Part shown: positions 1 through 64,000 of the stretch, piece by piece | Layout of the letters: each line of letters begins with the position of its first letter | Position numbering within the stretch: position 1 is the stretch's first letter | Origin: a virus | Virus record (IMG/VR): IMGVR_UViG_3300042346_000188 | Coordinates: 17,116-81,115 of that record | Direction: 5' to 3' (one strand) | DNA: 64,000 bases | Notes under the pieces: model-generated | What the model was told of the DNA's origin: nothing | Seen by the model: the letters and a program-made list of their open reading frames with translations, nothing else | Databases searched by the model: none | Translations under genes and position numbers: made by a program

Positions 1-19
1 AGCTTACGAGGACATTATA

Positions 20-430
20 ATGGGAAAATTCGTAAGTCTTGAACAGGATGTCTTTAGTGTATTTGCTTCTCCTGAGTGGGTAGCAGAAGATATAAAAACA
101 TTCCCGACAAATTATATAGCTGTGAGCAGTGGCAAAGAATTTATTCGCGTCTCTGTGATACCCAGTGGAAACGGTTTAAACCGTAACTCTACAAAAGGTA
201 TTCTCATAATTGATATTTTTATACCTGCCGGAGAAGGTACAAGACGTGCCTTCGAGATAGCAGACGCACTTGATTCTCATCTAGTGAATAAGTCTATAAA
301 ACATCTAACGGATACAGCTCAAACTCAATTTGGGTTTAGTTCAATTAGTCCTAACGGTGTTGATAAGGACACGCCTTCACTATATAGAGTCACTTACTCT
401 ATCACATTTAATTATTTTTGTAAGGAATAA
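20..430 (+). CDS. tail terminator / tail completion protein
   Basis: 136 aa immediately upstream of the tail tube genes; G-x-L-x-I-D-I-F-x-P-x-G-x-G pattern and C-terminal YRVTYSITF strand typical of siphophage tail terminators. Confidence 0.65.
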   Translation: MGKFVSLEQDVFSVFASPEWVAEDIKTFPTNYIAVSSGKEFIRVSVIPSGNGLNRNSTKGILIIDIFIPAGEGTRRAFEIADALDSHLVNKSIKHLTDTAQTQFGFSSISPNGVDKDTPSLYRVTYSITFNYFCKE

Positions 431-432
431 CA

Positions 433-1005
433 ATGGCACACATTTCTAGCTTAACCGCTGCAATGTTCTCTGATTTATCAGTAAACCCAACCGCAAGTTC
501 AGACGCAGCATGGAACGCATTAGCTACAGAAGCAGACTATAATGGTAAATTTGCAGGTACTGGCGCTAATACATTAGTATCTATTTCGCATTTGAAAGAG
601 TTTCCTGCGTTAGGTACTCCCGCAAATATCACTAAAGTTCCTGAATACGGTTCTAAAACTTCTAAACAAGTGCAAGGCCAAGCTGATCTTCCAAACATGG
701 AAATTACGCTTAACTATATCCCAAGCTTGTGGGCTGGTAACGAATTACGTAACGAAGCTGCTTCTAATGCAGCAACAGGTGTTAAGGTTGGCGATGGCAA
801 ACTTTACATTTTCCGTTTTGCATTATTAGGTACAGATCCTGTTGCAGGCTTAACTTCTGCCAACTTGGCTACTATTGAAAACTCTTGCTTTTACTTCTTA
901 GGTAAAATGGAAGCATTGGAAGTAACTTCAAGTTTAACTGAAGCTATGACTGCTAAGCTAACAATTTCAGTACAATCTGAAATTAAAGGCGCATACACTA
1001 ACTAA
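433..1005 (+). CDS. tail tube protein, paralog 1
   Basis: Position between terminator and chaperones; EFPALGTPANITKVPEYG..QVQGQADLPNMEITLNY core resembles siphophage tube proteins; codon usage of a highly expressed gene. Confidence 0.75.
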   Translation: MAHISSLTAAMFSDLSVNPTASSDAAWNALATEADYNGKFAGTGANTLVSISHLKEFPALGTPANITKVPEYGSKTSKQVQGQADLPNMEITLNYIPSLWAGNELRNEAASNAATGVKVGDGKLYIFRFALLGTDPVAGLTSANLATIENSCFYFLGKMEALEVTSSLTEAMTAKLTISVQSEIKGAYTN

Positions 1006-1014
1006 GGAGGCCTT

Positions 1015-1707
1015 ATGGCAACGGCAAAAGGTCACATTTCTAGCTTAACCGCAGTAATGTTCTCTGATTTATCAATCACTAACTATCCAGTTACTAGTTC
1101 AGATTGGGATTCAGCATTCAGTACACCATCTACTGTTGAAGCAAAGCTTGGGCAACTATTTGATAATAAGTCAAAACTAGTTTTGATTGATGATAGTATT
1201 GCGGGTGGTGTATCTTTCGCAGATTTGATTGATACTACTAACACTGTAGTGCCAGGGGCAGCTGCTGGCAATGCAGAGTTTATTCGTATTACTCACTTAA
1301 AAGAATTCCCTGCTCTAGGCACACCTGCTAATATCACTAAGGTTCCTGAATACGGCTCTAAAACTTCTAAGCAGGTACAAGGACAAGCCGATCTTCCGAA
1401 CATGGAAGTCACCTTGAACTATATTCCTAGTTTGTGGGCAGATGCAATTGTACATGATGAAGATGGTGTAGCTCGTCAGCCTAAAGTTGGTGATGGCAAG
1501 ACATATGTATTCCGTTTTACTTTGTTAGGTACAGAGCCTAGCGGTTACACAACTTCTGAGTTAGCTGCAAGTGCTGAGCATTCTTGCTTTTATTTCTTAG
1601 GTAAGATTGAAGCTCTAGAAGTAACTTCAAGCTTAACAGAGGCAATGACTGCTAAGCTCACTATCTCAGTACAATCAGAAATTAAAGGTGCTTATACAGC
1701 AGCTTAG
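1015..1707 (+). CDS. tail tube protein, paralog 2
   Basis: Near-identical core to 433..1005 with a longer N-proximal insert; strong TAAGGAGG RBS. Confidence 0.75.
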   Translation: MATAKGHISSLTAVMFSDLSITNYPVTSSDWDSAFSTPSTVEAKLGQLFDNKSKLVLIDDSIAGGVSFADLIDTTNTVVPGAAAGNAEFIRITHLKEFPALGTPANITKVPEYGSKTSKQVQGQADLPNMEVTLNYIPSLWADAIVHDEDGVARQPKVGDGKTYVFRFTLLGTEPSGYTTSELAASAEHSCFYFLGKIEALEVTSSLTEAMTAKLTISVQSEIKGAYTAA

Positions 1708-1715
1708 TTTAATTG

Positions 1716-1743
1716 TGGAGGGTTTCGGCCCTCCATTTCTTTT
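1716..1743 (+). terminator. intrinsic terminator after tail tube genes
   Basis: TGGAGGGT-TTCG-GCCCTCCA hairpin followed by TTTCTTTT. Confidence 0.8.
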
Positions 1744-1753
1744 CGAGACAACA

Positions 1754-1969
1754 ATGGCTAAAATTAAACCATTCAGTATTGACTATGTTGTCGGTATTAC
1801 CGTTAAACATATGCTGAAAAGTATAGACGTCAGTATTAATAAAACATTCCAACGTACGAAAGATGGTTCACTTTCAGCTGAAAAATCAGTGGAAGCGTTT
1901 GAAGCATTATCCGTATTACATCAAATGAGAGCGCAACTAAATGAACGCCCAAACAATCAAGGTAAATAA
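1754..1969 (+). CDS. hypothetical tail-module protein (71 aa)
   Basis: ATG at 1754, after the terminator, preferred to the ORF-track start at 1688. Confidence 0.6.
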   Translation: MAKIKPFSIDYVVGITVKHMLKSIDVSINKTFQRTKDGSLSAEKSVEAFEALSVLHQMRAQLNERPNNQGK

Positions 1970-1970
1970 T

Positions 1971-2288
1971 ATGTCAGAAGCAAAAGGTATTAAAGGTCTA
2001 GTCGGCCAAAAAATGAACAAATCTACTAAATTTTTAGGTAGTGATGTTAAAATTTCGAAACTAACAGTAGCAGAAGTTGTAGAAATCCAAAAGCGTGCTC
2101 AAGATATTGAAAAAGATGAGACTGCTGGTTTGGAAGTTTTGAAACTAGTAATTCGTTCTGCTGTAGAAGGCGGTGACGAATTAACCGATGATGATTTTGA
2201 TAACTTTCCAATGGATGAATTATCTAGACTTTCAAATGATATTATGAAATTCTCAGGTATGGGTCAAGATCAGGGAAAGTCGTCTTAA
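1971..2288 (+). CDS. tail assembly chaperone (gpG-like)
   Basis: Between tube and tape measure genes; acidic helical protein; ends in a GGGAAAG slippery site. Confidence 0.8.
   Translation: MSEAKGIKGLVGQKMNKSTKFLGSDVKISKLTVAEVVEIQKRAQDIEKDETAGLEVLKLVIRSAVEGGDELTDDDFDNFPMDELSRLSNDIMKFSGMGQDQGKSS
2273..2279 (+). other. -1 programmed ribosomal frameshift site GGGAAAG
   Basis: G GGA AAG in the chaperone frame; the -1 frame (GGG AAA GTC GTC TTA...) is open and in frame with ORF 2333..2623; same heptamer as lambda G/GT. Confidence 0.85.
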
Positions 2289-2623
2289 GTGACGAAGAGC
2301 TTCCTATTTTTGAAATAGCGTATCAACTTAAAATGCCTGTTAGCAAGTTATACGAAGATATGACTTATGAAGAGCTTTTAGGCTGGTTTAACTATTTTGA
2401 AAGGCGGCCTGTAGAGTGGAGAGCAGATGATCGTGCTGCTAAGCTCTTACAGGCACAGGGTGTTAATCAAAAGCCTTGGCAGCTATTTACTTCATTAGAG
2501 CCTATTTATAATCCGCCCTCCAAGGTTAATTCGGATGGTAGTTTTGATACCAGCAGCTTTAAGCGTTCTGGATTCTTCCAGAAACTTGCAACTGCCACAG
2601 GCGGGGAGTCTGTTCTTAAATGA
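2273..2623 (+). CDS. tail assembly chaperone frameshift extension (gpT-like part of gpGT)
   Basis: Reached by -1 shift at 2273; MTYEELLGWFNYF..P...RADDR resembles gpT-type segments. Confidence 0.75.
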   Translation, partial: GKVVLSDEELPIFEIAYQLKMPVSKLYEDMTYEELLGWFNYFERRPVEWRADDRAAKLLQAQGVNQKPWQLFTSLEPIYNPPSKVNSDGSFDTSSFKRSGFFQKLATATGGESVLK

Positions 2624-2913
2624 ATATGAAAATTGATTTAAATTTAATGTCAGAGTTTAAACAAAAGTCTGAAATTATCAAAAACAAAGAAGCTAAGAGA
2701 TTAGTGGAAGAGTTACGTGCAGCAACACCTATAGATACGGGTAGAGCTAGAGCAGGTTGGAAATATGAAGACGGTCAGATAAGCAATGATGTTGAATACA
2801 TTGATAGACTCAATGCAGGGAGCAGTACACAAGCACCCACGCATTTTATAGAAAGAACTCTGCTTGCAAATGAAAATGTAAGCCCTAATGGTGTAATTGT
2901 TACACCTAAATAA
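2620..2913 (+). CDS. HK97 gp10-like tail completion/neck protein
   Basis: TPIDTGRARAGW and N-x-V-E-Y-I-x-x-L-N-x-G-S-S-x-QAP motifs. Confidence 0.7.
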   Translation: MNMKIDLNLMSEFKQKSEIIKNKEAKRLVEELRAATPIDTGRARAGWKYEDGQISNDVEYIDRLNAGSSTQAPTHFIERTLLANENVSPNGVIVTPK

Positions 2914-2917
2914 TACT

Positions 2918-2947
2918 ACCCCCTTATTCTTATGTAAGGGGGTTTTT
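2918..2947 (+). terminator. intrinsic terminator before the tape measure gene
   Basis: ACCCCCTTA...TAAGGGGGT hairpin plus T-run. Confidence 0.7.
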
Positions 2948-2961
2948 AATGGAGAATTTAA

Positions 2962-5900
2962 ATGTCAGGTATAGTAATTGAAGTCGATGCTAATACCCGA
3001 AAAGCACAGAGAAATCTAGAGGAAGTAAATACTGCGGTTAAGTCAATTTCACATAGTGTGAATGCAATGACCGATGGCTTTAAAAGTGCTTTTGTAGCAA
3101 TTGGGTCTACCTTTGCAGCAGACCAACTCTTAAGATACGTAGAAGATACCACATCATCGCTACAAGAGATGGAAAACAAAGTTGCATTGATTGTAGGTAA
3201 AAGTAATGAGTTATATGATACACAAGTAAGACTTAGAAATATTGCTGATGAAACTAAGGGAACCTACTCAGAAACTGTGGAAGTGTTCACAGCAATGGGA
3301 CGCGCAATGCGTGGTACCAATGTTGACATTGAGCGATTACTTAGATCTTCTAAAACAATACAACAAGCAGTAGCAATCTCAGGCTCTTCTGCAGAAAGCT
3401 CTAAAGCAGCGTTAGTACAACTAGGTCAAGGTTTTTCTTCAGGTACATTACGCGGTGAAGAGCTTAATTCTGTAATGGAACAAACACCACGTATTGCAGC
3501 TATGATTGCAGATAGTATGGGTGTTACTCTTGGTCAGATGCGCCTAATTGCAGCACAGGGTGAAGTTACTTCAGAGGTTATATTCAAAGCCTTAGCAGAC
3601 CAAGCAGAGCGTATTAATAAGGAATTTACAAATATAGTACCAACTCTTTCAAAATCTCTAATTAAGATGAAAGAGAACGCTGCATATGCTTTTGCTGAAT
3701 TTGATAAAGGGCTAGAGCTATCAGATAAATTATCAAAGAATATTTTTGGTGTATCTGAAGCATTAGGTGCTTCTATAGATAAAGCTTATCTACTAGGTTA
3801 TGCTTTGAAAGTTGCATTAAAATCTTATAATACTCCTCTTAAAGATTTACTAGAGCCTATAACAGAGTTTCTAGATATATCTATCTACATGTTTAGACAT
3901 GCTTTAGATACCATTGGATTTACAAGATTTGTAACTTCTGTTATTGAGCCTATGCAAACAAAGTTTGTAGCATTTGTAGATGTTGCAATGACTAAGTGGA
4001 AAATGTTTGGAAGTTTGCTACGTAGTAATAAAGGCAATGACTCATTCTATATAATAAAACCTCTTAAAGAAATTGGAAATATAACTTTCCTAACAATGCG
4101 AAACAGTTTAATTACTGTAGAAGCTCAGTTAACTTCTGTAGTACAAGGAGTTACAGGTAGATTCAGAGCATTTATTATTAAGGAAATGCGTTCCTTTAAT
4201 ATTGGTGGTGAAATAGCTTGGTTCAAAATATCTAAGTCTATTATTGAAAATCTTCAAGAATCTTTCTTAGGTATTAATTCGGTTGGTGCTATTTTAAAAG
4301 CTACTACAAGCGCACTATTTGTAGAATTGGGCAGTAGTTTAGGCGGATTGTTACAAGATTTAGGTGACAGTCTAGCACAGTATGACCTATTCGAAAGAAT
4401 TTTTGGTATTACAACAGCTACTTCTAAGTTAGCAAAAATAACTGGTAACTTAATAAATACTGCTACTAAATTTGGTAGCGACTTTTTCTCAGCAGTGATA
4501 GACACTTCCGAAACGTTTGTTGATGAATTGTACTATACTCTTGCAGAAGGACTTAACACAGTATTACCTAAGTTTGCAAAAATAGATATGCCAATTGCGT
4601 TCAAATTAGACGCATTGATAACTAGCGCAGAAGAAAGCTTAGATGGGCTATTGAATAGCTTTGTAACATTTTCTGAGAGATTGGCTAAATTAGATCTATT
4701 TGGAATGTTAGTAAAAGGCTTGAGCGAATTGGGGGTAATAGCTGTTGATGTATTCAATGTACTTATTCATTGGGTAACAACATTTACCAATTTAGTTGTA
4801 AAAAGCGATATCGGTGCTTGGTTTGTTCGCGCCATAGATGGGATAGGTTTTTATGCAGATAAACTTAGAAACATTCTTGCGCCTATTCAAGCCTTTGGTG
4901 ATGCAGTCATTGAAGTATTCTTCAAAGTTTATGATGCAGTAATTGGGCACTCTTGGTGGACAGATACAGTAGAAACAATCATCTACACATCTGCAAATCT
5001 TTGGGGAAATACTAAGAAAGGTTTAGGAGACTTTGGTAATAGCGTTATAGATTTATTTGAAAACATCTATGATAAAATTGGAAATATTTTAACAAAGGTT
5101 GCCAAATTAGACTTTTCAAAGACTATGGGTAAGCTTAATGCAAAACTATATGCATACTCTCCTGACTTAGCTGGATACGCAGTCTCTATTGAAGACTCAA
5201 TAGGCAAGGCTGTAACTTTCTTACAAGTGGCTTTTACTAATACAAAATTATTTGATGGATTAAGATATTCTTTTGCAGCATCAATGGGTGCGGGTTTTAC
5301 ATTCTTAGAGCAAAGATTTAGAGCATGGATTGCAACTTGGCCTATTGCCTTGAGACAAGCTTTCTCTGTAGCAGCAATGGCTATGGTCTTTAAAAGCTTA
5401 CCTAAGGTAATTGCCGAAGGTGTTATGGGTGGATGGCTATTAGCTTCTGCTATTATTTCAAGCACATCTCTTGCTATTACCTTAACTGCAAATACCTTTG
5501 ATAAGAGTCTAGGTGTTGAGTTAGGTAAGATGGCAGGCGATTTAGCTGCAGGCGTTGTAAACGGATCAGTTGTAGATATTCCAAGATTGATTGGAGAAGC
5601 TTTTGCATTTATTGGAAACTTTATGCAAAACTTCTTGACAGGAATACCTTACGTTGGTGTATTGTTTGCTGGTATTTTTAAAATTGCATCATTGTTTGGT
5701 TCTGGCCCTGCTGTTGGTGTACTAGGCGCATGGCTATTTGGCGGTACAGCTGTAAGACTTTTGTCTGAATTAGGCATCTATCGCAAAACAATGGGAGATA
5801 TTGTAACTAGACAACGTAGCTTCCAGTCATTCTTTTCAGGGACATATACTGGTAGTAAATCAGGCGGTCCACCGACACCATTAGGAAAAATCTCACAAGC

Positions 5901-8900
5901 ATTTTTCAATGATACAAATCGTACTCAAAGCCTTGCTATAATGGGGTTAGGGATGGATGTATCTGGTATGTTTAATTCATTGTATAAAGATAATGTAATT
6001 GGTCATGCTATAGCGCGTGGTGGGTTAATATGGCTAGCACTTACTGGTGAAAGTGGTCTTCAAAGTATGAAGACAAATATTCTTGCACCAATCATGGCTA
6101 ACTTATACTCTGTATTGGATCGTAGCCCAATGTGGTGGAAGATTAAGGATAAATGGAATAGAGAAGTTACATCATCAGCCGCTGGTGGCTTTGTAGGATT
6201 GACACAATGGATGGCTCGTGAAGCTGGTACATTAGCTACTTTTGTACACGATAGACTTGCAATGGCTTTTAGCAATTCTAACAAAATTGGCGGTGCTACA
6301 TTTATGCAGCATCTCTTATTGGGCAGAGGCGCAAACAGCTTTGATATTGTAGATAGATTTATTCTTCAAGTTGAATCAGCAATGGTTCGAATGAAAGAAA
6401 GAATTGGAAGAATTAGCGGTGTTGGTGGTATCCTTGGGTGGTTGATTCCTTCTCAGAAAACTGTATTTATGATGCTTGCAGGCTTGGCATTAGCATTGTC
6501 AGCAATGGCAACCCAAGCGGCTGAAACTAACTTTGATAATAAATTTGTAAAGGTTAGTAAAGGTGGCGATAAAGAACAGATGGCCAAAGATGGAAACCTT
6601 AATCAGTATGGTAAATACACCAATGATATTAAAGGTATTACAGAGGAATGGAATCTTGCTGCAACTATTGGTAATCCCTTACAAGCTATTAAAGACGCAT
6701 GGGATACTATTAATGTGACTGCAACACAGTGGTTACTAGGTATTACAGCAGGTGCTACAGTATTCTTAATTGTTGCAAAAGAGCTTAAAAGAACATTAAC
6801 AGCAACTTATGCAGAAGTAGATAGAGCAGGTCTTGTAATGACTGCTATCTCATATTTAGTTAAATCAACATTCAGAATAATTACAAGCACTATTGTAGAA
6901 GCTTTACGTTTATTATATTTTGAAACAGTTAGTTTTAAGCGTGAGAAACTTACAGGTCTTGCGTATGCTACTGCAATGATACAAAGCGCTTTAGCAGTTA
7001 TTGTTAGATTTATAGCAGCAATATACATACCGCAAGCTTTTGGTTTAGGCGGAATGGGCATGGGTATTGGAGCATTAGCAGCTTGGGCAGCTTATAGTTC
7101 TGGGCCAGCTGTTGCATTGAGAATGGCAGCTAATAAGAAATTAGAAGCAGCACTATTAATGCGCGATACATTGCTAATGAAGCTTGATAATAAGTTTGCA
7201 AACCTTGCATATTTAAATGCTAGAGTACCTACTAGTACAGGTGTTTTGCGCTCTGTAGATATACTCTTACAGACGGCAGCAGCTGCAGGTGCAATGGTTA
7301 GCGGTAGATTAAGATCATTACCAGCAGGTATGTTAAAAGAATCTATTGCTGAAGGCCGTGGCGCACATATTGCACAATACGTAGCATCTACAAGCTATGC
7401 AGGGGCAGCTCAACAAGTTGCTATGGGCATTTCTGCTAGTAAACAAGCTTTAATCAATAAGCTTGATACTGCTAAAATGTTTAATAGAACTGGCGTACAA
7501 GAATCTCTTGCAGTATTTACAATGCTTGAAGATAAGTTTATAAGATTTGCATCTACTTTAAAAGCTATCCGTAGTGTACTTGATTCTGGCATGTCTATCT
7601 TAGGAGCAGCAGCTACTTATAGGGCTATGAGCTCCATGATGGCATTATACATTGTTGGTAACTTAGTCAATGCATTTGCTAATCCCAAGAAACGTGGAGA
7701 ACAAGAAGGATTCCTTGGTTCTGGGCATGCTATTGGCATGGACTATTTTGGTAATATGCCTTTCTTTGGCGGTGAAGTTCCTTTAAGTCATTTATTAGTA
7801 CCAGGAGCTATGGGTATTTGGATGCTTAAGAGTGCTAAACGTGTTGGCTTGGCAAGAGCACATGATGTTTCATTTGCTAAACAAACAGCGCGTTACGAAA
7901 AGACATATGCATCTCAAATAGCTGCTGACGCATCTGCTTTAAATCAGTATAAAGCTCAACAAGCAATTTATGAAAGTACCGTAGCAGCAAATCCTGCTGC
8001 ATCAATGGTACCCCCTATTGTGCCTACTGCTACAGCACCTGCCAGACCTGTTAAAAAGTCGCAAATAGAATTAGAAGCTCGTGATGCAAAGAAACGTGCA
8101 TTTATGGAATGGCAAAAGAATTCAGAAGATAGAGCGTGGATGGCTAGACAAGAGTCTAAGCTATTCCAAAAACAAGGTCTTGGAACTGCAGCTGAATACC
8201 TTGCAATGACAACTATGCAACAAAGAGACACAGGCGTCAGAGCTACAAGACAAGGTTTTATGCAAGGTCGTTACGATGAGCGTATGGCGGCTGGCAGAGG
8301 CTCTGTAATTCGACACACAATGCCTGCTGTTGCGGGAGCTGGTGTAGCTGGCTTGGGAATGATGGCTGTTGGCGGGTATTTAGGTGCTAAGGCTGGTAGT
8401 TCAATGTCAGACGGTTCACAAGAAGGCATCTCGTTAGGTGCTGTAATTGGTGCTGGTCTTGCCGGTTGGATTGGTAAAGATGTAGTTACTTCTTTATTTA
8501 ATGTACTCAAAAATACTAAGAATCTTGCTCTGTTTAAATGGACATGGATTCCTGTTGCAATGGCAATGGCTTGGGATTCTATTTCAACAGCTCATAAAAC
8601 TATCTGGGACAGAATAATTGGTCTTTGGGATAGCTTTAAGAATATGATTGGATTAAAAGAAGAACCTAAAGATCTTAAAACAGGTCTTGGCCAATCTAAC
8701 ATGGTAGAAGCTGCTAAACTAGGTATTTCTCCTTCCTTTGATATATCTAAAATTGATATGGAAAAGCTCAGTTATTCTGAGTCAACTATATTAAAAGATA
8801 CATTGAAAAAGGCGGATGAAGCACTAAATGCTGCTCATGCTGAAAGATTACGTTTAGGTTATGTTACAGATGAAACAGCCTCGGCTGCTAATGAATCTTT

Positions 8901-11900
8901 GAAAGCTTTAGCTCGTATGTCTAAAGAGTTTGCAGCCAAAACTAAGATTAATGTAGAAGAAACTGCAAATCAAATGTTACTATTAAGTCGTAAAAATGAC
9001 TTAGACCCTACACGTGGTACACAAGCTAAAGATTTTATTGGTGGCAATTGGAAAGAACTATTAGGCGCAGTTGCAATGACTGTCCTTGGTAGTAAGCTTA
9101 AGTTACTTGCCCCATTGGGTGCTGAGTTAGCTCCTGCAGCTGCTGGTACAAGTAATGCAGCAAGATATGGCAGATATATTTCAGATAAGGGCGGTAATAT
9201 TGTTCGTGTAGCAGCATCCTTTATTGGTCTCAAAGGTATGCAAGAAGACATGAGTACTGCTATTGCTTCTGGTGCTGTTGAAGGGTTATCAGTAGGTCTC
9301 ATGGTACCTGGCCCTTATAAGGCTGTATCAGGCGCAATTGGATTGGCTGTTGGTGCCGGCATAGGTGCTGCAACATCTGCATTCTCTTCACGTAAAGAAG
9401 ATTACCAAAGAAGAGATTTTGTAGAATTCCCTTCTAGCCAAGGTTATGTACCTAGTATTCCAACTACGTACAATCCGATGGAATCGCAACGCCCAGATTA
9501 TCTGACTGTTGCAACTAGTGACGCTGAACGTGCAAGATTAGAGGCTGAAAATTTAAGAAAATCTTTTATTAATTCAATCAAAGAGTCTACTTCTGCATAT
9601 AACCAAATGGATAAAGGTAGTGGATTAGCTGCTGAGTATTCAGACAGATTAGCTGAGCTTAATAAGACCTATCATGGGTTTAAGGCAACTCAATATGAGA
9701 TTGGAGATTCTGGTGCTATAAATAATAAAGAGCTTAATGCTAAGTATTATCGCAAGCTAAAAGAAAATGTAGAAGCTTTACAAGAGTGGACTGATGCAAG
9801 TATTAAGCAAACAGAATTTTTAAGAAAAGTTTCAGCAAGAGAAGCAATTGCAAAGAATGAACCTGGCTTTTGGAAACCATTAGGTGTAACATTAGATAAT
9901 CTAAAAGATTTTCAATTATCAGGGCCACAGTTTGCAGTAGGCCAAGATGTTAAGAAACGTGCAGATACACTAGTACATCAAACACAATTTAGTGATAATG
10001 CTGATAGTAATGCAAATCTATTTGAAAAGAAACGCCTTGCAGATAAGCGTATATATTTACAAACATTAGAAGCTGATAAGTACCTAAATAGCGGTATGGC
10101 ATTAACTAAGCTTGGCAATGATATAAGCTTAGCTCTTGGTGATGAAGTTAAATATCTTTCTGAAGATATTACTAATAATCTTAGAGAACGTATTCGTAAA
10201 ATTCAGTTTGTAGAAGAACAAGCATTAACTAGAATCCAGTTACCTTCCCTTGAAAACTTAGATGCAATGCCATTGGCAGATAGATCAGCTGCTAAGATAC
10301 GTAATCAAGTGTTGATGGATAAGTATAATTCTGATGTAGAACGTGCGGATGCTCGTAAGAAAGCTTTACCTGGTTTTAGATTTGGTACTAGGTATGCTGC
10401 TTTAGATGCTGTTACTAAAACACCAGAAGCTATGAGTGCTAAGATGACTAATTTATATGCTGCAGATGCTACTAAAGCACTTGCCAATTATAGAGAATTA
10501 GGTCTTGAGCAAACCAATGATTTAATGCTAACTAAAGAACGCTTATCTGTAATAAGAGATTATGCTGTAAGCGAACATAAATTAGATTTACTTGTTGATG
10601 TTGATAAGCTAATAAGCAGCGTAGATAAGGCCTTAACACCTTTACAATTAACAGTTTCTGCAGCATTAGAAAATGCATTTGCAGGACTTAGTGATCAGGC
10701 TGTTACATTCTTACCTGCTGATACTTTCATTGAATTAAAAAGTATTGGTACTCAAATTGCAAGAATCAAAAAGGATCTTGATGACCCTGAAAGTCAATTC
10801 TTACCACAAGAAGACTTAATTGCAAAGAAGAATGCTCTAAAAGATCTTAAAGCACGTGCTGAAGATTTAGTAGCTGTCCTTCAAACTGCTACAGGGGATA
10901 CAATGTTAGCTGCTGTTTCTGATTTAGGTTTATCAGTAACGCAACGTGCTAGCGTTTCTCTTAGTCAGATGAAAGCTGCTTTAGCTTTGAAAAATGGTAT
11001 TGCTTCAGTTGCCGGTCAATTAGCCAATACAACCGATCCTACAGAACAGCAAAGATTAATACAAAAAGCAGCTGGTTACGAGAATACCCGTGACTTGTTA
11101 AAATTCACAGCAACTCTAGATAAATCTGGATTTAATACAGTAGCAGAAGCTTTGGGCCTTGATCTTAATAAATTGAGTAATAAGGGTAAAAGTCTTCTAA
11201 AAGAATTCTCAGGTCTTGCTAAATATATTAATATATTAAAAGCTGATTCTGTACAGCTCAATAGCCAAGCTGCTATTGACAAATATCTGTCTAACTTAAC
11301 TGCATTGGCACGTTTAACAGAACGTGTTCAAATGACTAATAAGCAAAATACCTTAGAGATTTTAGGTGATCTTGCTGGCGGCAAGACTAGTGTTAATCTT
11401 GCAGAACAATTATCATTAGGTGTTGTGAACGGGCTATCTAATACATCCAAGGTGCTTAAGCAAAAGTTATCAGAAGCAATTGCTGATAGTGGCGATGTAC
11501 TTGATGGTGTTGCACTTAAGATTGCAAAAGGTATAGATGCATTGTCTAGCTATCAACCTTTAATTGCATTCTTTGATTCGCTTGCGGACAAGGCAGAAAC
11601 AGCTATTCATGGTGGTATTGGCAGAGCTTTAGAACAAGTTAATAAAGCCTTTCCTGACTTGAAAATAGACGCTACAGTAATGGGCAAAATGGATGCGGGT
11701 GCTAGAAAGTCACTTACAGACAAGGCCTACAATGTAAACATATTGCGTGAGCTTCAAACAAAGCCTTTGAACGAGGATCAAGCTAAAGTTTTAAACAGGC
11801 TTGGTGAACTTGGTCCAGAAAAGACTATTGAAGAGTTTGCTAAAGTTGGTAAATCTTTATTAGAATCTATTGGTATTACTGATATTCAGCTGAATACAGT

Positions 11901-14900
11901 GGCATTAGATGGCGTTCAAAATGCATTAAAATTTAATACAGATGCAATCAATGCTAATACATCTTCATTAGGAGGCAAGCCTCCACCAGCTAGTGAGAAT
12001 ACAGGCATAGTAACACCTAAGTCTGAATTCAAAAATACTGGTACCCAATATGACGAGATGTTTAAGAAATATGGAGAAATGAATAATGTTCCTCCTGCAC
12101 TCTTAAAGGCTATTGCTACTAACGAAACTGCTAACTTTGATACAAAAGCTGTTAGTTCTGCTGGTGCTGTTGGTATAATGCAACTTATGAAAGCAACAGG
12201 AGATAGATTTGGTGTAACTGATCGTACTAATGCAGAGCAATCTATTGCCGGTGCGGGTAAATATCTTCGTTACTTGATGGATAAGTTCCCTACTCTAGAA
12301 GAAGTTTCAGCAGCTTATAATGCTGGTGAGGGTAGCGTAGAGAGAGCTAATGCCAAAGCAAAGGCTAATGGTGGCTCATTTAAGGACTACTTGCCTAGAC
12401 CTAAAGAAACTGTACCTTACACTGGTCGTGTAATGGCGGACTATGCAAACTTCTCTAAACCAGTCGAACCGCCAAAGATTACTGAAAAGTATATTGAGTA
12501 TGGAGATAAGATAGGTTCTCAACTTAATAAATTCTTTAGCTATAAGCCACCTGCAAATGAAGTACCTTTTGGCTTTAGTACAAACCTTGAAAACTTTATA
12601 CCAAAGAAATCTGATATAGAGTTGCCTGATGCTCAGATGGCCTATGAAGACTTTAAACCATTTAAGGTTACTTTAAGTAAGCCTAACAAGCCTACTACAA
12701 CTGTAAACGGTGGTACCGATTTAGATACTAATATGAATGGTATCAATATTACTGCAAGGGATAAGCGTGACGATATTTACAAAAGTCTTGATTCTTTTGA
12801 TAGAATGTTTGGAGATTTTGGTACTGCAGACCTTGCCGATACAATGGATAAGATTCGCGAAGGCTTGAAAGCAACTGGAGAAGGTAATCCTGCTTATGAT
12901 GCTCAGCATATTGCTGAAAAGATTGCAGATCAAATTGGTGTTAATACTAATTTGCCTGATCTTAAATTAGGAGCATTACCTGATACTAGTATAAAAACAG
13001 TTGGCTCTCAGGTAGATCTTAAGCCATTTACTAATGCTTTAGAAGTCTATGGTAATTCAGTACCTACAGAAGCTCCTACTGTAATGGATACCTTTAGAGG
13101 AAGTAACAAACCATTAGCAGGTCAATATGGCGATGCCTTAGGTCTTGATCCAAAAGCATTGCAAACATTATCAGCAGGACAATTTAGTGCTTTAGACACC
13201 ATGACTGCAGCAAGAGCTAATGTACAGCAACAACTTACAGAAGGTCTTGGTACTAAAGGTTATGATGCTTCAGCAGCAACTCAAGCGCTAAAGAATCTTG
13301 ATGATCAAATTAACTCTTTTGTTGAAGGTGTAAATGCTAATGTTGCTGAGCTTAAGGTAGATAAGGCTGGTGCATATATGGCAGCCAACAAGAACAACAT
13401 TACTGGATTCTTAGGTAAATTTAGTTCTATTGGCACTGAAGTAACCGGCATGATGAATGAAGCAGATAAAGCTACTGCCAAATCTATGGCTATTCAGAAA
13501 TTGTACTTAGAAGATAAGTTGGCAAAAGACAGTATTGCTGGAAAGTCAACCCAAGAAACAAGCAAACAGTTAGCTGATTTGGCGGATGCAGAGGGTTACC
13601 TTAAAGATAAAACTTTAGAAGCTGCTAATGCAGTTCGTGAGGCTGGTAAGGCGTTTGCCGATTCTATCACTTCAACATTCAAAGATGCCTTCAAAGGCCT
13701 ATTGAATAGAGAATCTGATAAAGGTAAATCTGTCTTTAAGACCTTCACTGATAAACTTGTAAAAGGTATCAAAGATCAAACTGTCGATATCTTCACCAAT
13801 GCTGTAACAGATAGTATTGGCTTAGGCAAAGGCGGCTTGTTTACTAAGATGCTTAGTAGAACTGGTGCTGGATTATCATCTGGATTCCGTGCATTAGGTG
13901 GTGGTGTTCAGAGCTTGCTGTCTGGTAAAGGTAGTTGGAGTGGCTTCACTTCTGGTGTTAGTAGCTGGTTTAGCGACTTGACAGCTAATTTAGACAATGC
14001 TACGCCTGAAGAAATTCAAATGGCGGCAGCAACTAAGTTCTCTGATGCCGTTGACAGGTTTGCAGGCGGTGGTGCCATTTCTGGAGCCGCTAATGCAGCC
14101 ACAGGCAGCGGAATTGGTGGTGCCTTGATGAGTGCCATGCCGTGGGTTGGCGGTGCCGCAGGCGTTGCGGGATTGGGCTATATGGCAACTAAAGGTGGTG
14201 ACTGGAGTAGTGGTTTAAAAGATCTTGGTGCTAATTTTACAACTAAAGCTGGTAGTGCATTAACACCTTCCGGCAACCCTATGGAGACATTAGATCCACG
14301 TACAGGGTTGTTTGGTAAAATGGATCCTTTTGATGCTGATGTTACAGGCTTATTTAATAATAAGAGTAGCAGTAACAAGAACGGCTGGTCAGCTGGCCTA
14401 TCAGATTCTTTAGCTAAGAGTACCCCTGACACTACAGGCCTGTGGGATATAATTATGAAACCTATTAAATGGTTCTTTAGTTTAATAGGCGATGGTTTTA
14501 CAGGAATTATGTCATTCTTTACGGGTGCTGGGCAGGGCGTTGGGACTAGTTCAGGTAAGCCTGAAAGTGCTACAAGCCCCTTAGATAGTTTTAAGCTTAA
14601 GTTTGCTAATGGTGGGCCAGTCTCAGGCGGTGGTACAACTACTTCTGATTCTATACCTGCAATGCTATCTGATGGTGAATTTGTAATCAATGCAAAATCT
14701 ACCAGAGAAAACAGAGAAATGCTGGAGCGTATTAATCGCGGTGAAGTAGTTAAGCGTTCACTAGGCGGTATTGTTTCAATGGGTACAAGCCTTGCAGGAA
14801 GAGCTATTGGCGGTAAAACAGGAACAGCCCTAAGTTCATTGGGTTCTATTGCTAGTGGTGTTGCAGGCATGCTATCTAGTCAGCAAGCTGAACAAGCCGC

Positions 14901-16020
14901 TGAGTCTTTGTTAGCCGCATCTCAACACTTAGAAACAGCCGCAACAGCCTTAGAAAACTTTGCAGCCACTGGCAGTATGGGTGGCGGTGCTGGTGGTTTT
15001 GGCGGTCTTAATGGCAGTACAATCGGCTTAAACGGCATTCCAGAGGGTATGACAAATTTCTCTAGACAGACAGGTATGGAGGGTGCAACCACTCAGGGTA
15101 TTGCCGATACAAGCGGTTATGGCGCTACGCCTGGATTAACACCAATATCTAGTGTAGGTATGGGTGATCTATCGGCTTCAGGTGGTATGGTTGGTGGTGG
15201 CGGTGGAATGTTTGATGGTATTTTTGACTTCTTTTCAAAATTAGATTTTGGTAAGATGTTTGGAAGTCTTGGCAGTCTGTTTGGTCTTGGGGCTGCTACT
15301 GGTGGACATATTGTTGGCCCAGGTTCTGGTACTTCTGACTCTATTCCAGCTAACTTGTCTAACGGTGAGTTTGTCGTAAACGCAGCAGCTACTAAGGGTA
15401 ATCTAGGGTTATTACACTCTATCAACGCTGGTAAAAAGGTTCAACATCGTGCCCTAGGCGGTTTGCTAACAATGATTCCAGGACTAGTTGGTGGTATTGG
15501 TGGTATGATTAAAGGCGGTGGCGGAGGTGGTGCAGGTGGTATTATGGGCATGATTTCGCAGTTACTTGGCCCCTTAATGAAGCTGTTTGGTGGCGGTGCA
15601 GGTGGTGGCGGTATTATGAGTTTATTTGGCGGTACTAAAGCAGCTACTGGTGGAAAGATTGTTGGACCAGGCTCTGGTACTTCGGACTCTATTCCTGCAA
15701 TGATATCTAATGGCGAATTTGTTGTTAATGCCGCAGCTACTAAGGCAAACCTTGGTCTTTTACATAGCTTAAATAGTAGTCGTCAACGTTTTGCAGAAGG
15801 TGGTCTAGCTGGTGTTTCAAGTGGCATTATGACAACACCAACTGCAAAAGGCTTTAAACCGGTATCAGTAGACAAGTCAACAAAGAGTACTCAACAGGTG
15901 GTTAACCTTAATATAACAGGTGACATCTCTCGTCAAACTAAGTCAGAAATCTTTAAGATGATGCCTACAATTGCGAGTGGTGTTAATTTACAAAATAAAG
16001 AAGCAGGAATTAAACGATAA
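2962..16020 (+). CDS. tape measure protein (4352 aa) with internal SLT lytic transglycosylase domain
   Basis: N-terminal tape-measure motif QLGQGFSSGTLRGEELNSVMEQTP; SLT motifs AIATNET, AVGIMQLM, AAYNAGEG (about 12050-12450); three C-terminal GG-x-V-x-G-x-G-x-x-TSDSIPA-x-LS-x-GEFV-x-NA modules. Confidence 0.92.
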   Translation: MSGIVIEVDANTRKAQRNLEEVNTAVKSISHSVNAMTDGFKSAFVAIGSTFAADQLLRYVEDTTSSLQEMENKVALIVGKSNELYDTQVRLRNIADETKGTYSETVEVFTAMGRAMRGTNVDIERLLRSSKTIQQAVAISGSSAESSKAALVQLGQGFSSGTLRGEELNSVMEQTPRIAAMIADSMGVTLGQMRLIAAQGEVTSEVIFKALADQAERINKEFTNIVPTLSKSLIKMKENAAYAFAEFDKGLELSDKLSKNIFGVSEALGASIDKAYLLGYALKVALKSYNTPLKDLLEPITEFLDISIYMFRHALDTIGFTRFVTSVIEPMQTKFVAFVDVAMTKWKMFGSLLRSNKGNDSFYIIKPLKEIGNITFLTMRNSLITVEAQLTSVVQGVTGRFRAFIIKEMRSFNIGGEIAWFKISKSIIENLQESFLGINSVGAILKATTSALFVELGSSLGGLLQDLGDSLAQYDLFERIFGITTATSKLAKITGNLINTATKFGSDFFSAVIDTSETFVDELYYTLAEGLNTVLPKFAKIDMPIAFKLDALITSAEESLDGLLNSFVTFSERLAKLDLFGMLVKGLSELGVIAVDVFNVLIHWVTTFTNLVVKSDIGAWFVRAIDGIGFYADKLRNILAPIQAFGDAVIEVFFKVYDAVIGHSWWTDTVETIIYTSANLWGNTKKGLGDFGNSVIDLFENIYDKIGNILTKVAKLDFSKTMGKLNAKLYAYSPDLAGYAVSIEDSIGKAVTFLQVAFTNTKLFDGLRYSFAASMGAGFTFLEQRFRAWIATWPIALRQAFSVAAMAMVFKSLPKVIAEGVMGGWLLASAIISSTSLAITLTANTFDKSLGVELGKMAGDLAAGVVNGSVVDIPRLIGEAFAFIGNFMQNFLTGIPYVGVLFAGIFKIASLFGSGPAVGVLGAWLFGGTAVRLLSELGIYRKTMGDIVTRQRSFQSFFSGTYTGSKSGGPPTPLGKISQAFFNDTNRTQSLAIMGLGMDVSGMFNSLYKDNVIGHAIARGGLIWLALTGESGLQSMKTNILAPIMANLYSVLDRSPMWWKIKDKWNREVTSSAAGGFVGLTQWMAREAGTLATFVHDRLAMAFSNSNKIGGATFMQHLLLGRGANSFDIVDRFILQVESAMVRMKERIGRISGVGGILGWLIPSQKTVFMMLAGLALALSAMATQAAETNFDNKFVKVSKGGDKEQMAKDGNLNQYGKYTNDIKGITEEWNLAATIGNPLQAIKDAWDTINVTATQWLLGITAGATVFLIVAKELKRTLTATYAEVDRAGLVMTAISYLVKSTFRIITSTIVEALRLLYFETVSFKREKLTGLAYATAMIQSALAVIVRFIAAIYIPQAFGLGGMGMGIGALAAWAAYSSGPAVALRMAANKKLEAALLMRDTLLMKLDNKFANLAYLNARVPTSTGVLRSVDILLQTAAAAGAMVSGRLRSLPAGMLKESIAEGRGAHIAQYVASTSYAGAAQQVAMGISASKQALINKLDTAKMFNRTGVQESLAVFTMLEDKFIRFASTLKAIRSVLDSGMSILGAAATYRAMSSMMALYIVGNLVNAFANPKKRGEQEGFLGSGHAIGMDYFGNMPFFGGEVPLSHLLVPGAMGIWMLKSAKRVGLARAHDVSFAKQTARYEKTYASQIAADASALNQYKAQQAIYESTVAANPAASMVPPIVPTATAPARPVKKSQIELEARDAKKRAFMEWQKNSEDRAWMARQESKLFQKQGLGTAAEYLAMTTMQQRDTGVRATRQGFMQGRYDERMAAGRGSVIRHTMPAVAGAGVAGLGMMAVGGYLGAKAGSSMSDGSQEGISLGAVIGAGLAGWIGKDVVTSLFNVLKNTKNLALFKWTWIPVAMAMAWDSISTAHKTIWDRIIGLWDSFKNMIGLKEEPKDLKTGLGQSNMVEAAKLGISPSFDISKIDMEKLSYSESTILKDTLKKADEALNAAHAERLRLGYVTDETASAANESLKALARMSKEFAAKTKINVEETANQMLLLSRKNDLDPTRGTQAKDFIGGNWKELLGAVAMTVLGSKLKLLAPLGAELAPAAAGTSNAARYGRYISDKGGNIVRVAASFIGLKGMQEDMSTAIASGAVEGLSVGLMVPGPYKAVSGAIGLAVGAGIGAATSAFSSRKEDYQRRDFVEFPSSQGYVPSIPTTYNPMESQRPDYLTVATSDAERARLEAENLRKSFINSIKESTSAYNQMDKGSGLAAEYSDRLAELNKTYHGFKATQYEIGDSGAINNKELNAKYYRKLKENVEALQEWTDASIKQTEFLRKVSAREAIAKNEPGFWKPLGVTLDNLKDFQLSGPQFAVGQDVKKRADTLVHQTQFSDNADSNANLFEKKRLADKRIYLQTLEADKYLNSGMALTKLGNDISLALGDEVKYLSEDITNNLRERIRKIQFVEEQALTRIQLPSLENLDAMPLADRSAAKIRNQVLMDKYNSDVERADARKKALPGFRFGTRYAALDAVTKTPEAMSAKMTNLYAADATKALANYRELGLEQTNDLMLTKERLSVIRDYAVSEHKLDLLVDVDKLISSVDKALTPLQLTVSAALENAFAGLSDQAVTFLPADTFIELKSIGTQIARIKKDLDDPESQFLPQEDLIAKKNALKDLKARAEDLVAVLQTATGDTMLAAVSDLGLSVTQRASVSLSQMKAALALKNGIASVAGQLANTTDPTEQQRLIQKAAGYENTRDLLKFTATLDKSGFNTVAEALGLDLNKLSNKGKSLLKEFSGLAKYINILKADSVQLNSQAAIDKYLSNLTALARLTERVQMTNKQNTLEILGDLAGGKTSVNLAEQLSLGVVNGLSNTSKVLKQKLSEAIADSGDVLDGVALKIAKGIDALSSYQPLIAFFDSLADKAETAIHGGIGRALEQVNKAFPDLKIDATVMGKMDAGARKSLTDKAYNVNILRELQTKPLNEDQAKVLNRLGELGPEKTIEEFAKVGKSLLESIGITDIQLNTVALDGVQNALKFNTDAINANTSSLGGKPPPASENTGIVTPKSEFKNTGTQYDEMFKKYGEMNNVPPALLKAIATNETANFDTKAVSSAGAVGIMQLMKATGDRFGVTDRTNAEQSIAGAGKYLRYLMDKFPTLEEVSAAYNAGEGSVERANAKAKANGGSFKDYLPRPKETVPYTGRVMADYANFSKPVEPPKITEKYIEYGDKIGSQLNKFFSYKPPANEVPFGFSTNLENFIPKKSDIELPDAQMAYEDFKPFKVTLSKPNKPTTTVNGGTDLDTNMNGINITARDKRDDIYKSLDSFDRMFGDFGTADLADTMDKIREGLKATGEGNPAYDAQHIAEKIADQIGVNTNLPDLKLGALPDTSIKTVGSQVDLKPFTNALEVYGNSVPTEAPTVMDTFRGSNKPLAGQYGDALGLDPKALQTLSAGQFSALDTMTAARANVQQQLTEGLGTKGYDASAATQALKNLDDQINSFVEGVNANVAELKVDKAGAYMAANKNNITGFLGKFSSIGTEVTGMMNEADKATAKSMAIQKLYLEDKLAKDSIAGKSTQETSKQLADLADAEGYLKDKTLEAANAVREAGKAFADSITSTFKDAFKGLLNRESDKGKSVFKTFTDKLVKGIKDQTVDIFTNAVTDSIGLGKGGLFTKMLSRTGAGLSSGFRALGGGVQSLLSGKGSWSGFTSGVSSWFSDLTANLDNATPEEIQMAAATKFSDAVDRFAGGGAISGAANAATGSGIGGALMSAMPWVGGAAGVAGLGYMATKGGDWSSGLKDLGANFTTKAGSALTPSGNPMETLDPRTGLFGKMDPFDADVTGLFNNKSSSNKNGWSAGLSDSLAKSTPDTTGLWDIIMKPIKWFFSLIGDGFTGIMSFFTGAGQGVGTSSGKPESATSPLDSFKLKFANGGPVSGGGTTTSDSIPAMLSDGEFVINAKSTRENREMLERINRGEVVKRSLGGIVSMGTSLAGRAIGGKTGTALSSLGSIASGVAGMLSSQQAEQAAESLLAASQHLETAATALENFAATGSMGGGAGGFGGLNGSTIGLNGIPEGMTNFSRQTGMEGATTQGIADTSGYGATPGLTPISSVGMGDLSASGGMVGGGGGMFDGIFDFFSKLDFGKMFGSLGSLFGLGAATGGHIVGPGSGTSDSIPANLSNGEFVVNAAATKGNLGLLHSINAGKKVQHRALGGLLTMIPGLVGGIGGMIKGGGGGGAGGIMGMISQLLGPLMKLFGGGAGGGGIMSLFGGTKAATGGKIVGPGSGTSDSIPAMISNGEFVVNAAATKANLGLLHSLNSSRQRFAEGGLAGVSSGIMTTPTAKGFKPVSVDKSTKSTQQVVNLNITGDISRQTKSEIFKMMPTIASGVNLQNKEAGIKR
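14602..15810 (+). repeat. three copies of the TMP C-terminal TSDSIPAxLSxGEFVxNA module
   Basis: Copies start near 14602, 15292 and 15640; copies 2 and 3 are also similar at DNA level. Confidence 0.8.
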
Positions 16021-16652
16021 TGATACACGGTATCCTAGATGATTCAGGCAATATAATTGCATCCTTTGTAGTCCCTTTGACTGTAAAGAGCAATCAGCCA
16101 GTATTTGTCTCGGATACCCTTTCGTTAAAGCGTGCGATCCAACGTAGATCTTCTCAGAGATGGGAGATAGAGACTCGTCTATCTCCTCTCAAGGAATCAG
16201 CTAACGATTTGATGGTAAACTTTATAACAAAGGGTTTCGATACAATACATCAAATTATAGTCCCACAAAATTATGCTGTTTTTACAAAAACAACTGCAGC
16301 GGGGCTTGTTCAAACAGATTCAGTTAATAGAGTAGCAGGCGTAAATCAGCTTGCTATTGCTATGACAGCTATAAATGCAGGCAAGTTAATACCAAAAGGT
16401 GCATTTATTAAATTTGCAAATCACTCTAAAATCTATATGGTTATAGAGAACTGTAGTATGTCAGCTTCACAGGTGACAGCACTTAAGATATTTCCACAGT
16501 TAAGACAAGCGGTCCCAGCAGGTACACTAATCACATATAGTGATGATGTTAGAATGTCTGTACGATATGATACAGAAGTGGTAACCGGAATGGTATATGA
16601 AGACGGGTTACTAATGGATAATGGCGTTATTAAATTAATAGAGGCGTTATGA
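16020..16652 (+). CDS. distal tail protein (Dit, T5 pb9-like)
   Basis: 210 aa directly after the TMP; SNQP..SDTLSLKR..QRWEI and G-x-FIKF-x-NH-x-KIYMV...IFP-x-L patterns. Confidence 0.7.
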   Translation: MIHGILDDSGNIIASFVVPLTVKSNQPVFVSDTLSLKRAIQRRSSQRWEIETRLSPLKESANDLMVNFITKGFDTIHQIIVPQNYAVFTKTTAAGLVQTDSVNRVAGVNQLAIAMTAINAGKLIPKGAFIKFANHSKIYMVIENCSMSASQVTALKIFPQLRQAVPAGTLITYSDDVRMSVRYDTEVVTGMVYEDGLLMDNGVIKLIEAL

Positions 16653-17485
16653 TAATTTTCCCCCCAAATGTACAGTGGGCACTACAACAAGATACTATTG
16701 AAGCGTTTTATATGCTTCGTATTCTACAAGAAACACACTGTACAATAGCTGCAGCGGCGGCAGGCACCACTACTATAAGCTTATTGCCTGCAATTCCAAC
16801 ACAAAATAAAGTAATAAGAGCTGGGACAGTTGTTACGTTTGCAGGTGATACAAAGAAATACTCAGTTGTTACGGGAGGAGATCTCTCTGATACTACAGCA
16901 ACTACCGTGACTATCTCACCAGCTCTGACAAGTGCAAAGCTTGTAAATACAAAAGTTACATTTGAATATAATGTAATACACAGTACAAGCTTATTCATGG
17001 ATATAGATCTTCTAGATTCTGCAGGTCTTCCTGTGCTAGGGCATAGTTACGTTGCAGATGACACAATTGCAAGTGTAGATGCACCACAAGCTACTACTAA
17101 TGTAGATAGAGAGCAATTTAGAATTTTACTGAGTGATCCGCGCTTAGAGTCAATGGAAACTGTGTTTAACAACCTAGTTGGCTATCCTATTGAAGTTAGA
17201 CTAGGTTTTTTAAATATTGACACTTGTATGCCTTTCCTCAGCCTTTCTGACACCATTATAGTATATAAAGGTCGTGTAGACAGCACGGCATACTCAATCA
17301 AGACACAAGAGATGGGTGAAGCTGTATTACAAGTAACTGGTTCAAGTCCAATGAGAAGCTTAGATGCAAAGAATTCACTATTCTTAAGCAGAGATTACGT
17401 ACGACAGCTAAGTCCGAATGATTCTTCTTGTGATCAAATCTTTGAAGGTTCAGAAGCACTAGTATTAAAGTGGGGTAGAATCTAA
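16649..17485 (+). CDS. tail tip / baseplate hub-associated minor tail protein
   Basis: Between Dit and the tip protein; YKGRVD and terminal LKWGR motifs typical of siphophage minor tail proteins. Confidence 0.6.
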   Translation: MIIFPPNVQWALQQDTIEAFYMLRILQETHCTIAAAAAGTTTISLLPAIPTQNKVIRAGTVVTFAGDTKKYSVVTGGDLSDTTATTVTISPALTSAKLVNTKVTFEYNVIHSTSLFMDIDLLDSAGLPVLGHSYVADDTIASVDAPQATTNVDREQFRILLSDPRLESMETVFNNLVGYPIEVRLGFLNIDTCMPFLSLSDTIIVYKGRVDSTAYSIKTQEMGEAVLQVTGSSPMRSLDAKNSLFLSRDYVRQLSPNDSSCDQIFEGSEALVLKWGRI

Positions 17486-20400
17486 TGGTATTTTTAACAT
17501 TAACACTTGCCACCTGGATTATGATAGCAATGGTTGCTATTTCAGTTGGGATGACAATTTATAGTTTAATGCAAACACCACCAGCCTTCGATACGAGTGC
17601 TTTGGAAGCCCGTAAGGGAGCTGAAGTTGTTATTGAAGGAAAGTCAGAAGATCTTCCATTAGTTTACGGAAGAGCTTTAGTAGGCGGTTCACGTGTATTT
17701 CATGCAGTATCTAGTGATTTTAATTATGTAGCATCTAATGCAGATAAAACGTTTGCAACAGGCGTTAACCATACGGTAACTTGGTTTACAGAGTTTTACT
17801 TAGTTAATAATCCTCGTGCAGTAAATGCAATATTAGAAAAGAGAGGTACTACAGGTACAACTGAGGTTCTCACTCAATTAGCAAAAAGTATTAACGGTAG
17901 GAAGAATGAATTTTTATATTTTCAACAAGCACTTTGCCAAGGCCCGATTGGGGGTGTAATTGATGTTGTACTAGAATCATCACGATACTTAGATGATGCA
18001 ACCTTAGCTACTTTTGGTGCTCCAGATGATCTTAATACTGGTGAAAAGCATAAATGGAGTGATCCGAAAAAGGCACGTACAGCTGTTAGGATTGATGTAC
18101 ATTATGATGCAGGGATGAATATCGCAGATAGTATCATTGCAGCTAATTTTCCTGAAAGATCAGATGCTACATTTAACAATATTGTGTATGCCAGTGCTAC
18201 AGTACGTACAGACAGAGATGATCCACAATTTAGTGCGCCACCCAGGCTACAGTTCTATATAGAGGGCAAGAAAGTTCGTAAAGTTGTAAACGGAGTATTA
18301 AATACAAACTTTGAGTATAGTAATAACCCAGCCTGGTGTTTGTTAGATTATCTATTAGACGGTCTTTCTGGTGCGTCAATTCCTGTTGAAGAGATTAATC
18401 TTCCAAGCTTTGAAGCTGCTTCTTTAGTCTGTGATTATATTGTTGCAGAAGATGTGACGACAGCTGGAAAGATTTGGCAGAATACAGAAGGTACTCGCAA
18501 TATTCATACGCGAGATCTACCTCTTTATGAATGCAATATGATCATTGATACTAAGAAGCCAATTAGAGATAATATTACCGGCATGTTAACTAGTATGGGT
18601 GATGCTCGTTTAATATGGTCACAGGGGCAATATAGACTTAGCCTCCAATATACACACACAAGTAATGATGACTTGTTCATTGTAGCTGAGCTTGGTGAAG
18701 ATGACTTAGTGCTTGATCAAGAAGTTGAAATCAATTTACCTTCAGCTAGTGATCGCTTAAATTATTGTACAGTTAAGTTTCATAATGAATTGTCTAATTT
18801 TAAAGAAGATTCTGTAAGTTGGCCGCCTAAATTTCCCGGTAAAGTTTATAAGGGTGTTGGTGGTAAGAAGTATCCTATTTCGGATTATAGTTATACAGAA
18901 GATAACGAGGATGGCAGCTTTAATAGAGGCGCTAATCTGTTAAACTCTGTAGGTGTTTGGGGGTCTACTCTCAATACTACATACTTAAGCTATTACATCA
19001 TTTTGACTTATGAAGATGTTATGGATCCTGATAACAACGACCTAATCAAACCTGTTAAGGTGCAGTACACAGGTGATAATGAAATTAGGATTCGTATTAA
19101 AAACAAAACCAATACTATTACCTACTTAGATGCTCAACACAAAGATTGGAAATCACAAAAAGAATCTATAGTTACGTTGCCTATTCTAAAAGGTGAAACA
19201 CAAGTTTTCCATATAGAAATAGACGGGACTAATACTCAGAAGGAAAAAGCCGTAGCTGCTAGAATAGTTAACGGCCCTAAAATACTGTGGACAACTCGTG
19301 AGTCAGCTTATTCAGATGTATTAGAGATTGATAATACAGATACAACATACTCAGTCTTCTTAGAAGAAGATGGCGGTACTAAGTTGGAGATGGAAACTTC
19401 AGTTGAAGCAATGACAGACCCTTATCATGCAGCAGCTAAAGCAGAAGAGTATGTACGAATGAGTAGATCCTCTTTCGTAATTAAGTTTAAATATGTTGTA
19501 AGACAAAACTATTTAGAGCCTGGAGATTTTGTTAAGCTTACTAGTCCTACCCTTAATCTTGCAGGTGAAATATTTAGAGTCAATTCTGTTAAGATTGTTG
19601 AGGGTCATAATTGTGAAGTAACTGCACAACGTTTTGATCACTTGCAGTTAGCTTGGTCACAAAAAGATGATCAGCATATGGTTCCGCCAAATATTTATAG
19701 TAATCTTTTTAATCCCCCAAGAAATCTTAAATACATACCTACAGGCAGCTCTCGATTAATTACATCAGGCACGTTAGTTTGGGACGCTCCGGGTGATGCT
19801 GTAGATTTGGCTTATTACATTGTATCTGTACACGAAGCCGATGGCCCAACGCGGACTAACAACGCTCCAATCTTTAGAGAGCTAGGACGTGTAGCCGAAA
19901 GTTCTTTTGTATTACCTAAGCTAGAAGCTTTTAGTGCAATATTTTCAGTGATGGCTGTCAGTACATCTGGTCGTCGTTCTACTACAATCTATACTGGTGA
20001 TAAAGCACAAATAATAGATGTTTATGATTCGTATCTATTTGATGGGTTAACAGTATCACGTAGCGGTCTTACTGTAAACTGGACTGCTTGCAATGTTTAT
20101 GAAAGTGGTGTTTTGTTAAAAGCTTTACCAGCAGGCACAGTTACATGGACAGAAGGTCTTTTATTTATTTACTTTGATTTTGTTAACGACAAGATTATTA
20201 AGGCTACAACAGACTATACTCAGGTTTATAATGGCGTTGTATTGGCAACATTTGATGGTGTTGAGTTTAACCTTAGTGTATCCGAACTAGATGCACCTAC
20301 AGTATTAACTGTTGAAGGCCGTACTGATACAGTGTTTGATTCTAAAGATGCTAAAATTGTCTGGCAAGCTAATTCTTCAAATCTATCAGCAAGTACTTTC

Positions 20401-23400
20401 TTAAAACATTATCTTGTTCAAGTACTTACTACAGCAGATGTATTAAAGAAAGCTTATGTAATTACGCCTGACAAAGATGATGCAGGCTCTCTGTTAATTA
20501 CTGATACAATGAATTTAGAGTTATTTGGTACATTAACTCGTAGCTTTAAAGTGCGTGTCTATACAGTTGATTCTGCAGGATTATTATCTGCAACACCTAA
20601 AGTTTCTACTATTACAAATGCAGCACCTTTAGTAACAACCTTAGAGCTAACACCAACTGTTAAAGCTGTCTTTGTAAAAGCTGCAATTATGTCTGAAGAT
20701 GATATTGTAAAATATGAATTCAAACAGTATGCAACGGAAACAATAGCAACTGCAGAAAACACAATAACAACAGTTAGTAATAGTTGTACCTTTGCCACAG
20801 CTGATGATTTAGATCGTTGGTATACAGTGACAGGGTATGATTACTATGGTGTTGGTATTGAGTCCGCTCGTGTTAAAGAAAAATCATTAGCGCAACCACA
20901 GTCTACTGGCTATGCGTTCTTACGATATGCAAGTGATACGGCACCTGTTGCGCCGACTGGCGGTACGTACCTGTTGCCAGTACCCACAAAAGGCACAGCA
21001 ACCGACCCACTTGGCACGTTGGCGTGGAGCGATGGCATCCCTGATGGCACGGCACGCTTGTGGCAGACAGCGCGAATATTCACGGCTAACGAGCAACCAC
21101 CGCATCAAACTGCGTGGCAAACACCTGTATTAGTTGCAAACAGTGCTACAATTAAGTATCAATATAGTTCTGTCAATCCGCCTACAACCGCTGATGCAGA
21201 TTGGGCAGATGGCCCAGGAATAGCAACTTTGTATATGAGAGTTGGTACTTCAAAAGATGGTATTAATGGTCCATGGGTTTGGGGAGCAGCGTTTAAAGTT
21301 AAAGGTGAAGCACCACAGTCTAGCTTTGTATCTACTGTATTTGCGAGAGCTACAGGTAGTGTTGTTCCTGATTTACCTACTGGCGGTACTTATCCGCGTG
21401 GATTACCTGCTGGAAGTATATGGAAGGATGGCATTCCTGGCGGCACAGGTAAGATTTATACATCTAGTAGGCTATTTACTAGTGATGCTTTAACTCCACA
21501 AGATCCTGCCTGGTCTACAGTAACATTAATGGTAACTAACGATAAGACTAAATTTCAGCTTAATAATAGTGATCCTATTTCTGCTACTGGCTGGTATGAT
21601 TCTGACGATGCGAGTAAAGACCCTACGCTTGCGATTTATATGCGTATTAATTATTCTGAAGATGGCGGGACTACTTGGACTTATGGATTGCCTTCAAAGA
21701 TAAAAGGTGAAAAGGGCGACCCTAGCTATACAAGTTTTATTAGTACTGTATTTACAAGAACAACAGGTAAGCCATTACCAACGCCTGTAGCACCTACTGC
21801 TGGTACCTTTGCAACAGATGGGTTGCCAAATGATGGTGTATGGGTAGATGGTATACCTCCATTACCGGGTGTATTGTGGAGTAGTTATAAGACATTTACA
21901 AACGATCCTAATGCAACTGCTGAGAGTTGGAGCACACCTGTACGTATTCTAGACGATGATAAAACAGACTACCAATTTAGTGTTACAAACAGTTCTATAA
22001 ATAGCACTTGGCAAGATGATGCATTCGAAGGTGCCGTATATATGCGTATTGGAACGTCTGTAGATGGTGTAAGTTTTACTTATGGACCTGGTATTAAAAT
22101 AAAAGGTGAGAAGGGTGATCCTGGTTTAATATCCTTTAAGAGTACTGTATTTACTAGACGTGCCGCAACCAACCCAGTAACAGCTGTACCTACTGGCGGC
22201 TCTTTTGATTCACCTAGACCTGGTCCTGATCAAATAGAATGGGAAGATGGTATACCAGAGGGTGACGGTATTGTATGGCAATCTTATACTACTTTTGTAA
22301 ATGACCCTAATGCAGCAACACCAGCATGGAGTACGCCTAAGGCTGTTTTAAATGATAATAATACAAAATATTACTTTAACACTGCTAATGTTGCTACGGG
22401 TTGGGTTACAGTCCCTAGCACAACTACTGAGTGGATGCGTATCGACACAAGTACTGATGGCTTCCTTACTACTGTAACTGGCACTCCATTCAAGATAAAA
22501 GGAGAACAAGGTGAGACTGGGTATACAGTATTTAAAAGCACTGTATTTACCAGACGTGCTGCTAATAACCCGCCTACATTCACACCAACAGGTATTACTT
22601 CTGATAATCTGCCAACACAAGTAGAATGGGTAGACGGTATACCGCCTTTACCTGGTGTATTGTGGGAATCACATGCTTATATCAGCACTGACCCTGCTGT
22701 GACAACAGTCACCTGGTCTGAACCTAAGCAAATTTTAAATGATGTTAATACTAAACATTACTTTGCTACAACTAACTCTGCAGTGGATAGTGATTGGTCT
22801 TTAACGCCAAGCACAACTACAGAGTGGATGAGGATTGATACGAGTATTGACGGATTCATGACGACTTCTGTTAAGGGCACACCATTTAAAATTAAAGGTG
22901 AAAAAGGTGAAACAGGGTCTGGTATTGACATACGACTAACAAATGATTTAGCTTATATACCAACGGATCTTAGCAATGTCTCAGATTATTCAAAGGCTGC
23001 TACAGGTATTGTTGTTCAGAATAATAATGTAGATGTTGCGTATTCAGCTACAGCAGTCACACTTGTAGGTGCTTTACCAAACACTTATAGTGTTACTCTG
23101 GAAAAGGAGAGTTTAACAGGCACACCCTCTTTAGAAGTAATTAATGGTATTGTAACTAGTAAAGACTTTGGTACTATCACTCAAGGTGTTGCTAAATTAA
23201 CTTTTGTTGTAACTATAAAAGATCAGTATGGAAATATACTAGGGCCGTTTAAGAAGTCACAAACGCTAGTTAAACAATTTCCTAATGGTACTTTAGAGCT
23301 ATTAGCAACTTCTGCAGCGCAGTTAAGCGTATTAGACACTGTATTACCGCTTGTTACGAATATTAATGTCACGTATTCTCCTGATAAAAATGGCGATGGC

Positions 23401-26400
23401 TTTGCTGATGGGACAATAACCTGGGACTACCCTGTTGATGCGGCTATATCAGGTTTTGTTGTTTGTTACAATAATGTAAGATATTCCCCAGGCACAACTA
23501 ACTTCATACTGACTGACTATACTTGTGACGATGTGCTAAATAATCTTACAAAGCAAATTATAAAGATTGGTACAGGAACAAGATCAGTTAGCGTGCCTAA
23601 CATGGGTACGGAAAGTTATCGAGTTGCATTTGTTTTTGCATATAGAGTTCTTTCAAAAGCCACTTATGATGCTTACCAGTTTTCTAGGGTAATTTATGAC
23701 GAGGCGTATTGGGCAGTTTCTTCGCCAAAGAGTTTAGGGGTAACAGTTGTAGAAAAGAGTACGCCGCCTGAGCGTTATACTGACGTTGTCAATAAAGACA
23801 TGGAAGTAAGTTTGGAAGATGGTAGCACTATTAAAGTGTCTGAAATCTTTGAAAATACGGTTAACGCAAATGTTATCAATAGTAATGCAGCGCTAGTAGC
23901 ACCTACTGAGGGTACGGTTCTATTCACTTATAGCGGTGCGGATACTACAAGCGGCAATGTAAATTTGAACATTAGCTTTGAAGCAAGTAATCCAATAGCT
24001 GTAACATCTAGGTATGCTTTTTGTGTTATAAGCAAAGAGACTGCAGACTTAACCTTGTTTACAAATTTAACTAACAAGCAAATTATGGAGGAGCAGAAGT
24101 CAGCTACAAAGTTTGTTGAGGCATCGGAGGGTGTACTACAGTCAAATGGTAGATTTAAATATTCTGTCCAAGCAGCTAATGTCCCTGGTGCGCTAAACCA
24201 TGCTGTCTATATATTTGCATTTAGGTATGCATCAGGTGGTAAGCTTTCAAGAAACAATTTTATCGATGTTACAACTAAAACACAATATTATGGCTCTCCT
24301 GTACTTAAAGTGGGTACAACAAAGTATAGCGGTAATGTTGTCCTTAAAGGTGATGACATTAAGGATAAAACAGGTGTAATTACTAGTTTAACAGATTTGA
24401 GTAAGGTTGCTGAGGATTGGAATCTGGCTAATAATAAAACATTGTCAGCGATAACAGCTTTGCCTCTAATCTCTGCAACAGTACCACCTATTGTTTATGA
24501 TAGCTCTGCAAACAGTTCTGGCAATGTAGATTACAAACTTAACTTCTTTTATAATGGCGTTGTTATACCACCAGCACTTCCTGCTGTAGACGATAGTATT
24601 GATGGTTTTTGTATATTAGAGCAAACTGTACTGCCAAACACTGCTGACGGTCTTCCCTCAAAAACCATAGCTACACCTACTGCTGCAAAAATGCTTACTA
24701 ATCCTGCGGCAAGATTTCTTGATGCAAGAGACTATGTAAGCGTAGACGCAGGTACATATAAATATGAAGTAGACATGGAAGAGACAAAAGCAATACCCTA
24801 CCGAGTAGTGTTTATCTTTGCATATCGTGCAATAACTTCTGGACAAAAGAAGCAGATTCAGTCAGGTACAACTCTTGTAGAGATTGGTGATAAAGAGAAG
24901 AAATCATATATTGTCTCTGCTGTCGTAAGGACTCATCCTTTAAATACAATAGTAGTTGACGGTGTGGTTACTAGCCCTAGTCTATTTACAGGGGAGCTGT
25001 ATATAAGAGCTGGCTTAAGAGATAGCTATGGCACTACAATAGCTATTAACAAGCTTTCAGAAACTATTTCTGATTTTGATAAGACCAATAATACTTCTAT
25101 TGCTAAAATTGTAGCTGTAACTAACCTAGCGCTTAGCTATAATTCCATTGGGTGTACTTCTGGTAATGTTAATTTAGTCATTGATTTTGATTTTGCAGGA
25201 AGCTTAGCAGACATTGATGGTTTTGTATATTATGAAGCTACAAAAGATGGGCAAGGTACTATAGCAGACGTTGGACTAGCAACCTTGTTTGGCAACGTAA
25301 ACTCAAGGTTTATTGACGTAGACGCTACCGTATCTGGTACACACTTCACAGTTGAAATAGAAGAGGCTAAGCCAACACTATTTAGAACAGTATTTGTTTG
25401 TGCTTTTAGGGAAGTTTATGACACCACCTACAAGGCTGCTAATAAACTATCAACTGCACTTAAGCCTGGCTTATTAACCTTTGGTAAGAGATTTTTTATT
25501 GTCTCGCCTATTGCTCGCAGTAATTTGAGTGGAAATTTATATCAACCACAATCGCAGGCAATAATAAAAGCTGGTGTAAATGTTGGCGGTTCAAGAGTAA
25601 TTACACTATCTGATGCTATTGGTGACTGGGATTTAGCAAATAACGGCGGATTGGCAGGAAATACTGATACTGTCGCTGCACCTACTTACCCTTTAACAGA
25701 TGCAATGATAATTGAAGGCGGGCTGTTAGCAACTAATATCAATATTACTGCAAATTGGTTGTATACTATTGTGCAGATAGTTGATCCGATTACAAACGAG
25801 CTTATAAATCCTATTGATGGCTTTCTTGTGTATTTGCTTGAGGATACTAACACCAGCCCAGGTACTGTAATAAACTTAAATGACCTGACTGTAAAGAAGA
25901 CTTTTGTAACTACAGATGTAACTAAACGTAGCTATAAGTTTGAGGCAATGCCCATTAAAAAGGATAAAAATACTCTATATTACTACAACGTTGCTGTTTT
26001 TGCGTATCGTGTAATCAGTGAGGCTACGTATACAAAAGGTTTAAAAACGTCAAGTTTAAAACCTTCGCTTAAAAGACCTTCTGCATTCAATACGCCGATG
26101 TGTATTTCAAGTTCAACATCTTATGCGTTAACCGCAAATGCGTCATACGTATTAAAAGATACAAAGGGGGCGTTGCCGCATGACTATCCAATTGGCGGTG
26201 ACTTCTGGTTAAATACAGCTGGTTATGCAGTGGCAGGTATTCCGCATTTGCAAGTTGGATATTATAACAATGCAGGCTGGAGTCCACTAACTGAGGATGA
26301 AGTTATCAAAAAGTTCAATACAGCGTATGCTTCAAAGACAGGTACAATCCATGAGTATAGCTCTCCCCTTGAGCCTATAAATTACCCTGGATTCTATTGG

Positions 26401-26841
26401 AAAAACACATCTGGCGAGGTAGTGTCTGGTGTAGCTCCTAATGGTGTTGTGTACTGGGATGTAACTCGTCTTATGTGGCAACCTAAGGTAGCTAAGACCG
26501 CAGGTAAAGTGACTGAAGGCGATCCAGCCATAATAGTGCCATATGAGGGTACTGTGTTATTAAGTACAGTGCTTAATTCTAATGGTACAAAAACATTATA
26601 TAGAGGTCGTAATGGCCAATGGGAACCACATGTACAGCTTTCTACTAGTGAAATATTTACGACAGAAAAGCTAATGAAAGCTAACAAAGTAGCAACCAAA
26701 GCTTTCGTTACTGGTACATCAGGGTATTTTACTCGTACAATTAATTCGAAAGGTAAATTACCAGAGTGGCCTAAGTCGGCTACTGATATATTTGCTAAAA
26801 GCTTATTAGTAGGTAACGTTTTACCAACTTTAATTTTATAG
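17485..26841 (+). CDS. central tail fibre / tip attachment protein (gpJ-like), 3118 aa, with repeat arrays
   Basis: LPLVYG, GKKVR..YSNNPAWCLLDYL and LEPGDFVKLT motifs of gpJ/Tal-type proteins; FnIII-like segment PPRNL..LVWDAP; two repeat families. Confidence 0.85.
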   Translation: MVFLTLTLATWIMIAMVAISVGMTIYSLMQTPPAFDTSALEARKGAEVVIEGKSEDLPLVYGRALVGGSRVFHAVSSDFNYVASNADKTFATGVNHTVTWFTEFYLVNNPRAVNAILEKRGTTGTTEVLTQLAKSINGRKNEFLYFQQALCQGPIGGVIDVVLESSRYLDDATLATFGAPDDLNTGEKHKWSDPKKARTAVRIDVHYDAGMNIADSIIAANFPERSDATFNNIVYASATVRTDRDDPQFSAPPRLQFYIEGKKVRKVVNGVLNTNFEYSNNPAWCLLDYLLDGLSGASIPVEEINLPSFEAASLVCDYIVAEDVTTAGKIWQNTEGTRNIHTRDLPLYECNMIIDTKKPIRDNITGMLTSMGDARLIWSQGQYRLSLQYTHTSNDDLFIVAELGEDDLVLDQEVEINLPSASDRLNYCTVKFHNELSNFKEDSVSWPPKFPGKVYKGVGGKKYPISDYSYTEDNEDGSFNRGANLLNSVGVWGSTLNTTYLSYYIILTYEDVMDPDNNDLIKPVKVQYTGDNEIRIRIKNKTNTITYLDAQHKDWKSQKESIVTLPILKGETQVFHIEIDGTNTQKEKAVAARIVNGPKILWTTRESAYSDVLEIDNTDTTYSVFLEEDGGTKLEMETSVEAMTDPYHAAAKAEEYVRMSRSSFVIKFKYVVRQNYLEPGDFVKLTSPTLNLAGEIFRVNSVKIVEGHNCEVTAQRFDHLQLAWSQKDDQHMVPPNIYSNLFNPPRNLKYIPTGSSRLITSGTLVWDAPGDAVDLAYYIVSVHEADGPTRTNNAPIFRELGRVAESSFVLPKLEAFSAIFSVMAVSTSGRRSTTIYTGDKAQIIDVYDSYLFDGLTVSRSGLTVNWTACNVYESGVLLKALPAGTVTWTEGLLFIYFDFVNDKIIKATTDYTQVYNGVVLATFDGVEFNLSVSELDAPTVLTVEGRTDTVFDSKDAKIVWQANSSNLSASTFLKHYLVQVLTTADVLKKAYVITPDKDDAGSLLITDTMNLELFGTLTRSFKVRVYTVDSAGLLSATPKVSTITNAAPLVTTLELTPTVKAVFVKAAIMSEDDIVKYEFKQYATETIATAENTITTVSNSCTFATADDLDRWYTVTGYDYYGVGIESARVKEKSLAQPQSTGYAFLRYASDTAPVAPTGGTYLLPVPTKGTATDPLGTLAWSDGIPDGTARLWQTARIFTANEQPPHQTAWQTPVLVANSATIKYQYSSVNPPTTADADWADGPGIATLYMRVGTSKDGINGPWVWGAAFKVKGEAPQSSFVSTVFARATGSVVPDLPTGGTYPRGLPAGSIWKDGIPGGTGKIYTSSRLFTSDALTPQDPAWSTVTLMVTNDKTKFQLNNSDPISATGWYDSDDASKDPTLAIYMRINYSEDGGTTWTYGLPSKIKGEKGDPSYTSFISTVFTRTTGKPLPTPVAPTAGTFATDGLPNDGVWVDGIPPLPGVLWSSYKTFTNDPNATAESWSTPVRILDDDKTDYQFSVTNSSINSTWQDDAFEGAVYMRIGTSVDGVSFTYGPGIKIKGEKGDPGLISFKSTVFTRRAATNPVTAVPTGGSFDSPRPGPDQIEWEDGIPEGDGIVWQSYTTFVNDPNAATPAWSTPKAVLNDNNTKYYFNTANVATGWVTVPSTTTEWMRIDTSTDGFLTTVTGTPFKIKGEQGETGYTVFKSTVFTRRAANNPPTFTPTGITSDNLPTQVEWVDGIPPLPGVLWESHAYISTDPAVTTVTWSEPKQILNDVNTKHYFATTNSAVDSDWSLTPSTTTEWMRIDTSIDGFMTTSVKGTPFKIKGEKGETGSGIDIRLTNDLAYIPTDLSNVSDYSKAATGIVVQNNNVDVAYSATAVTLVGALPNTYSVTLEKESLTGTPSLEVINGIVTSKDFGTITQGVAKLTFVVTIKDQYGNILGPFKKSQTLVKQFPNGTLELLATSAAQLSVLDTVLPLVTNINVTYSPDKNGDGFADGTITWDYPVDAAISGFVVCYNNVRYSPGTTNFILTDYTCDDVLNNLTKQIIKIGTGTRSVSVPNMGTESYRVAFVFAYRVLSKATYDAYQFSRVIYDEAYWAVSSPKSLGVTVVEKSTPPERYTDVVNKDMEVSLEDGSTIKVSEIFENTVNANVINSNAALVAPTEGTVLFTYSGADTTSGNVNLNISFEASNPIAVTSRYAFCVISKETADLTLFTNLTNKQIMEEQKSATKFVEASEGVLQSNGRFKYSVQAANVPGALNHAVYIFAFRYASGGKLSRNNFIDVTTKTQYYGSPVLKVGTTKYSGNVVLKGDDIKDKTGVITSLTDLSKVAEDWNLANNKTLSAITALPLISATVPPIVYDSSANSSGNVDYKLNFFYNGVVIPPALPAVDDSIDGFCILEQTVLPNTADGLPSKTIATPTAAKMLTNPAARFLDARDYVSVDAGTYKYEVDMEETKAIPYRVVFIFAYRAITSGQKKQIQSGTTLVEIGDKEKKSYIVSAVVRTHPLNTIVVDGVVTSPSLFTGELYIRAGLRDSYGTTIAINKLSETISDFDKTNNTSIAKIVAVTNLALSYNSIGCTSGNVNLVIDFDFAGSLADIDGFVYYEATKDGQGTIADVGLATLFGNVNSRFIDVDATVSGTHFTVEIEEAKPTLFRTVFVCAFREVYDTTYKAANKLSTALKPGLLTFGKRFFIVSPIARSNLSGNLYQPQSQAIIKAGVNVGGSRVITLSDAIGDWDLANNGGLAGNTDTVAAPTYPLTDAMIIEGGLLATNINITANWLYTIVQIVDPITNELINPIDGFLVYLLEDTNTSPGTVINLNDLTVKKTFVTTDVTKRSYKFEAMPIKKDKNTLYYYNVAVFAYRVISEATYTKGLKTSSLKPSLKRPSAFNTPMCISSSTSYALTANASYVLKDTKGALPHDYPIGGDFWLNTAGYAVAGIPHLQVGYYNNAGWSPLTEDEVIKKFNTAYASKTGTIHEYSSPLEPINYPGFYWKNTSGEVVSGVAPNGVVYWDVTRLMWQPKVAKTAGKVTEGDPAIIVPYEGTVLLSTVLNSNGTKTLYRGRNGQWEPHVQLSTSEIFTTEKLMKANKVATKAFVTGTSGYFTRTINSKGKLPEWPKSATDIFAKSLLVGNVLPTLIL
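20905..22917 (+). repeat. five tandem ~135-aa repeats in the tip protein
   Basis: Recurrent STVFTR..PTGG..W-x-DGIP..W-S-x-P..MRI-x-TS-x-DG..KIKGEKG; boundaries approximate. Confidence 0.85.
23340..26120 (+). repeat. about five diverged ~200-aa beta-rich repeats in the tip protein
   Basis: Recurrent SGNVNL-x-I-x-F, IDGF and FIFAYR motifs with (L)S-x-x-x-x-DW-x-x-ANN linkers; boundaries approximate. Confidence 0.7.
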
Positions 26842-26849
26842 GAGTATAA

Positions 26850-29800
26850 ATGACAACGTACGTAGCAGCAGGTGATCAGTGGACTAACACTGCTGACGCC
26901 AATGTAACTGATCCTACTACAGGGCAAGTTATAAAACCTGGTACTACTGTCGAATTTAATGGAGAGGACTGGAGCTATATTTCAGTCCTTCCGACTAAAT
27001 CGGCAACAGCGCCGACAGAACAAGTTAGGGGGCAATTGTGGGTTAATACCGCAGTTACCCCTAATACTCTATCACAATATATCCCAGCAACAAATACTTG
27101 GGAAGTTATATCTACAATAGTAGAAAAACCTGAAGATATTGGTTGTGAAGAAGCTTCAACACACAACGAGTATCAAGGCCTTTATAATGTTAATGCTATA
27201 TACTCAAAAGGTGATGTAGTTAGTTATCAAGGTAAGAAATGGTGGGCATTAGGTACTAATCAAAATATAACGCCAACAGAAAGTATTAGCTGGACACTAT
27301 TAACGTCTACAGGAGAATCTGGTAAGTCTACATTTGAACTGAGCTTCTATACAGTAGCTGCCCAAGCACCATCAACATCTCCTTCTGGAAATTATTCTAG
27401 AAACATGGTAACGGGTGTAGTATCTAGCGAAGCAGGTTTTGCTTTAAATGGCTGGAGTGTAAACCCGCCTGCAGCTGTACTAGGGCACACTCTCTGGAGG
27501 ATGACAAACATTGCAGAAGCAACAGCAGGTATGTTAGATACAGGGCCAATTCAATGGGTACCTAAAACACCCGTTGCAATAAGTGCGTCAGGTGTTTCTG
27601 CTAACTTTAGCATTGGAACGGTAACAAAAGGCGACAATGCAGCTGTAACTAAAGCAGGTACTGATGGTAATTTTACACTAGATTTTGTACTGCCTAAAGG
27701 TGACCCAGGTGCCGCAGAAAGATATGATATCTTAGGCGGTACCACTTATATTGACTGTAACCACATAACAGGTATCCCTGTATTAGAGTTTCTAAACTTT
27801 TCTTTATTAAAGAGTTTAGGTGCCTCCACTTCAGATGTTACTAGTGTAGTTTGGTCAGCGTACTCAATGTCACAATATGGCTATGCAGGTAATGCTATAC
27901 CTGTAAGTAATTTAAATAATGGCGCATGCAGTGTAGACTTAGCTACTTGTCGATGGGGGTTAGTAATTAGCGCAAAGTTAACTGCAAATGGCCCTACAGT
28001 TGCAAGTAGATTTATCGCACCTCAGCTTATTGAGATTCCCGGACCAAAGGGTGATACAGGAGCAAAAGGCGATACAGGCAATACTGGTACCGCTGCCACA
28101 ATCAATGTAGGTACTGTAAGCGCAATAGCATATGGTTCTACTCCTACTGTAGTTAACTCAGGAACATCTGCAGCAGCTGTGTTTAACTTTGGATTACCGC
28201 GTGGTGAAAAGGGTGATGCAGGCGTAATTAGTAGCGTAACAGCTACATCTACAGCAGCAGGTACAAACGCTGCAGTTACATTAGGTGGTACACCAAGTGA
28301 CCGTACAATTGCACTGAGTATTCCAAAAGCTTATAATGGTACGAGTCGCGTATTTATTGAGATGTATAAATGGGCAGTAGATGAGCCTACTATAAAGCCT
28401 TCAGGTACTTCTACTTATACATGGGCAGATGACACGTATAGTTGGCCTACAGGTGGTTCTAATTCATGGACAGCTTATCCAGGTGCTGCTCCAGGCGGTA
28501 TGACGCTTTGGGTAGTTAGAGCAAAAATTGTTAGCCAAATAGTAGAGGCAACAACAGATGTTACTTGGTCAGATGCTGTAATTTATCCTATTAGTGGATC
28601 TGGTCCAGGCTCTTATACTTGGATTAAGTACGCTACTGCAGCAGATGGCACAGGCATGACAGATACTTATAGTGATACTATGAAGTATATGGGTATTGCC
28701 GTAAATAAGTTGACTGCTACAGAGTCTACTAGTGCTGCTGCATATGATTGGGTTAGAATTAGAGGTGCTGATGGTCTTGATGGGGTTTCTACTACTATGT
28801 ATAAGGTAGAGCCTGTTGATCCAATCTTGACTAAAAATGCTGCAACTGGAACTCTGAATAAAACTCAAATTACTTTTAATTCGTATGCTAGAACAGGGGT
28901 TGGTGCTTTTGTAGATTATGCAGCGTTTTGGCGTGTATATGTAGATGGTTCAGAAGTTAGTGCCTCTGCTACAAGTACTTCAACAAAGACTGCAAATATT
29001 ACTAGTGGGTCAGGTTACGTTAAAGCAATCATCTATTCAGATTCTGCCAGAACAGTTAAGGTAGATGAAGTATATGTACCTATTGTAAATGAAGGTCCAA
29101 AAGGTGATACAGGTACTTTAGCATTAGGTACAATAGCTACAGGTGCTCCAGGTTCTACTGTTGCAATTACTAACACAGGGACAGCGTCTGCTGGTATTCT
29201 TAATATTACAATACCTAGAGGAGATGTAGGCGCTACGGGTGCTGTACAAACCATTTCTATTGGGACTGTTACAAAAGGTATCACAGCTGCTGTAACTCGC
29301 ACATTAACAGGTTTAAATAATAGTTTTGATTTTGTACTACCACAAGGTGATAAGGGTGATGCAGGGACAATAGCTATTGGCACGGTATCCACAGGCGCTG
29401 CTGGCTCTAATGTTGCTATTACAAACGTAGGTACAGCTTCTTCGGCTACCCTTAATATTTCAATACCAAAGGGTGATCAAGGATTACCGCCTACAATAAC
29501 AGCTAATAGTACTACAACAGGTACTGCAGGGAGTTCTGCCAGTGTTACATTAGATGCATCAAGCACCTCTACAGCTGCTAAGTTTAATTTTACAATACCT
29601 AAGGGTGATAAGGGAGATGCTGGTAATGCGGGTAGTATTGCTGTAGGTACAGTAACTACTGGTAATGCAGGCACATCTGTTTCAGTTTCAAATAGTGGAA
29701 CTACATCTGCAGCTGTATTTAATTTTACAATACCTAAGGGAGATGTTGGTCCTGTTGCCGCATTTAGTGTGGGTACAGTTACAACAGGTAGCGCAGGCTC

Positions 29801-30665
29801 TAGTAGTGCTGCAAGTATAAGTGGAACAAGTGCTAGCCCTGTGTTAAACCTAACAATTCCAAAAGGCGATAAAGGAGATATTGGCCCTAATCTATTTATA
29901 ACATCTAGCAGAGAGTTAGCTTTCTATTCGGTTGATAACATATATTCTGGATCAGGTAATAGTAATATAACCCTAACAGCTGTTAAGTCGTCAGATATTA
30001 CTAGTACAAGTTATGTATGGTCATTTTCAGGCTTTAATGGTGGGAATCCCTCTACTAGTGCTCAAAATGCTGTAATTAGTACGTCTAATATGGGTACATC
30101 TCGCGCAGCAACAGCCACTTGTACTATTGGCGGATACTCTTATATGGTAACTATTTATCGTATGAATGAAAGCTCTGCAGAAGCCGGGGCTACCGTTGGC
30201 GCAGATTGGAGCAGTAACGTAACAAATAGGCCTACTTCTTTATCTGGTATTAACTCAACGGAAGGCACGTTGCTTGGATTGTTTTCATATAGCGGATCTA
30301 CTGTAACTTTAAATGCTAACTTCCAATCAAATGCTAATATTACTGCTTATTATTCTTCTGATGAAAGATTAAAAGAATGTGTACGTAAGATATATGATCC
30401 TATTGGAAAGTTAAAATCAATATCAGGTAACAACTTTAAATGGGCAGAAGATTATTATGCTAAACAAGATTCTGATTTTGTTAAGGAATGGGATGTTGGT
30501 GTACTTGCGCAAGAAGTAGAAAGAGTATTACCAGAAGCTGTTAGAAAACGTAGTGATGGATTCTTAGCGGTAGATTACGCTAAAATTATACCTTTACTTA
30601 TTGAGGGTTTTAAAGCTCAACAAGAAATTATAGAGGAACTTAGAAATGCCATACAGCATAAGTGA
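26850..30665 (+). CDS. tail fibre protein with C-terminal intramolecular chaperone (peptidase S74)
   Basis: SSDERLKE...GVLAQEVERVLPEAV...VDYAKIIPLLIE; repeated GTVTTG..A-x-V..F-x-IPKGDKG units; CBM5/12-like YSKGDVVSYQGKKW. Confidence 0.88.
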   Translation: MTTYVAAGDQWTNTADANVTDPTTGQVIKPGTTVEFNGEDWSYISVLPTKSATAPTEQVRGQLWVNTAVTPNTLSQYIPATNTWEVISTIVEKPEDIGCEEASTHNEYQGLYNVNAIYSKGDVVSYQGKKWWALGTNQNITPTESISWTLLTSTGESGKSTFELSFYTVAAQAPSTSPSGNYSRNMVTGVVSSEAGFALNGWSVNPPAAVLGHTLWRMTNIAEATAGMLDTGPIQWVPKTPVAISASGVSANFSIGTVTKGDNAAVTKAGTDGNFTLDFVLPKGDPGAAERYDILGGTTYIDCNHITGIPVLEFLNFSLLKSLGASTSDVTSVVWSAYSMSQYGYAGNAIPVSNLNNGACSVDLATCRWGLVISAKLTANGPTVASRFIAPQLIEIPGPKGDTGAKGDTGNTGTAATINVGTVSAIAYGSTPTVVNSGTSAAAVFNFGLPRGEKGDAGVISSVTATSTAAGTNAAVTLGGTPSDRTIALSIPKAYNGTSRVFIEMYKWAVDEPTIKPSGTSTYTWADDTYSWPTGGSNSWTAYPGAAPGGMTLWVVRAKIVSQIVEATTDVTWSDAVIYPISGSGPGSYTWIKYATAADGTGMTDTYSDTMKYMGIAVNKLTATESTSAAAYDWVRIRGADGLDGVSTTMYKVEPVDPILTKNAATGTLNKTQITFNSYARTGVGAFVDYAAFWRVYVDGSEVSASATSTSTKTANITSGSGYVKAIIYSDSARTVKVDEVYVPIVNEGPKGDTGTLALGTIATGAPGSTVAITNTGTASAGILNITIPRGDVGATGAVQTISIGTVTKGITAAVTRTLTGLNNSFDFVLPQGDKGDAGTIAIGTVSTGAAGSNVAITNVGTASSATLNISIPKGDQGLPPTITANSTTTGTAGSSASVTLDASSTSTAAKFNFTIPKGDKGDAGNAGSIAVGTVTTGNAGTSVSVSNSGTTSAAVFNFTIPKGDVGPVAAFSVGTVTTGSAGSSSAASISGTSASPVLNLTIPKGDKGDIGPNLFITSSRELAFYSVDNIYSGSGNSNITLTAVKSSDITSTSYVWSFSGFNGGNPSTSAQNAVISTSNMGTSRAATATCTIGGYSYMVTIYRMNESSAEAGATVGADWSSNVTNRPTSLSGINSTEGTLLGLFSYSGSTVTLNANFQSNANITAYYSSDERLKECVRKIYDPIGKLKSISGNNFKWAEDYYAKQDSDFVKEWDVGVLAQEVERVLPEAVRKRSDGFLAVDYAKIIPLLIEGFKAQQEIIEELRNAIQHK

Positions 30666-33600
30666 TGTAAATGTAGACTTAGGCAGAACTACAACAGCAA
30701 CAACAAGCTTAAATGAACCTGTAGTTAGAGATTTATTATTAGCAGACCCTTATCCTGCTCCTGTAAATTTATATCCAGACCTTTCACCTGAAAACAATAC
30801 GCCACCAGTTTTATCTGTTAATACTATTACCCAAAATAGTTGTATCTTTACGTGGACAGGTGGTGAAACTTATGGTACATATCAGCTACGAGGTAGATGG
30901 AAAGATAAAGATGGCTATTGGGTAAATATTGCAGCTGGGAATACTTTAACAAAAGGGGCTGTATTTAATTTCGGTTATTCGGGTGATCTTCGTAATACAA
31001 TGTACGGATATTATGAAGTGTTTATTGTAATTAGATTTAATGGAATTGATTATCTGCCTTCTAACACAGTTAATGTACAGCTCTTAGATTGGTCGTTTGA
31101 GGATGGCTTTTATCCAGCTACGCCATATGGTGTAGGCAGCACCGCAGATGCAAACTACCCAAATCATAGTGTAACTTATCGATATGATATAAGATGGTTT
31201 AGACTTGCTCTTAGGCTAAAAGGAGTTGCTGATTCTGAATTAGGAGGTAGTGCACCGGCCACATATACTAACTTCAGCATGTCAATACATAGAAATGTAA
31301 CAATCTATGATAGTAACAATTATAATGGTAATGTAGTAATGACTGTGCTTGCCGGTAATAATAATTATCTATGGGAAGCACCTAAGTTAATTATAGGCAT
31401 TGATGTAGGTAGTGATCATGACTTTACATTTGTATATTCAGGCATAGCTAATGTAGATCCTTCTGACTACGTATTAGGTCATTACGAAACAGATACAACT
31501 TATCAGCCTGGTGATGTTGTTTGTATGTATAGTAATTTAGTAATGTGTATTAAAACATGCACTAATATTGAACCTTTTAATCATGCAAGTTGGTCTTATT
31601 ATTGGGACTATCCCCCTACAAATCCTGGAAGAGCTATTGCCTTTTGGAATACTCACTATGCTAGAAATAGTACTTTCATAAATAATGGTACTATTCTAGG
31701 CGGTGGTGGCGGTGGAGGACGGGGTGGTGAGACAACTATTACAGAATTATACTATAACCCTTCAGCTTTTATAAACCAAAAGTATTTAAAGGGAGATGCC
31801 GTAACGCACTCAGGTAATATATTTGTTTGTGTTACAGACACAGTGTCTGCTTACTTTAATGGTACTTTCACATGGTCAACACCCGTTAGGAGTTCTCACA
31901 CAACATACTGGCGTTTCTATGCCCTTAGCACCGAAAAGTTTTCAACAGGCTCAGATGGCCTTCAAGGTGGACCTGCTCTATACCAAGGTAGCGGAATATC
32001 AGGTGGCGTAAAGCTTATGAATAACGGTACAATCTTTGGTGGTGGTAATGGTGGTGGTGGCGGTGGTGGCGGTACAGTTCCTATGTCTTACGCAGTTGTT
32101 TATGGGTTTAATGGTGAAGGTACATTTAGTAGTACGCCTGTAAGTCCTGCAGGTGGCGACGGTGGTCATGGTTCTTTCTATAACAGAGCTGAAGTAAACC
32201 CTTCTGTTGATTTCAAATACAAAGGTGGTATGGGTGGTAAAGGCTCCATAAATGGATTGACAGCAGGTGAGAATGCTACTGGTGCAAATCATGATTACAG
32301 CGGAGACGGTCTGGGGGGTGGCTATATTGCAAACAATTGGACAGAAGGCAGCTTCAATGTACTGCCTGGCGGTAAGCCGCTACCCCCTGTTTTAAGTATA
32401 GCAGCTGTTAGCCAAAATTCTATTACATTAGGAATAGCTAAGCAAGATCCTATTGGAGGCAATACACCGACAGGTTACTATATTTATGATAGTGCTAATG
32501 TGCAGCAAGGAAGTACTACAAACGATACATTTACAATAGCAGGACTGACATCAGATACGTCTTATAGTTATTACGTTACAGCGTATAATACTCTTGTATC
32601 AGCAAGCTCTAGCACTATAATTGGGAAGACAGCTTTAATATTGCCTACATTTACCTTTGGTGTTGATAATAAGACTTACAACTCATTTACAGTTATTATT
32701 AGTAAAGTTACCTCTGCTATTTATTATGAAATTTATTTTAATGGCGTATTAAGAACTACAATAAATGATTCTGGGAACAGTACTACTGTTTACGCAACTG
32801 GGCCTACAATGGGGATCTCTTCAACAACTTATGTAACAGTTAAGGCCTATAGTGGTACTAACTCTTCAGTGCTAACTCCTCCGCAAGCATGGACAACTAC
32901 TTATGCTGCTGTTCCCGCAGTGCCTACTTCGTTTACATATGCAGAAACTAATAATACTAATGCATTGTTATCATGGTCTGGCAGTGGCGTCTCGTACAAG
33001 ATAGCTGTTAAAAATCAGTCTAATAATGCTGTTACAAACTATACATCTAGTATAATGAATATTACAGCTACTGGTCTAGATTATGGCACTCTTTATGAGA
33101 TAAGTATTGTTGCTGTTAATGAGATAGGTGACTCTATTGCTTATGTAATACCAAATGTAATGCTAGTTGACGTATACCTACCGACACTAACCTTGTCATC
33201 AGTCACTACGAAAACCTTTAATGTATCTTTTGGTGGGCCAATGACAGGCCACACCCATACCCTTATGCTACAGTCAATGGAATACTCTGGCGGCTGGGAA
33301 ACAGAAATTATAGGTGCATACGCTAGTGGCAGTGCTTTCACACCTCCTAATAGATCTCGTGGTAAGTATAGACTAAGGATACAAGTTGCTAATTCTGGTG
33401 GAAAGGTCATGGCAACGCCTTATTTAGATGTACAGCTTTCAGATTGGGTTATTAGTTCATCTACGACTACCAATACACCTCAGAATATGTCCAATGGTTG
33501 GTATTTTAACGATGCATGGATACGAAATAATACTACTGCATTAGCCGCCTCAAACCCAGAATCTACTTGCTTGCGTAGTGTAACTATAAATAGCTCTGGA

Positions 33601-34281
33601 AGCTACACAACTACAGTTAGTAGCGGTACAGCCAAGCCTTTAAAAATAGATATTAATTCCTCTATTGAGAGCAACACAACACTAACTTTTAATAATAGCG
33701 GTACCATTCAAGGCGAAACTCTTTCAACAGCAAGAGTATTTAATAAACCTGAAAATGCTTTTGATATTTATTGCGCTTGTAAGCTTGTAATAAACAATAA
33801 TGGCACAATAAGAGGTAGAGGTGGCAGTGGTGGCAGAGGTGGTTCTTCAATTAATCGTGGCGATTATGATGGCGAAGCTGGCGGTCCAGGCGGAGATGCT
33901 ATTTATGCTTCTACAAATTTAACTCTTAATAATTATGGGACGCTTGCTTGTGGCGGTGGAGGAGGCGGTGGAGGTGGAGGTAATGGTTCTGGTGCCAGTA
34001 CTTGGAGTAGCTCTACATATGCCAGAAGCACTACATATCCTACTCCGTCAGGCTCTGATGTAGGTACTAATGGCACTTCAGGCAAGGCAAGCGGTGGCGG
34101 TGGTGGAGCAGGTGGTACTGGCGCAAACGGAGCTGCGGGCACTGGTGTGTACGGTACTTACTCTCGTCAAGGTGATAATAGCGGTATATATGCGTCAGGC
34201 GGTGCTGGAGGTGCCAAGGGTTCTGCACTTACGGGTGGAGGTAGCGTAACACTTAACAACTACGGGACATATTACCCATGA
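30646..34281 (+). CDS. receptor-binding adhesin with two glycine-rich (gp38-like) modules and FnIII-like domains
   Basis: Follows the S74 fibre; N-terminal SISDVNVDLGR..SLNE..VR-x-L cap; NNGTI-x-GGGG motifs at about 31680-32350 and 33690-34280; FnIII-like GLTSDTSYSYYVTAYN. Confidence 0.7.
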   Translation: MPYSISDVNVDLGRTTTATTSLNEPVVRDLLLADPYPAPVNLYPDLSPENNTPPVLSVNTITQNSCIFTWTGGETYGTYQLRGRWKDKDGYWVNIAAGNTLTKGAVFNFGYSGDLRNTMYGYYEVFIVIRFNGIDYLPSNTVNVQLLDWSFEDGFYPATPYGVGSTADANYPNHSVTYRYDIRWFRLALRLKGVADSELGGSAPATYTNFSMSIHRNVTIYDSNNYNGNVVMTVLAGNNNYLWEAPKLIIGIDVGSDHDFTFVYSGIANVDPSDYVLGHYETDTTYQPGDVVCMYSNLVMCIKTCTNIEPFNHASWSYYWDYPPTNPGRAIAFWNTHYARNSTFINNGTILGGGGGGGRGGETTITELYYNPSAFINQKYLKGDAVTHSGNIFVCVTDTVSAYFNGTFTWSTPVRSSHTTYWRFYALSTEKFSTGSDGLQGGPALYQGSGISGGVKLMNNGTIFGGGNGGGGGGGGTVPMSYAVVYGFNGEGTFSSTPVSPAGGDGGHGSFYNRAEVNPSVDFKYKGGMGGKGSINGLTAGENATGANHDYSGDGLGGGYIANNWTEGSFNVLPGGKPLPPVLSIAAVSQNSITLGIAKQDPIGGNTPTGYYIYDSANVQQGSTTNDTFTIAGLTSDTSYSYYVTAYNTLVSASSSTIIGKTALILPTFTFGVDNKTYNSFTVIISKVTSAIYYEIYFNGVLRTTINDSGNSTTVYATGPTMGISSTTYVTVKAYSGTNSSVLTPPQAWTTTYAAVPAVPTSFTYAETNNTNALLSWSGSGVSYKIAVKNQSNNAVTNYTSSIMNITATGLDYGTLYEISIVAVNEIGDSIAYVIPNVMLVDVYLPTLTLSSVTTKTFNVSFGGPMTGHTHTLMLQSMEYSGGWETEIIGAYASGSAFTPPNRSRGKYRLRIQVANSGGKVMATPYLDVQLSDWVISSSTTTNTPQNMSNGWYFNDAWIRNNTTALAASNPESTCLRSVTINSSGSYTTTVSSGTAKPLKIDINSSIESNTTLTFNNSGTIQGETLSTARVFNKPENAFDIYCACKLVINNNGTIRGRGGSGGRGGSSINRGDYDGEAGGPGGDAIYASTNLTLNNYGTLACGGGGGGGGGGNGSGASTWSSSTYARSTTYPTPSGSDVGTNGTSGKASGGGGGAGGTGANGAAGTGVYGTYSRQGDNSGIYASGGAGGAKGSALTGGGSVTLNNYGTYYP

Positions 34282-34721
34282 TAGTACGTAAGATAAAAAG
34301 CCAAGAAGAAATGGACAAATGCGTAGATATGTATATTAACATCTACGAAAATGAAATTATCCCATTAGATCGCGACAAGTCATTATTATCTATGAGACGT
34401 CACGTTGCTGCAAGGCAATTCTTTAGAGTTGTTGAAGATGATGGAGAAGTAATAGCATGGATTGCTGGAGCAGTTTTAGAGAGAGAGTTTATTGCAGAGA
34501 AATACATGCAACAAATATATTACTGCTCTAATCAAAAGGGTATGAAGTCTTACCGTTGTGTAGTATTGTTACATCAAGCTTTAGTAGAAGAAGCTAAGGC
34601 GTTAGGTATTAAATATGTACTTTCTACAGGCAGTCATGCCGATACTGAGAATGTGTTTGTAAGGATTCTTGGTAAGAATGGTTGGAATGTAAGAGGGTAC
34701 CTAGCAATTTTTCATTTATAA
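34278..34721 (+). CDS. GNAT-fold (acetyltransferase-like) protein
   Basis: Size and pattern FRVVEDDGEVIAWIAG...LVEEAKALGIKYV...LGKNGW. Confidence 0.5.
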   Translation: MIVRKIKSQEEMDKCVDMYINIYENEIIPLDRDKSLLSMRRHVAARQFFRVVEDDGEVIAWIAGAVLEREFIAEKYMQQIYYCSNQKGMKSYRCVVLLHQALVEEAKALGIKYVLSTGSHADTENVFVRILGKNGWNVRGYLAIFHL

Positions 34722-34730
34722 GGATTAAGC

Positions 34731-35396
34731 ATGGCCAAAAGAGTTAGGAAGGAACAGCCTACAGATGTTATTGATGCAGTCAAACCAATAACACTCTTGA
34801 CTAAAGCACAGAAACAGTATTTCAATTCAATGAAAACGAATACTATTACTTTTGGGATTGGCGTTGCGGGGACGGGAAAGTCTTACGTTGCAATCTCCTA
34901 TGCTGCACAATTGTTACAAGAGAAGAAGATAAACAAGATTATCTTAACAAGGCCAGCTGTTGAGGCTGGAGAATCGTTTGGATTTCTTCCTGGAGAGTTA
35001 GATGAAAAGTATGCGCCTTATATTGATCCTGTAAAAGATATACTTAATAAAAGATTAGGTACATCTTTCACTGATTACTTGTTTAAACGAAAGATTATTG
35101 AAGCGCGGCCACTAGCATTTATTAGGGGAAGTACTTTTGAAGAAGCTTTTGTAATACTAGATGAGGCTCAAAACTGTACACCTACTCAGATGAAAATGTT
35201 TCTAACTAGAATTGGCGAAGATGCAAAAGTTGTTATAGATGGGGATATCCAACAAAAGGATATCAAAGGCACATCAGGATTGTCTGATGCAATTGTAAGA
35301 TTGCAAGGGATGAACGATGTGGGTATTGTTACATTTGACATTGAAGATGTTGTCCGTAGCGGCATCTGTAAAGAAATTATTAGGAGGTATGCATGA
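34731..35396 (+). CDS. phoH: PhoH-family ATPase
   Basis: GVAGTGKS, RPAVEAGE, GFLPG, RGSTF, ILDEAQN, LTRIGE, GDIQQ, DVVRS motifs. Confidence 0.95.
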   Translation: MAKRVRKEQPTDVIDAVKPITLLTKAQKQYFNSMKTNTITFGIGVAGTGKSYVAISYAAQLLQEKKINKIILTRPAVEAGESFGFLPGELDEKYAPYIDPVKDILNKRLGTSFTDYLFKRKIIEARPLAFIRGSTFEEAFVILDEAQNCTPTQMKMFLTRIGEDAKVVIDGDIQQKDIKGTSGLSDAIVRLQGMNDVGIVTFDIEDVVRSGICKEIIRRYA

Positions 35397-35575
35397 AGTA
35401 TATATGGGCAAGGCTTAAAGAGCCTTCAACATGGTTTGGACTGATTTCAGCTACATTAGCTGTATTAAGTTCGTTTAAATTTATTACATTAACAGCAGAA
35501 GAAATGGATAGTCTGCTTGCGTTGTCAGTTGCTCTTTTGGGCAGTGGTAGCGTAGTATCCAAAGATCCACAATAG
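35393..35575 (+). CDS. holin-like two-TM membrane protein
   Basis: RLKEPSTW-x-GL start and two hydrophobic segments; last gene of the late operon. Confidence 0.6.
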   Translation: MKYIWARLKEPSTWFGLISATLAVLSSFKFITLTAEEMDSLLALSVALLGSGSVVSKDPQ

Positions 35576-35581
35576 CGGTAC

Positions 35582-35609
35582 GCCTCGACACAATTGTCGG
35601 GGCTTTTTT
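35582..35609 (+). terminator. intrinsic terminator ending the late/structural operon
   Basis: GCCTCGACA-CAAT-TGTCGGGGC followed by TTTTTT. Confidence 0.8.
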
Positions 35610-35619
35610 ACGAGAGTCA

Positions 35620-35812
35620 TGGGGGCAATTTTGCGGGGCAAGACGGGGCATTTCTGCACGAATTTTGGTGGGCGGCAAATCTGGGCCTGTGTGGCGCGGG
35701 GCGGTGGGGGCATCACTGGTGGATCAGGGTGGCAGTTGCGTGCCGTGTAGGGCAGTTTCTGGTGCCAGAACGGGTACACGTGGGGCAGTTGCGTGCAGTT
35801 CTTCAGGTACAC
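35620..35812. repeat. non-coding G-rich island with phased GGCA-like words
   Basis: Abrupt GC/G enrichment in an AT-rich genome; GGCA/TGCC/GGTA/TGCA at 35709, 35731, 35741, 35751, 35763, 35773, 35784, 35794, 35806. Confidence 0.7.
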
Positions 35813-35815
35813 TCA

Positions 35816-35834
35816 ACCCCGTTAAATTAACCCT
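35816..35834 (+). promoter_or_regulatory. 19-bp box ACCCCGTTAAATTAACCCT, copy 1 (putative phage RNAP promoter)
   Basis: Perfect repeat found in 5 intergenic copies, all in the same orientation. Confidence 0.7.
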
Positions 35835-35880
35835 TGCGGCCTCCCCCTGTATTATCTCTCTTAGTAATACGGAAATAATA

Positions 35881-35902
35881 GTATCTTATATGAAGTACAA
35901 TA
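35881..35902 (+). promoter_or_regulatory. early 22-bp box GTATCTTATATGAAGTACAATA, copy 1
   Basis: Identical in 3 intergenic copies; contains -10-like TATCTT/TACAAT; GGAAA about 10 nt upstream. Confidence 0.75.
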
Positions 35903-35925
35903 ATAACCTTATATAGGATAACATT

Positions 35926-36756
35926 ATGTTTATTACAAGAAAAATGGTATTAAAAGATTTTGCAGTTAATCGTAAGAAAGCTACAAAGAAATATGGCAAG
36001 CATGAGTTGCCTCAAATTGACTATTCAAGTGATGCTCTGTCTTACAACATAAAAACTGTTTTGGCAACTTATCTTCAAGCCGGTAGTATGGCCTATGCAC
36101 AGTTGAAACTCCACTCCGAAGCTGCAATTTCTTTGTGGGAACCTACTAAAAGGATATTTAAGATAGATCCTACAGTGTCTGCTGAATTGTGTAATTCAGC
36201 TGTTAGCGCTAGGGTGCCTGTAGATATTATAAGACTTCCTGATTGGTCTATAAGAGTTGATTGCCCTGAGATGCAACTAATGGCCTGTAAGTTGCGAGTA
36301 CATGCCAATGGTGATATAGAAGATATGTTAGTAATAGTCATTGATGAAGAAAAAGAGCAAGTTGCAAAGGCTCTACGCCTAAATGAACCCTGGTGCGCTG
36401 ATGAAGACACTGAAGAGGCTAAAGCTTACATTGGAAAGGCACTTTCTCTTTTATTATATTTGAGCACAGTGCATAATAGCGTTCCAAGATCTGCTTATAA
36501 AAAGTATACGGCTCTTAGTAAGAAAAATCAAACCAAACCTTTTATCTATCCTGAAAAAGCTTCTATAGTAAAGATAGGAGAAGAGCTTGGAAAAATGCTT
36601 CAAACAGCTTATACAAAGCAAGCAGGCTACAGTATGAAAGCGCACATAAGAAGAGCGCATTGGCATAACTATTGGACAGGTCCGAAAGATAATAGGAAGC
36701 TAATATGTAAGTGGACAAACTCCACAGGTGTTAATATGAATTTAGCCGATGTATAA
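35926..36756 (+). CDS. AcrVA2/FinQ-like early protein
   Basis: HIRRAHWHNYWTGP...KW C-terminal motif and LPDWSIRVD resemble the AcrVA2/FinQ family (recalled consensus PHIRRGHWH); first early gene. Confidence 0.6.
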   Translation: MFITRKMVLKDFAVNRKKATKKYGKHELPQIDYSSDALSYNIKTVLATYLQAGSMAYAQLKLHSEAAISLWEPTKRIFKIDPTVSAELCNSAVSARVPVDIIRLPDWSIRVDCPEMQLMACKLRVHANGDIEDMLVIVIDEEKEQVAKALRLNEPWCADEDTEEAKAYIGKALSLLLYLSTVHNSVPRSAYKKYTALSKKNQTKPFIYPEKASIVKIGEELGKMLQTAYTKQAGYSMKAHIRRAHWHNYWTGPKDNRKLICKWTNSTGVNMNLADV

Positions 36757-36769
36757 CGCGGGAAATACG

Positions 36770-36791
36770 GTATCTTATATGAAGTACAATA
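36770..36791 (+). promoter_or_regulatory. early 22-bp box, copy 2
   Basis: Exact repeat of 35881..35902. Confidence 0.75.
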
Positions 36792-36808
36792 CTAACTTGG
36801 AGATTAAA

Positions 36809-37018
36809 ATGAAATACGAAGTGTTTATATTTGAACGTAATGCCGACAGTTATCATGATAGAGCAAATTTATTAAAAGCTTATAGAAGTTTTGAAGAATA
36901 TGAGGATAAGATGGTGTTTGTTGTTGATACCGAAACAGGTGCCTTTGAGGTTATCTGTAATAAAGAGCAACTAAGTCTAGCAGCTGCAAAATTATTGTAT
37001 ATGGGGGAATTAAGATGA
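36809..37018 (+). CDS. hypothetical early protein
   Basis: GGAG RBS before ATG 36809; the ORF-track start at 36749 runs through the promoter box. Confidence 0.65.
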   Translation: MKYEVFIFERNADSYHDRANLLKAYRSFEEYEDKMVFVVDTETGAFEVICNKEQLSLAAAKLLYMGELR

Positions 37019-37314
37019 GCACAGTAATGTTTATGATTGACGCGGTTTTAGATATACGCGTTAGAACCCATTCAGTATTTGAATATGTACTATTCGAAGC
37101 TGAGTGTTACGATGAGTGTATTACTCTCCTAGACAGCGCTGATGCACGTCTTAGAGTTGGTAATAATTACTCATATTCTTGGAACCATACCCATTGGGAT
37201 GGACAAAGATTAGAGTCATTTATTACACTTTTAGATTTACTTGATGATGATAAGTACAAATTAAACGTCCTTACAGAGGGCCATCTTTTTCAACAAGGGG
37301 TATTAGTATTATGA
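37015..37314 (+). CDS. hypothetical early protein
   Basis: ATGA overlap with the previous gene; GGGGA RBS. Confidence 0.65.
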   Translation: MSTVMFMIDAVLDIRVRTHSVFEYVLFEAECYDECITLLDSADARLRVGNNYSYSWNHTHWDGQRLESFITLLDLLDDDKYKLNVLTEGHLFQQGVLVL

Positions 37315-37469
37315 GTGAATGGTATAGCTTTATCGAAGCAATGTTACTGGTTGGTTTTTATTTTGTTTATGTAGCTTACAATGTATTTGCAGAAGACTGC
37401 AAAGATAGACGTAAGTATTGCAAGGTACGTCGTTGGGCACGGCATGCTCTGCAAAAGGACTACAAATAA
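37311..37469 (+). CDS. small membrane protein (52 aa)
   Basis: Not in the ORF track; ATGA overlap; one hydrophobic segment then a basic tail. Confidence 0.55.
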   Translation: MSEWYSFIEAMLLVGFYFVYVAYNVFAEDCKDRRKYCKVRRWARHALQKDYK

Positions 37470-37483
37470 ACGCGGAAAACGGG

Positions 37484-37505
37484 GTATCTTATATGAAGTA
37501 CAATA
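37484..37505 (+). promoter_or_regulatory. early 22-bp box, copy 3
   Basis: Exact repeat of 35881..35902. Confidence 0.75.
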
Positions 37506-37543
37506 AGGTACCTCAATTCAATTAATCCAAGAGGAGAAAAATT

Positions 37544-37774
37544 ATGTTTAGTTTACTTGATTCACAATGTGCTTGTGTAGGTAGCAGTTATGATATATTC
37601 ACGGAAGAATATTTTGAAGCACTATACCATATCGAGTATGGCGACGGAAAAGAGTCTCACGCCTTCTTGGATCATCATTTGAAGGGTAAACAAAAATCTG
37701 AACCAGCGTCTGAGTTCAAAGACGTAAAAACAATACAGATTCCATTTGAGGAGGAGTTTGAAGGCTATTGGTAA
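37544..37774 (+). CDS. hypothetical acidic early protein
   Basis: GAGGAG RBS; 76 aa. Confidence 0.7.
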   Translation: MFSLLDSQCACVGSSYDIFTEEYFEALYHIEYGDGKESHAFLDHHLKGKQKSEPASEFKDVKTIQIPFEEEFEGYW

Positions 37775-37781
37775 CAGCCGC

Positions 37782-37811
37782 ATAGACCTGAGTAGGTCTA
37801 TAAAGTGCTTA
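37782..37811 (+). ncRNA. putative H-type pseudoknot element, copy 1
   Basis: Stem ATAGAC/GTCTAT, loop CTGAGTAG pairing with downstream TGCTTA; same layout at 42168. Confidence 0.5.
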
Positions 37812-37863
37812 TGTGTATAAGGATGTGTATCCTATACTGATGAGACTATAAAGTCGAAACAAC
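37812..37863 (+). ncRNA. type III hammerhead ribozyme 1
   Basis: GUA site (37815-17), stem I AGGAT-gtgt-ATCCT, CTGATGA (37837-43), stem II GACT-ataa-AGTC, GAAAC (37856-60); stem III short. Confidence 0.75.
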
Positions 37864-37881
37864 TCCAAGAGGAAATTTACA

Positions 37882-38166
37882 ATGAAAAACAAATTAGATA
37901 AACTAGCTTTAATTGGTGTCCTAAACACTTTCTGGGTGTTTGAACGCAACGGGATGGGCGGTGTACCCTCCTTTGATTTCACTAATAAAAAAGCTGGAGT
38001 TAATGTCTGGCACATCGAGGGCGACAAAGTAGGCATAATGTTACTTGAAACAAAGGAGGTATTTGAAACTAACCTAGAATGGGATGAGATTTCCGAATCC
38101 TATGGGCTTGGAGATTGGGATATTCCAAGATTAAATTCTCTAATTAACTTAACTGAAGGTGATTAA
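37882..38166 (+). CDS. hypothetical early protein
   Basis: GAGG RBS directly downstream of hammerhead 1. Confidence 0.7.
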   Translation: MKNKLDKLALIGVLNTFWVFERNGMGGVPSFDFTNKKAGVNVWHIEGDKVGIMLLETKEVFETNLEWDEISESYGLGDWDIPRLNSLINLTEGD

Positions 38167-38167
38167 A

Positions 38168-38353
38168 ATGGAAGGTACAATTTTTGAAATTGGTGGTTAT
38201 GAGTTTTACATAGCTTGGAATGAAAAGATGACAATCTACAAAGTATGGTATGATCGCGGCCATTACCTTGATAGACGCGCTCCAAGGTTTGAATGCACTT
38301 CTTATGAGGAATCTGTGGCATTCTGTAAACTCAAATACGCTTACTGTGGGTAA
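38168..38353 (+). CDS. hypothetical early protein
   Basis: ORF track 38159..38353; AAGGTGA RBS favours ATG 38168. Confidence 0.6.
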   Translation: MEGTIFEIGGYEFYIAWNEKMTIYKVWYDRGHYLDRRAPRFECTSYEESVAFCKLKYAYCG

Positions 38354-38407
38354 GTGTCTCGGGATGTGTATCCCAACTGACGAGTCTAAAAAGACGAAAC
38401 ACACTTA
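38351..38407 (+). ncRNA. type III hammerhead ribozyme 2
   Basis: GUC site (38356-58), stem I GGGAT-gtgt-ATCCC, CTGACGA (38377-83), stem II GTCT-aaaa-AGAC, GAAAC (38396-400), stem III GTGT/ACAC. Confidence 0.8.
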
Positions 38408-38418
38408 GGAGTTATATT

Positions 38419-38595
38419 ATGTTTACTATTGAAATCAATGATGTAGAAATTGAAATGAAAGAAACAGGAATGGGTATTTGGGAAGGTTCTAAAGAATTTT
38501 ATCAAGTAGTATTTGATGAATTTCTTCAAGAATTGTTTGTAGCAGCAATGCTAGGCAATCGTATTGTTAAGTGTGAGAGTCAATTCTTATGCTAA
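38419..38595 (+). CDS. hypothetical acidic early protein (58 aa)
   Basis: Not in the ORF track; AGGAG RBS directly after hammerhead 2; MFTIEINDVEIEMKETG... Confidence 0.65.
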   Translation: MFTIEINDVEIEMKETGMGIWEGSKEFYQVVFDEFLQELFVAAMLGNRIVKCESQFLC

Positions 38596-38705
38596 AACAT
38601 ACAGTTTATGGTATTGGAAATACCGTAATGTCTTCAATAGATATGAGTGCAGATGTAATTACAATTGGGCTAGCATTAGCTCTACTTTTAATGTTTACAA
38701 AATAG
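38589..38705 (+). CDS. possible small hydrophobic protein (38 aa)
   Basis: Fills the gap between neighbours; C-terminal hydrophobic stretch; no clear RBS. Confidence 0.35.
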   Translation: MLKHTVYGIGNTVMSSIDMSADVITIGLALALLLMFTK

Positions 38706-38713
38706 GTGATATT

Positions 38714-39133
38714 ATGTTTCCTTTAATTGCTTTAGGTGTTACAGCTTTAGGTGGATTTGGTTATACTAAAACAAATTCTTACAAAAGAAAAGTAGAACGT
38801 CATGCAAGACGTGCTGCTGAGAAAGCAACAAAAATTGCGAAAACCCAACTAGAGGCTGAAGCCTTGCATGACCTGATGGTAGAAGATATGGCTAAGTCAG
38901 ACTCTGCTAATCTTGAAGGTCGATTCTGTGTTAACGAGAAAGATAAGGAGTTAAAATATGTACGCTCAATACGAACATTAAAGCTGGATAATTTACAAAT
39001 ACTTTCGTATGAGAAAGATGATACGGAAGTAGCAGTTGTTGATACAAAGGGTTCGGTCGTCCCCTTCTATTTGAAAAAGAACGATGCGCTTCTACTACAA
39101 GAAATTTTAGACAAACGGTTTCCAACACCGTAA
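38714..39133 (+). CDS. hypothetical protein with N-terminal hydrophobic anchor
   Basis: AGGTGA RBS before ATG 38714 (ORF-track start 38564 unlikely); MFPLIALGVTALGGFG then a charged helix. Confidence 0.65.
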   Translation: MFPLIALGVTALGGFGYTKTNSYKRKVERHARRAAEKATKIAKTQLEAEALHDLMVEDMAKSDSANLEGRFCVNEKDKELKYVRSIRTLKLDNLQILSYEKDDTEVAVVDTKGSVVPFYLKKNDALLLQEILDKRFPTP

Positions 39134-39168
39134 GTTGGAGAGTATTGTAGTCATATCTAAGGATTACA

Positions 39169-39294
39169 ATGGCATTTCTACAATACTCGGTTACAATTCT
39201 GTTAATGTTTGCTTTATTAGGCATCTCGCTTGTTAGTTTTACTGTAGGTACATGTATTCACCTACACAGAACAGGAGTAAGAAAATGCCGTTAA
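39169..39294 (+). CDS. small membrane protein (41 aa)
   Basis: AAGGA RBS; single TM segment with basic tail. Confidence 0.45.
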   Translation: MAFLQYSVTILLMFALLGISLVSFTVGTCIHLHRTGVRKCR

Positions 39295-39359
39295 TTTATT
39301 TAGCAGTTGTTGTATTAGTTGCAAAAGTTATGGACTCCGTTATTAACGAAGACAAGTAA
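39285..39359 (+). CDS. very small membrane peptide (24 aa)
   Basis: AGGAG RBS; MPLIYLAVVVLVAKVMDSVINEDK. Confidence 0.4.
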   Translation: MPLIYLAVVVLVAKVMDSVINEDK

Positions 39360-39368
39360 CAAAAACAC

Positions 39369-39434
39369 ACCCCTTTCAGATTCGATTCCTTAACAGGTTT
39401 CGGGTTTGAGAGGGGTTCCTCCTTTATTTTTTCC
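39369..39434 (+). terminator. long hairpin plus U-tract ending the early region
   Basis: 17-bp G.U-rich stem, UU/UU internal loop, CCT-TAAC-AGG tip, then TCCTCCTTTATTTTTT. Confidence 0.65.
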
Positions 39435-39446
39435 ATTTTGGTACTT

Positions 39447-41666
39447 ATGCGAAATAAATTATTACGTTCTTTAAAGTCTAGAATTGTATCTGAGATTGCT
39501 CCTCAATCTCCATTACGATTCTTAAAGAAGTTGAATATCGAAGATCATCTTGATGAGATAATTGCCAACGCTTATTTGTATACTAGGCCTAAGAAAGGCT
39601 CTGATAAGCAGATTATAATGTCAGAGGTAATTAGTATTCTTGGCCATAACATGCGAAAAGGTGAAAAGAAAGACTCTGCTACTGCAGCAAGATGCGGAGC
39701 ATTCATTCTGTATTCTTTTGACAGCTTAGGTCTAACAGAAATTGTAATGACTAATGCAGCCAATGGGCACGGTACATATATTGTTAATGTAATTGATGAA
39801 AAGAGTATGCAAGAGTTGTGGGAAACTGTTGGTAGGCAAGGAGGTAAGGGAAAACTGCCCTCACTAGTACCATATGAAGATTGGAAAGGGTTTAAACATT
39901 CTACAGGCTTGTCTTTAGTTAAGACACAGTCTAGAGAGGTTGCAGCTACACTAACACCAGCTACTCATCCTATTGTATTTGAAGCAGTAAATAAGAGTCA
40001 AAGAGTTGGCTGGATTATAAACCAAGAAGTATACGCAATTGCTAAGTGGGCGTTGAGTAATAAAACAGAAGCATTCTCAGATATTTGGGAACAAAACAAT
40101 CCACAGGCAAGAACAACAAAGCTGCGAGAAACCAAAGCAATTTTAAGTATTGCAGATAAGTTTACTGATACAACTTTCTATCATCTGTACTACCTTGATT
40201 TTAGAGGTCGTAAGTACCCTACAACAGCATATCTGCATGAACAATCTTCAGATATAGCTAAAGGCTTACTGCTTAGAAAAGACAAGAAAGTTATTGGACA
40301 AGAGGGTTTCTTTTGGCTATGTGTATCTATTGCATCTAATTGGGCAGGCAGCTCAGGCAGAGAAGATGGTGCAAAGACTGACAAAATACCACTTAGAGAT
40401 AGATACCATTGGGTTCTAGACAATGAAGAGATTTTAACAGCTTATGCAATGTCGCCTAAGTTGCATCAAGGTTGGATGGATGCTGATAAGCCTTGGCAAT
40501 TCCTTGCAGCTTGTGTAGAGCTTAAGAATGCATTAAGTATGGGTTCAATGTACTTACAGTATGAATCACATATAGAATGCTTTATTGACGGTTCTACTAA
40601 TGGCTCTCAACATTTAAGTGCGTTAACTAGAGATGAAGTTACTGCCCCTTATGTTAATTTAGTACCGCTAGATATGCCTGGTGATTTATATGCATACGTA
40701 GCTGCTCATGTGTGGATGAAGATTGATTCAGTTCTTAGCAGAATGCCACCTGCATTAATACTAGAATGTGAAGAATTCATTGATGGATTAATATCGCTGA
40801 AGAAGAAAATTGTAGCTGCAGAGCCTAAATCTGATTTGAGAGCAGAATTAGTAATGCAAATTAGACAGTACAAAAAAGATTGGGAATCTGTTGGCAATAA
40901 AGCTGCACCTGTATTCTGGGGTAGAATTAAAGACTCTAAGCAAAGACGTAAAATTGTAAAGAGAAATGTAATGACACTACCTTATGGGGGCTCTAGCTAT
41001 GGTCTATCTGAACAACAAATAGATGATTCAAAGAAACATGGCATAGAGTTGTTAATGAATATGGAGCATAAATGGGCAGCTTGGATGGGCAGATTGGTAT
41101 ATGAAGATGCTAAAGACTCGCTAGAAAGACCTATGATGTTGTTGTCTGTATTTGAAAAAGCTGGTGCAGCTGCAGAGAAAAGAGGTCAATTCTTAGAGTG
41201 GGTTGTGCCTGTAACAAACTTTCCTGTAGTACAAAACTATACAGAGGGTAAGACTAAGAGAATACATATTCAGTGGGGGCCTCGAATTGGTATTAGAAGC
41301 GATACCACAGGATACTTTGGGAATGATCTGCAATTGCATGTATGTTTCATTGAGGATCAAGTTCCCTCAAAAGGAAAGCAGTCTCAAGGAGCAGCACCTA
41401 ATGTAATCCATTCTTTGGATGCAGCACATCTAGCAATGACAACAGTTAGATGTGATTTTCCTATCACTACAATACATGATTCATATGGATGCCTATTAGC
41501 AGACATGCCTAAGCTTTATCGTATTGTGCGTGAGACATTTGTTGAGTTGTACCGAGATAATCCTTTGTACCCTATCATAGATAAGATTGATGGTGATCTT
41601 ACTTATGTAGATATGGGTGATTTGGATGTTAATTTAATTCTAGAAAGTGAATATGCTTTCGCATAG
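39447..41666 (+). CDS. single-subunit T7-type DNA-dependent RNA polymerase
   Basis: LDFRGRKY, DKPWQFLAAC, motif A DGSTNGSQHL, motif B RKIVKRNVMTLPYG, APNVIHSLDAAHL, motif C IHDSYG. Confidence 0.95.
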   Translation: MRNKLLRSLKSRIVSEIAPQSPLRFLKKLNIEDHLDEIIANAYLYTRPKKGSDKQIIMSEVISILGHNMRKGEKKDSATAARCGAFILYSFDSLGLTEIVMTNAANGHGTYIVNVIDEKSMQELWETVGRQGGKGKLPSLVPYEDWKGFKHSTGLSLVKTQSREVAATLTPATHPIVFEAVNKSQRVGWIINQEVYAIAKWALSNKTEAFSDIWEQNNPQARTTKLRETKAILSIADKFTDTTFYHLYYLDFRGRKYPTTAYLHEQSSDIAKGLLLRKDKKVIGQEGFFWLCVSIASNWAGSSGREDGAKTDKIPLRDRYHWVLDNEEILTAYAMSPKLHQGWMDADKPWQFLAACVELKNALSMGSMYLQYESHIECFIDGSTNGSQHLSALTRDEVTAPYVNLVPLDMPGDLYAYVAAHVWMKIDSVLSRMPPALILECEEFIDGLISLKKKIVAAEPKSDLRAELVMQIRQYKKDWESVGNKAAPVFWGRIKDSKQRRKIVKRNVMTLPYGGSSYGLSEQQIDDSKKHGIELLMNMEHKWAAWMGRLVYEDAKDSLERPMMLLSVFEKAGAAAEKRGQFLEWVVPVTNFPVVQNYTEGKTKRIHIQWGPRIGIRSDTTGYFGNDLQLHVCFIEDQVPSKGKQSQGAAPNVIHSLDAAHLAMTTVRCDFPITTIHDSYGCLLADMPKLYRIVRETFVELYRDNPLYPIIDKIDGDLTYVDMGDLDVNLILESEYAFA

Positions 41667-41675
41667 GAGTTTATA

Positions 41676-41978
41676 ATGCAGTTAATGACAATTCGTGAGT
41701 ACTTAGAAATGATTGAGTTTGAAGTATGTTATCAGACATTGAGCCACAGGTTAACTTTGATAGGTGTCAGACCTTATCAGTTTAAAAAGGTTGGTAAGAA
41801 CTTTGCAGGTTTATTTAAACTATCTGATCTACAAGCTGCTGGTAACTACAAGAGAAGACTACCACGTAAACCACAACCTGTAGTCTTGCAAACAGAAATA
41901 CTTAGGTTTCTAAGTAACCCTTTAACGCCTGTACATCGCTGGTATGGCTATAGAAATGAGGAATTAAAATGGCTTTGA
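41676..41978 (+). CDS. putative DNA-binding protein (wHTH/excisionase-like N-terminus)
   Basis: LMTIREYLEM..VCYQTLSHRL..GVRPY pattern; basic; AGGAG RBS. Confidence 0.4.
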   Translation: MQLMTIREYLEMIEFEVCYQTLSHRLTLIGVRPYQFKKVGKNFAGLFKLSDLQAAGNYKRRLPRKPQPVVLQTEILRFLSNPLTPVHRWYGYRNEELKWL

Positions 41979-42169
41979 GTGTAATTGGCGGTGGAAAGAA
42001 TAAAGAACCACAAATAAAGATTTTTAAAGTTGTTCAAGGTGATCCAGATCATATTGATCAATTAAATGTACTAATTGCCAATAGCTGGCAAATTACAGAA
42101 ATCATTTCTCTTAGCGGCTTTTTAAATATGCCAGGGGAAGCTCACTATTTATTGGAAAAAGTAGATTAA
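41969..42169 (+). CDS. hypothetical protein
   Basis: GAGG RBS; overlaps the previous stop. Confidence 0.6.
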   Translation: MALSVIGGGKNKEPQIKIFKVVQGDPDHIDQLNVLIANSWQITEIISLSGFLNMPGEAHYLLEKVD

Positions 42170-42195
42170 GCCTGGGCATGCTTCTTAACTGCCCA
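42168..42195 (+). ncRNA. putative H-type pseudoknot element, copy 2
   Basis: Stem AAGC/GCTT, loop CTGGGCAT pairing with TGCCCA after a CTTAAC linker. Confidence 0.5.
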
Positions 42196-42217
42196 CAACT
42201 GACAGAAGGAGGTCGTC

Positions 42218-42592
42218 ATGTTAATGACACCAACACTATGTCTCGTTGCTGCAATGTACTTCGAGGCTAGAAACCAAACGTCCGATGCCATGTTAGGTGT
42301 CGGTCAAGTATTGATGGAGAATACAGAGAATGGCAAAACTATGTATGATACATTGAAAAAGAAAGGGCTGTTCTCTTGGGCTAGGAAAGGTGTTAAGATA
42401 CCAAATCCTAAGAGTCCGGCGGACGTTGAAGTTTTTGAGCATCAGCAGAAGCTGGCGCGAAAAATGCTTTTCAAACAGCTTAGAACACCTTTATTACGAG
42501 GTAAGTATAAGCATTTTAATAATTGGCAATTAGGCAGGCGATTCAAAACTAATGTACCGTTGGTTAGAATTGATGACTTAGTTTTCTATTAG
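42218..42592 (+). CDS. cell wall hydrolase (SleB/Hydrolase_2-like)
   Basis: CL-x-x-AMYFEAR-x-Q...VGQV...FSW...RIDDLVFY. Confidence 0.75.
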   Translation: MLMTPTLCLVAAMYFEARNQTSDAMLGVGQVLMENTENGKTMYDTLKKKGLFSWARKGVKIPNPKSPADVEVFEHQQKLARKMLFKQLRTPLLRGKYKHFNNWQLGRRFKTNVPLVRIDDLVFY

Positions 42593-42600
42593 GATATTTT

Positions 42601-42870
42601 ATGTACGAAGATTTATATGCAACAGTACAATATGTACTAGAGTCAGAAGGGAATGATTTTGAAGAATACATGGATGCTACGTGGGGTACAGAAGATTTCA
42701 CATTGGCTAATGGCGACATGTTCGATAGGGCTCTAAAAGACCCCGATGTCGATCACCCATATGCTACAGCAATAAAGGCTAGAAGAAAACTTGATGAAAT
42801 GTGTGAAGCTGATAGAGTAGCAAAACCTTTGTATTTAACAGTAGATCAAGTAATGGCATTAGCGCTATGA
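42601..42870 (+). CDS. hypothetical acidic protein
   Basis: AGGA RBS; ORF track. Confidence 0.6.
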   Translation: MYEDLYATVQYVLESEGNDFEEYMDATWGTEDFTLANGDMFDRALKDPDVDHPYATAIKARRKLDEMCEADRVAKPLYLTVDQVMALAL

Positions 42871-43031
42871 GTGCGTGGGATTATATCATAATTGCGTATG
42901 CTGTATTTGCTACTTATAGGGTAGGGAAGTTGACTATCATAATTAATGAGCTTAGGAATGTATGCGCAGATCTAGAATCACGTTTAATTTTAATTACGTT
43001 AAGTAAAGGACCAAATGACAAATTTCACTGA
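42867..43031 (+). CDS. small membrane-anchored protein (54 aa)
   Basis: ATGA overlap; N-terminal hydrophobic segment; not in the ORF track. Confidence 0.45.
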   Translation: MSAWDYIIIAYAVFATYRVGKLTIIINELRNVCADLESRLILITLSKGPNDKFH

Positions 43032-43191
43032 TGAAGAGATAGAAGAATTACGCCAAATGATTAATGTACTTGGCGTATGTATAGGCGGTCCAGAAGGCTA
43101 TGATGAAAATGATCCTAGTAGCTACTGGCCATTGGCAACTGCTATTGTAAAATGGCAAGGGAGGTTAAATGAAAATATTCAGCAAGCTTAA
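43015..43191 (+). CDS. hypothetical protein (58 aa)
   Basis: AAGGA RBS; not in the ORF track. Confidence 0.5.
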   Translation: MTNFTDEEIEELRQMINVLGVCIGGPEGYDENDPSSYWPLATAIVKWQGRLNENIQQA

Positions 43192-43549
43192 TGATCTGCT
43201 GATTGCATTACAATCAAACCCAGATTATCATGAAATTCTTGAAGACATGCTTCCTGTATTAAGGGGCTTAATTCCAACTAGTACATTAATGAATGACTTA
43301 GGTGGTGATGTTTATATTCTCGAAACATTGGAAGATTTCAAAGAGATTGAAGTATTTGATTTGGATGACCCTGGTAAGAGTCTACTTGATAAAGCAGGCA
43401 TATTTGACATTGTATCGTTTTGCGATGTAGATTGGATAAAAATACTATCATTAACATCAGATAGCGGTGGTCCGGTTTATTACATTCCACGAGAGCTTGC
43501 TCGACTTAACCCAAACGTGGGAGCATCTCTTGAGCTTTCGAATTCATAG
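43169..43549 (+). CDS. hypothetical protein
   Basis: GGGAGG RBS; 126 aa. Confidence 0.7.
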   Translation: MKIFSKLNDLLIALQSNPDYHEILEDMLPVLRGLIPTSTLMNDLGGDVYILETLEDFKEIEVFDLDDPGKSLLDKAGIFDIVSFCDVDWIKILSLTSDSGGPVYYIPRELARLNPNVGASLELSNS

Positions 43550-43568
43550 ACCCCGTTAAATTAACCCT
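43550..43568 (+). promoter_or_regulatory. 19-bp box, copy 2 (upstream of the replication module)
   Basis: Exact repeat. Confidence 0.7.
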
Positions 43569-43597
43569 TACATCAACCTACTATATGAGATTTAAAA

Positions 43598-44095
43598 ATG
43601 GCAATTCTTAAAAATATTGAAATACACTGGCCACAACTTGATAAACCTGAATCAAAGTATAATCCTCAGAATCCAAGATGGACAATGCAATGCCGCACTT
43701 ATGATAAGGCTCTCTCGAAGCAAGTTAAAGCAATGGGAGTTAAGGTTGAGGAAGAGGAATTACCAGATGGTACAGAATACTGGAGATTCTCTTTAGGAAA
43801 GAATACTGTTTCAAAAACTACAGGGAACAAGAATCCGCCTGTAGAAGTTTTAGATGGTAACTTACAACCAATTCCTTCTAAGTCTATTGGCAATGGTTCT
43901 GTTGCAAATGTACGTGTTTTAGAATGGGAAGATAAGAATAAGGCTGGCGTAAGTGCTGGTGCAATCTTAATGGCAGTACAGATTACAAAATTAATCCCTT
44001 ATGTAGCAAAAGGTATTGATAAGGAATCTTTTGAAGTTACAGAGACAGAGATTGTATATGAAGAAATGCCAGATATTGATGGGGATGTATTCTAA
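43598..44095 (+). CDS. single-stranded DNA-binding protein (T7 gp2.5-like)
   Basis: IGNGSVANV and L-x-AVQI-x-x-L-x-x-Y motifs; acidic tail ending in Phe; heads the replication cluster. Confidence 0.75.
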   Translation: MAILKNIEIHWPQLDKPESKYNPQNPRWTMQCRTYDKALSKQVKAMGVKVEEEELPDGTEYWRFSLGKNTVSKTTGNKNPPVEVLDGNLQPIPSKSIGNGSVANVRVLEWEDKNKAGVSAGAILMAVQITKLIPYVAKGIDKESFEVTETEIVYEEMPDIDGDVF

Positions 44096-44595
44096 TGGCA
44101 CGCTATAACTATACAGCAATCAATGAAGATGGCTCTGAAGGTACAAAATACTCTGACTTCAATGAGATACCAATCAATGCTATTATTGGAGATTATGGCC
44201 ATATTAGAGCAACTCGCGTGGAAGACGATACAATGGCGGGTGCGCTAGTAATCAGAGATGATTATGAAGCTTGGCGTGAAATGCTTGATCGCTGTCATTG
44301 GGTTCCAAAGTCTGAAGTTGCTACTGCAGTGGATCCAAAGCATTACAAGGGCTACGTAGAGGAATTCCAATGGATTGACACTATGAGCCGTATCCCTACG
44401 CTTAAAGATCCTAAAATATTTTCTGGTGCTGTAGAAATGCAAATTAGAAAGTATCTTGATCGCAATGGGCAAAAGGATGATGTTATACAAGAGTTGCTTA
44501 AAGCACGATGGTATTTAAACTATCTGATTGCTTATAAAGTAGCAGATAGGCCAATCATGGTAGATGAGGTCGAAGATATTATATCTTCAATTTAA
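44095..44595 (+). CDS. DUF3310 / T7 gp1.7-like protein
   Basis: AVDPKHY...KYLDR-x-G-x-K...ELLKARWYL. Confidence 0.7.
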   Translation: MARYNYTAINEDGSEGTKYSDFNEIPINAIIGDYGHIRATRVEDDTMAGALVIRDDYEAWREMLDRCHWVPKSEVATAVDPKHYKGYVEEFQWIDTMSRIPTLKDPKIFSGAVEMQIRKYLDRNGQKDDVIQELLKARWYLNYLIAYKVADRPIMVDEVEDIISSI

Positions 44596-44599
44596 CAAC

Positions 44600-44632
44600 A
44601 AAAGGGCGTTTCGCATAAGCGGAGCGCCTTTT
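44600..44632 (+). terminator. hairpin terminator between DUF3310 and the polymerase
   Basis: AAAGGGCGTTTCGC-ATAA-GCGGAGCGCCTTTT. Confidence 0.6.
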
Positions 44633-44646
44633 AATCGAGACTTACT

Positions 44647-46599
44647 ATGAATTATGTATTCGACATAGAATCGGATGGATTGCTGAAAGACGTTACACGA
44701 ATGTGGATTATGGTCGTTAAAGATCTTAAAACGGGTAAACGTACAAGGTTCTTAGAAGGTGATCTTGGTTGGCAAGAGTTGTTTAACAATGCTAATCAAG
44801 TCGTTGGTCATAATATTATAAATTACGACTTACCTGTTCTTGAAAAGTTGTTTGGCTATAGACTGCCAACGTATGTAAAAGCTGTAGATACTTTAATTCT
44901 TTCACAAATACTTGACTATAAAAGATTTGGTGATAAAGGTCATTCTCTTAAAGTATGGGGCGAATATTTAGATGCACCTAAACAAGAATTTGAAGATTGG
45001 TCTAAGTACTCGGAAACAATGGCTCTCTATTGCGAAAATGACGTTGAGGTTAATACCAAAATTTTAATGGCATTGAAAGATGAATTAGACAGAGGCGCTG
45101 ATAGGTTTCCTGAAAAGTTTAAATTAACAAGAGAGTACATTAAAGTAGAGCATGCAGTTGCTAAATGGTGTGCTGATGCAAGTTTGCACGGCTGGCCATT
45201 TGATGTAGAAAAAGCTTATGAGCTTTATGATGAGCTTGAAACAAAGATGAATAGTACTTATGGGATACTTAATAAAAAGCTTGGTGTAAAAACTGTAGCT
45301 TGCGATAAGAAGGCTAGTGATCCGACTGACTTTGGACGTAAGCCTAAATTCCTAAAAGACGGTAGGTATGATATACACCTTGCTCGTTGGTTTAATATTG
45401 ACCAGTGGAGCGGAGTTGAGCCTGACGATCGTTTAGTAGCCGGTGAGTATTGTAAGTTTGAAATTGTACCGTTGAGTCTTAACTCAGTAGCTGATGTAAA
45501 GATATTTCTATATAGAAATGGCTGGCAACCAACAGATTGGAACTACAAGTTAACTGAAGATCTAAAGCGTGAAAGAACAACGCCTAAAATTACTGAAGAT
45601 AGCTTAGAGTTCTTAGGCGGAGATGGCAAGCTATATAGTAACTATTTGACTGAGAAGGCTAGACACTCAATTGTAAAAACATGGTTGGAGAACGTAGATG
45701 ACAATAATAGACTTCATGGAGACTGCATGGTTATCGGGACCCCTAGCATGCGTTCACGTCATAGTATTATTGTTAATATCCCTAGTCCTGATGCTCCATA
45801 CGGGAAACAAATGAGATCATTGTTCAAGTGTAGTCCTGGTTGGAAAATAGTAGGCTGTGACAGTGCTGGCAATCAAGCTAGAGGCTTGGCTCATTTTCTT
45901 AAAGATGATAAGTTTACAGATATTCTTCTAAATGGCGATATTCATACTTTTAATGCAGATACCCTTACTCGTATTTTGAGAAAAAATCTTTACATTGATT
46001 GGAATGAGTATTGGATAGAACAGGGCGTTACGGCAGATGAAAAGCATACGTTAGAAGAGAACCTTGCTATTCGTAGAAGAAATTGTGCTAAGCGGGTATT
46101 GTATGCATTCTTGTTTGGAGCTTCAGGTGGCAAGCTTTGGAGCTATATGTTTAATGGAGAAATGAATGACACGCAAGGCAATAAAGTCAAAAAAGAGTTT
46201 ATTGCTGCAGTTCCAGGTTTTAAAGAACTTCTAAAAGAGCTGGAAACTACATATGGTGGTACAAAGAAAACAGGACACGGTTACATTGCTAGCTTGGCGC
46301 ACACTAGATTGTATGTAGATTCTTTTCATAAGTTACTAGTGTACAAGCTACAAGCTACAGAAAAGATTACTTGTGGTGCAGCATGTATGCTAGTACAACA
46401 ATACCTACAAGAAGAAGGTATTCCTTATCAACCTTTGATTATGTATCATGACGAGTTTCAATTCATGGTACCTGAAGAGCATGCGGAGAGAGCAGTAGAA
46501 TTAGGCATAAAAGCCTTCCAAGAAGGCCCTAAATTGTTTGGAGTCACCATTATGGATGGCTCTGGTTCCTTTGGTAACACTTGGCTGGAGACGCATTGA
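44647..46599 (+). CDS. family A DNA polymerase with 3'-5' exonuclease (T7 gp5-like)
   Basis: ExoI FDIESDG, ExoII GHNIINYD, ExoIII YCENDV; motif A GCDSAGNQAR, B AKRVLYAFLFG, C YHDEFQ. Confidence 0.95.
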   Translation: MNYVFDIESDGLLKDVTRMWIMVVKDLKTGKRTRFLEGDLGWQELFNNANQVVGHNIINYDLPVLEKLFGYRLPTYVKAVDTLILSQILDYKRFGDKGHSLKVWGEYLDAPKQEFEDWSKYSETMALYCENDVEVNTKILMALKDELDRGADRFPEKFKLTREYIKVEHAVAKWCADASLHGWPFDVEKAYELYDELETKMNSTYGILNKKLGVKTVACDKKASDPTDFGRKPKFLKDGRYDIHLARWFNIDQWSGVEPDDRLVAGEYCKFEIVPLSLNSVADVKIFLYRNGWQPTDWNYKLTEDLKRERTTPKITEDSLEFLGGDGKLYSNYLTEKARHSIVKTWLENVDDNNRLHGDCMVIGTPSMRSRHSIIVNIPSPDAPYGKQMRSLFKCSPGWKIVGCDSAGNQARGLAHFLKDDKFTDILLNGDIHTFNADTLTRILRKNLYIDWNEYWIEQGVTADEKHTLEENLAIRRRNCAKRVLYAFLFGASGGKLWSYMFNGEMNDTQGNKVKKEFIAAVPGFKELLKELETTYGGTKKTGHGYIASLAHTRLYVDSFHKLLVYKLQATEKITCGAACMLVQQYLQEEGIPYQPLIMYHDEFQFMVPEEHAERAVELGIKAFQEGPKLFGVTIMDGSGSFGNTWLETH

Positions 46600-46892
46600 T
46601 GAATAGCGAGCAATACCTTTTAGTATGTTTAATGGAAGAGTTATCAGAAGCAGCACAAGAAGCTTCTAAATGTATTAGATTCACACTAGATCATCAGTAT
46701 GAAGAATACGAACACACAAACAAGCAAAAGCTAAAGAATGAATTAGCGGACGTACAAGCTATTCTTATTATGCTAGCTAGTGAATGTAATATTAGGCTGA
46801 ATTGTGATATGAAATCTCACATAAGAGATAAGATAGCCAAAACAGAAATGCGTATGATTTTGTCACAAGATATGGGAGTTTTAGAAAAATGA
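46599..46892 (+). CDS. MazG-like nucleotide pyrophosphohydrolase
   Basis: LMEELSEAAQ...ELADV signature. Confidence 0.75.
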   Translation: MNSEQYLLVCLMEELSEAAQEASKCIRFTLDHQYEEYEHTNKQKLKNELADVQAILIMLASECNIRLNCDMKSHIRDKIAKTEMRMILSQDMGVLEK

Positions 46893-47671
46893 TAGCACTT
46901 ATCGATGCGGATGGTTTAACTTATTCTGTTTGTTACAATCGTGAAAAGCAGAATCCAATAGTTAACCTCGATGACGAAGGTATGGTAACGTATACCACTG
47001 AAGAAGAAGCTGAATATAAAGCTGATATTTTTAGAAACTTTTGTAGAGAACTTTCTGAAGTAAGTGAAAATGTATTTGCCACAGAGTCGCGTATTGTACT
47101 TAGAGGTAAGAATAACTTTAGGCATGCAGTAGATGCATTCTATAAGTCTAAGAGAAATTCTGGCGGTATAAAGAAATATGCCGATTACATCAAAGATACA
47201 GCATTGTCGTTTGAAATGGCAATAGATTCTGAAGGTTGTGAAAGTGATGATATCATACGTATCTGGGCAGAAGAGCTTAGAGCTGAAGGTAAGGAATTTA
47301 TTGTTTGTACTACAGACAAAGACCTTAAGATGATTGCTGGTAAGCACTATCATTTGAAAACTAAACAAATAAGTGAAGTATCTGAACACGAAGCCTTGAT
47401 GTCTTATCATCAGCAACTTCTAATGGGAGATGCAGTTGATAGTATTCCAGGTATTTGGAAAATGGGGCCTGTAAAGTCTGCAAAGGCTTTGAAGGACTGT
47501 GTAACACTAGAATCCTTTCAAGAAGTAGTCATAAATGAGTATATTAAAGCGTATGGCGACAGATGGCCAGAAGAACTTACACTTACAGGTAAGCTTATAC
47601 ATTTATGGCGATGGCCTGAAGACTACTTCAGCTTGGATGAATGGCCACTGGCTAAGGAATTATTAGGTTAA
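46889..47671 (+). CDS. 5'-3' exonuclease (T7 gp6-like)
   Basis: LIDADG, NFR, YK-x-x-R, ESDD, DKDL, GD-x-x-D-x-IPG motifs. Confidence 0.9.
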   Translation: MIALIDADGLTYSVCYNREKQNPIVNLDDEGMVTYTTEEEAEYKADIFRNFCRELSEVSENVFATESRIVLRGKNNFRHAVDAFYKSKRNSGGIKKYADYIKDTALSFEMAIDSEGCESDDIIRIWAEELRAEGKEFIVCTTDKDLKMIAGKHYHLKTKQISEVSEHEALMSYHQQLLMGDAVDSIPGIWKMGPVKSAKALKDCVTLESFQEVVINEYIKAYGDRWPEELTLTGKLIHLWRWPEDYFSLDEWPLAKELLG

Positions 47672-48172
47672 ATGAAATTTGAAGGAGTCGTTCCAACAAC
47701 GGCTCCAGTTTCTGTTAGTAAATTTTCTAATGGGCACTGGAGATACTTTAAACAAATGAGAGAGGATAAAGCATATGTGGGATTCATCTATGCTATCTAT
47801 GATAAAGCTCTTCTTAGATTCTATATTGGAAAGAAGAATTACTTCAGTACTGGTAAAGCTACTTTCGGACGAGAGTCTGATTGGAAGAGATACAAGAGTA
47901 GTAGTTCAACAATTGCAGCTCACCTCAAAGAACGACCAGCAGAAGAATTTCTCTATATCTGCTTGGGGGAATACAAAACAAAAAGTGGACTCGCTTGGGC
48001 CGAAACGTGGTCGTTGGTGACATTAAAAGCACCATTCAGAGAAGATGTATACAACAAGCGAATAGAAGAAATTACGTGGAAAGTTACAGAAGATGTTGCA
48101 CCACATCATATAGAAAGATTAAATCTTATTTCTAAAGGATATATTCCAAATGACTTCGAAAGAGATTGGTAA
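47672..48172 (+). CDS. GIY-YIG family nuclease-like protein
   Basis: GFIYAI...FYIGKK...ESDWKRY-x-SS. Confidence 0.7.
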   Translation: MKFEGVVPTTAPVSVSKFSNGHWRYFKQMREDKAYVGFIYAIYDKALLRFYIGKKNYFSTGKATFGRESDWKRYKSSSSTIAAHLKERPAEEFLYICLGEYKTKSGLAWAETWSLVTLKAPFREDVYNKRIEEITWKVTEDVAPHHIERLNLISKGYIPNDFERDW

Positions 48173-49769
48173 AACCAGCTGTCCCAAATGTAACTCTTCT
48201 GACGCTAGAAAGATATATTCAAGCGGACAGAGTCATTGTTTTTCATGCGATACACATTTTAAAGCGGATGCAGATATGGCAATAGAATTTAAAGGTAGCG
48301 TACCAGCAGCAAAAGTAACACAGAAAGTATCCCATATGGATATTAGCTCGTTACGATCTGTTGCGATAAGAGACAGGAAAATATCCAAAGAAGTTACAGA
48401 GTACTTTGGTGTTAAGATGAGATTTGGGGAAGATGGTGAAGTTGATGGCCATTTCTATCCGTATGGCGACTCTTATAAAATGAGAGCATTGCCTAAGACA
48501 TTTACTTGGGTTGGCCCTAATACGAACAAACTGTTCGGTCAAGATAAGTTTAATGGTGATGGCAAGAGACTTGTTATTACTGAGGGTGAAATTGATGCTA
48601 TGTCTGTTGCACAAGCATCGTTTGAAAAGTACAAAAAGATTTATCCAGTTGTTTCAATGTCATCTGCCACAGGCACAAAAGCTTTACTAGAGAACAGAGA
48701 ATGGATAAGATCTTTTGATGAAGTAATTCTATGCTTTGACAACGATGACGCAGGTAGAGAAGCTACTGACAAGGCTATTAAAATCATTGGTGTAGATAAG
48801 GTAAAGCTTACTAAGATGTTAGTAAAAGATGCTAATCAACTACTCCTTGAAAAGGGTGGTACAGAGGTAATGTCATGCATCTTTAGTGCAGCTAAGTATG
48901 TACCATCAGGTATTATGCGTAGAGATGAGCTTTGGCAGGCAATGGTAGAATACAACTCTATTCCTGTTGTACCATACCCTCCTTGTTTAGACACGCTTAA
49001 TAGCAAACTTAAGGGTATGAGAGAACATACTATTACTTTATTCACTTCAGGCACTGGTTCAGGCAAATCTACAATTACTAGAGAGATTGCATTACACCTA
49101 GTATCTACACAAGATACCATGGTAGGTGTTGTAGCCTTAGAAGAACCACCTGCAGAGACAGCTCGTAAATTAGCGGGTATGGCTATCAGCAGAAACCCTG
49201 CTAACGAAGAACTCTCTGTAGATGATCTTAAGTGCGGCTTTGATAGTGTGTTTGGTGATGATAGAATTATGGTATTAGATCATCAAGGCTCTATGGATGA
49301 TACATCTTTAATGGACAAGCTTGAGTATATGTGTCTCTCAGGTTGCCACTATATTATCTTAGATCACATAACAATTTTAGTATCTGAGGGCGTTGATGGT
49401 CTCCAAGGTAATGAAGCTATTGATAGAACAATGAATGATTTATTAAGATTAGTTAGCAAGTACCCTGTGTGGTTATGTTTGGTATCACACTTAAGAAAGA
49501 CACCTACAGGTAAGAAATCATTTGAAGAGGGTCAACTACCTTCCCTAGATGATATAAAAGGTTCAGGCTCTATTAAACAAGTATCAATGGAAATTGTAGC
49601 CTTTTCAAGAGATATGTCGCATGAAGATGAAGCAATTCGTAATCACATAAACATGCGGGTACTGAAAAGTAGATTTACAGGATTAACAGGCAATGTGCCT
49701 GGAGTCGATTATGTACATGAAACAGGGCGTCTGCGTGCTAGCGCGGAAGATTTTATAACAATAGTTTAG
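48150..49769 (+). CDS. primase-helicase (T7 gp4-like)
   Basis: Zn finger CPKC..CFSC; TOPRIM ITEGEIDA and FDNDDAG; Walker A SGTGSGKS; ILDHI, VSHLRK, KGSGSIKQ, KSRFTG. Confidence 0.95.
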   Translation: MTSKEIGKTSCPKCNSSDARKIYSSGQSHCFSCDTHFKADADMAIEFKGSVPAAKVTQKVSHMDISSLRSVAIRDRKISKEVTEYFGVKMRFGEDGEVDGHFYPYGDSYKMRALPKTFTWVGPNTNKLFGQDKFNGDGKRLVITEGEIDAMSVAQASFEKYKKIYPVVSMSSATGTKALLENREWIRSFDEVILCFDNDDAGREATDKAIKIIGVDKVKLTKMLVKDANQLLLEKGGTEVMSCIFSAAKYVPSGIMRRDELWQAMVEYNSIPVVPYPPCLDTLNSKLKGMREHTITLFTSGTGSGKSTITREIALHLVSTQDTMVGVVALEEPPAETARKLAGMAISRNPANEELSVDDLKCGFDSVFGDDRIMVLDHQGSMDDTSLMDKLEYMCLSGCHYIILDHITILVSEGVDGLQGNEAIDRTMNDLLRLVSKYPVWLCLVSHLRKTPTGKKSFEEGQLPSLDDIKGSGSIKQVSMEIVAFSRDMSHEDEAIRNHINMRVLKSRFTGLTGNVPGVDYVHETGRLRASAEDFITIV

Positions 49770-49777
49770 GAATATAA

Positions 49778-50782
49778 ATGACAGCACAAATACTAACACC
49801 AAGAGAATCTTATGGTGTGGACTACCCAGCTGCAATAGAGTTTGCTATAAAGCAAGCAGAAATCGCATGGTTTGCCCATGAGGTTGAAGTGGAAAAAGAT
49901 ATCCACGAATTGAAAACCAACTGTACTGAAGCAGAATATTTTGGTATTGTTAATACATTAAAGATCTTTGTACACTATGAAATCCATGTTGGTAACAACT
50001 ATTGGAGAGATTATATACCTAGATTCTTTCCACGTCCAGATGTACAGCGAGTAGCATCAGTACATGCTATGACTGAACTTAATATTCACGCTCCGTTCTA
50101 TTTTAAGATAAACGAACTATTAGGTTTAAATACCGATGAGTTTATGAACTCTTACCAAGAAGATGTAATTCTTGCTGATAGATTAGATTGGATGGAACGT
50201 GTTGTATCTAAGCATGAAACTACAATGGAGAAGCTAACTTCAGTTGCTATATTTAGCATGATTGAAGGTGCAGTACTCTATTCTTCTTTTGCATTCTTAA
50301 AGCATTTCAACTCAGATGGTAAAAATAAGTTTCAGAATATTAATGCTGGTATTAATTTCAGTGCTATTGATGAAGATATACATGCCCGAACAGGAGCTTG
50401 GATCTTCAATACAGCTCTTCATGAAGCACTTAATGATGCTGATGAGTATATTAACCTCGACACTTTATATAATGATCTAGAAGTAACCGCTTGGATCATT
50501 GCAGAGAATGAGCGTGATATCGTTCGAAAAATGTTTGAGTTCGGATCAATTGAAGGCATTACACCATTAATGCTAGATAATTTTGTACAAAGTAGACTTG
50601 ACATATGTCTTACACGACTAGGTGCTAAGACATTATTTGAACCATCTTATAATCCAATAGCAGATTGGTTTTATGATGATATTGAATCTAGTACTTTGCA
50701 TGATACATTCATTGCTATGGGTAACGATTACAAGCGTAATTGGACGGAATCTAAATTTATATGGAAGGTGAAAAATGACTAG
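49778..50782 (+). CDS. nrdB: ribonucleotide reductase class I beta subunit
   Basis: E-x-x-H (ELNIH), IEGAVLYSSF and DEDIH metal-ligand motifs. Confidence 0.9.
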   Translation: MTAQILTPRESYGVDYPAAIEFAIKQAEIAWFAHEVEVEKDIHELKTNCTEAEYFGIVNTLKIFVHYEIHVGNNYWRDYIPRFFPRPDVQRVASVHAMTELNIHAPFYFKINELLGLNTDEFMNSYQEDVILADRLDWMERVVSKHETTMEKLTSVAIFSMIEGAVLYSSFAFLKHFNSDGKNKFQNINAGINFSAIDEDIHARTGAWIFNTALHEALNDADEYINLDTLYNDLEVTAWIIAENERDIVRKMFEFGSIEGITPLMLDNFVQSRLDICLTRLGAKTLFEPSYNPIADWFYDDIESSTLHDTFIAMGNDYKRNWTESKFIWKVKND

Positions 50783-52481
50783 TATTTATCGCGAATTGAG
50801 TGTTGAGCGTAAACGATTACAGCAAGAAGGTAAGCTCCCTGAGTGGATTATTACCAATAGCTGGCAACTCCTTAAGGAAAAATATGTTAGTGAAAAATAT
50901 CCAGACTTATTGTCAATCTATACTCGTATTGCTAAGCACGCGAGTACTTACACGGATAGTCCAGCAGCTTGGGAAACCAAATTCTTCGAACTTCTCTGGA
51001 AAGGTTGGCTTATACCTTCTACGCCTGTTTGTGCCAATATGGGCACGGGTAACGGATGTCCGGTTTCATGTTCCGGAAGTACAGTCCAGGATTCAGTATT
51101 TGACTTCTACGCCAAGCAACAAGAGGCCGCAATTCTCTCGCAGCAAGGATATGGTACTAGTAATTATCTTGGTAATATTCGTAAACGTGGTGCCGCTATT
51201 TCTGGTGTGGCCGGATCTGCTTCAGGTGTGTTACCAGTATTTAAAGGATTTGTTAAAGTAGCACAAGATATTTCACAAGGCTCACAGCGCAGAGGTGCTT
51301 GGGCAGGTTATTTGGAGATTGAACATGGTGATTTTGACGAAGTCAGTACTCACATTCTTAACTTTCCTGATGATGCTAATGTCGGTTGGATTATTAGTGA
51401 TGATTTTATTCGTCGTTTAAATGCAGGCGATAAAGATGCATTAAGACGTTATCAAAAAGCAATGAAGCTTAGAATGCTAGGTAAGGGTTATTTCTTCTTT
51501 AGAGATAAAGTTAATCGCGCATTACCTCATGCATACAAACGTAGAGATCTTACAGTAAATGCTTCTAACTTATGTACCGAGATTGCATTATTTAGTGGTA
51601 TCCACTGGGATGAAGAGTATACATTCTCTTGTGTATTATCGTCAATGAATGCTTCTAAGTATGATGAGTGGAAAGATACAGATGCTGTATTCAATGCTAC
51701 TGTATTCTTAGATTGCGTTAACGAGGATCAAATACGTATTGGCAAAGAAAGGCCAGGCATGGAGCGTATTGTAAGATTTGCTGAAAAGTCAAGAGCATTA
51801 GGTTTAGGTTTACTAGGCTTTCATAGTTATTTACAAGATCATAGTATTCCGTTTGAAAGTTTTGATGCTCACTTGGTTAGCCAAGAAATGTTCAAACACC
51901 TTAATATTCAATCTCTAATGGCATCTCAATGGATGGCTAGCGTATGGGGTGAACCTGAATGGTGTTTAGACCTTGGCATTCGAAATACACATCGAATGGC
52001 TATTGCTCCTAACCTATCTAGTTCACTAATAGCTGGCGGTACATCTCAAGGTATTGAGCCTATTTATAAGAATGCGTTTGTACAGAATACTGCAGGCGGT
52101 AAGATGAGAAGATCATCACCTGCATTGATGCACTTAATTGTAGAAGCTGGTCTTGATGTGCAAAAGACTCTTAAGGATATCATCAGAAATAATGGCTCTG
52201 TCCAGCATGTTGATTGGCTCAGTGACCATGAAAAAGATGTATTTAAAACTGCATTTGAAATTAACCAAAAGAGTATCTTGAAATTAGCAGCTGCTAGACA
52301 GCCTTATATTGATCAAGGTCAATCTATTAATCTCTTCTTCGATGCTGATGAAACTGAAGAGTATATCTCTGAAATACATCAAGAAGCATTTGAGCTAGAA
52401 GGTATTAAATCATTGTATTATATTCGCACTACTAATGGTGCAAGGACTAATAAAGATGAGTGTCTCTCATGCCACGGGTGA
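50775..52481 (+). CDS. nrdA: ribonucleotide reductase class I alpha subunit
   Basis: STPV, PVSC, RRGA, SNLCTEI, AIAPN, DQGQS, SLYY and C-terminal C-x-x-C. Confidence 0.92.
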   Translation: MTSIYRELSVERKRLQQEGKLPEWIITNSWQLLKEKYVSEKYPDLLSIYTRIAKHASTYTDSPAAWETKFFELLWKGWLIPSTPVCANMGTGNGCPVSCSGSTVQDSVFDFYAKQQEAAILSQQGYGTSNYLGNIRKRGAAISGVAGSASGVLPVFKGFVKVAQDISQGSQRRGAWAGYLEIEHGDFDEVSTHILNFPDDANVGWIISDDFIRRLNAGDKDALRRYQKAMKLRMLGKGYFFFRDKVNRALPHAYKRRDLTVNASNLCTEIALFSGIHWDEEYTFSCVLSSMNASKYDEWKDTDAVFNATVFLDCVNEDQIRIGKERPGMERIVRFAEKSRALGLGLLGFHSYLQDHSIPFESFDAHLVSQEMFKHLNIQSLMASQWMASVWGEPEWCLDLGIRNTHRMAIAPNLSSSLIAGGTSQGIEPIYKNAFVQNTAGGKMRRSSPALMHLIVEAGLDVQKTLKDIIRNNGSVQHVDWLSDHEKDVFKTAFEINQKSILKLAAARQPYIDQGQSINLFFDADETEEYISEIHQEAFELEGIKSLYYIRTTNGARTNKDECLSCHG

Positions 52482-52617
52482 AGTACAAGTAACATTAAAA
52501 GGCGATAGCCAACAAAGACGTAAGCAGTTAAGAGAATTGTATCGTACGTATAAATATGTACAAATGAAGTTCTCTTTTGGTTACTGGCTTAAGAACACAT
52601 ATATTTGTTGGAATTAA
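52456..52617 (+). CDS. hypothetical protein
   Basis: Short ORF overlapping the nrdA end; start uncertain. Confidence 0.45.
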   Translation: MSVSHATGEVQVTLKGDSQQRRKQLRELYRTYKYVQMKFSFGYWLKNTYICWN

Positions 52618-52621
52618 TCAT

Positions 52622-52647
52622 AGGGAGGACTTCGGTCTTCCCTTTTT
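52622..52647 (+). terminator. intrinsic terminator
   Basis: AGGGAGGAC-TTCG-GTCTTCCCT followed by TTTT. Confidence 0.8.
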
Positions 52648-52660
52648 AACGGAGAGTATT

Positions 52661-53965
52661 ATGAACACAGATGAAATATACGAATGCTTACAGGGTATTG
52701 CAGCAGAGCCTTCTAAGAATGCTAAGGTAGAAATGTTGGAATTTTACTTACAAGATGATGAATTTGAGAAAGTAATTGTATATGCGTACAACCCATTTAT
52801 TACATTTGGTGTACGTAAAGTGCCCAGTGTCTCACATAAGGCTGGCTTACTGAAGTCATTTGATTATGATACATGGGGTCTGCTCGACTTGCTAAGCCAA
52901 AGATATGTAACAGGTAAGCTTGCAATTGAAACCTTATTAGCTACAATGGGAAAGCTGTATAACGGCTCTGAGGCAGTGTTAAGGGGTATTTTAGAAAAAG
53001 ATCTCAGAGCAGGCTTTGATGCTAAGACTATTAATAGAGCTGTTCCTGGCCTAATACCTGTAGCAGCTTATATGCGATGTAGCTTGCCTAAACATGTTAA
53101 AATGGATGAGTTTCATTTCCCTGCATTTAGTCAGGAAAAGGCTGATGGCCTATTTGTAAACATTACTATAGAGGGTTCAGCCATTACAATGCTAAGTCGT
53201 AAGTACCAAGAGATGCCTTTTGATTCTTATAGAGAACTCCTAATACAAGCAGAAGGGCTTGGTGTAATCAAGGAAGGATACCAAACACATGGTGAGTTGA
53301 TTGTAGAGGTCAATGGTGTACCGCTAGAACGTAAAACCAGTAATGGTGTTTTAAGACGTGTCAATCTAGGCGGAGAATTTAAAAATGGAGAATATCCCGT
53401 ATTTTATTATTGGGATATTGTACCAATTACGTCTATAAGAAAGGGGATAGACCATACTATGTACATAAGTAGGTATGAATCCGTTAATAACTATGATCGG
53501 AAGTATGTTAAGGCAATTCCATCTAAGCTAGTTACAACACTACAAGAAGCTGAAGATCACTTTGTAGAACTTGCTGAGCAAGGTAAGGAAGGTACTGTAT
53601 TAAAGTCTTACAGAGCTGTTTGGAAGAATGGTGTTAGTAAAGAGATTGTTAAGTTTAAAAAAGAGTTACATTGTGAATTGAGAGTAATTGATTTTAATCC
53701 AGGCACAGGAGAGAATGCTGATACATTTGGCTCTCTTAAATGTAGTACAGAAGATGGACAACTTATAGTTAACGTAGGTAATCTTACCAATGAATTAACG
53801 TGGGAAATCCACCAAAATTATGATGGCTGGATGTATGCTATCATTGAAGTAACGTATTCATCCGTGATCACTAATGAGAAGGGTGAGTATAGTTTGTTTG
53901 AACCAAAGTTTGTAGAACGTCGTTATGACAAAGAAATTGCAAATACATTAGAGGAGTTAAAATGA
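52661..53965 (+). CDS. ATP-dependent DNA ligase
   Basis: Motif I QEKADG; HGEL, YWDI, EGTVLK, KFK, LFEPKF..R-x-DK; GGAG RBS before ATG 52661. Confidence 0.92.
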   Translation: MNTDEIYECLQGIAAEPSKNAKVEMLEFYLQDDEFEKVIVYAYNPFITFGVRKVPSVSHKAGLLKSFDYDTWGLLDLLSQRYVTGKLAIETLLATMGKLYNGSEAVLRGILEKDLRAGFDAKTINRAVPGLIPVAAYMRCSLPKHVKMDEFHFPAFSQEKADGLFVNITIEGSAITMLSRKYQEMPFDSYRELLIQAEGLGVIKEGYQTHGELIVEVNGVPLERKTSNGVLRRVNLGGEFKNGEYPVFYYWDIVPITSIRKGIDHTMYISRYESVNNYDRKYVKAIPSKLVTTLQEAEDHFVELAEQGKEGTVLKSYRAVWKNGVSKEIVKFKKELHCELRVIDFNPGTGENADTFGSLKCSTEDGQLIVNVGNLTNELTWEIHQNYDGWMYAIIEVTYSSVITNEKGEYSLFEPKFVERRYDKEIANTLEELK

Positions 53966-54096
53966 TAGAGTTTACAGGTATTACAGAGTTGTTAATGGAA
54001 GTCAGTTTAGTTGTTATAACAGGCTCACTCGCAGTAATTATTTTAGGGTTTGCAGTATTTGCAGTTAAAAACATGTATGAGGATTTAATGAAATGA
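53962..54096 (+). CDS. small membrane protein (44 aa)
   Basis: GAGGAG RBS; ATGA overlaps at both ends; long hydrophobic segment. Confidence 0.55.
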   Translation: MIEFTGITELLMEVSLVVITGSLAVIILGFAVFAVKNMYEDLMK

Positions 54097-54725
54097 GTAA
54101 ACATGCAATATTTACAGTAGGTATTAGTGGTTCAGGCAAGTCAACTTGGGCATGGTCTCATCAAGACGCGTGGCGTGTAATCGATAGAGATGTTATTAGA
54201 CGTACATATCTTATCCTCAATGTTAAGGAATACGACCCTGCAGAGGATAATATGTGGGAGCATTGGGATTTCGAAACAATGGAGAACACATGCAATCGAC
54301 GTAGAGAAGAGCTTATTGAAGCTGCATTATATGAGGGTAGTAATATCATCTTCGCAGACACAAACCTTAACTATAACAAGCTGCAGCCTTTAATGCAACG
54401 GTTGATCAGAGCAGACTATAGCGTTGAGTTTAAATTCTTTCCAACAACACTAGAAGATGCTAAGTACAGAAATGTAAATAGACGTGATGTTGTACCTGAA
54501 CATTTATTACAAAATCAGTACACAGCTTATAACGCATTCAGAGGCGCACCTATACGGCTTGATTACAACGGTGTACCTTTTGATGTAATTTTAGACTGTA
54601 TGACAGGAGATATTGATGAGGTATCTGTAAACGGTGTTTATATTGGACATGTCTTAGCTGAAAATGTAGTACAAGACCTAAGAGATGATATTAGAGAACT
54701 AGCACTAATGGATGTGAGACCATGA
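54093..54725 (+). CDS. polynucleotide-kinase-like P-loop kinase (AAA_33), no phosphatase domain
   Basis: GISGSGKSTWA, IDRDVIR, DTNL and R-N-x-x-R..VP motifs like the T4 Pnk kinase module. Confidence 0.75.
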   Translation: MSKHAIFTVGISGSGKSTWAWSHQDAWRVIDRDVIRRTYLILNVKEYDPAEDNMWEHWDFETMENTCNRRREELIEAALYEGSNIIFADTNLNYNKLQPLMQRLIRADYSVEFKFFPTTLEDAKYRNVNRRDVVPEHLLQNQYTAYNAFRGAPIRLDYNGVPFDVILDCMTGDIDEVSVNGVYIGHVLAENVVQDLRDDIRELALMDVRP

Positions 54726-54919
54726 GTAATTTTGATGAATTAGTAGATTTATTAGGCTTTGACCAGCCTGCTGACTTAGATAATATCTTAGGGCATGCAG
54801 CTCTAGAGATCCTTGATGCTAGATATGCAATTAAAGAGCTTAATGCAGAGCTTAAACACCAAAGACAACGTTATGCTGCGTTGCGTACATTGGCTTTAAA
54901 ATCAGGAGCATTCAAATGA
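54722..54919 (+). CDS. hypothetical protein
   Basis: ATGA overlap; coiled-coil-like C-terminus. Confidence 0.6.
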   Translation: MSNFDELVDLLGFDQPADLDNILGHAALEILDARYAIKELNAELKHQRQRYAALRTLALKSGAFK

Positions 54920-55044
54920 AACTAACTGAACAAGAAAAAAGAGATAAAGAACAAGAAAATTATGTACCATTAAGATTCGATGACGATGATGAAGATTGGA
55001 TTGACGATGATGAAGATGAATGGGATGACGAGGAGGACATGTGA
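54916..55044 (+). CDS. very acidic peptide (42 aa)
   Basis: AGGAG RBS, ATGA overlap; ends FDDDDEDWIDDDEDEWDDEEDM; not in the ORF track. Confidence 0.6.
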   Translation: MKLTEQEKRDKEQENYVPLRFDDDDEDWIDDDEDEWDDEEDM

Positions 55045-55193
55045 CAGGTTCATACTTTGTAGCAATCCCCGATTTAAAAACGCGTAAACTTGCGCATTTC
55101 AAAGTACCGTACGATGTGTACGTGTACATTAAACAATTAGAACATGCGGTTGCTAATTTGAAAGACCAGAGTGGAGAGATGAGACATGAGTGA
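55041..55193 (+). CDS. hypothetical protein (50 aa, GTG start)
   Basis: GAGGAGG RBS; GTGA overlap. Confidence 0.5.
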   Translation: MTGSYFVAIPDLKTRKLAHFKVPYDVYVYIKQLEHAVANLKDQSGEMRHE

Positions 55194-55467
55194 TAAACAA
55201 GAGTGGCAACTTTACCATCGCCTTGGTGGTGAATTGGAGATTCATAAGTCAAAGAAACGCATTCGTGTAAACGGGACTGAATTCGCAATAGGCCAGACAT
55301 GGGGAACCGCGAGAAGAGGGTCGAAGACGATAATTGGCTTCAATTTCTCTAATGAAAGCATCTACTTTGAAGATGGAGGGACTTGTAGCCTGACAGGCTA
55401 CTTTCCATCTTATGGCACCCTGCACGGTTGTGTAGAAAGTGATCAGTTAACAAATCTTCTTAATTAG
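55186..55467 (+). CDS. hypothetical protein
   Basis: GGAG RBS; may hold a diverged copy of the amplified small domain. Confidence 0.6.
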   Translation: MSDKQEWQLYHRLGGELEIHKSKKRIRVNGTEFAIGQTWGTARRGSKTIIGFNFSNESIYFEDGGTCSLTGYFPSYGTLHGCVESDQLTNLLN

Positions 55468-55477
55468 CGGCAATTAA

Positions 55478-55726
55478 GTGATGATCAAGATTGAAGCGCA
55501 AATCAAACCTACGTATTCCTGTACACTCTGTAAGAAAAGTGAATCAGGGACAGATACGTATCGTGAGACATTTCAAGATTTAAATACATTAAACAATTGG
55601 GTTGAGCATATGAAGTTATGCCCACCAAAGGCTGGTATACCAGTAGGATGGGTATCAGGCGGTATATGGGGTGTTTTCTGTATTAAATGTTGGCCAATTA
55701 GGGGGAAACAATATGACATTTATTAA
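55478..55726 (+). CDS. hypothetical protein with two CxxC pairs
   Basis: CTLC...CIKC suggests a Zn site. Confidence 0.55.
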   Translation: MMIKIEAQIKPTYSCTLCKKSESGTDTYRETFQDLNTLNNWVEHMKLCPPKAGIPVGWVSGGIWGVFCIKCWPIRGKQYDIY

Positions 55727-55868
55727 AGGTAAACTAACTGAAGCTCAAGAACTAGACTATTCACCCGAACCTGAAGAGCTTAATTGGGAAGAGGATGGTG
55801 ATTGTATCACAGGGCCACACGGCTATGATAAGAGATGTCAATGCTATCAATGTAATCCACCGGGGTAG
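55713..55868 (+). CDS. small Cys-containing protein
   Basis: GGGGA RBS before ATG 55713; C..H..CQCYQC. Confidence 0.5.
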   Translation: MTFIKGKLTEAQELDYSPEPEELNWEEDGDCITGPHGYDKRCQCYQCNPPG

Positions 55869-55871
55869 GTT

Positions 55872-56084
55872 ATGAAAATCGAAATACAAAAGAAATACAA
55901 AACGCGATGTGGCTTCAAAGTTCAAATAAATCAAATCATCACATCAGTTACTACAGACTATCCAGTGTTAGGTAGGTACTTTGATACAGACTATAAAGAA
56001 TGGATTGATGAGCGTTGGATGATAGACGGGCGATGCGATGAAGAAGTAGTTGACAATGATTTAGACTTAGTGGAGCGGTTATGA
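55872..56084 (+). CDS. amplified small-domain family protein (1 copy)
   Basis: KKYKTRCG-x-KV-x-I...YPVLG...W-x-x-DG...DLDLVE. Confidence 0.65.
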   Translation: MKIEIQKKYKTRCGFKVQINQIITSVTTDYPVLGRYFDTDYKEWIDERWMIDGRCDEEVVDNDLDLVERL

Positions 56085-56278
56085 CAAACAGAGAAGTAAT
56101 GGCATTTGCAATAGGAGCCATGATAGCAGTTGCAATATCAATGATTGTTACTAGCTTTAGCTATGATGGCTATCGCTTAGTACACCAAACAAACATCGGT
56201 GGTGTAATCATCGATGGAAAGCACATCTACGAATTAGTAGAGTTATCTGATCCAGCACAAGGGGTGGTTAGAAAATGA
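56081..56278 (+). CDS. membrane-anchored hypothetical protein
   Basis: N-terminal TM segment; ATGA overlap. Confidence 0.6.
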   Translation: MTNREVMAFAIGAMIAVAISMIVTSFSYDGYRLVHQTNIGGVIIDGKHIYELVELSDPAQGVVRK

Positions 56279-56949
56279 AATTAAAAGTAGGCGGTAAATA
56301 CAAAAATCGTAAAGGTCAGGTAACTGAGATTGTAGAGAAACTTGAGGGAGAACCTATATATCCTTTTATTGATAGCCAAGACTGCTCATATACACCTGAA
56401 GGTATATATCTGAGAACCCACCCTAGCCATGTTAAAGACTTACTTGAGGAGATTTATATGTTTGATTTGAATGCAACTTATTTAACAAAAGGCGGAAATA
56501 AAGTAGTAATTATTGCCAGGACTCCTAATAGGAATTACCCAATTGTCGGCCTTTCCCAAAGAGATGATACTTGGGATTTACGTTGCTGGACAGAAGAGGG
56601 GATTTATGATGAAGGCTGTGAGGGTCATTTAGATCTTGTAAAAGTATCTACTGATCATTTGCGTGCACGTAATGGTACTCCTATTAAGATATACGAAAGG
56701 TACCCTAATGAAATACATGGCGCATACCTTTCAGATGGTGAGTGGAAGTCATCTACATGGACGGATCAAGGCGGCTTTTATCAAGTCGGAAAGGAACAGT
56801 CGTGCCTAGACATCGATTTCACACCGCTTCAAAACTGGACGGCAGGCATCGAATTTCCCGCACAGGCGGGGGTAGGCGTGGCAACGGGGGGCAAGGCATG
56901 CTACCAGCCAGACCCTGCGGCAGTCGGGGCAGAGCGCATCAATCTGTAG
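56275..56949 (+). CDS. amplified small-domain family protein (3 tandem copies)
   Basis: Three G..Y..R-x-G..V-x-I..YP..W..EG-x-Y..DL units; C-terminal tail runs through a GC island. Confidence 0.65.
   Translation: MKLKVGGKYKNRKGQVTEIVEKLEGEPIYPFIDSQDCSYTPEGIYLRTHPSHVKDLLEEIYMFDLNATYLTKGGNKVVIIARTPNRNYPIVGLSQRDDTWDLRCWTEEGIYDEGCEGHLDLVKVSTDHLRARNGTPIKIYERYPNEIHGAYLSDGEWKSSTWTDQGGFYQVGKEQSCLDIDFTPLQNWTAGIEFPAQAGVGVATGGKACYQPDPAAVGAERINL
56838..56940. repeat. G-rich GGCA island upstream of the 19-bp box
   Basis: GGCA at 56841, 56845, 56880, 56890, 56895, 56919, 56928. Confidence 0.6.
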
Positions 56950-56995
56950 CAAATTTTGTACCTTTAGCGGGTGTCGGTTTTATGGCGAATGTCCA

Positions 56996-57014
56996 ACCCC
57001 GTTAAATTAACCCT
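56996..57014 (+). promoter_or_regulatory. 19-bp box, copy 3
   Basis: Exact repeat. Confidence 0.7.
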
Positions 57015-57077
57015 ATTTTCAAAAACGAAGATAGAAAACATTCGCAACTTAATTTATTTATTATACTGGAGCATATC

Positions 57078-57698
57078 ATGTCACAAATTCAACAAGCATT
57101 CGTAATCGATGGTAAAGTTTTTGCTACTAAAGCTGAAGCACAAGCATTTATCCGCCGTCCGTTGATCTTAAAAGCTTTCTTAGATTTGACCAAAAATAAC
57201 GAAGAGTTATCTAACTGGTTAGTTGAAAATCAAGAAACAGTTGAGGCTGCCTTTGAAACAGGTACTATTAGACGTGTGACTAAATCTGACTACAACAAGT
57301 TAGATAAAGCATTGGCAGAGTTGACACATGGTTTCTTATTCGACAACTTGGAAGCTGTTCGTGAATCTTTCCGTTGGCCAGCTGTTAAACGCTTAACTCC
57401 AGAACAAAAAGTTGCAGAAGCTACTACATTGCTTGCTAATGCATCAGGTAATCCTGAATTAGCTGCATATGTTGTTGCTAATCAAGATGCAATTTTAGAA
57501 GGCTACAAAGCAGGCGTTGAAAAACGTGAAATTAACACTAACGCTGTAGCTGGCTTAAATGAATGGAGAGCTAGACAAGCTGCTGAAAAGGCTGAACTTG
57601 AAGCTGCTGCATTGATTGGGCCAGAAGAAGTAGAAGCCGTTAAAGAAAGACATGCTGCTGCTACTGCTGAAAGAAATGCTGCTAAAGCTGCTGCATAA
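57078..57698 (+). CDS. hypothetical, probably highly expressed protein (206 aa)
   Basis: Own 19-bp box and terminator; GGAG RBS; strong GCT/GAA/AAA codon bias; Ala/Glu-rich C-terminal helix. Confidence 0.75.
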   Translation: MSQIQQAFVIDGKVFATKAEAQAFIRRPLILKAFLDLTKNNEELSNWLVENQETVEAAFETGTIRRVTKSDYNKLDKALAELTHGFLFDNLEAVRESFRWPAVKRLTPEQKVAEATTLLANASGNPELAAYVVANQDAILEGYKAGVEKREINTNAVAGLNEWRARQAAEKAELEAAALIGPEEVEAVKERHAAATAERNAAKAAA

Positions 57699-57710
57699 GT
57701 AAATTAACAA

Positions 57711-57742
57711 GACCCCTTGACCTGTATGGTTAGGGGGTTTTT
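57711..57742 (+). terminator. intrinsic terminator
   Basis: ACCCCTTGACC-TGTAT-GGTTAGGGGGT followed by TTTT. Confidence 0.75.
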
Positions 57743-57754
57743 AATCGAGGCTTT

Positions 57755-57922
57755 ATGAGATTACTAGTTATATTGATTTTAAGTATCACAACGGCTCGTG
57801 CTGATGTTAAATGGATCGGCAAGGGTAAGTGTAAAGTACAATTAATTACTGAGAAGAGACATGATATTCTCGGTGGACTTGCAACAACACATAGATTTGG
57901 GAAATTACAATGTACAAAGTAG
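57755..57922 (+). CDS. small secreted-type protein (55 aa)
   Basis: GAGG RBS; MRLLVILILSITTARA-D signal-peptide-like start; two Cys; not in the ORF track. Confidence 0.5.
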   Translation: MRLLVILILSITTARADVKWIGKGKCKVQLITEKRHDILGGLATTHRFGKLQCTK

Positions 57923-58227
57923 TAGGCATTACATTCAGACCGCAAGCAGTACAACAGTTCTACTATACTATAGCGGAAGGCAATTTAGGTTTTATAGAAA
58001 GAGAGCCTGGAAATCAGTATGATCCTAATGCAGTAAGAGTATTGGCATTGCATCATGGTACAAATAAGTTTGTATTTATTGGGTACTTGCCCAAAGGTAT
58101 GGACAAAGTGTTTAAGAGTAACTTTGCAACAATAAGGTTTATTAAAGATCGTCGATTTGAAATAATTGCTGAATACGACAAAAATCCACATCAAGAGGTT
58201 ATCAGTGTTGCGGAGAAAATAAAATGA
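57910..58227 (+). CDS. HIRAN domain protein
   Basis: VVGITFR...EREPGNQYDPNAVRV...IGYLPK. Confidence 0.8.
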   Translation: MYKVVGITFRPQAVQQFYYTIAEGNLGFIEREPGNQYDPNAVRVLALHHGTNKFVFIGYLPKGMDKVFKSNFATIRFIKDRRFEIIAEYDKNPHQEVISVAEKIK

Positions 58228-58418
58228 ACTTTATAAAAGTCACAGATCAAGGGACTAATGTATTGATTAACCTTGATAGAATCTCAGAAGTATGTATTTC
58301 AAAATCTGGAAAGAATTTCTCTGTAAGGATTTCATATGATGAGGTTAATGCTTGGTCAAACTATTTGTTAAATGAAGAAGATCTAGCTAAAATTGAAATT
58401 GCAATGGGACTAAGATGA
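58224..58418 (+). CDS. hypothetical protein
   Basis: FIKV...LINLDRI pattern; GGAG RBS. Confidence 0.6.
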   Translation: MNFIKVTDQGTNVLINLDRISEVCISKSGKNFSVRISYDEVNAWSNYLLNEEDLAKIEIAMGLR

Positions 58419-58801
58419 TGATAGAAGTTAATAAAGAGTATCGAAATATGGACTGCCACCGTGTTCTTATTGTATTAGAAAAGGATGATAGGTTTGTAGG
58501 AGTTAATTTCTTCAACGGTGATCTCTCTTGGTACCGTGGTAATGGTACATGCACAGCCGGTGTTAAATTAAATCTGTTAATGCCAGTAGAATTACAGGTT
58601 GGCAAGACTTATCTTAGCAGAGAGGGTGTTGAAGTGCTTATTGTATATATTGCAGAGAAGTCTAAGGCTGATGATCTTCCTGTATTAGGTGTATCTAAGA
58701 GAGCTGGTAAAACTGATGATGCACATTGGTACACACTTGATGGCTGTTACTATCACACTAAAGAAACTAGTGCAAATGATTTAATTCTGGAGAAACACTA
58801 A
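58415..58801 (+). CDS. amplified small-domain family protein (2 copies)
   Basis: VGKTYLSREG-x-x-VLI...LPVLG...WYTLDGCY...DLILE. Confidence 0.65.
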   Translation: MMIEVNKEYRNMDCHRVLIVLEKDDRFVGVNFFNGDLSWYRGNGTCTAGVKLNLLMPVELQVGKTYLSREGVEVLIVYIAEKSKADDLPVLGVSKRAGKTDDAHWYTLDGCYYHTKETSANDLILEKH

Positions 58802-59172
58802 TGAAGGTTGGCGATAAGATTGTAGCAAGAAATGTACCAGGTACACTATTACATATTGATGAGAACCCTGCAACAGGACTACCATATTTATGTGTATTCA
58901 TCGAAAGAGGTAAAAGTCGTGCTGAATGGCTTAGTGCAGATGACTTAAGATTAGCACCCAAATTTGTTATAGGAGAGACCTGGGTAAACAGAGAGGGTCA
59001 TAAAGTTCTTATACACTATGTTGATAACGATGCTCATCAAGACAGACAAGATGCAGTTGTCGGTATTATGCACCCACACAGCACTATGGCAAGCACAATA
59101 AAGTTTACTTTACATGGTATGTTTTACTCACACAGAGATGATGATTGGGATTTAATGGAGAAAGTACAATGA
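58801..59172 (+). CDS. amplified small-domain family protein
   Basis: IGETWVNREGHKVLI...VVG...FTLHGMFY...WDLME. Confidence 0.65.
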   Translation: MKVGDKIVARNVPGTLLHIDENPATGLPYLCVFIERGKSRAEWLSADDLRLAPKFVIGETWVNREGHKVLIHYVDNDAHQDRQDAVVGIMHPHSTMASTIKFTLHGMFYSHRDDDWDLMEKVQ

Positions 59173-59555
59173 ACTGTAAATTTACTATGTTTAAACCTAA
59201 AGGCGCATTCGAGAAAGAAGCGCTTTATCCACGTATTGCTGCAGGGTATAGAGGCGCATTACAGCGTGAAAGAAAACTCTCTAGCACTTTGCAAGTAATT
59301 GTCTTTGACCCAATAACAGGCAAACAACGCCATATTGGAGATTTACCCGCGACTTATGGAAATGTCTTCCCTTATGAATACACGGTAGCTACATTCGAAA
59401 TTATAAAGCGTAGTGGTAATAATATAACATTAGTAGTCACCAGTGTTGTAGCAAATCCCTATTTAGCAGTCGGTGAAATTGAGAGACTCGTTGATAGTAT
59501 ACCGCATGTTTTCGAGAATGACAGCAGTGCTGGCCATAAATCGAAGAAGAGATGA
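59169..59555 (+). CDS. possible degenerate HIRAN-like protein
   Basis: LQRERK..LQVIVFD..HIGDLP parallels 57910..58227; ATG 59169 with GGAG RBS. Confidence 0.45.
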   Translation: MNCKFTMFKPKGAFEKEALYPRIAAGYRGALQRERKLSSTLQVIVFDPITGKQRHIGDLPATYGNVFPYEYTVATFEIIKRSGNNITLVVTSVVANPYLAVGEIERLVDSIPHVFENDSSAGHKSKKR

Positions 59556-59576
59556 CGTTTAATTCTGGAGGTATTC

Positions 59577-59847
59577 TAAGATGTTAAACTCAGGCGAGGC
59601 AAGAATATGAACGACTCACAAAAAGAAATGCGCAGATTTACTAGATTACTTGCCTTAAGGGATGAATTGTGTCCTGACTTTGTAGTTGATTGGTCTTTGG
59701 AGAATAAGGGTAATTTTGTATTGCGCTTTAGTTTTCTTCAAAATGTATGGCAGCCTGACCCTTATGGAACTTATGATGGAAAAATTGGACCTTACTTTAG
59801 CAAAGAAGCGGCTGAAATAGCTTGTAAGATGTTAAACTCAGGTGAGG
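59577..59847 (+). repeat. 23-bp direct repeat pair TAAGATGTTAAACTCAGGyGAGG
   Basis: Copies at 59577-59599 and 59825-59847, one mismatch. Confidence 0.75.
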
Positions 59848-59858
59848 TAGAACTATAA
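59607..59858 (+). CDS. hypothetical protein
   Basis: GAGG RBS; flanked by a 23-bp direct repeat. Confidence 0.65.
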   Translation: MNDSQKEMRRFTRLLALRDELCPDFVVDWSLENKGNFVLRFSFLQNVWQPDPYGTYDGKIGPYFSKEAAEIACKMLNSGEVEL

Positions 59859-59864
59859 CCAACC

Positions 59865-59945
59865 CCCTCTCTACTCTCTCATTTGGATGCCTTCGGGTGT
59901 TCATTTGGGAGGGTAGGGAGGGATTCCCCCCTTATTTTTTTTTCG
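59865..59945 (+). terminator. long hairpin plus U-tract ending the middle region
   Basis: 17-bp stem, UU/UU internal loop, 8-bp stem with cUUCGg loop, then TTCCCCCCTTATTTTTTTTT. Confidence 0.75.
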
Positions 59946-59960
59946 CTTTAAGGATATTAT

Positions 59961-60308
59961 ATGAGCCATAAAACACGCAAAATTTGGATAGCAGCAAACG
60001 GCCCAATACCTAATGGTTATGAAATAGATCATATTGATCAAGACAATACTAATGATGATTTATCAAATTTAAGACTTGCAACACGTGCTGAAAATTGTCG
60101 TAATAGAAAGAAATGGGAAAATACAACAAGCCGGTATAAAGGTGTATATTGGTGTAAGCGCAGGCAAAACTGGATAGCCCAAATAAGGTACCATAATAAA
60201 ACTTATTATATCGGTAAGTTTGATAATGAATATGAAGCTCATTTGGCCTGGGTAGCATCAACCGAATCGCTATACGGAGAATTCTTTAACAATGGTATCA
60301 GAACATAG
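59961..60308 (+). CDS. HNH-AP2 endonuclease
   Basis: IDHIDQDNTNDDLSNLRLATRAENCRN plus AP2 SRYKGVYW..W-x-AQI..YIGKF..EAH. Confidence 0.9.
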   Translation: MSHKTRKIWIAANGPIPNGYEIDHIDQDNTNDDLSNLRLATRAENCRNRKKWENTTSRYKGVYWCKRRQNWIAQIRYHNKTYYIGKFDNEYEAHLAWVASTESLYGEFFNNGIRT

Positions 60309-60519
60309 TTCAGATGGTGATATTAGATCACCTTATAAAGGAGTCTTTTGGCATACTAAAAGATGTAAGTGGGTAGCCAGTAGTCGTGTAATACAAAAGT
60401 TTAGAGTTGAAAAGAAATATATTGGTGCTTTTGATTGCCCTCATGAAGCTTATAAAGCTCGTAAGGCATTCGAAGAACAATTAGAGCCTCAATGGGAATT
60501 GGTACCTTACGATGACTAG
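60292..60519 (+). CDS. stand-alone AP2-domain protein
   Basis: SPYKGVFW..KWVAS..YIGAFD..EAYKARK without HNH. Confidence 0.7.
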   Translation: MVSEHSSDGDIRSPYKGVFWHTKRCKWVASSRVIQKFRVEKKYIGAFDCPHEAYKARKAFEEQLEPQWELVPYDD

Positions 60520-60538
60520 ACCCCGTTAAATTAACCCT
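60520..60538 (+). promoter_or_regulatory. 19-bp box, copy 4
   Basis: Exact repeat. Confidence 0.7.
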
Positions 60539-60613
60539 TTAGCTGCCCCCTTAATTATCCATCATTTATAGTTATTCTTTAATTAATACTTATTAATATA
60601 ATAACATTACTTA

Positions 60614-60632
60614 ACCCCGTTAAATTAACCCT
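60614..60632 (+). promoter_or_regulatory. 19-bp box, copy 5
   Basis: Exact repeat, upstream of the late packaging genes. Confidence 0.7.
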
Positions 60633-60695
60633 AAAAATTAAATAAATAAGAATAGTACGTAAAATTGCTATTCGATTGAAAACCTAGAGGTTTGT

Positions 60696-61103
60696 ATGAG
60701 TGAGTTGACGAGAATCCACAGTATCAAGCGTGGTGGTCATGCGGCTATTAACAAACTTAACGAATTGAGATTTGATCCGATCTATGAACTGGTTACTAAA
60801 TATCGTGAGATAGAGAAACAAATAGAGTTCTATAATGATTGGAGAGACAACATTATTGTACCTTTGACGTCTACCGGCAAGACACGTACATATAATCAAG
60901 AAATACATATGAATCTCTATGACAAGTTAACTAATGTCGCTGAAAAGCTATTAAGATATGGGTATGGTAGAGTACCCGAATTACACGAAGAAGCTGTACA
61001 AGAACGTGTACCATTAATCATAAACCTCAATAAAGAGGGCGATACATATATAATTGGAGAGCAAAATGAGTTACCTGATGATTTACCTGTTGATAACTAT
61101 TAG
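60696..61103 (+). CDS. putative terminase small subunit
   Basis: Size, helical character and position upstream of terL; FDPI-x-EL and LLRYGY motifs. Confidence 0.5.
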   Translation: MSELTRIHSIKRGGHAAINKLNELRFDPIYELVTKYREIEKQIEFYNDWRDNIIVPLTSTGKTRTYNQEIHMNLYDKLTNVAEKLLRYGYGRVPELHEEAVQERVPLIINLNKEGDTYIIGEQNELPDDLPVDNY

Positions 61104-61239
61104 CCTGTACTATATAGGCTTTATTGCGTATTCAATACTTGTACCTACAGTAACAGACCGTGCTCTAAATTGGCTGGTTATGATGGTTTGCTTGAACTCA
61201 TTTATCTACATATGGTACCAAGTATGCTCCTCAACCTAA
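61066..61239 (+). CDS. small two-TM membrane protein
   Basis: GGAG RBS; two hydrophobic segments. Confidence 0.5.
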   Translation: MSYLMIYLLITISLYYIGFIAYSILVPTVTDRALNWLVMMVCLNSFIYIWYQVCSST

Positions 61240-61352
61240 TTATACTGGGTATTGGCCCATTTGTAGAACTTAATACATGGATAGCTATGGTGTATGCAAT
61301 AACAATGCTTAGATTGTTTGCAGGTGCCTTGGAGATTATTCGTGGCTATTAA
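61212..61352 (+). CDS. small membrane protein
   Basis: Hydrophobic ORF filling the gap before terL; start uncertain. Confidence 0.4.
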   Translation: MVPSMLLNLIILGIGPFVELNTWIAMVYAITMLRLFAGALEIIRGY

Positions 61353-62670
61353 CCTGCACCCTGCGCAATCTGAAATATATCGCGCCTTATTTATTGATCG
61401 TAGTGTAAGATATGCAACCGTTTGTTGTGCTCGGGGCTGGGGTAAATCCTATAAAGCTGCCGTAGCTGCTATCTCAGCAATATTTGAACTATTAGAATTA
61501 CCTCATAATGTACCTAATAAAAAAGTGTACATTATCGCTCCTACCTTTGATCAGGTGAAGGATATTTACTATCCTCTTATAAACTATGACCTTGGGATGG
61601 AGCATTATGCAATTAAAGCATCTAGAGACACAGGACGTTTTCTATTTCCAGGTAATGTAGAATTAATACTATTATCCTTTGAATCGGTAGAACGTATGCG
61701 TGGTAAGGGTGCTTATTTTGTAGTATGGGACGAAGTCTCTTCTTGTACTAAAGGTATTACTGCCGAAGAAGCTTGGCAATCTGTTATACAACCTACTATT
61801 GCTACTAGATGGAGTAATAGAAGAGCAAAAGCAGTTGGTGCTAAATCTCCTGGGCGTGCATTAGCTATTAGTACTCCAAAAGGGTATAATTTCTTTCATG
61901 AAATGTGTATGTACCACGAAACAGATCCTGATTGGGGTTTCTGGCAATATGATTATTTACAATCACCATTCCTTGATCCTGTTGAGATTGAAAAGTTAAA
62001 AGATAAGCTAGACCCTGTAACATGGGCCTCAGAATATATGGCTTCATTTGCAGAGTCTGGTAATAGCGTATTCTATTGTTTTGATAGAAAGAAACATGTA
62101 GATGCTCATTTACAATACTTTGAACCAGGAGAAGATGTACATGTCTGTATCGACTTTAACGTCATGCGACAATGTTCTAGCATCTTTGCACTCAGAGGTC
62201 ATCAGATGCAGTTTATCGATGAGATGCAAGGACACCCAGACACTGAAGCCCTCGCTATCGCTCTTAAAACTAAATTCCAAGGGCATAAGATCTACGCCTA
62301 TCCTGATCCATCAGGAAGAGCTAGAAAGACTTCTGCGCCAGTGGGACGAACGGATTTTAGCATATTAGAATCTAATGGTATTATTTGTATAGCACATAGA
62401 GCAGCGCCACCCATTGTGGATAGTGTAGCGGCTGTTAATCGTAAGTTACATACAGCATCTGGTAAAATAGATATGTATGTACATCCCAGATGTAGTGGTA
62501 CCATTTTATCATTAGAGAGAACAAAGTGGACTGACCGCAACTTAGATATAGCGACTATCGATAAGTCGGAAGGTATAGAACATTTCTCTGATGGTGTACG
62601 CTACGCAGTAGAGTATCTATATCCAATTCAAACAGGTGGGAAAAGAACTTCCCGAGGTTTCAACTTTTAA
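61342..62670 (+). CDS. terL: terminase large subunit
   Basis: LHPAQ, Walker A ARGWGKS, IIAPTFDQ, Walker B VVWDE, STPKG, nuclease IDFN and HFSDGVRY; GTG start at 61342 with GGAG RBS. Confidence 0.93.
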   Translation: MAINLHPAQSEIYRALFIDRSVRYATVCCARGWGKSYKAAVAAISAIFELLELPHNVPNKKVYIIAPTFDQVKDIYYPLINYDLGMEHYAIKASRDTGRFLFPGNVELILLSFESVERMRGKGAYFVVWDEVSSCTKGITAEEAWQSVIQPTIATRWSNRRAKAVGAKSPGRALAISTPKGYNFFHEMCMYHETDPDWGFWQYDYLQSPFLDPVEIEKLKDKLDPVTWASEYMASFAESGNSVFYCFDRKKHVDAHLQYFEPGEDVHVCIDFNVMRQCSSIFALRGHQMQFIDEMQGHPDTEALAIALKTKFQGHKIYAYPDPSGRARKTSAPVGRTDFSILESNGIICIAHRAAPPIVDSVAAVNRKLHTASGKIDMYVHPRCSGTILSLERTKWTDRNLDIATIDKSEGIEHFSDGVRYAVEYLYPIQTGGKRTSRGFNF

Positions 62671-62680
62671 GGATATTAAG

Positions 62681-63061
62681 ATGGAAACACAAGACTGGGT
62701 CAACATCTTTATTGGTGTTGGAGGGACTATTGCAACGACTTTTATAGGGTTGTTAACAACCAAGTTCAAAAGTCTAGAGGACGACCATGATGTGGCTATT
62801 CAAGCATTAAACGATTTAAGAATTTTAATTGCAACTGATTATGTTAAAAGAACAGATTTAAATGTACATCTTAGTGAGATATCTCGCAAACTAGATAAGT
62901 TAGAAGAATTAGAGGTACAAATGTCTACTCATTATGCACGTAAAGAAGATTTGAGAGGTCTAGGCGATAGTTTGGGAAAGAAACTAGACCTAGTACTCGA
63001 AAAGTTAGAGAGAAAAGTAGATAAATACGATTATACCCCGGAACGGAGGAATAATGGCTAG
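62681..63061 (+). CDS. N-terminal TM / coiled-coil protein (possible lysis accessory)
   Basis: AAGGA RBS; one TM then two Y-x-[KR]-[KR]-x-DL...KLD repeats. Confidence 0.55.
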   Translation: METQDWVNIFIGVGGTIATTFIGLLTTKFKSLEDDHDVAIQALNDLRILIATDYVKRTDLNVHLSEISRKLDKLEELEVQMSTHYARKEDLRGLGDSLGKKLDLVLEKLERKVDKYDYTPERRNNG

Positions 63062-63638
63062 GTCTAGAATAAATGTAATAACAACAGATTTAATATCCGA
63101 TGCTGGTAATTCATTATGGTCATTGGTACAAGGTGAGCAACTTGAGTACCCAATTACAGTGGGTTTCTTAGGGCGTACTGACTTAGGCCATACATTTAGT
63201 GCTGTTGTTGCTGAAGGTTTAAACACAACAATCGGTAAGGATAAAATACCAACTGCAATAAGACCAAACGGTATTGTTACCACACTCTCCATTAGAAATC
63301 CAGTTAATAGAGATTTATGGAATGCTACCCTTGCTTACAATGCAGAGGAAATTGTTCTCTACAACAATAGCTATTACAGATTAACAACTGGTACATCTAG
63401 AGTAAACAGTACAACACCTGCTTTAGATAGTGCGTGGGCATTAACATCCCCTAATATTATTTACATTAGATTCCCCGAGACACTCGGGACAAATTGGTTA
63501 GTAGGCCCGTCAGTAAGCAAAGCTGCATATGGATTCTTCGAACTACAAGTTTCGGAGCCACCTGCGGTACTGTTTAAAAGAGTATGGAAACCTGTACGCG
63601 GAACTGTGGAGCTATTATTTAGTCCCACAGAATTATAG
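63054..63638 (+). CDS. putative virion structural protein with CBM5/12-like insert
   Basis: GGAGG RBS; W-x-x-x-x-AY-x-x-x-x-IV-x-Y-x-x-x-YY...P..W motif. Confidence 0.5.
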   Translation: MARSRINVITTDLISDAGNSLWSLVQGEQLEYPITVGFLGRTDLGHTFSAVVAEGLNTTIGKDKIPTAIRPNGIVTTLSIRNPVNRDLWNATLAYNAEEIVLYNNSYYRLTTGTSRVNSTTPALDSAWALTSPNIIYIRFPETLGTNWLVGPSVSKAAYGFFELQVSEPPAVLFKRVWKPVRGTVELLFSPTEL

Positions 63639-64000
63639 TGTATGTTGTAACACCTCTTGAGAAGACAGTTAATGCAATCCTAGCAAAAACTACAACAATT
63701 TCAGCAGTAACACCCTCAATAACTAATATATTAGCTAATGTTTCAGTAACTTCAATAATAGCTTCAGGCGAGATTCAAGACTTAGTCTTTGCACCTGTAG
63801 TACCAATAACTGTCATTGATGGTAATACGATAGTTACACCTACATTAGCATACTCTCCTGTTTTAGAAAATATATCAAGCAGTATTAGTATGATGCCTTA
63901 CACGGCAAGTGCAGCTACTGTTTTACAATATGAACTAACAGGTGTCGAGAAAGCTCCTACTATTTTGTACTCATCGCTAGATGCAGAGTATGTTATGGAT
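63638..64000 (+). CDS. partial ORF (Thr/Val/Ser-rich, probably structural), runs off the window
   Basis: GTG overlapping the previous stop; open for 121 codons to the window end. Confidence 0.5.
   Translation, partial: MYVVTPLEKTVNAILAKTTTISAVTPSITNILANVSVTSIIASGEIQDLVFAPVVPITVIDGNTIVTPTLAYSPVLENISSSISMMPYTASAATVLQYELTGVEKAPTILYSSLDAEYVMD

Follow-up and report, generated by a model that had tools for sequence, protein, structure and literature searches.

Two type III hammerhead motifs between small genes of an uncultured freshwater phage and their proposed role in cutting a multi-gene message

Two short gaps between small genes of a phage contain the pattern of a hammerhead ribozyme. This locus raises three questions: whether the patterns are genuine hammerheads, whether both of them can still cut, and what cutting would do to the message that carries them. 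The analyzed DNA, herein referred to as the window, is a stretch of 64,000 nucleotides covering bases 17116-81115 of the 81,115-bp IMG/VR record IMGVR_UViG_3300042346_000188, which is complete by CheckV estimate. Its source is an uncultured freshwater phage of the lytic type, with an 81-kb genome and a single-subunit RNA polymerase.

Position and structure of the two hammerheads

All large ORFs of the window are located on the plus strand. Structural-type giant ORFs are followed by a terminator-like hairpin, then by a run of small ORFs at 35.9-39.4 kb, and then by the RNA polymerase gene, whose product matches phrog_414 (1.4e-122) and the N4-like RNA polymerase phrog_2166 (1.1e-36). Both hammerhead gaps are located inside the small-ORF run preceding this gene. 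The initial annotation referred to an early operon. The layout does resemble T7-like early regions, with small genes upstream of a T7-like/N4-like RNA polymerase gene; the word early reads timing from that layout. The following features were found on the way from the giant ORFs to the RNA polymerase gene:

35582-35603: strong terminator-like hairpin after the structural-type giant ORFs
35881-35902, 36770-36791, and 37484-37505, plus strand: exact 22-bp repeat, promoter-like, three copies against 0 expected
37544-37774, plus strand: 76-aa ORF 5' of copy 1, with a near-identical ORF in the related contig L114
37809-37868, plus strand: type III hammerhead, copy 1, predicted cut between A37817 and U37818
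37882-38166, plus strand: 94-aa ORF 3' of copy 1, whose homologues also have a hammerhead upstream
38159-38353, plus strand: 64-aa ORF with an alternative ATG at 38168
38350-38408, plus strand: type III hammerhead, copy 2, predicted cut between C38358 and U38359
38419-38595, plus strand: 58-aa ORF 3' of copy 2
39438-41666, plus strand: single-subunit phage RNA polymerase gene, 742 aa, at the end of the small-gene cluster

The 94-aa and 64-aa ORFs form a 541-nt unit between both predicted cuts. No family match in PHROGs or Pfam was found for the small ORFs flanking the hammerheads. A 58-aa ORF of another contig (L045) was considered as a counterpart of the 58-aa ORF beside copy 2 and rejected as not homologous (E = 1.9). 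The third 22-bp repeat (37484-37505) precedes the unit of the 76-aa ORF and copy 1, and it is also a mosaic breakpoint between strains. A scan for sigma-70 promoters showed no enrichment (26 against 24.8 expected).

The two complete type III hammerheads with GUA and GUC sites, which the initial annotation had read directly from the gene strand, are indeed present. So are the compensatory differences reported between them (A-U versus G-C in stem I, A-U versus U-A in stem II), the GUGU loop of stem I common to both, and the position of each copy beside the ribosome-binding site (RBS) of the next gene, with copy 2 abutting the AGGAG at 38407-11. In copy 1, stem III is formed by U37814-G-U37816 and A37859-C-A37861, and H17 is A37817. 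Stem I (37818-37824/37829-37836, loop GUGU) contains a bulged A37834, the core consists of CUGAUGA (37837-37843) and GAA (37856-58), and stem II (GACU/AGUC, 37844-47/37852-55) is closed by the loop AUAA. In copy 2, the four pairs of stem III are formed by GUGU (38354-57) and ACAC (38399-402), and H17 is C38358. Stem I (38359-65/38370-76, loop GUGU) contains a C38360/A38375 mismatch, the core consists of CUGACGA (38377-83) and GAA, and stem II (GUCU/AGAC) is closed by the loop AAAA. Copy 1 is followed by GAGG (37869-72) and the ATG at 37882, and copy 2 by the AGGAG and the ATG at 38419. Thus, the next start codon is found 10-13 nt downstream of each copy. Copy 2 also overlaps the stop codon (38351-53) of the preceding ORF. 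The copies have the same sense and bracket two small ORFs.

Neither copy has lost any of the core positions C3 U4 G5 A6 N7 G8 A9 and G12 A13 A14. Three helices surround the core in the type III topology, with loops capping stems I and II and an open stem III. The pairs 10.1-11.1, 1.1-2.1, and 15.1-16.1 are intact in both copies, the last of these being A37859-U37816 in copy 1 and A38399-U38357 in copy 2, and H17 is not G in either. The departures from an ideal structure are the short stem III, the bulge of copy 1, and the mismatch of copy 2. The bare core pattern was found seven times in the window against 2.0 expected, and the helices are present only at the two copies.

The match with the Rfam hammerhead models, suggested by the initial annotation as a check, was obtained in part. 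Both copies matched RF00008 (Hammerhead_3, clan CL00010), copy 2 with 35.0 bits (E = 2.6e-7) and copy 1 with 27.1 bits (E = 4.5e-5), E-values being per genome, and both fell short of the gathering score of 48.5; no Rfam match at gathering thresholds was found anywhere in the window. Missing this threshold says little, because well-formed phage relatives miss it too, scoring 31 bits or less with RF00008, and so do two records of 366 and 377 nt (L014 and L018), which score 44.2 and 43.8 bits. A search of 34200-44000 (9.8 kb) with Rfam at E up to 0.5 gave only the two hammerheads and no other ribozyme family. These are also the only two hammerhead matches in the entire 81-kb record. Alignments of both copies span the whole of the 54-position RF00008 model, and likewise the whole of a 59-position model of their own family (R1), which gave 66.7 bits for copy 2 and 61.4 bits for copy 1, both copies being training sequences of that model.

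A hammerhead family in uncultured phages

Relatives were collected with a 19-base pattern made of stem-loop I and the core, which was found in 39 viral contigs (numbered with L herein). In the alignment of 26 non-redundant sequences (A1), 90.7% of the cells were paired and 111 cells showed double changes, against 32.6 in shuffles; the upper four pairs of stem I were invariant in this alignment only because the search pattern had fixed them. A covariance model built from A1 identified extra copies in the same contigs, outside the pattern selection. In the resulting alignment of 45 distinct sequences (A2), 93.5% of the cells were paired, against 53% or less in slid controls, and 224 cells showed double changes, against 61.8 in shuffles. 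The double changes were found in 14 of the 17 pairs and in all three stems, the previously fixed pairs of stem I included. The covariation score was 0.754, as compared with 0.201 for shuffled and 0.106 or less for slid alignments.

The placement is likewise constant. A downstream ORF was callable at 24 of the 26 loci, and in all 24 the start codon is found on the same strand 5-70 nt past the aligned hammerhead segment, the distance being 5-25 nt in 23 of them. The genes beside the hammerheads in other contigs have no common identity and include those for an HNH endonuclease, an ATPase, and unknowns. Arrays of several copies are common (five copies in L034, four in L010, and three each in L031 and L007). 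The type III hammerhead identity of the two copies is well supported by the family-wide covariation together with the constant placement before start codons. On sequence grounds, both copies are members of a large hammerhead family in uncultured phages. No match was found in megablast and blastn searches of the region against a phage collection, and the stem-loop I 12-mer gave only irrelevant matches in the full-text literature.

A separate observation concerns contig L009, in which a hammerhead and a twister-P5 ribozyme (51.2 bits, above threshold) are located around one 64-aa gene.

Natural hammerheads use a loop-loop contact. Across the family, there is almost no variation in loop 1 (GUGU) or at the end of loop 2 (NAAA), and both copies keep these sequences; such constancy would be expected if the two loops form this contact. 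The 366- and 377-nt records, which we take to be sobemovirus satellite RNAs, that is, circular plant-virus satellites, have exactly the same 12-nt stem-loop I (GGAUGUGUAUCC) and NAAA loop 2. The phage elements share topology and core with the type III hammerheads of plant-virus satellites (RF00008). In contrast to the satellite RNAs, which replicate as circles and whose ribozyme cuts multimers, the elements described here are located between ORFs in the mRNA of a DNA phage.

Viroid-like satellites and retrozymes are circular RNAs, and RtcB joins 5'-OH and 2',3'-cyclic phosphate ends. The identity of stem-loop I with the satellite-like records bears on another explanation, in which the 541-nt segment 37818-38358, with its two small ORFs, is excised and circularized by a host ligase such as RtcB. 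Two same-sense hammerheads at this spacing would suit such an excision, and their cleavage would leave the ends that RtcB joins. However, one of the two copies is missing from close relatives, and no back-joint was found among the contig joints in metatranscriptomes. Circular or spliced products were also sought, and none were found, for the clustered prophage hammerheads (Perreault et al., 2011; PMC3088659). We regard circularization as extremely improbable.

Differences between the two copies

The initial annotation treated the two copies as equivalent, and this did not hold: copy 1 looks like a recombinant in which stem III is broken and another fold competes strongly. A stem III of only 3 bp in copy 1 and a competing 7-bp register in copy 2 (38351-57 with 38401-07) had been correctly recorded there.

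Copy 1 belongs to a 630-bp cassette (37526-38155) consisting of the 76-aa ORF, the hammerhead, and the 94-aa ORF. In two relatives with a 98% identical RNA polymerase (L042 and L043), this cassette is replaced by a single 87-aa ORF, and copy 1 is absent; the same replacement junction was seen as a contig joint in one metatranscriptome. Copy 1 is thus dispensable, the entire cassette being missing from near-identical relatives.

The true counterpart of the copy 1 locus was found in L108 and L114, which have the same end of the upstream ORF, the same hairpin behind it, and an 88% identical downstream ORF. The 94-aa ORF is 88% identical to L114 10722-11003 and 38% identical to L120 5477-5746, and hammerheads are located upstream of both. 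In L108 and L114, stem I of the hammerhead is perfectly paired over 7 bp, stem III comprises 6 bp (AGUUGU/ACAACU), and the minimum free energy (MFE) structure is the canonical junction. A third hammerhead, differing in all three helices and also folding canonically, precedes the 38% identical homologue in L115, L118, and L120. Thus, each of three lineages has a different hammerhead ahead of its homologue of the 94-aa gene, and in two of them the canonical junction is the MFE structure. This position has therefore kept a hammerhead even though the sequence has been exchanged.

The 3' half of copy 1, from the core through GAAACAAC, is of the L108/L114 type. Its 5' flank and the 5' strand of stem III are of the L032/L112 type, in which the partner strand is ACACU. 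In addition, copy 1 has an 8-nt deletion after GAAACAAC. The mismatched stem III of three pairs and the bulge in stem I are explained by the origin of the two halves from different types, together with this deletion. Comparison and folding thus indicate that two hammerhead lineages have probably recombined in copy 1 and that its activity has probably been weakened.

The apparent crossover within copy 1 would also be expected if the hammerhead sequence served mainly at the DNA level, as a recombination site for swaps of small-gene cassettes, with RNA cleavage being secondary. The region is highly mosaic, and a strain variant seen in a metatranscriptome fuses a different hammerhead, of the L115 type, to the same downstream gene at 37864. 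Yet covariation in the helices preserves base pairing at the RNA level, which DNA homology does not need, and the cassette boundaries in close relatives are found at 37525 (the 22-bp repeat) and 38156 (the gene end) rather than at the hammerheads. This explanation is considered very unlikely.

In ViennaRNA predictions, the hammerhead fold of copy 1 has -3.6 kcal/mol against -11.5 kcal/mol for an extended stem I hairpin. In this rival hairpin, G37815-A37817 (G15-U16-A17) is paired with U37835-C37837, which include the first core bases, so that the cut site is hidden. The estimated fraction of the active fold is about 1e-6 for copy 1 against 0.01-0.5 for most relatives, nearest-neighbour energies ignoring the tertiary contacts and non-canonical core pairs that stabilize natural hammerheads. 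The predicted unpaired probability of the copy 1 RBS hardly shifts after the predicted cut (from 0.48 to 0.50). By these predictions, copy 1 probably cuts slowly or not at all.

For copy 2, the sequence is the same in relatives of about 95% identity (L004, L042, and L043), save for one base of loop 2. Its stem III strands, GUGU and ACACAC, permit two registers. The active register (four pairs, a 2-nt bulge, and three pairs) has -6.1 kcal/mol, and sliding the strands by 2 nt gives a register at -11.4 kcal/mol, more stable by 5-6 kcal/mol. Cleavage is predicted to expose the AGGAG, whose probability of being unpaired increases from 0.22 to 0.67. The folding results make it plausible that copy 2 is a slow or condition-dependent ribozyme. 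Of the two ribozymes in this genome, copy 2 is the likelier active one.

The same weaknesses can be read as decay. On that reading, both copies descend from real hammerheads and do not cut in this phage, the gaps being spacers with residual structure. The short stem III, the stem I bulge, the far more stable rival fold, and the chimeric, deletion-bearing make-up of copy 1 fit such a history, as do the loss of its cassette in close relatives and the preference of copy 2 for the shifted register. Relics would not be expected, however, to keep every core position and the family-wide loop sequences in both copies, nor would copy 2 be expected to vary at a single loop base among its relatives, and the energies that suggest decay omit the stabilizing contacts named above. 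Decay is therefore judged rather unlikely, though it is the alternative we take most seriously.

Two hairpins are located next to the predicted cuts:

37782-37801, with a pseudoknot partner reaching to 37811, plus strand: 8-bp hairpin (core AGACC...GGUCU), 7 nt past the stop codon of ORF 37544-37774
38337-38357, plus strand: 9-bp hairpin at the end of ORF 38159-38353, including the 5' strand of copy 2 stem III, present in the MFE folds of 38320-38425 and of the 45 nt up to C38358

The loop UGAGUA of the first hairpin is complementary to UGCUUA at 37806-11, with which it may form a pseudoknot. A second copy of this hairpin, at 42168-42195, has an identical layout and compensating changes (UGGGCA/UGCCCA). 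The hairpin at 37782-37801 recurs unchanged before hammerheads in at least five other contig groups (L045/L109, L032, L112, L108/L114, and L115/L118/L120), and it was also found without a hammerhead, after a stop codon and before an RBS, in L107, L110, L119, and others. After cleavage, it would be close to the 3' terminus of the upstream fragment. The hairpin at 38337-38357 rivals the active fold of copy 2 before cleavage, and a single nucleotide would separate it from the 3' end created by the cut at C38358.

These structures suggest the further alternative of regulated cleavage, with three kinds of switch: the hairpins preceding the cuts, the extended stem I hairpin of copy 1, and the slip of copy 2 into the register 2 nt away. 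Cutting would then respond to temperature, to Mg2+, or to ribosomes translating the ORF upstream. A ribosome terminating on that ORF would melt or mask the rival structures, which extend over its final codons and its stop codon. A strong hairpin (z < -2) was found 1-13 nt from the cut in 15 of 46 family flanks, i.e., about one third of the family (mean z = -1.65 over the 46). Regulated cleavage was also raised for slow phage variants by Perreault et al. (PMC3088659). Against this, most relatives fold directly into the hammerhead with no competitor, so that the competition seen here may be accidental, and no ligand-binding or sensor element is evident. Regulation of this kind appears quite unlikely.

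Proposed cutting of the message and its relation to known systems

Sequences of the locus were found in RNA libraries. Of the words sampled from 36700-39400, as many as 88% were present in freshwater metatranscriptomes from three studies. In three runs, contigs start at 38374, 38389, and 38412, which is 16-54 nt past the predicted cut of copy 2. No contig ended exactly at either predicted cut, these being assembled contigs, in which RNA ends are not visible. The contigs show the locus and its strain mosaicism, and their depth cannot rank the genes.

The reading we prefer, and consider somewhat more probable than all its alternatives together, is that hammerheads of a widespread lineage cut the multi-gene message of the small genes into separate units, with copy 2 the likelier active element and copy 1 impaired. 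The cleavage, the chemistry of the ends, and the effects on stability and translation are those that we infer from the hammerhead assignment. Both hammerheads would be transcribed in a multi-gene message running through the small genes upstream of the RNA polymerase gene. Once folded into the three-way junction, the RNA would cleave itself on the 3' side of H17, which is A37817 in copy 1 and C38358 in copy 2. Each cut would leave a 2',3'-cyclic phosphate on the upstream fragment, a few nucleotides past a hairpin, and a 5'-OH on the downstream fragment, whose compact leader of about 50 nt, consisting of stem-loops I and II, would be located directly before the Shine-Dalgarno sequence. In this way cleavage would separate the fates of neighbouring genes, and the cut of copy 2 would probably free the ribosome-binding site. 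The hammerheads would act as natural ribozyme insulators, with the same job as the RNase III sites in T7 early RNA.

In T7, host RNase III cuts long irregular hairpins between the early genes, giving separate stable mRNAs. Like these sites, the hammerheads are located between presumably early genes, around or upstream of an RNA polymerase gene, and the presumed outcome is the same. Unlike at the T7 sites, the RNA would cut itself, with no protein nuclease; the likeness is a functional analogy and not family membership.

An extended form of the same idea is a modular punctuation of the early message, composed of a stop codon, a 3'-capping hairpin or pseudoknot, a hammerhead, and an RBS. In it, a Pnk-like kinase would phosphorylate the 5'-OH and so lead to decay, and the ribozyme core would double as a joint for cassette exchange, as suggested by the chimeric nature of copy 1. 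If this were true, every gene unit would be given a protected 3' end and a 5'-OH start of its own. The Pnk-like ORF (54093-54725) resembles the kinase domain of T4 Pnk (1ly1, 6.6e-7; phrog_505, 1.6e-21). Since a gene for an ATP-dependent DNA ligase directly adjoins it, repair of DNA ends is the simpler role for this kinase. We hold the extended scheme to be distinctly improbable.

The proposal that the message is cut into separately stabilized or translated units is reasonable, and it is not new, being the hypothesis of Perreault et al. (2011; PMC3088659). These authors demonstrated in vitro cleavage for three clustered prophage arrangements and proposed that gene-length mRNAs are produced from long phage transcripts (PMC3088659). 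The present locus resembles those clusters in having several same-sense hammerheads in the gaps of one operon, variable neighbouring genes, and the same proposed role. It differs from them in its host, an uncultured freshwater phage of 81 kb with a single-subunit RNA polymerase, in having only two copies, one of them apparently impaired, and in being known from its sequence alone.

In the haloviruses HF1 and HF2, the hammerhead HHphage is located 13 nt upstream of an early-gene start in a polycistronic transcript, with a mapped 5' end at most 3 nt from the cleavage site (PMC3088659). The copies described here are likewise located a few nucleotides before a start codon; however, HHphage is a structural variant needing high Mg2+, whereas the present copies have the canonical core. 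RiboJ insulators in E. coli increase the downstream transcript about twofold and the protein two- to tenfold (PMC6206723). As in RiboJ, a hammerhead just before the RBS would remove the upstream RNA and leave a defined, structured leader; RiboJ is engineered and has an added 3' hairpin, whereas the present elements are natural. Since insulators of the RiboJ type with the same placement raise output, a stabilizing or insulating effect is plausible here.

A 2019 review (PMC6765202) still treats the biological purpose of the numerous operon-borne hammerheads of phages and bacteria as unresolved. As the arrangement was already described in phages in 2011, no new principle follows from this locus. 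It does add a populous subgroup that shares stem-loop I with small plant-virus satellite-like records, as well as a gene family before which the position of the hammerhead is conserved although its sequence has been replaced. A chimeric and probably impaired natural copy, found beside intact counterparts, offers a ready comparison for the effects of cleavage on stability and translation. The material for such a test is provided by a family of at least 45 variants, which covary and are consistently placed before start codons.

The 22-bp repeat and a 630-bp cassette around hammerhead 1

In the window, the type III hammerhead 1 is located inside a 630-bp cassette, between two small genes, and a 22-bp motif, GTATCTTATATGAAGTACAATA, is found in three exact copies, compared with zero expected by chance.

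35881-35902: 22-bp motif
36770-36791: 22-bp motif
37484-37505: 22-bp motif
37526-38155: 630-bp cassette (76-aa ORF, hammerhead 1, 94-aa ORF)

In place of the cassette, the close relatives L042 and L043, whose RNA polymerase is 98% identical, have just one 87-aa ORF. Both forms were found within one metatranscriptome. The copies of the 22-bp motif coincide with strain-to-strain mosaic breakpoints, the metatranscriptome joints being located at 37515/37525. Each copy is followed by an RBS 20-40 nt downstream, and the copies look like phage-polymerase promoters.

Hairpins following stop codons

A small hairpin is located shortly 3' of a stop codon at two sites in the window.

37782-37811: stop-codon hairpin
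42168-42195: stop-codon hairpin

At both sites, a hexamer 5-6 nt 3' of the hairpin is complementary to its loop, and the two elements may form an H-type pseudoknot. The copies are distinguished by compensating changes. Hairpins of the 37782-37811 type were found in 19 viral contigs, with or without a hammerhead after them.

Ribozymes and RNAs in related contigs

In the 45-sequence alignment of the hammerhead family (A2), in place of the usual G-C, two opposing U residues occupy positions 10.1/11.1 in 17 sequences, including those of the viral contigs L034 (9219), L010 (5583), and L015 (2194), with the pattern CUGAUGA-UUG...CAU-GAAA. Contig L034 contains five hammerheads in 2.9 kb (9219-12080), all with a strong GC-rich hairpin 1-13 nt 5' of the predicted cut; upstream of four of them, these are variants of a single hairpin, CUCCUGGC...GCCAGGAG. 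In the phage contig L009, a hammerhead, a twister-P5 ribozyme, and two weaker twister-P1-like matches are located in succession between small genes (4650-6239). The 7.8-kb viral contig L003 carries both a hammerhead and a permuted tmRNA.

L009 4650-4708: hammerhead
L009 4919-4985: twister-P5 ribozyme, exceeding the Rfam threshold
L003 3258-3515: permuted tmRNA, 79.3 bits, exceeding the Rfam threshold

Other genes of the window

2962-16020: giant ORF
17485-26841: giant ORF
54093-54725: 210-aa kinase-like protein

The 4352-aa giant ORF contains tape-measure-like and lytic-transglycosylase-like segments, and no PHROG matches were found for the 3118-aa one. The 210-aa protein resembles T4 polynucleotide kinase in the kinase half only; its gene lies immediately 3' of an ATP-dependent DNA ligase gene (52577-53965).

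What the first reader, a model, noticed from the sequence alone, without database searches (positions are those of the whole stretch)
54093..54725. Possible ribozyme-plus-kinase timer for early mRNA turnover
Seen: the phage encodes only the 5'-kinase half of a Pnk-like enzyme, with no HAD phosphatase domain and no RNA ligase recognised in the window, so tRNA repair is a poor explanation. The early hammerheads (37812-38407) would generate 5'-OH RNAs. Established: 5'-OH ends are poor substrates for 5'-monophosphate-stimulated RNase E/G, and T4 Pnk phosphorylates RegB-generated 5'-OH ends to promote further decay. Inference: self-cleavage first stabilises the early messages, then the later-expressed kinase licenses their destruction, with ribozymes standing in for RegB.
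Basis: inference. Interest (0 to 1): 0.7.

Follow-up and report, generated by a model that had tools for sequence, protein, structure and literature searches.

The report
Stand-alone polynucleotide kinase beside DNA ligase
This lake phage encodes an ordinary kinase-only relative of the T4 nucleic-acid end-repair enzyme, translationally coupled to its DNA ligase gene; the idea that it times the destruction of ribozyme-cut early messages is coherent but has no independent support.

Summary
ORF 54093-54725 is a T4-Pnk-type 5'-OH polynucleotide kinase. All catalytic and acceptor-site residues are present, and its fold matches the T4 Pnk kinase domain. It has no phosphatase domain. The complete 81-kb genome has no RNA ligase, RtcB, HAD_PNKP or metallophosphatase. 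The two early hammerheads (37810-37865, 38351-38405) are genuine, with strong covariation.

It lies in the replication module.

The proposed ribozyme-kinase coupling gets no independent support. Thirty hammerhead-bearing viral records outside this lineage lack the kinase. Forty-three of 44 kinase-bearing records outside it lack the hammerhead; the one weak hit has no catalytic core. Within the phage's own family, both traits occur together in one clade only. At least 15 (near-)complete relatives lack both. A six-protein tree needs only one change per trait, so this is a single evolutionary event, not replicated co-occurrence.

Kinase-only forms are common: about 40% of the closest 149 homologues.

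Best reading: a generic 5'-end-healing kinase, probably serving the adjacent ligase. The timer remains possible (about 0.13).

The scan noted kinase-only Pnk genes, and a similar unchecked ribozyme/end-healing idea, on other DNA.

The parts
54093..54725 (+). Kinase-only T4-Pnk-type 5'-OH polynucleotide kinase (210 aa). The kinase domain is about residues 1-150. The C-terminal tail, residues about 150-210, has unknown function.
   Evidence: PF13671 and phrog_505 match the kinase half only. T4 Pnk is the best PDB hit by sequence and by fold. The residues equivalent to T4 K15, S16, D35, R38, E57, D85, T86, R122, R126 and V131/P132 are K16, S17, D33, R36, E64, D89, T90, R126, R130 and V134/P135. 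Tail residues 158-190 are 52% identical (E 5e-9) to a free-standing 53-aa ORF in an unrelated viral contig.
52577..53965 (+). T4-type ATP-dependent DNA ligase, immediately upstream of the kinase
   Evidence: PF01068 E 4e-9 and phrog_114 E 2.7e-89. The best PDB match is T4 DNA ligase 6dt1, E 2.4e-25. The ligase lies directly upstream of the kinase in all six lineage relatives, with up to about 1.4 kb between the matched domains in the 48% clade.
53962..54096 (+). 44-aa hydrophobic ORF bridging ligase and kinase; it overlaps both by ATGA
   Evidence: ATGA at 53962-53965 is the ligase stop and this ORF's start. ATGA at 54093-54096 is this ORF's stop and the kinase start.
54722..54919 (+). 65-aa ORF overlapping the kinase stop by ATGA; no family match
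37810..37865 (+). Type III hammerhead A; predicted cut after A37817 (GUA). Context of the finding; a functional link to the kinase is unproven.
   Evidence: RF00008 27.1 bits; own model R1 62.6 bits; covariation. It is followed by an SD and the ATG at 37882.
38351..38405 (+). Type III hammerhead B; predicted cut after C38358 (GUC). It starts at the stop codon of the upstream 61-aa ORF.
   Evidence: RF00008 35.0 bits; R1 70.1 bits. It is followed by an SD and the ATG at 38420.
37784..37799 (+). Conserved hairpin AGACCUGAGUAGGUCU just upstream of hammerhead A; it would lie close to the 3' end (18 nt upstream of it) of the upstream cleavage product
   Evidence: Fold -11.6 kcal/mol, z -2.2. The same hairpin-plus-hammerhead unit occurs in G036 and G025.
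35865..37510 (+). Three copies of the promoter-like class B repeat (35880, 36769, 37483) that head the early unit holding the hammerheads
   Evidence: No other copy was found in the window.
43550..43586 (+). Class A promoter-like repeat (second copy at 35816) heading the replication module that contains the ligase and kinase
   Evidence: No strong terminator lies between it and the kinase.
39409..39425 (+). Terminator-like hairpin with a T run closing the early unit, just before the RNA polymerase gene

Best explanation
The gene encodes an active, stand-alone 5'-OH polynucleotide kinase of the T4 Pnk type. It is made together with the replication enzymes, as part of a translationally coupled string: DNA ligase, 44-aa ORF, kinase, 65-aa ORF. 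It transfers the gamma-phosphate of an NTP to 5'-OH ends of single-stranded or frayed nucleic-acid ends. Its most likely job is generic end healing, turning unligatable 5'-OH termini into 5'-phosphate termini for the neighbouring T4-type DNA ligase and the phage 5'-3' exonuclease. RNA 5'-OH ends, including the two hammerhead products, are possible additional substrates but not a demonstrated or required target. Shown: the enzyme family, an intact active site, the fold, the absence of a phosphatase or RNA ligase, and the operon structure. Inferred: activity, the DNA-ligase partnership, and expression timing.
For: Family, residues and fold; residue roles from PMC2831316. The ATGA overlaps that join ligase, ORF44, kinase and ORF65 argue for co-expression. 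The ligase lies directly upstream of the kinase in all six lineage relatives, down to 48% kinase identity. In other phages the Pnk gene typically sits next to a ligase gene. Of 44 records outside the lineage, 33 carry an Rnl1- and/or Rnl2-type RNA ligase, and in 21 it lies within 2.5 kb of the kinase. Here the ligase in that position is a DNA ligase and no RNA ligase exists. The gene lies in the replication and nucleotide-metabolism block: DNAP, exonuclease, primase-helicase, RNR, ligase. That block sits behind a promoter-like repeat different from the early one. Kinase-only forms are common: 59 of the best 149 homologues are under 235 aa.
Against: 5'-OH DNA ends usually come with 3'-phosphates, and this phage has no 3'-phosphatase, so healing would be incomplete without host enzymes. 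I know of no phage in which Pnk plus DNA ligase has been shown to repair DNA in vivo. Gene order in T7-like replication modules is conserved anyway, so adjacency is weak evidence. In the sister clades the slot behind the ligase holds other genes. The only documented in-vivo role for the kinase activity alone is RNA decay licensing in T4 (PMC3014915).
Confidence: 0.5

Rival explanations
1. The two hammerheads give the early messages 5'-OH ends that escape 5'-monophosphate-dependent RNases. The later-made kinase phosphorylates these ends and licenses their decay, as T4 PNK does for RegB-cut mRNAs.
For: The T4 precedent is real (PMC3014915). The hammerheads are genuine and intergenic in the early unit. 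The kinase lies in a different promoter class. Loss of phosphatase and RNA ligase fits a role that needs only 5' phosphorylation. Within the phage's family, hammerhead and kinase have exactly the same distribution. All seven lineage records, the window's own genome included, carry both. At least 15 (near-)complete relatives lack both.
Against: The co-distribution needs only one change per trait. On a 3270-column, six-protein tree the bearers form one clade (81/80; 83% of bootstraps). Outside the lineage, 30 of 30 records with the same hammerhead family lack the kinase, including G027 at 100% and G002 at 84% complete. Likewise, 43 of 44 kinase-bearing records lack the hammerhead. Only messages downstream of the two cuts (about 37818-39400) would gain 5'-OH ends; the first early genes would not. 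In the predicted fold the new 5' end has about 2 free nucleotides followed at once by the stem I hairpin. From memory, a 5'-terminal hairpin hinders both T4-type Pnk and 5'-end-dependent RNase E. The host and its RNases are unknown.
Confidence: 0.13
2. An RNA-directed role not specific to the ribozymes. The kinase phosphorylates any 5'-OH RNA, for example host or phage RNAs cut by host toxin or defence RNases. This would speed their decay, or block host RtcB, which needs a 5'-OH, from re-joining or circularising fragments. The 541-nt piece between the two hammerhead cuts would be one such fragment.
For: The same biochemical logic and T4 precedent apply (PMC3014915). The kinase-only architecture fits. 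Pnk homologues in most phages belong to RNA-end systems. The two cuts would release a 541-nt RNA with RtcB-compatible ends.
Against: There is no direct evidence. The gene sits in a DNA-metabolism operon. No RNA-related neighbour was found.
Confidence: 0.15
3. Classical RNA repair. The kinase heals tRNA or mRNA cut by an anticodon nuclease, with a host phosphatase and a host ligase, or the phage DNA ligase, completing the repair.
For: This is the canonical role of phage Pnkp. Twenty-one of 44 homologue-bearing records have an RNA ligase within 2.5 kb of the kinase.
Against: The complete genome has no 3'-phosphatase, 2',3'-cyclic phosphodiesterase-type HAD or metallophosphatase domain, RNA ligase or RtcB. 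None of the lineage relatives has an RNA ligase.
Confidence: 0.07
4. The protein is not a polynucleotide kinase. It would be a small-molecule or nucleotide kinase, a zeta-toxin-like kinase, or a kinase of modified bases in DNA.
For: AAA_33 is a broad family. There are weak Zeta_toxin and CPT hits (E 0.02 and 0.087). The gene lies beside ribonucleotide reductase.
Against: All acceptor-site residues specific to T4 Pnk are kept: D33/R36, E64, D89-T90-N91 and V134-P135 (PMC2831316). The top structural matches are all polynucleotide kinases. There is no thymidylate-synthase-like gene that would signal base hypermodification.
Confidence: 0.05

Closest known systems
Bacteriophage T4 polynucleotide kinase-phosphatase (Pnkp, PseT), kinase domain (PDB 1LY1, 1LTQ, 2IA5)
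   Same: Same P-loop fold (TM 0.82 on 1ly1). Same P-loop, general base Asp, acceptor-phosphate Arg, Glu salt bridge, DTN motif, lid arginines and Val-Pro base pocket (PMC2831316).
   Different: Only about 25-28% identical. It lacks the whole DxDxT phosphatase domain. It carries a 60-residue tail related to a free-standing small phage ORF. It sits beside a DNA ligase rather than in a genome with RNA ligases 1 and 2.
T4 RegB / PNK / RNase G-E pathway of early mRNA decay (Uzan and Miller 2010, PMC3014915)
   Same: A phage kinase able to turn 5'-OH RNA ends into 5'-phosphate ends, and a phage-encoded source of 5'-OH ends in early transcripts.
   Different: Here the cutter would be two cis-acting hammerheads that leave the Shine-Dalgarno sites intact, whereas RegB cuts inside them. 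No phosphatase is present to help 3' decay. The host RNases are unknown. No experimental or comparative evidence links the two parts.
Hammerhead ribozymes flanking genes in phages and prophages (Perreault et al. 2011, PMC3088659)
   Same: Type III hammerheads lie between short genes of a polycistronic phage transcript, close to the downstream start codon. Processing of long transcripts was proposed there too.
   Different: Nothing material. The loop I sequence GGAUGUGUAUCC is shared with 34 viral contigs. That paper makes no link to a kinase.
Kinase modules of bacterial Pnkp-Hen1 RNA repair (Clostridium thermocellum Pnk, PDB 4GP6/4GP7/4MDE) and mammalian PNKP (3ZVN, 1YJ5)
   Same: Structural relatives. 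Mammalian PNKP is, from memory, the precedent for a 5' kinase feeding DNA ligases.
   Different: These enzymes are more distant than T4 Pnk. They carry phosphatase and/or ligase modules in the same protein or complex.

Membership tests
T4-Pnk-type 5'-OH polynucleotide kinase (P-loop; PF13671 / phrog_505) | P-loop GxxGxGK(S/T) | tested here: met
   G10-I-S-G-S-G-K16-S17; invariant in alignments A1 and A2.
T4-Pnk-type 5'-OH polynucleotide kinase (P-loop; PF13671 / phrog_505) | General-base Asp and acceptor 3'-phosphate Arg (T4 D35, R38), with the Glu57 salt bridge | tested here: met
   D33, R36 and E64 align to T4 D35, R38 and E57. They are invariant in A1. Roles are from PMC2831316.
T4-Pnk-type 5'-OH polynucleotide kinase (P-loop; PF13671 / phrog_505) | Asp85-Thr86 (DTN) motif, lid arginines R122/R126, Val131-Pro132 base pocket | tested here: met
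   D89-T90-N91, R126, R130 and V134-P135.
T4-Pnk-type 5'-OH polynucleotide kinase (P-loop; PF13671 / phrog_505) | Fold of the T4 Pnk kinase domain | tested here: met
   Model pLDDT above 90 over most of residues 1-140. The top PDB hits are all T4 Pnk (E 2e-8; TM 0.82 to 1ly1), followed by other polynucleotide kinases.
T4-Pnk-type 5'-OH polynucleotide kinase (P-loop; PF13671 / phrog_505) | ATP-dependent phosphorylation of 5'-OH DNA/RNA ends | not testable with these tools
   Needs an enzyme assay.
Bifunctional Pnkp (kinase plus DxDxT 3'-phosphatase) | C-terminal HAD domain with a DxDGT motif | tested here: not met
   The protein ends at residue 210. PF25109 has no match anywhere in the genome. 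The stretch that aligns to motif I reads D-C-M-T-G, and it is better explained as a separate small module.
Phage RNA repair system (Pnkp plus RNA ligase) | An Rnl1-, Rnl2- or RtcB-type RNA ligase in the genome | tested here: not met
   PF09414, PF09511 and PF01139 are absent from the complete genome. PF09414 and PF09511 are also absent from all six lineage relatives; RtcB was not searched in them. PF09414 and/or PF09511 is present in 33 of 44 other Pnk-bearing records.
T4-like RegB/PNK mRNA-decay licensing | Kinase-dependent decay of 5'-OH early mRNAs by host 5'-monophosphate-sensing RNases | not testable with these tools
   The host is unknown. Only RNA contigs, not reads, were available. The comparative proxy, co-occurrence, reduces to a single event.
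Type III hammerhead ribozyme (Rfam RF00008) | Core CUGANGA ... GAAA with an NUH cleavage site, and three helices supported by covariation | tested here: met
   The Rfam gathering score is not reached (35.0 and 27.1 against 48.5 bits), but the lineage model R1 gives 70.1 and 62.6 bits.
Type III hammerhead ribozyme (Rfam RF00008) | Self-cleavage | not testable with these tools
   Contig pieces of one RNA study start 15 and 37 nt behind the hammerhead B cut. Contigs cannot show RNA ends.

The most novel reading that the evidence does not exclude
In this clade of lake phages, cis-acting hammerheads replace an endonuclease such as RegB. They give early messages protected 5'-OH ends, and a kinase-only Pnk, acquired on the same evolutionary branch and expressed from the replication operon, later phosphorylates those ends to trigger their decay. 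This would be a ribozyme-plus-kinase clock for the early-to-middle switch.
Probability: 0.13. Interest if true: 0.7.

Novelty: new member of a known kind. Interest (0 to 1): 0.3.

Why it matters
As it stands, this is an ordinary kinase-only Pnk homologue plus ordinary phage hammerheads. If the coupling were real, it would be the first case in which RNA end chemistry set by a ribozyme is read out by a phage enzyme to time mRNA decay. It would also give phage hammerheads, whose purpose has been unexplained since 2011, a defined role. The comparative work here narrows the question. The clade with both traits, and complete sister genomes with the same gene order but neither trait, give a clean natural contrast for experiments.

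Tried and rejected
- Megablast of the locus against cultured phages found no match.
- I laid four lake and freshwater metatranscriptome runs on 35400-55300. Only assembled contigs were available. They cover the early region and the ligase-kinase stretch but cannot show RNA ends, strand or level. Contig pieces of one study (X17, X18) start at 38374 and 38396, just behind the hammerhead B cut. I give this no weight.
- I first read the kinase tail as a vestige of the HAD phosphatase, because HMMER and MAFFT align it to the linker plus motif I. I downgraded that reading when the same 33 residues turned up as a free-standing 53-aa ORF elsewhere. The Atlas gave nothing on the tail.
- The idea of a DNA kinase for hypermodified bases (5-hmdU type) was dropped because there is no thymidylate-synthase-like gene. 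Whether such kinases belong to this family is from memory.
- Weak R1 hits in G058 (17 bits), G082 (17 bits) and G085 (12 bits) are not counted as hammerheads. The G058 sequence lacks the CUGANGA core. Rfam found no hammerhead in the G082 and G085 loci.
- The RNAP-only tree left a trichotomy. It was replaced by the six-protein concatenate.
- Pfam and PHROG searches of ten further replication-module ORFs gave nothing useful, only DUF3310.

Full report
THE GENE. ORF 54093-54725 (+, 210 aa) matches Pfam AAA_33 (PF13671, E 1.6e-14, residues 6-142). It matches PHROG 505 'polynucleotide kinase' (E 1.6e-21), but only over profile positions 2-148 of 295, the kinase half. The only solved structures found by sequence are T4 Pnk (1ly1, 1ltq; E about 1e-6).

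An exhaustive profile-free search of 1.84 billion representatives gave 552 homologues. Of the best 149, 87 are 270-400 aa, and 80 of those carry a DxDGT-like motif, so they are bifunctional Pnkp. Another 59 are under 235 aa (median 157) and are kinase only. Some of the short ones may be fragments.

In a 26-sequence alignment the invariant columns are exactly the T4 Pnk catalytic and acceptor-site residues:
- P-loop G10...K16 (S17 is T in some rows)
- D33 and R36 (T4 D35, R38)
- E64 (T4 E57)
- D89-T90-N91 (T4 D85-T86-N87; D89 is nearly invariant)
- R126 (nearly invariant) and R130 (T4 R122, R126)
V134-P135 (T4 V131-P132) also aligns; V134 is nearly invariant. Their roles come from PMC2831316.

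An AlphaFold model (pLDDT 82.9, above 90 over most of residues 1-140) retrieves T4 Pnk first (E 2e-8; TM 0.82 on the 1ly1 kinase domain). Next come C. thermocellum Pnk, PSTK and mammalian PNKP. So this is a polynucleotide kinase, not a nucleotide kinase.

The last 60 residues are modelled with low confidence. HMMER and MAFFT align them to the Pnkp linker and HAD motif I. However, residues 158-190 are 52% identical (E 5e-9) to a free-standing 53-aa ORF in an unrelated viral contig. I therefore read the tail as a small fused module of unknown function. The 48%-identical relatives lack it and have an N-terminal extension instead.

WHAT IS ABSENT. The window is bases 17116-81115 of an 81,115-bp virus record rated 100% complete. 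The whole record has no match to PF09414 or PF09511 (RNA ligases 2 and 1), RtcB, HAD_PNKP, metallophosphatase or thymidylate synthase.

NEIGHBOURS. It matches PF01068 and phrog_114 (E 2.7e-89), and its best solved relative is T4 DNA ligase 6dt1 (E 2.4e-25). Ligase, a 44-aa hydrophobic ORF, the kinase, a 65-aa ORF and the next ORF are joined by ATGA stop/start overlaps at 53962, 54093, 54722 and 54916. No promoter- or terminator-like signal stands out between them.

The block belongs to a T7-like replication module: RNAP 39438, DNAP 44647, exonuclease 46889, primase-helicase 48150, RNR 49778 and 50775. It sits behind a promoter-like repeat at 43550 that recurs at 35816. That repeat differs from the three-copy repeat (35880, 36769, 37483) heading the early genes.

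THE HAMMERHEADS. The two best Rfam hits of the whole window are both Hammerhead_3, on the same strand and in two intergenic gaps 541 nt apart: 38351-38405 (35.0 bits) and 37810-37865 (27.1 bits). The gathering score is 48.5. They are the only two sites in the genome with the core plus a stem II hairpin.

A pattern scan found the same hammerhead type, with loop I GGAUGUGUAUCC, in 34 viral contigs. On 18 distinct copies, the positions the pattern left free covary strongly in all three helices. Ninety-two percent of cells are paired. The covariation score is 0.484, against 0.141 for shuffles and at most 0.094 for slid controls.

Cleavage would fall after A37817 and C38358. Each ribozyme is followed within about 15 nt by a Shine-Dalgarno site and a start codon. 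Hammerhead A is preceded by a conserved hairpin. This arrangement has been described for phages and prophages since 2011, with processing of long transcripts as the proposed role (PMC3088659).

IS THE KINASE TIED TO THE RIBOZYMES? Three tests.
(a) Of 32 viral records carrying this hammerhead type, only the two that belong to this phage's lineage carry a Pnk-like kinase. Six records that are 66-100% complete lack it.
(b) Of 50 records carrying a kinase homologue, only the six lineage relatives carry the hammerhead. Their kinase identities are 99, 99, 81, 81, 48 and 48%. Thirteen records that are at least 90% complete lack it.
(c) I sampled the phage's own family through third markers: the free RNA polymerase and the MuF-RNAP fusion.
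- Twenty-four further members, 13 of them at least 95% complete, have neither trait.
- So do G083 and G084.
- Three of these (G086, G096, G097) have the same gene order and a free RNAP 72-73% identical to ours, yet lack both traits.
So within the family the two traits coincide perfectly. But a tree of six concatenated replication proteins (3270 columns) places all bearers in one clade (support 81/80; 83% of bootstraps). The G086/G096 group is its sister. One change per trait therefore suffices. The RNAP-only tree was unresolved. The coincidence is a single evolutionary event and cannot separate function from common descent.

CONTEXT OF PNK GENES ELSEWHERE. Among the 44 kinase-bearing records outside the lineage, 33 carry an Rnl1- and/or Rnl2-type RNA ligase. 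In 21 it lies within 2.5 kb of the kinase, including next to 160-aa kinase-only forms. A healing gene beside a sealing gene is thus the norm. In this lineage the sealing gene in that position is a DNA ligase, and RNA ligases are absent. In sister genomes the slot behind the ligase holds other genes.

LITERATURE. RegB leaves 5'-OH ends. RNase G and E prefer 5'-monophosphate. In a pseT deletion the secondary cuts vanish and some RegB-processed transcripts are stabilised (PMC3014915). I found no paper linking self-cleaving ribozymes with a phage Pnk.

RNA DATA. Lake and freshwater metatranscriptome assemblies hold near-identical sequence across the early region and the RNR-ligase-kinase stretch. 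Only contigs were available, so no RNA ends, strand or level can be read.

WEIGHING.
- The enzyme identity is secure (about 0.85-0.9).
- The physiological substrate is not. The translationally coupled DNA ligase, the replication-module setting and the general healing-next-to-sealing pattern make generic 5'-end healing for the ligase the leading reading. It is incomplete, because no 3'-phosphatase is present.
- The timer is mechanistically coherent and has a T4 precedent. But it would affect only the messages behind two cuts. Its new 5' ends sit at the foot of the stem I hairpin. Hammerheads of the same family work in many phages without any such kinase.
- My odds: end-healing with the ligase 0.5; the timer 0.13; other RNA-directed roles 0.15; classical RNA repair 0.07; not a polynucleotide kinase 0.05.

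NOVELTY. This is a new member of a known kind. Kinase-only Pnk homologues and intergenic phage hammerheads are both well known. Other parts of this scan already noted kinase-only Pnk genes in other phages, and a similar unchecked ribozyme/end-healing idea on another genome.

Noticed in passing
L137:705-892; L136:8047-8341; G036, G025, G084, G091 free-RNAP genes: The free RNA polymerase genes of several relatives are interrupted. There is a group I intron in L137 (RF00028, 81.8 bits, above gathering score) and a weaker one in L136. The RNAP matches in G036, G025, G084 and G091 are split into two pieces.
   Followed up: partly
L016:52-90 and L019:52-90: Two 'viral' records of only 366 and 377 nt carry a hammerhead with the same loop I (GGAUGUGUAUCC) as the phage copies. 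They look like viroid-like or satellite RNAs, so this loop I motif is shared between phage and small circular-RNA hammerheads.
   Followed up: no
window 37818-38358: The two hammerhead cuts would release a 541-nt RNA carrying two small ORFs (94 and 61 aa), with 5'-OH and 2',3'-cyclic phosphate ends. This is the substrate type that host RtcB can circularise.
   Followed up: no
window 54564-54662 (kinase residues 158-190) and L005:1053-1214: The kinase's C-terminal tail is homologous (52% over 33 residues, E 5e-9) to a free-standing 53-aa ORF in an unrelated viral contig. This suggests a small mobile module of unknown function fused to the kinase.
   Followed up: partly
G033/G034 versus G001 (loci L003, L004, L041, L127, L131, L132): There is mosaicism within the lineage. 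G033 and G034 share a 99% identical kinase with the window but only an 85% identical RNAP. G001 has a 98% identical RNAP but an 81% identical kinase.
   Followed up: no
L121, L122, L123 (about 1501-1564): The hammerhead of G033, G034 and G035 has an extra U between core A9 and stem II (CUGAUGA-U-GGUUC...). These genomes gave only one hammerhead hit each, against two in the window.
   Followed up: partly
records G040-G080: In 21 of 44 unrelated phage records, the Pnk-type kinase gene lies within 2.5 kb of an Rnl1- or Rnl2-type RNA ligase gene. This includes the 160-aa kinase-only forms (G074, G075, G077).
   Followed up: partly
window 53962-54096: A 44-aa strongly hydrophobic ORF is wedged between the ligase and the kinase with ATGA overlaps on both sides. 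It may be a small membrane peptide or merely a coupling spacer.
   Followed up: no
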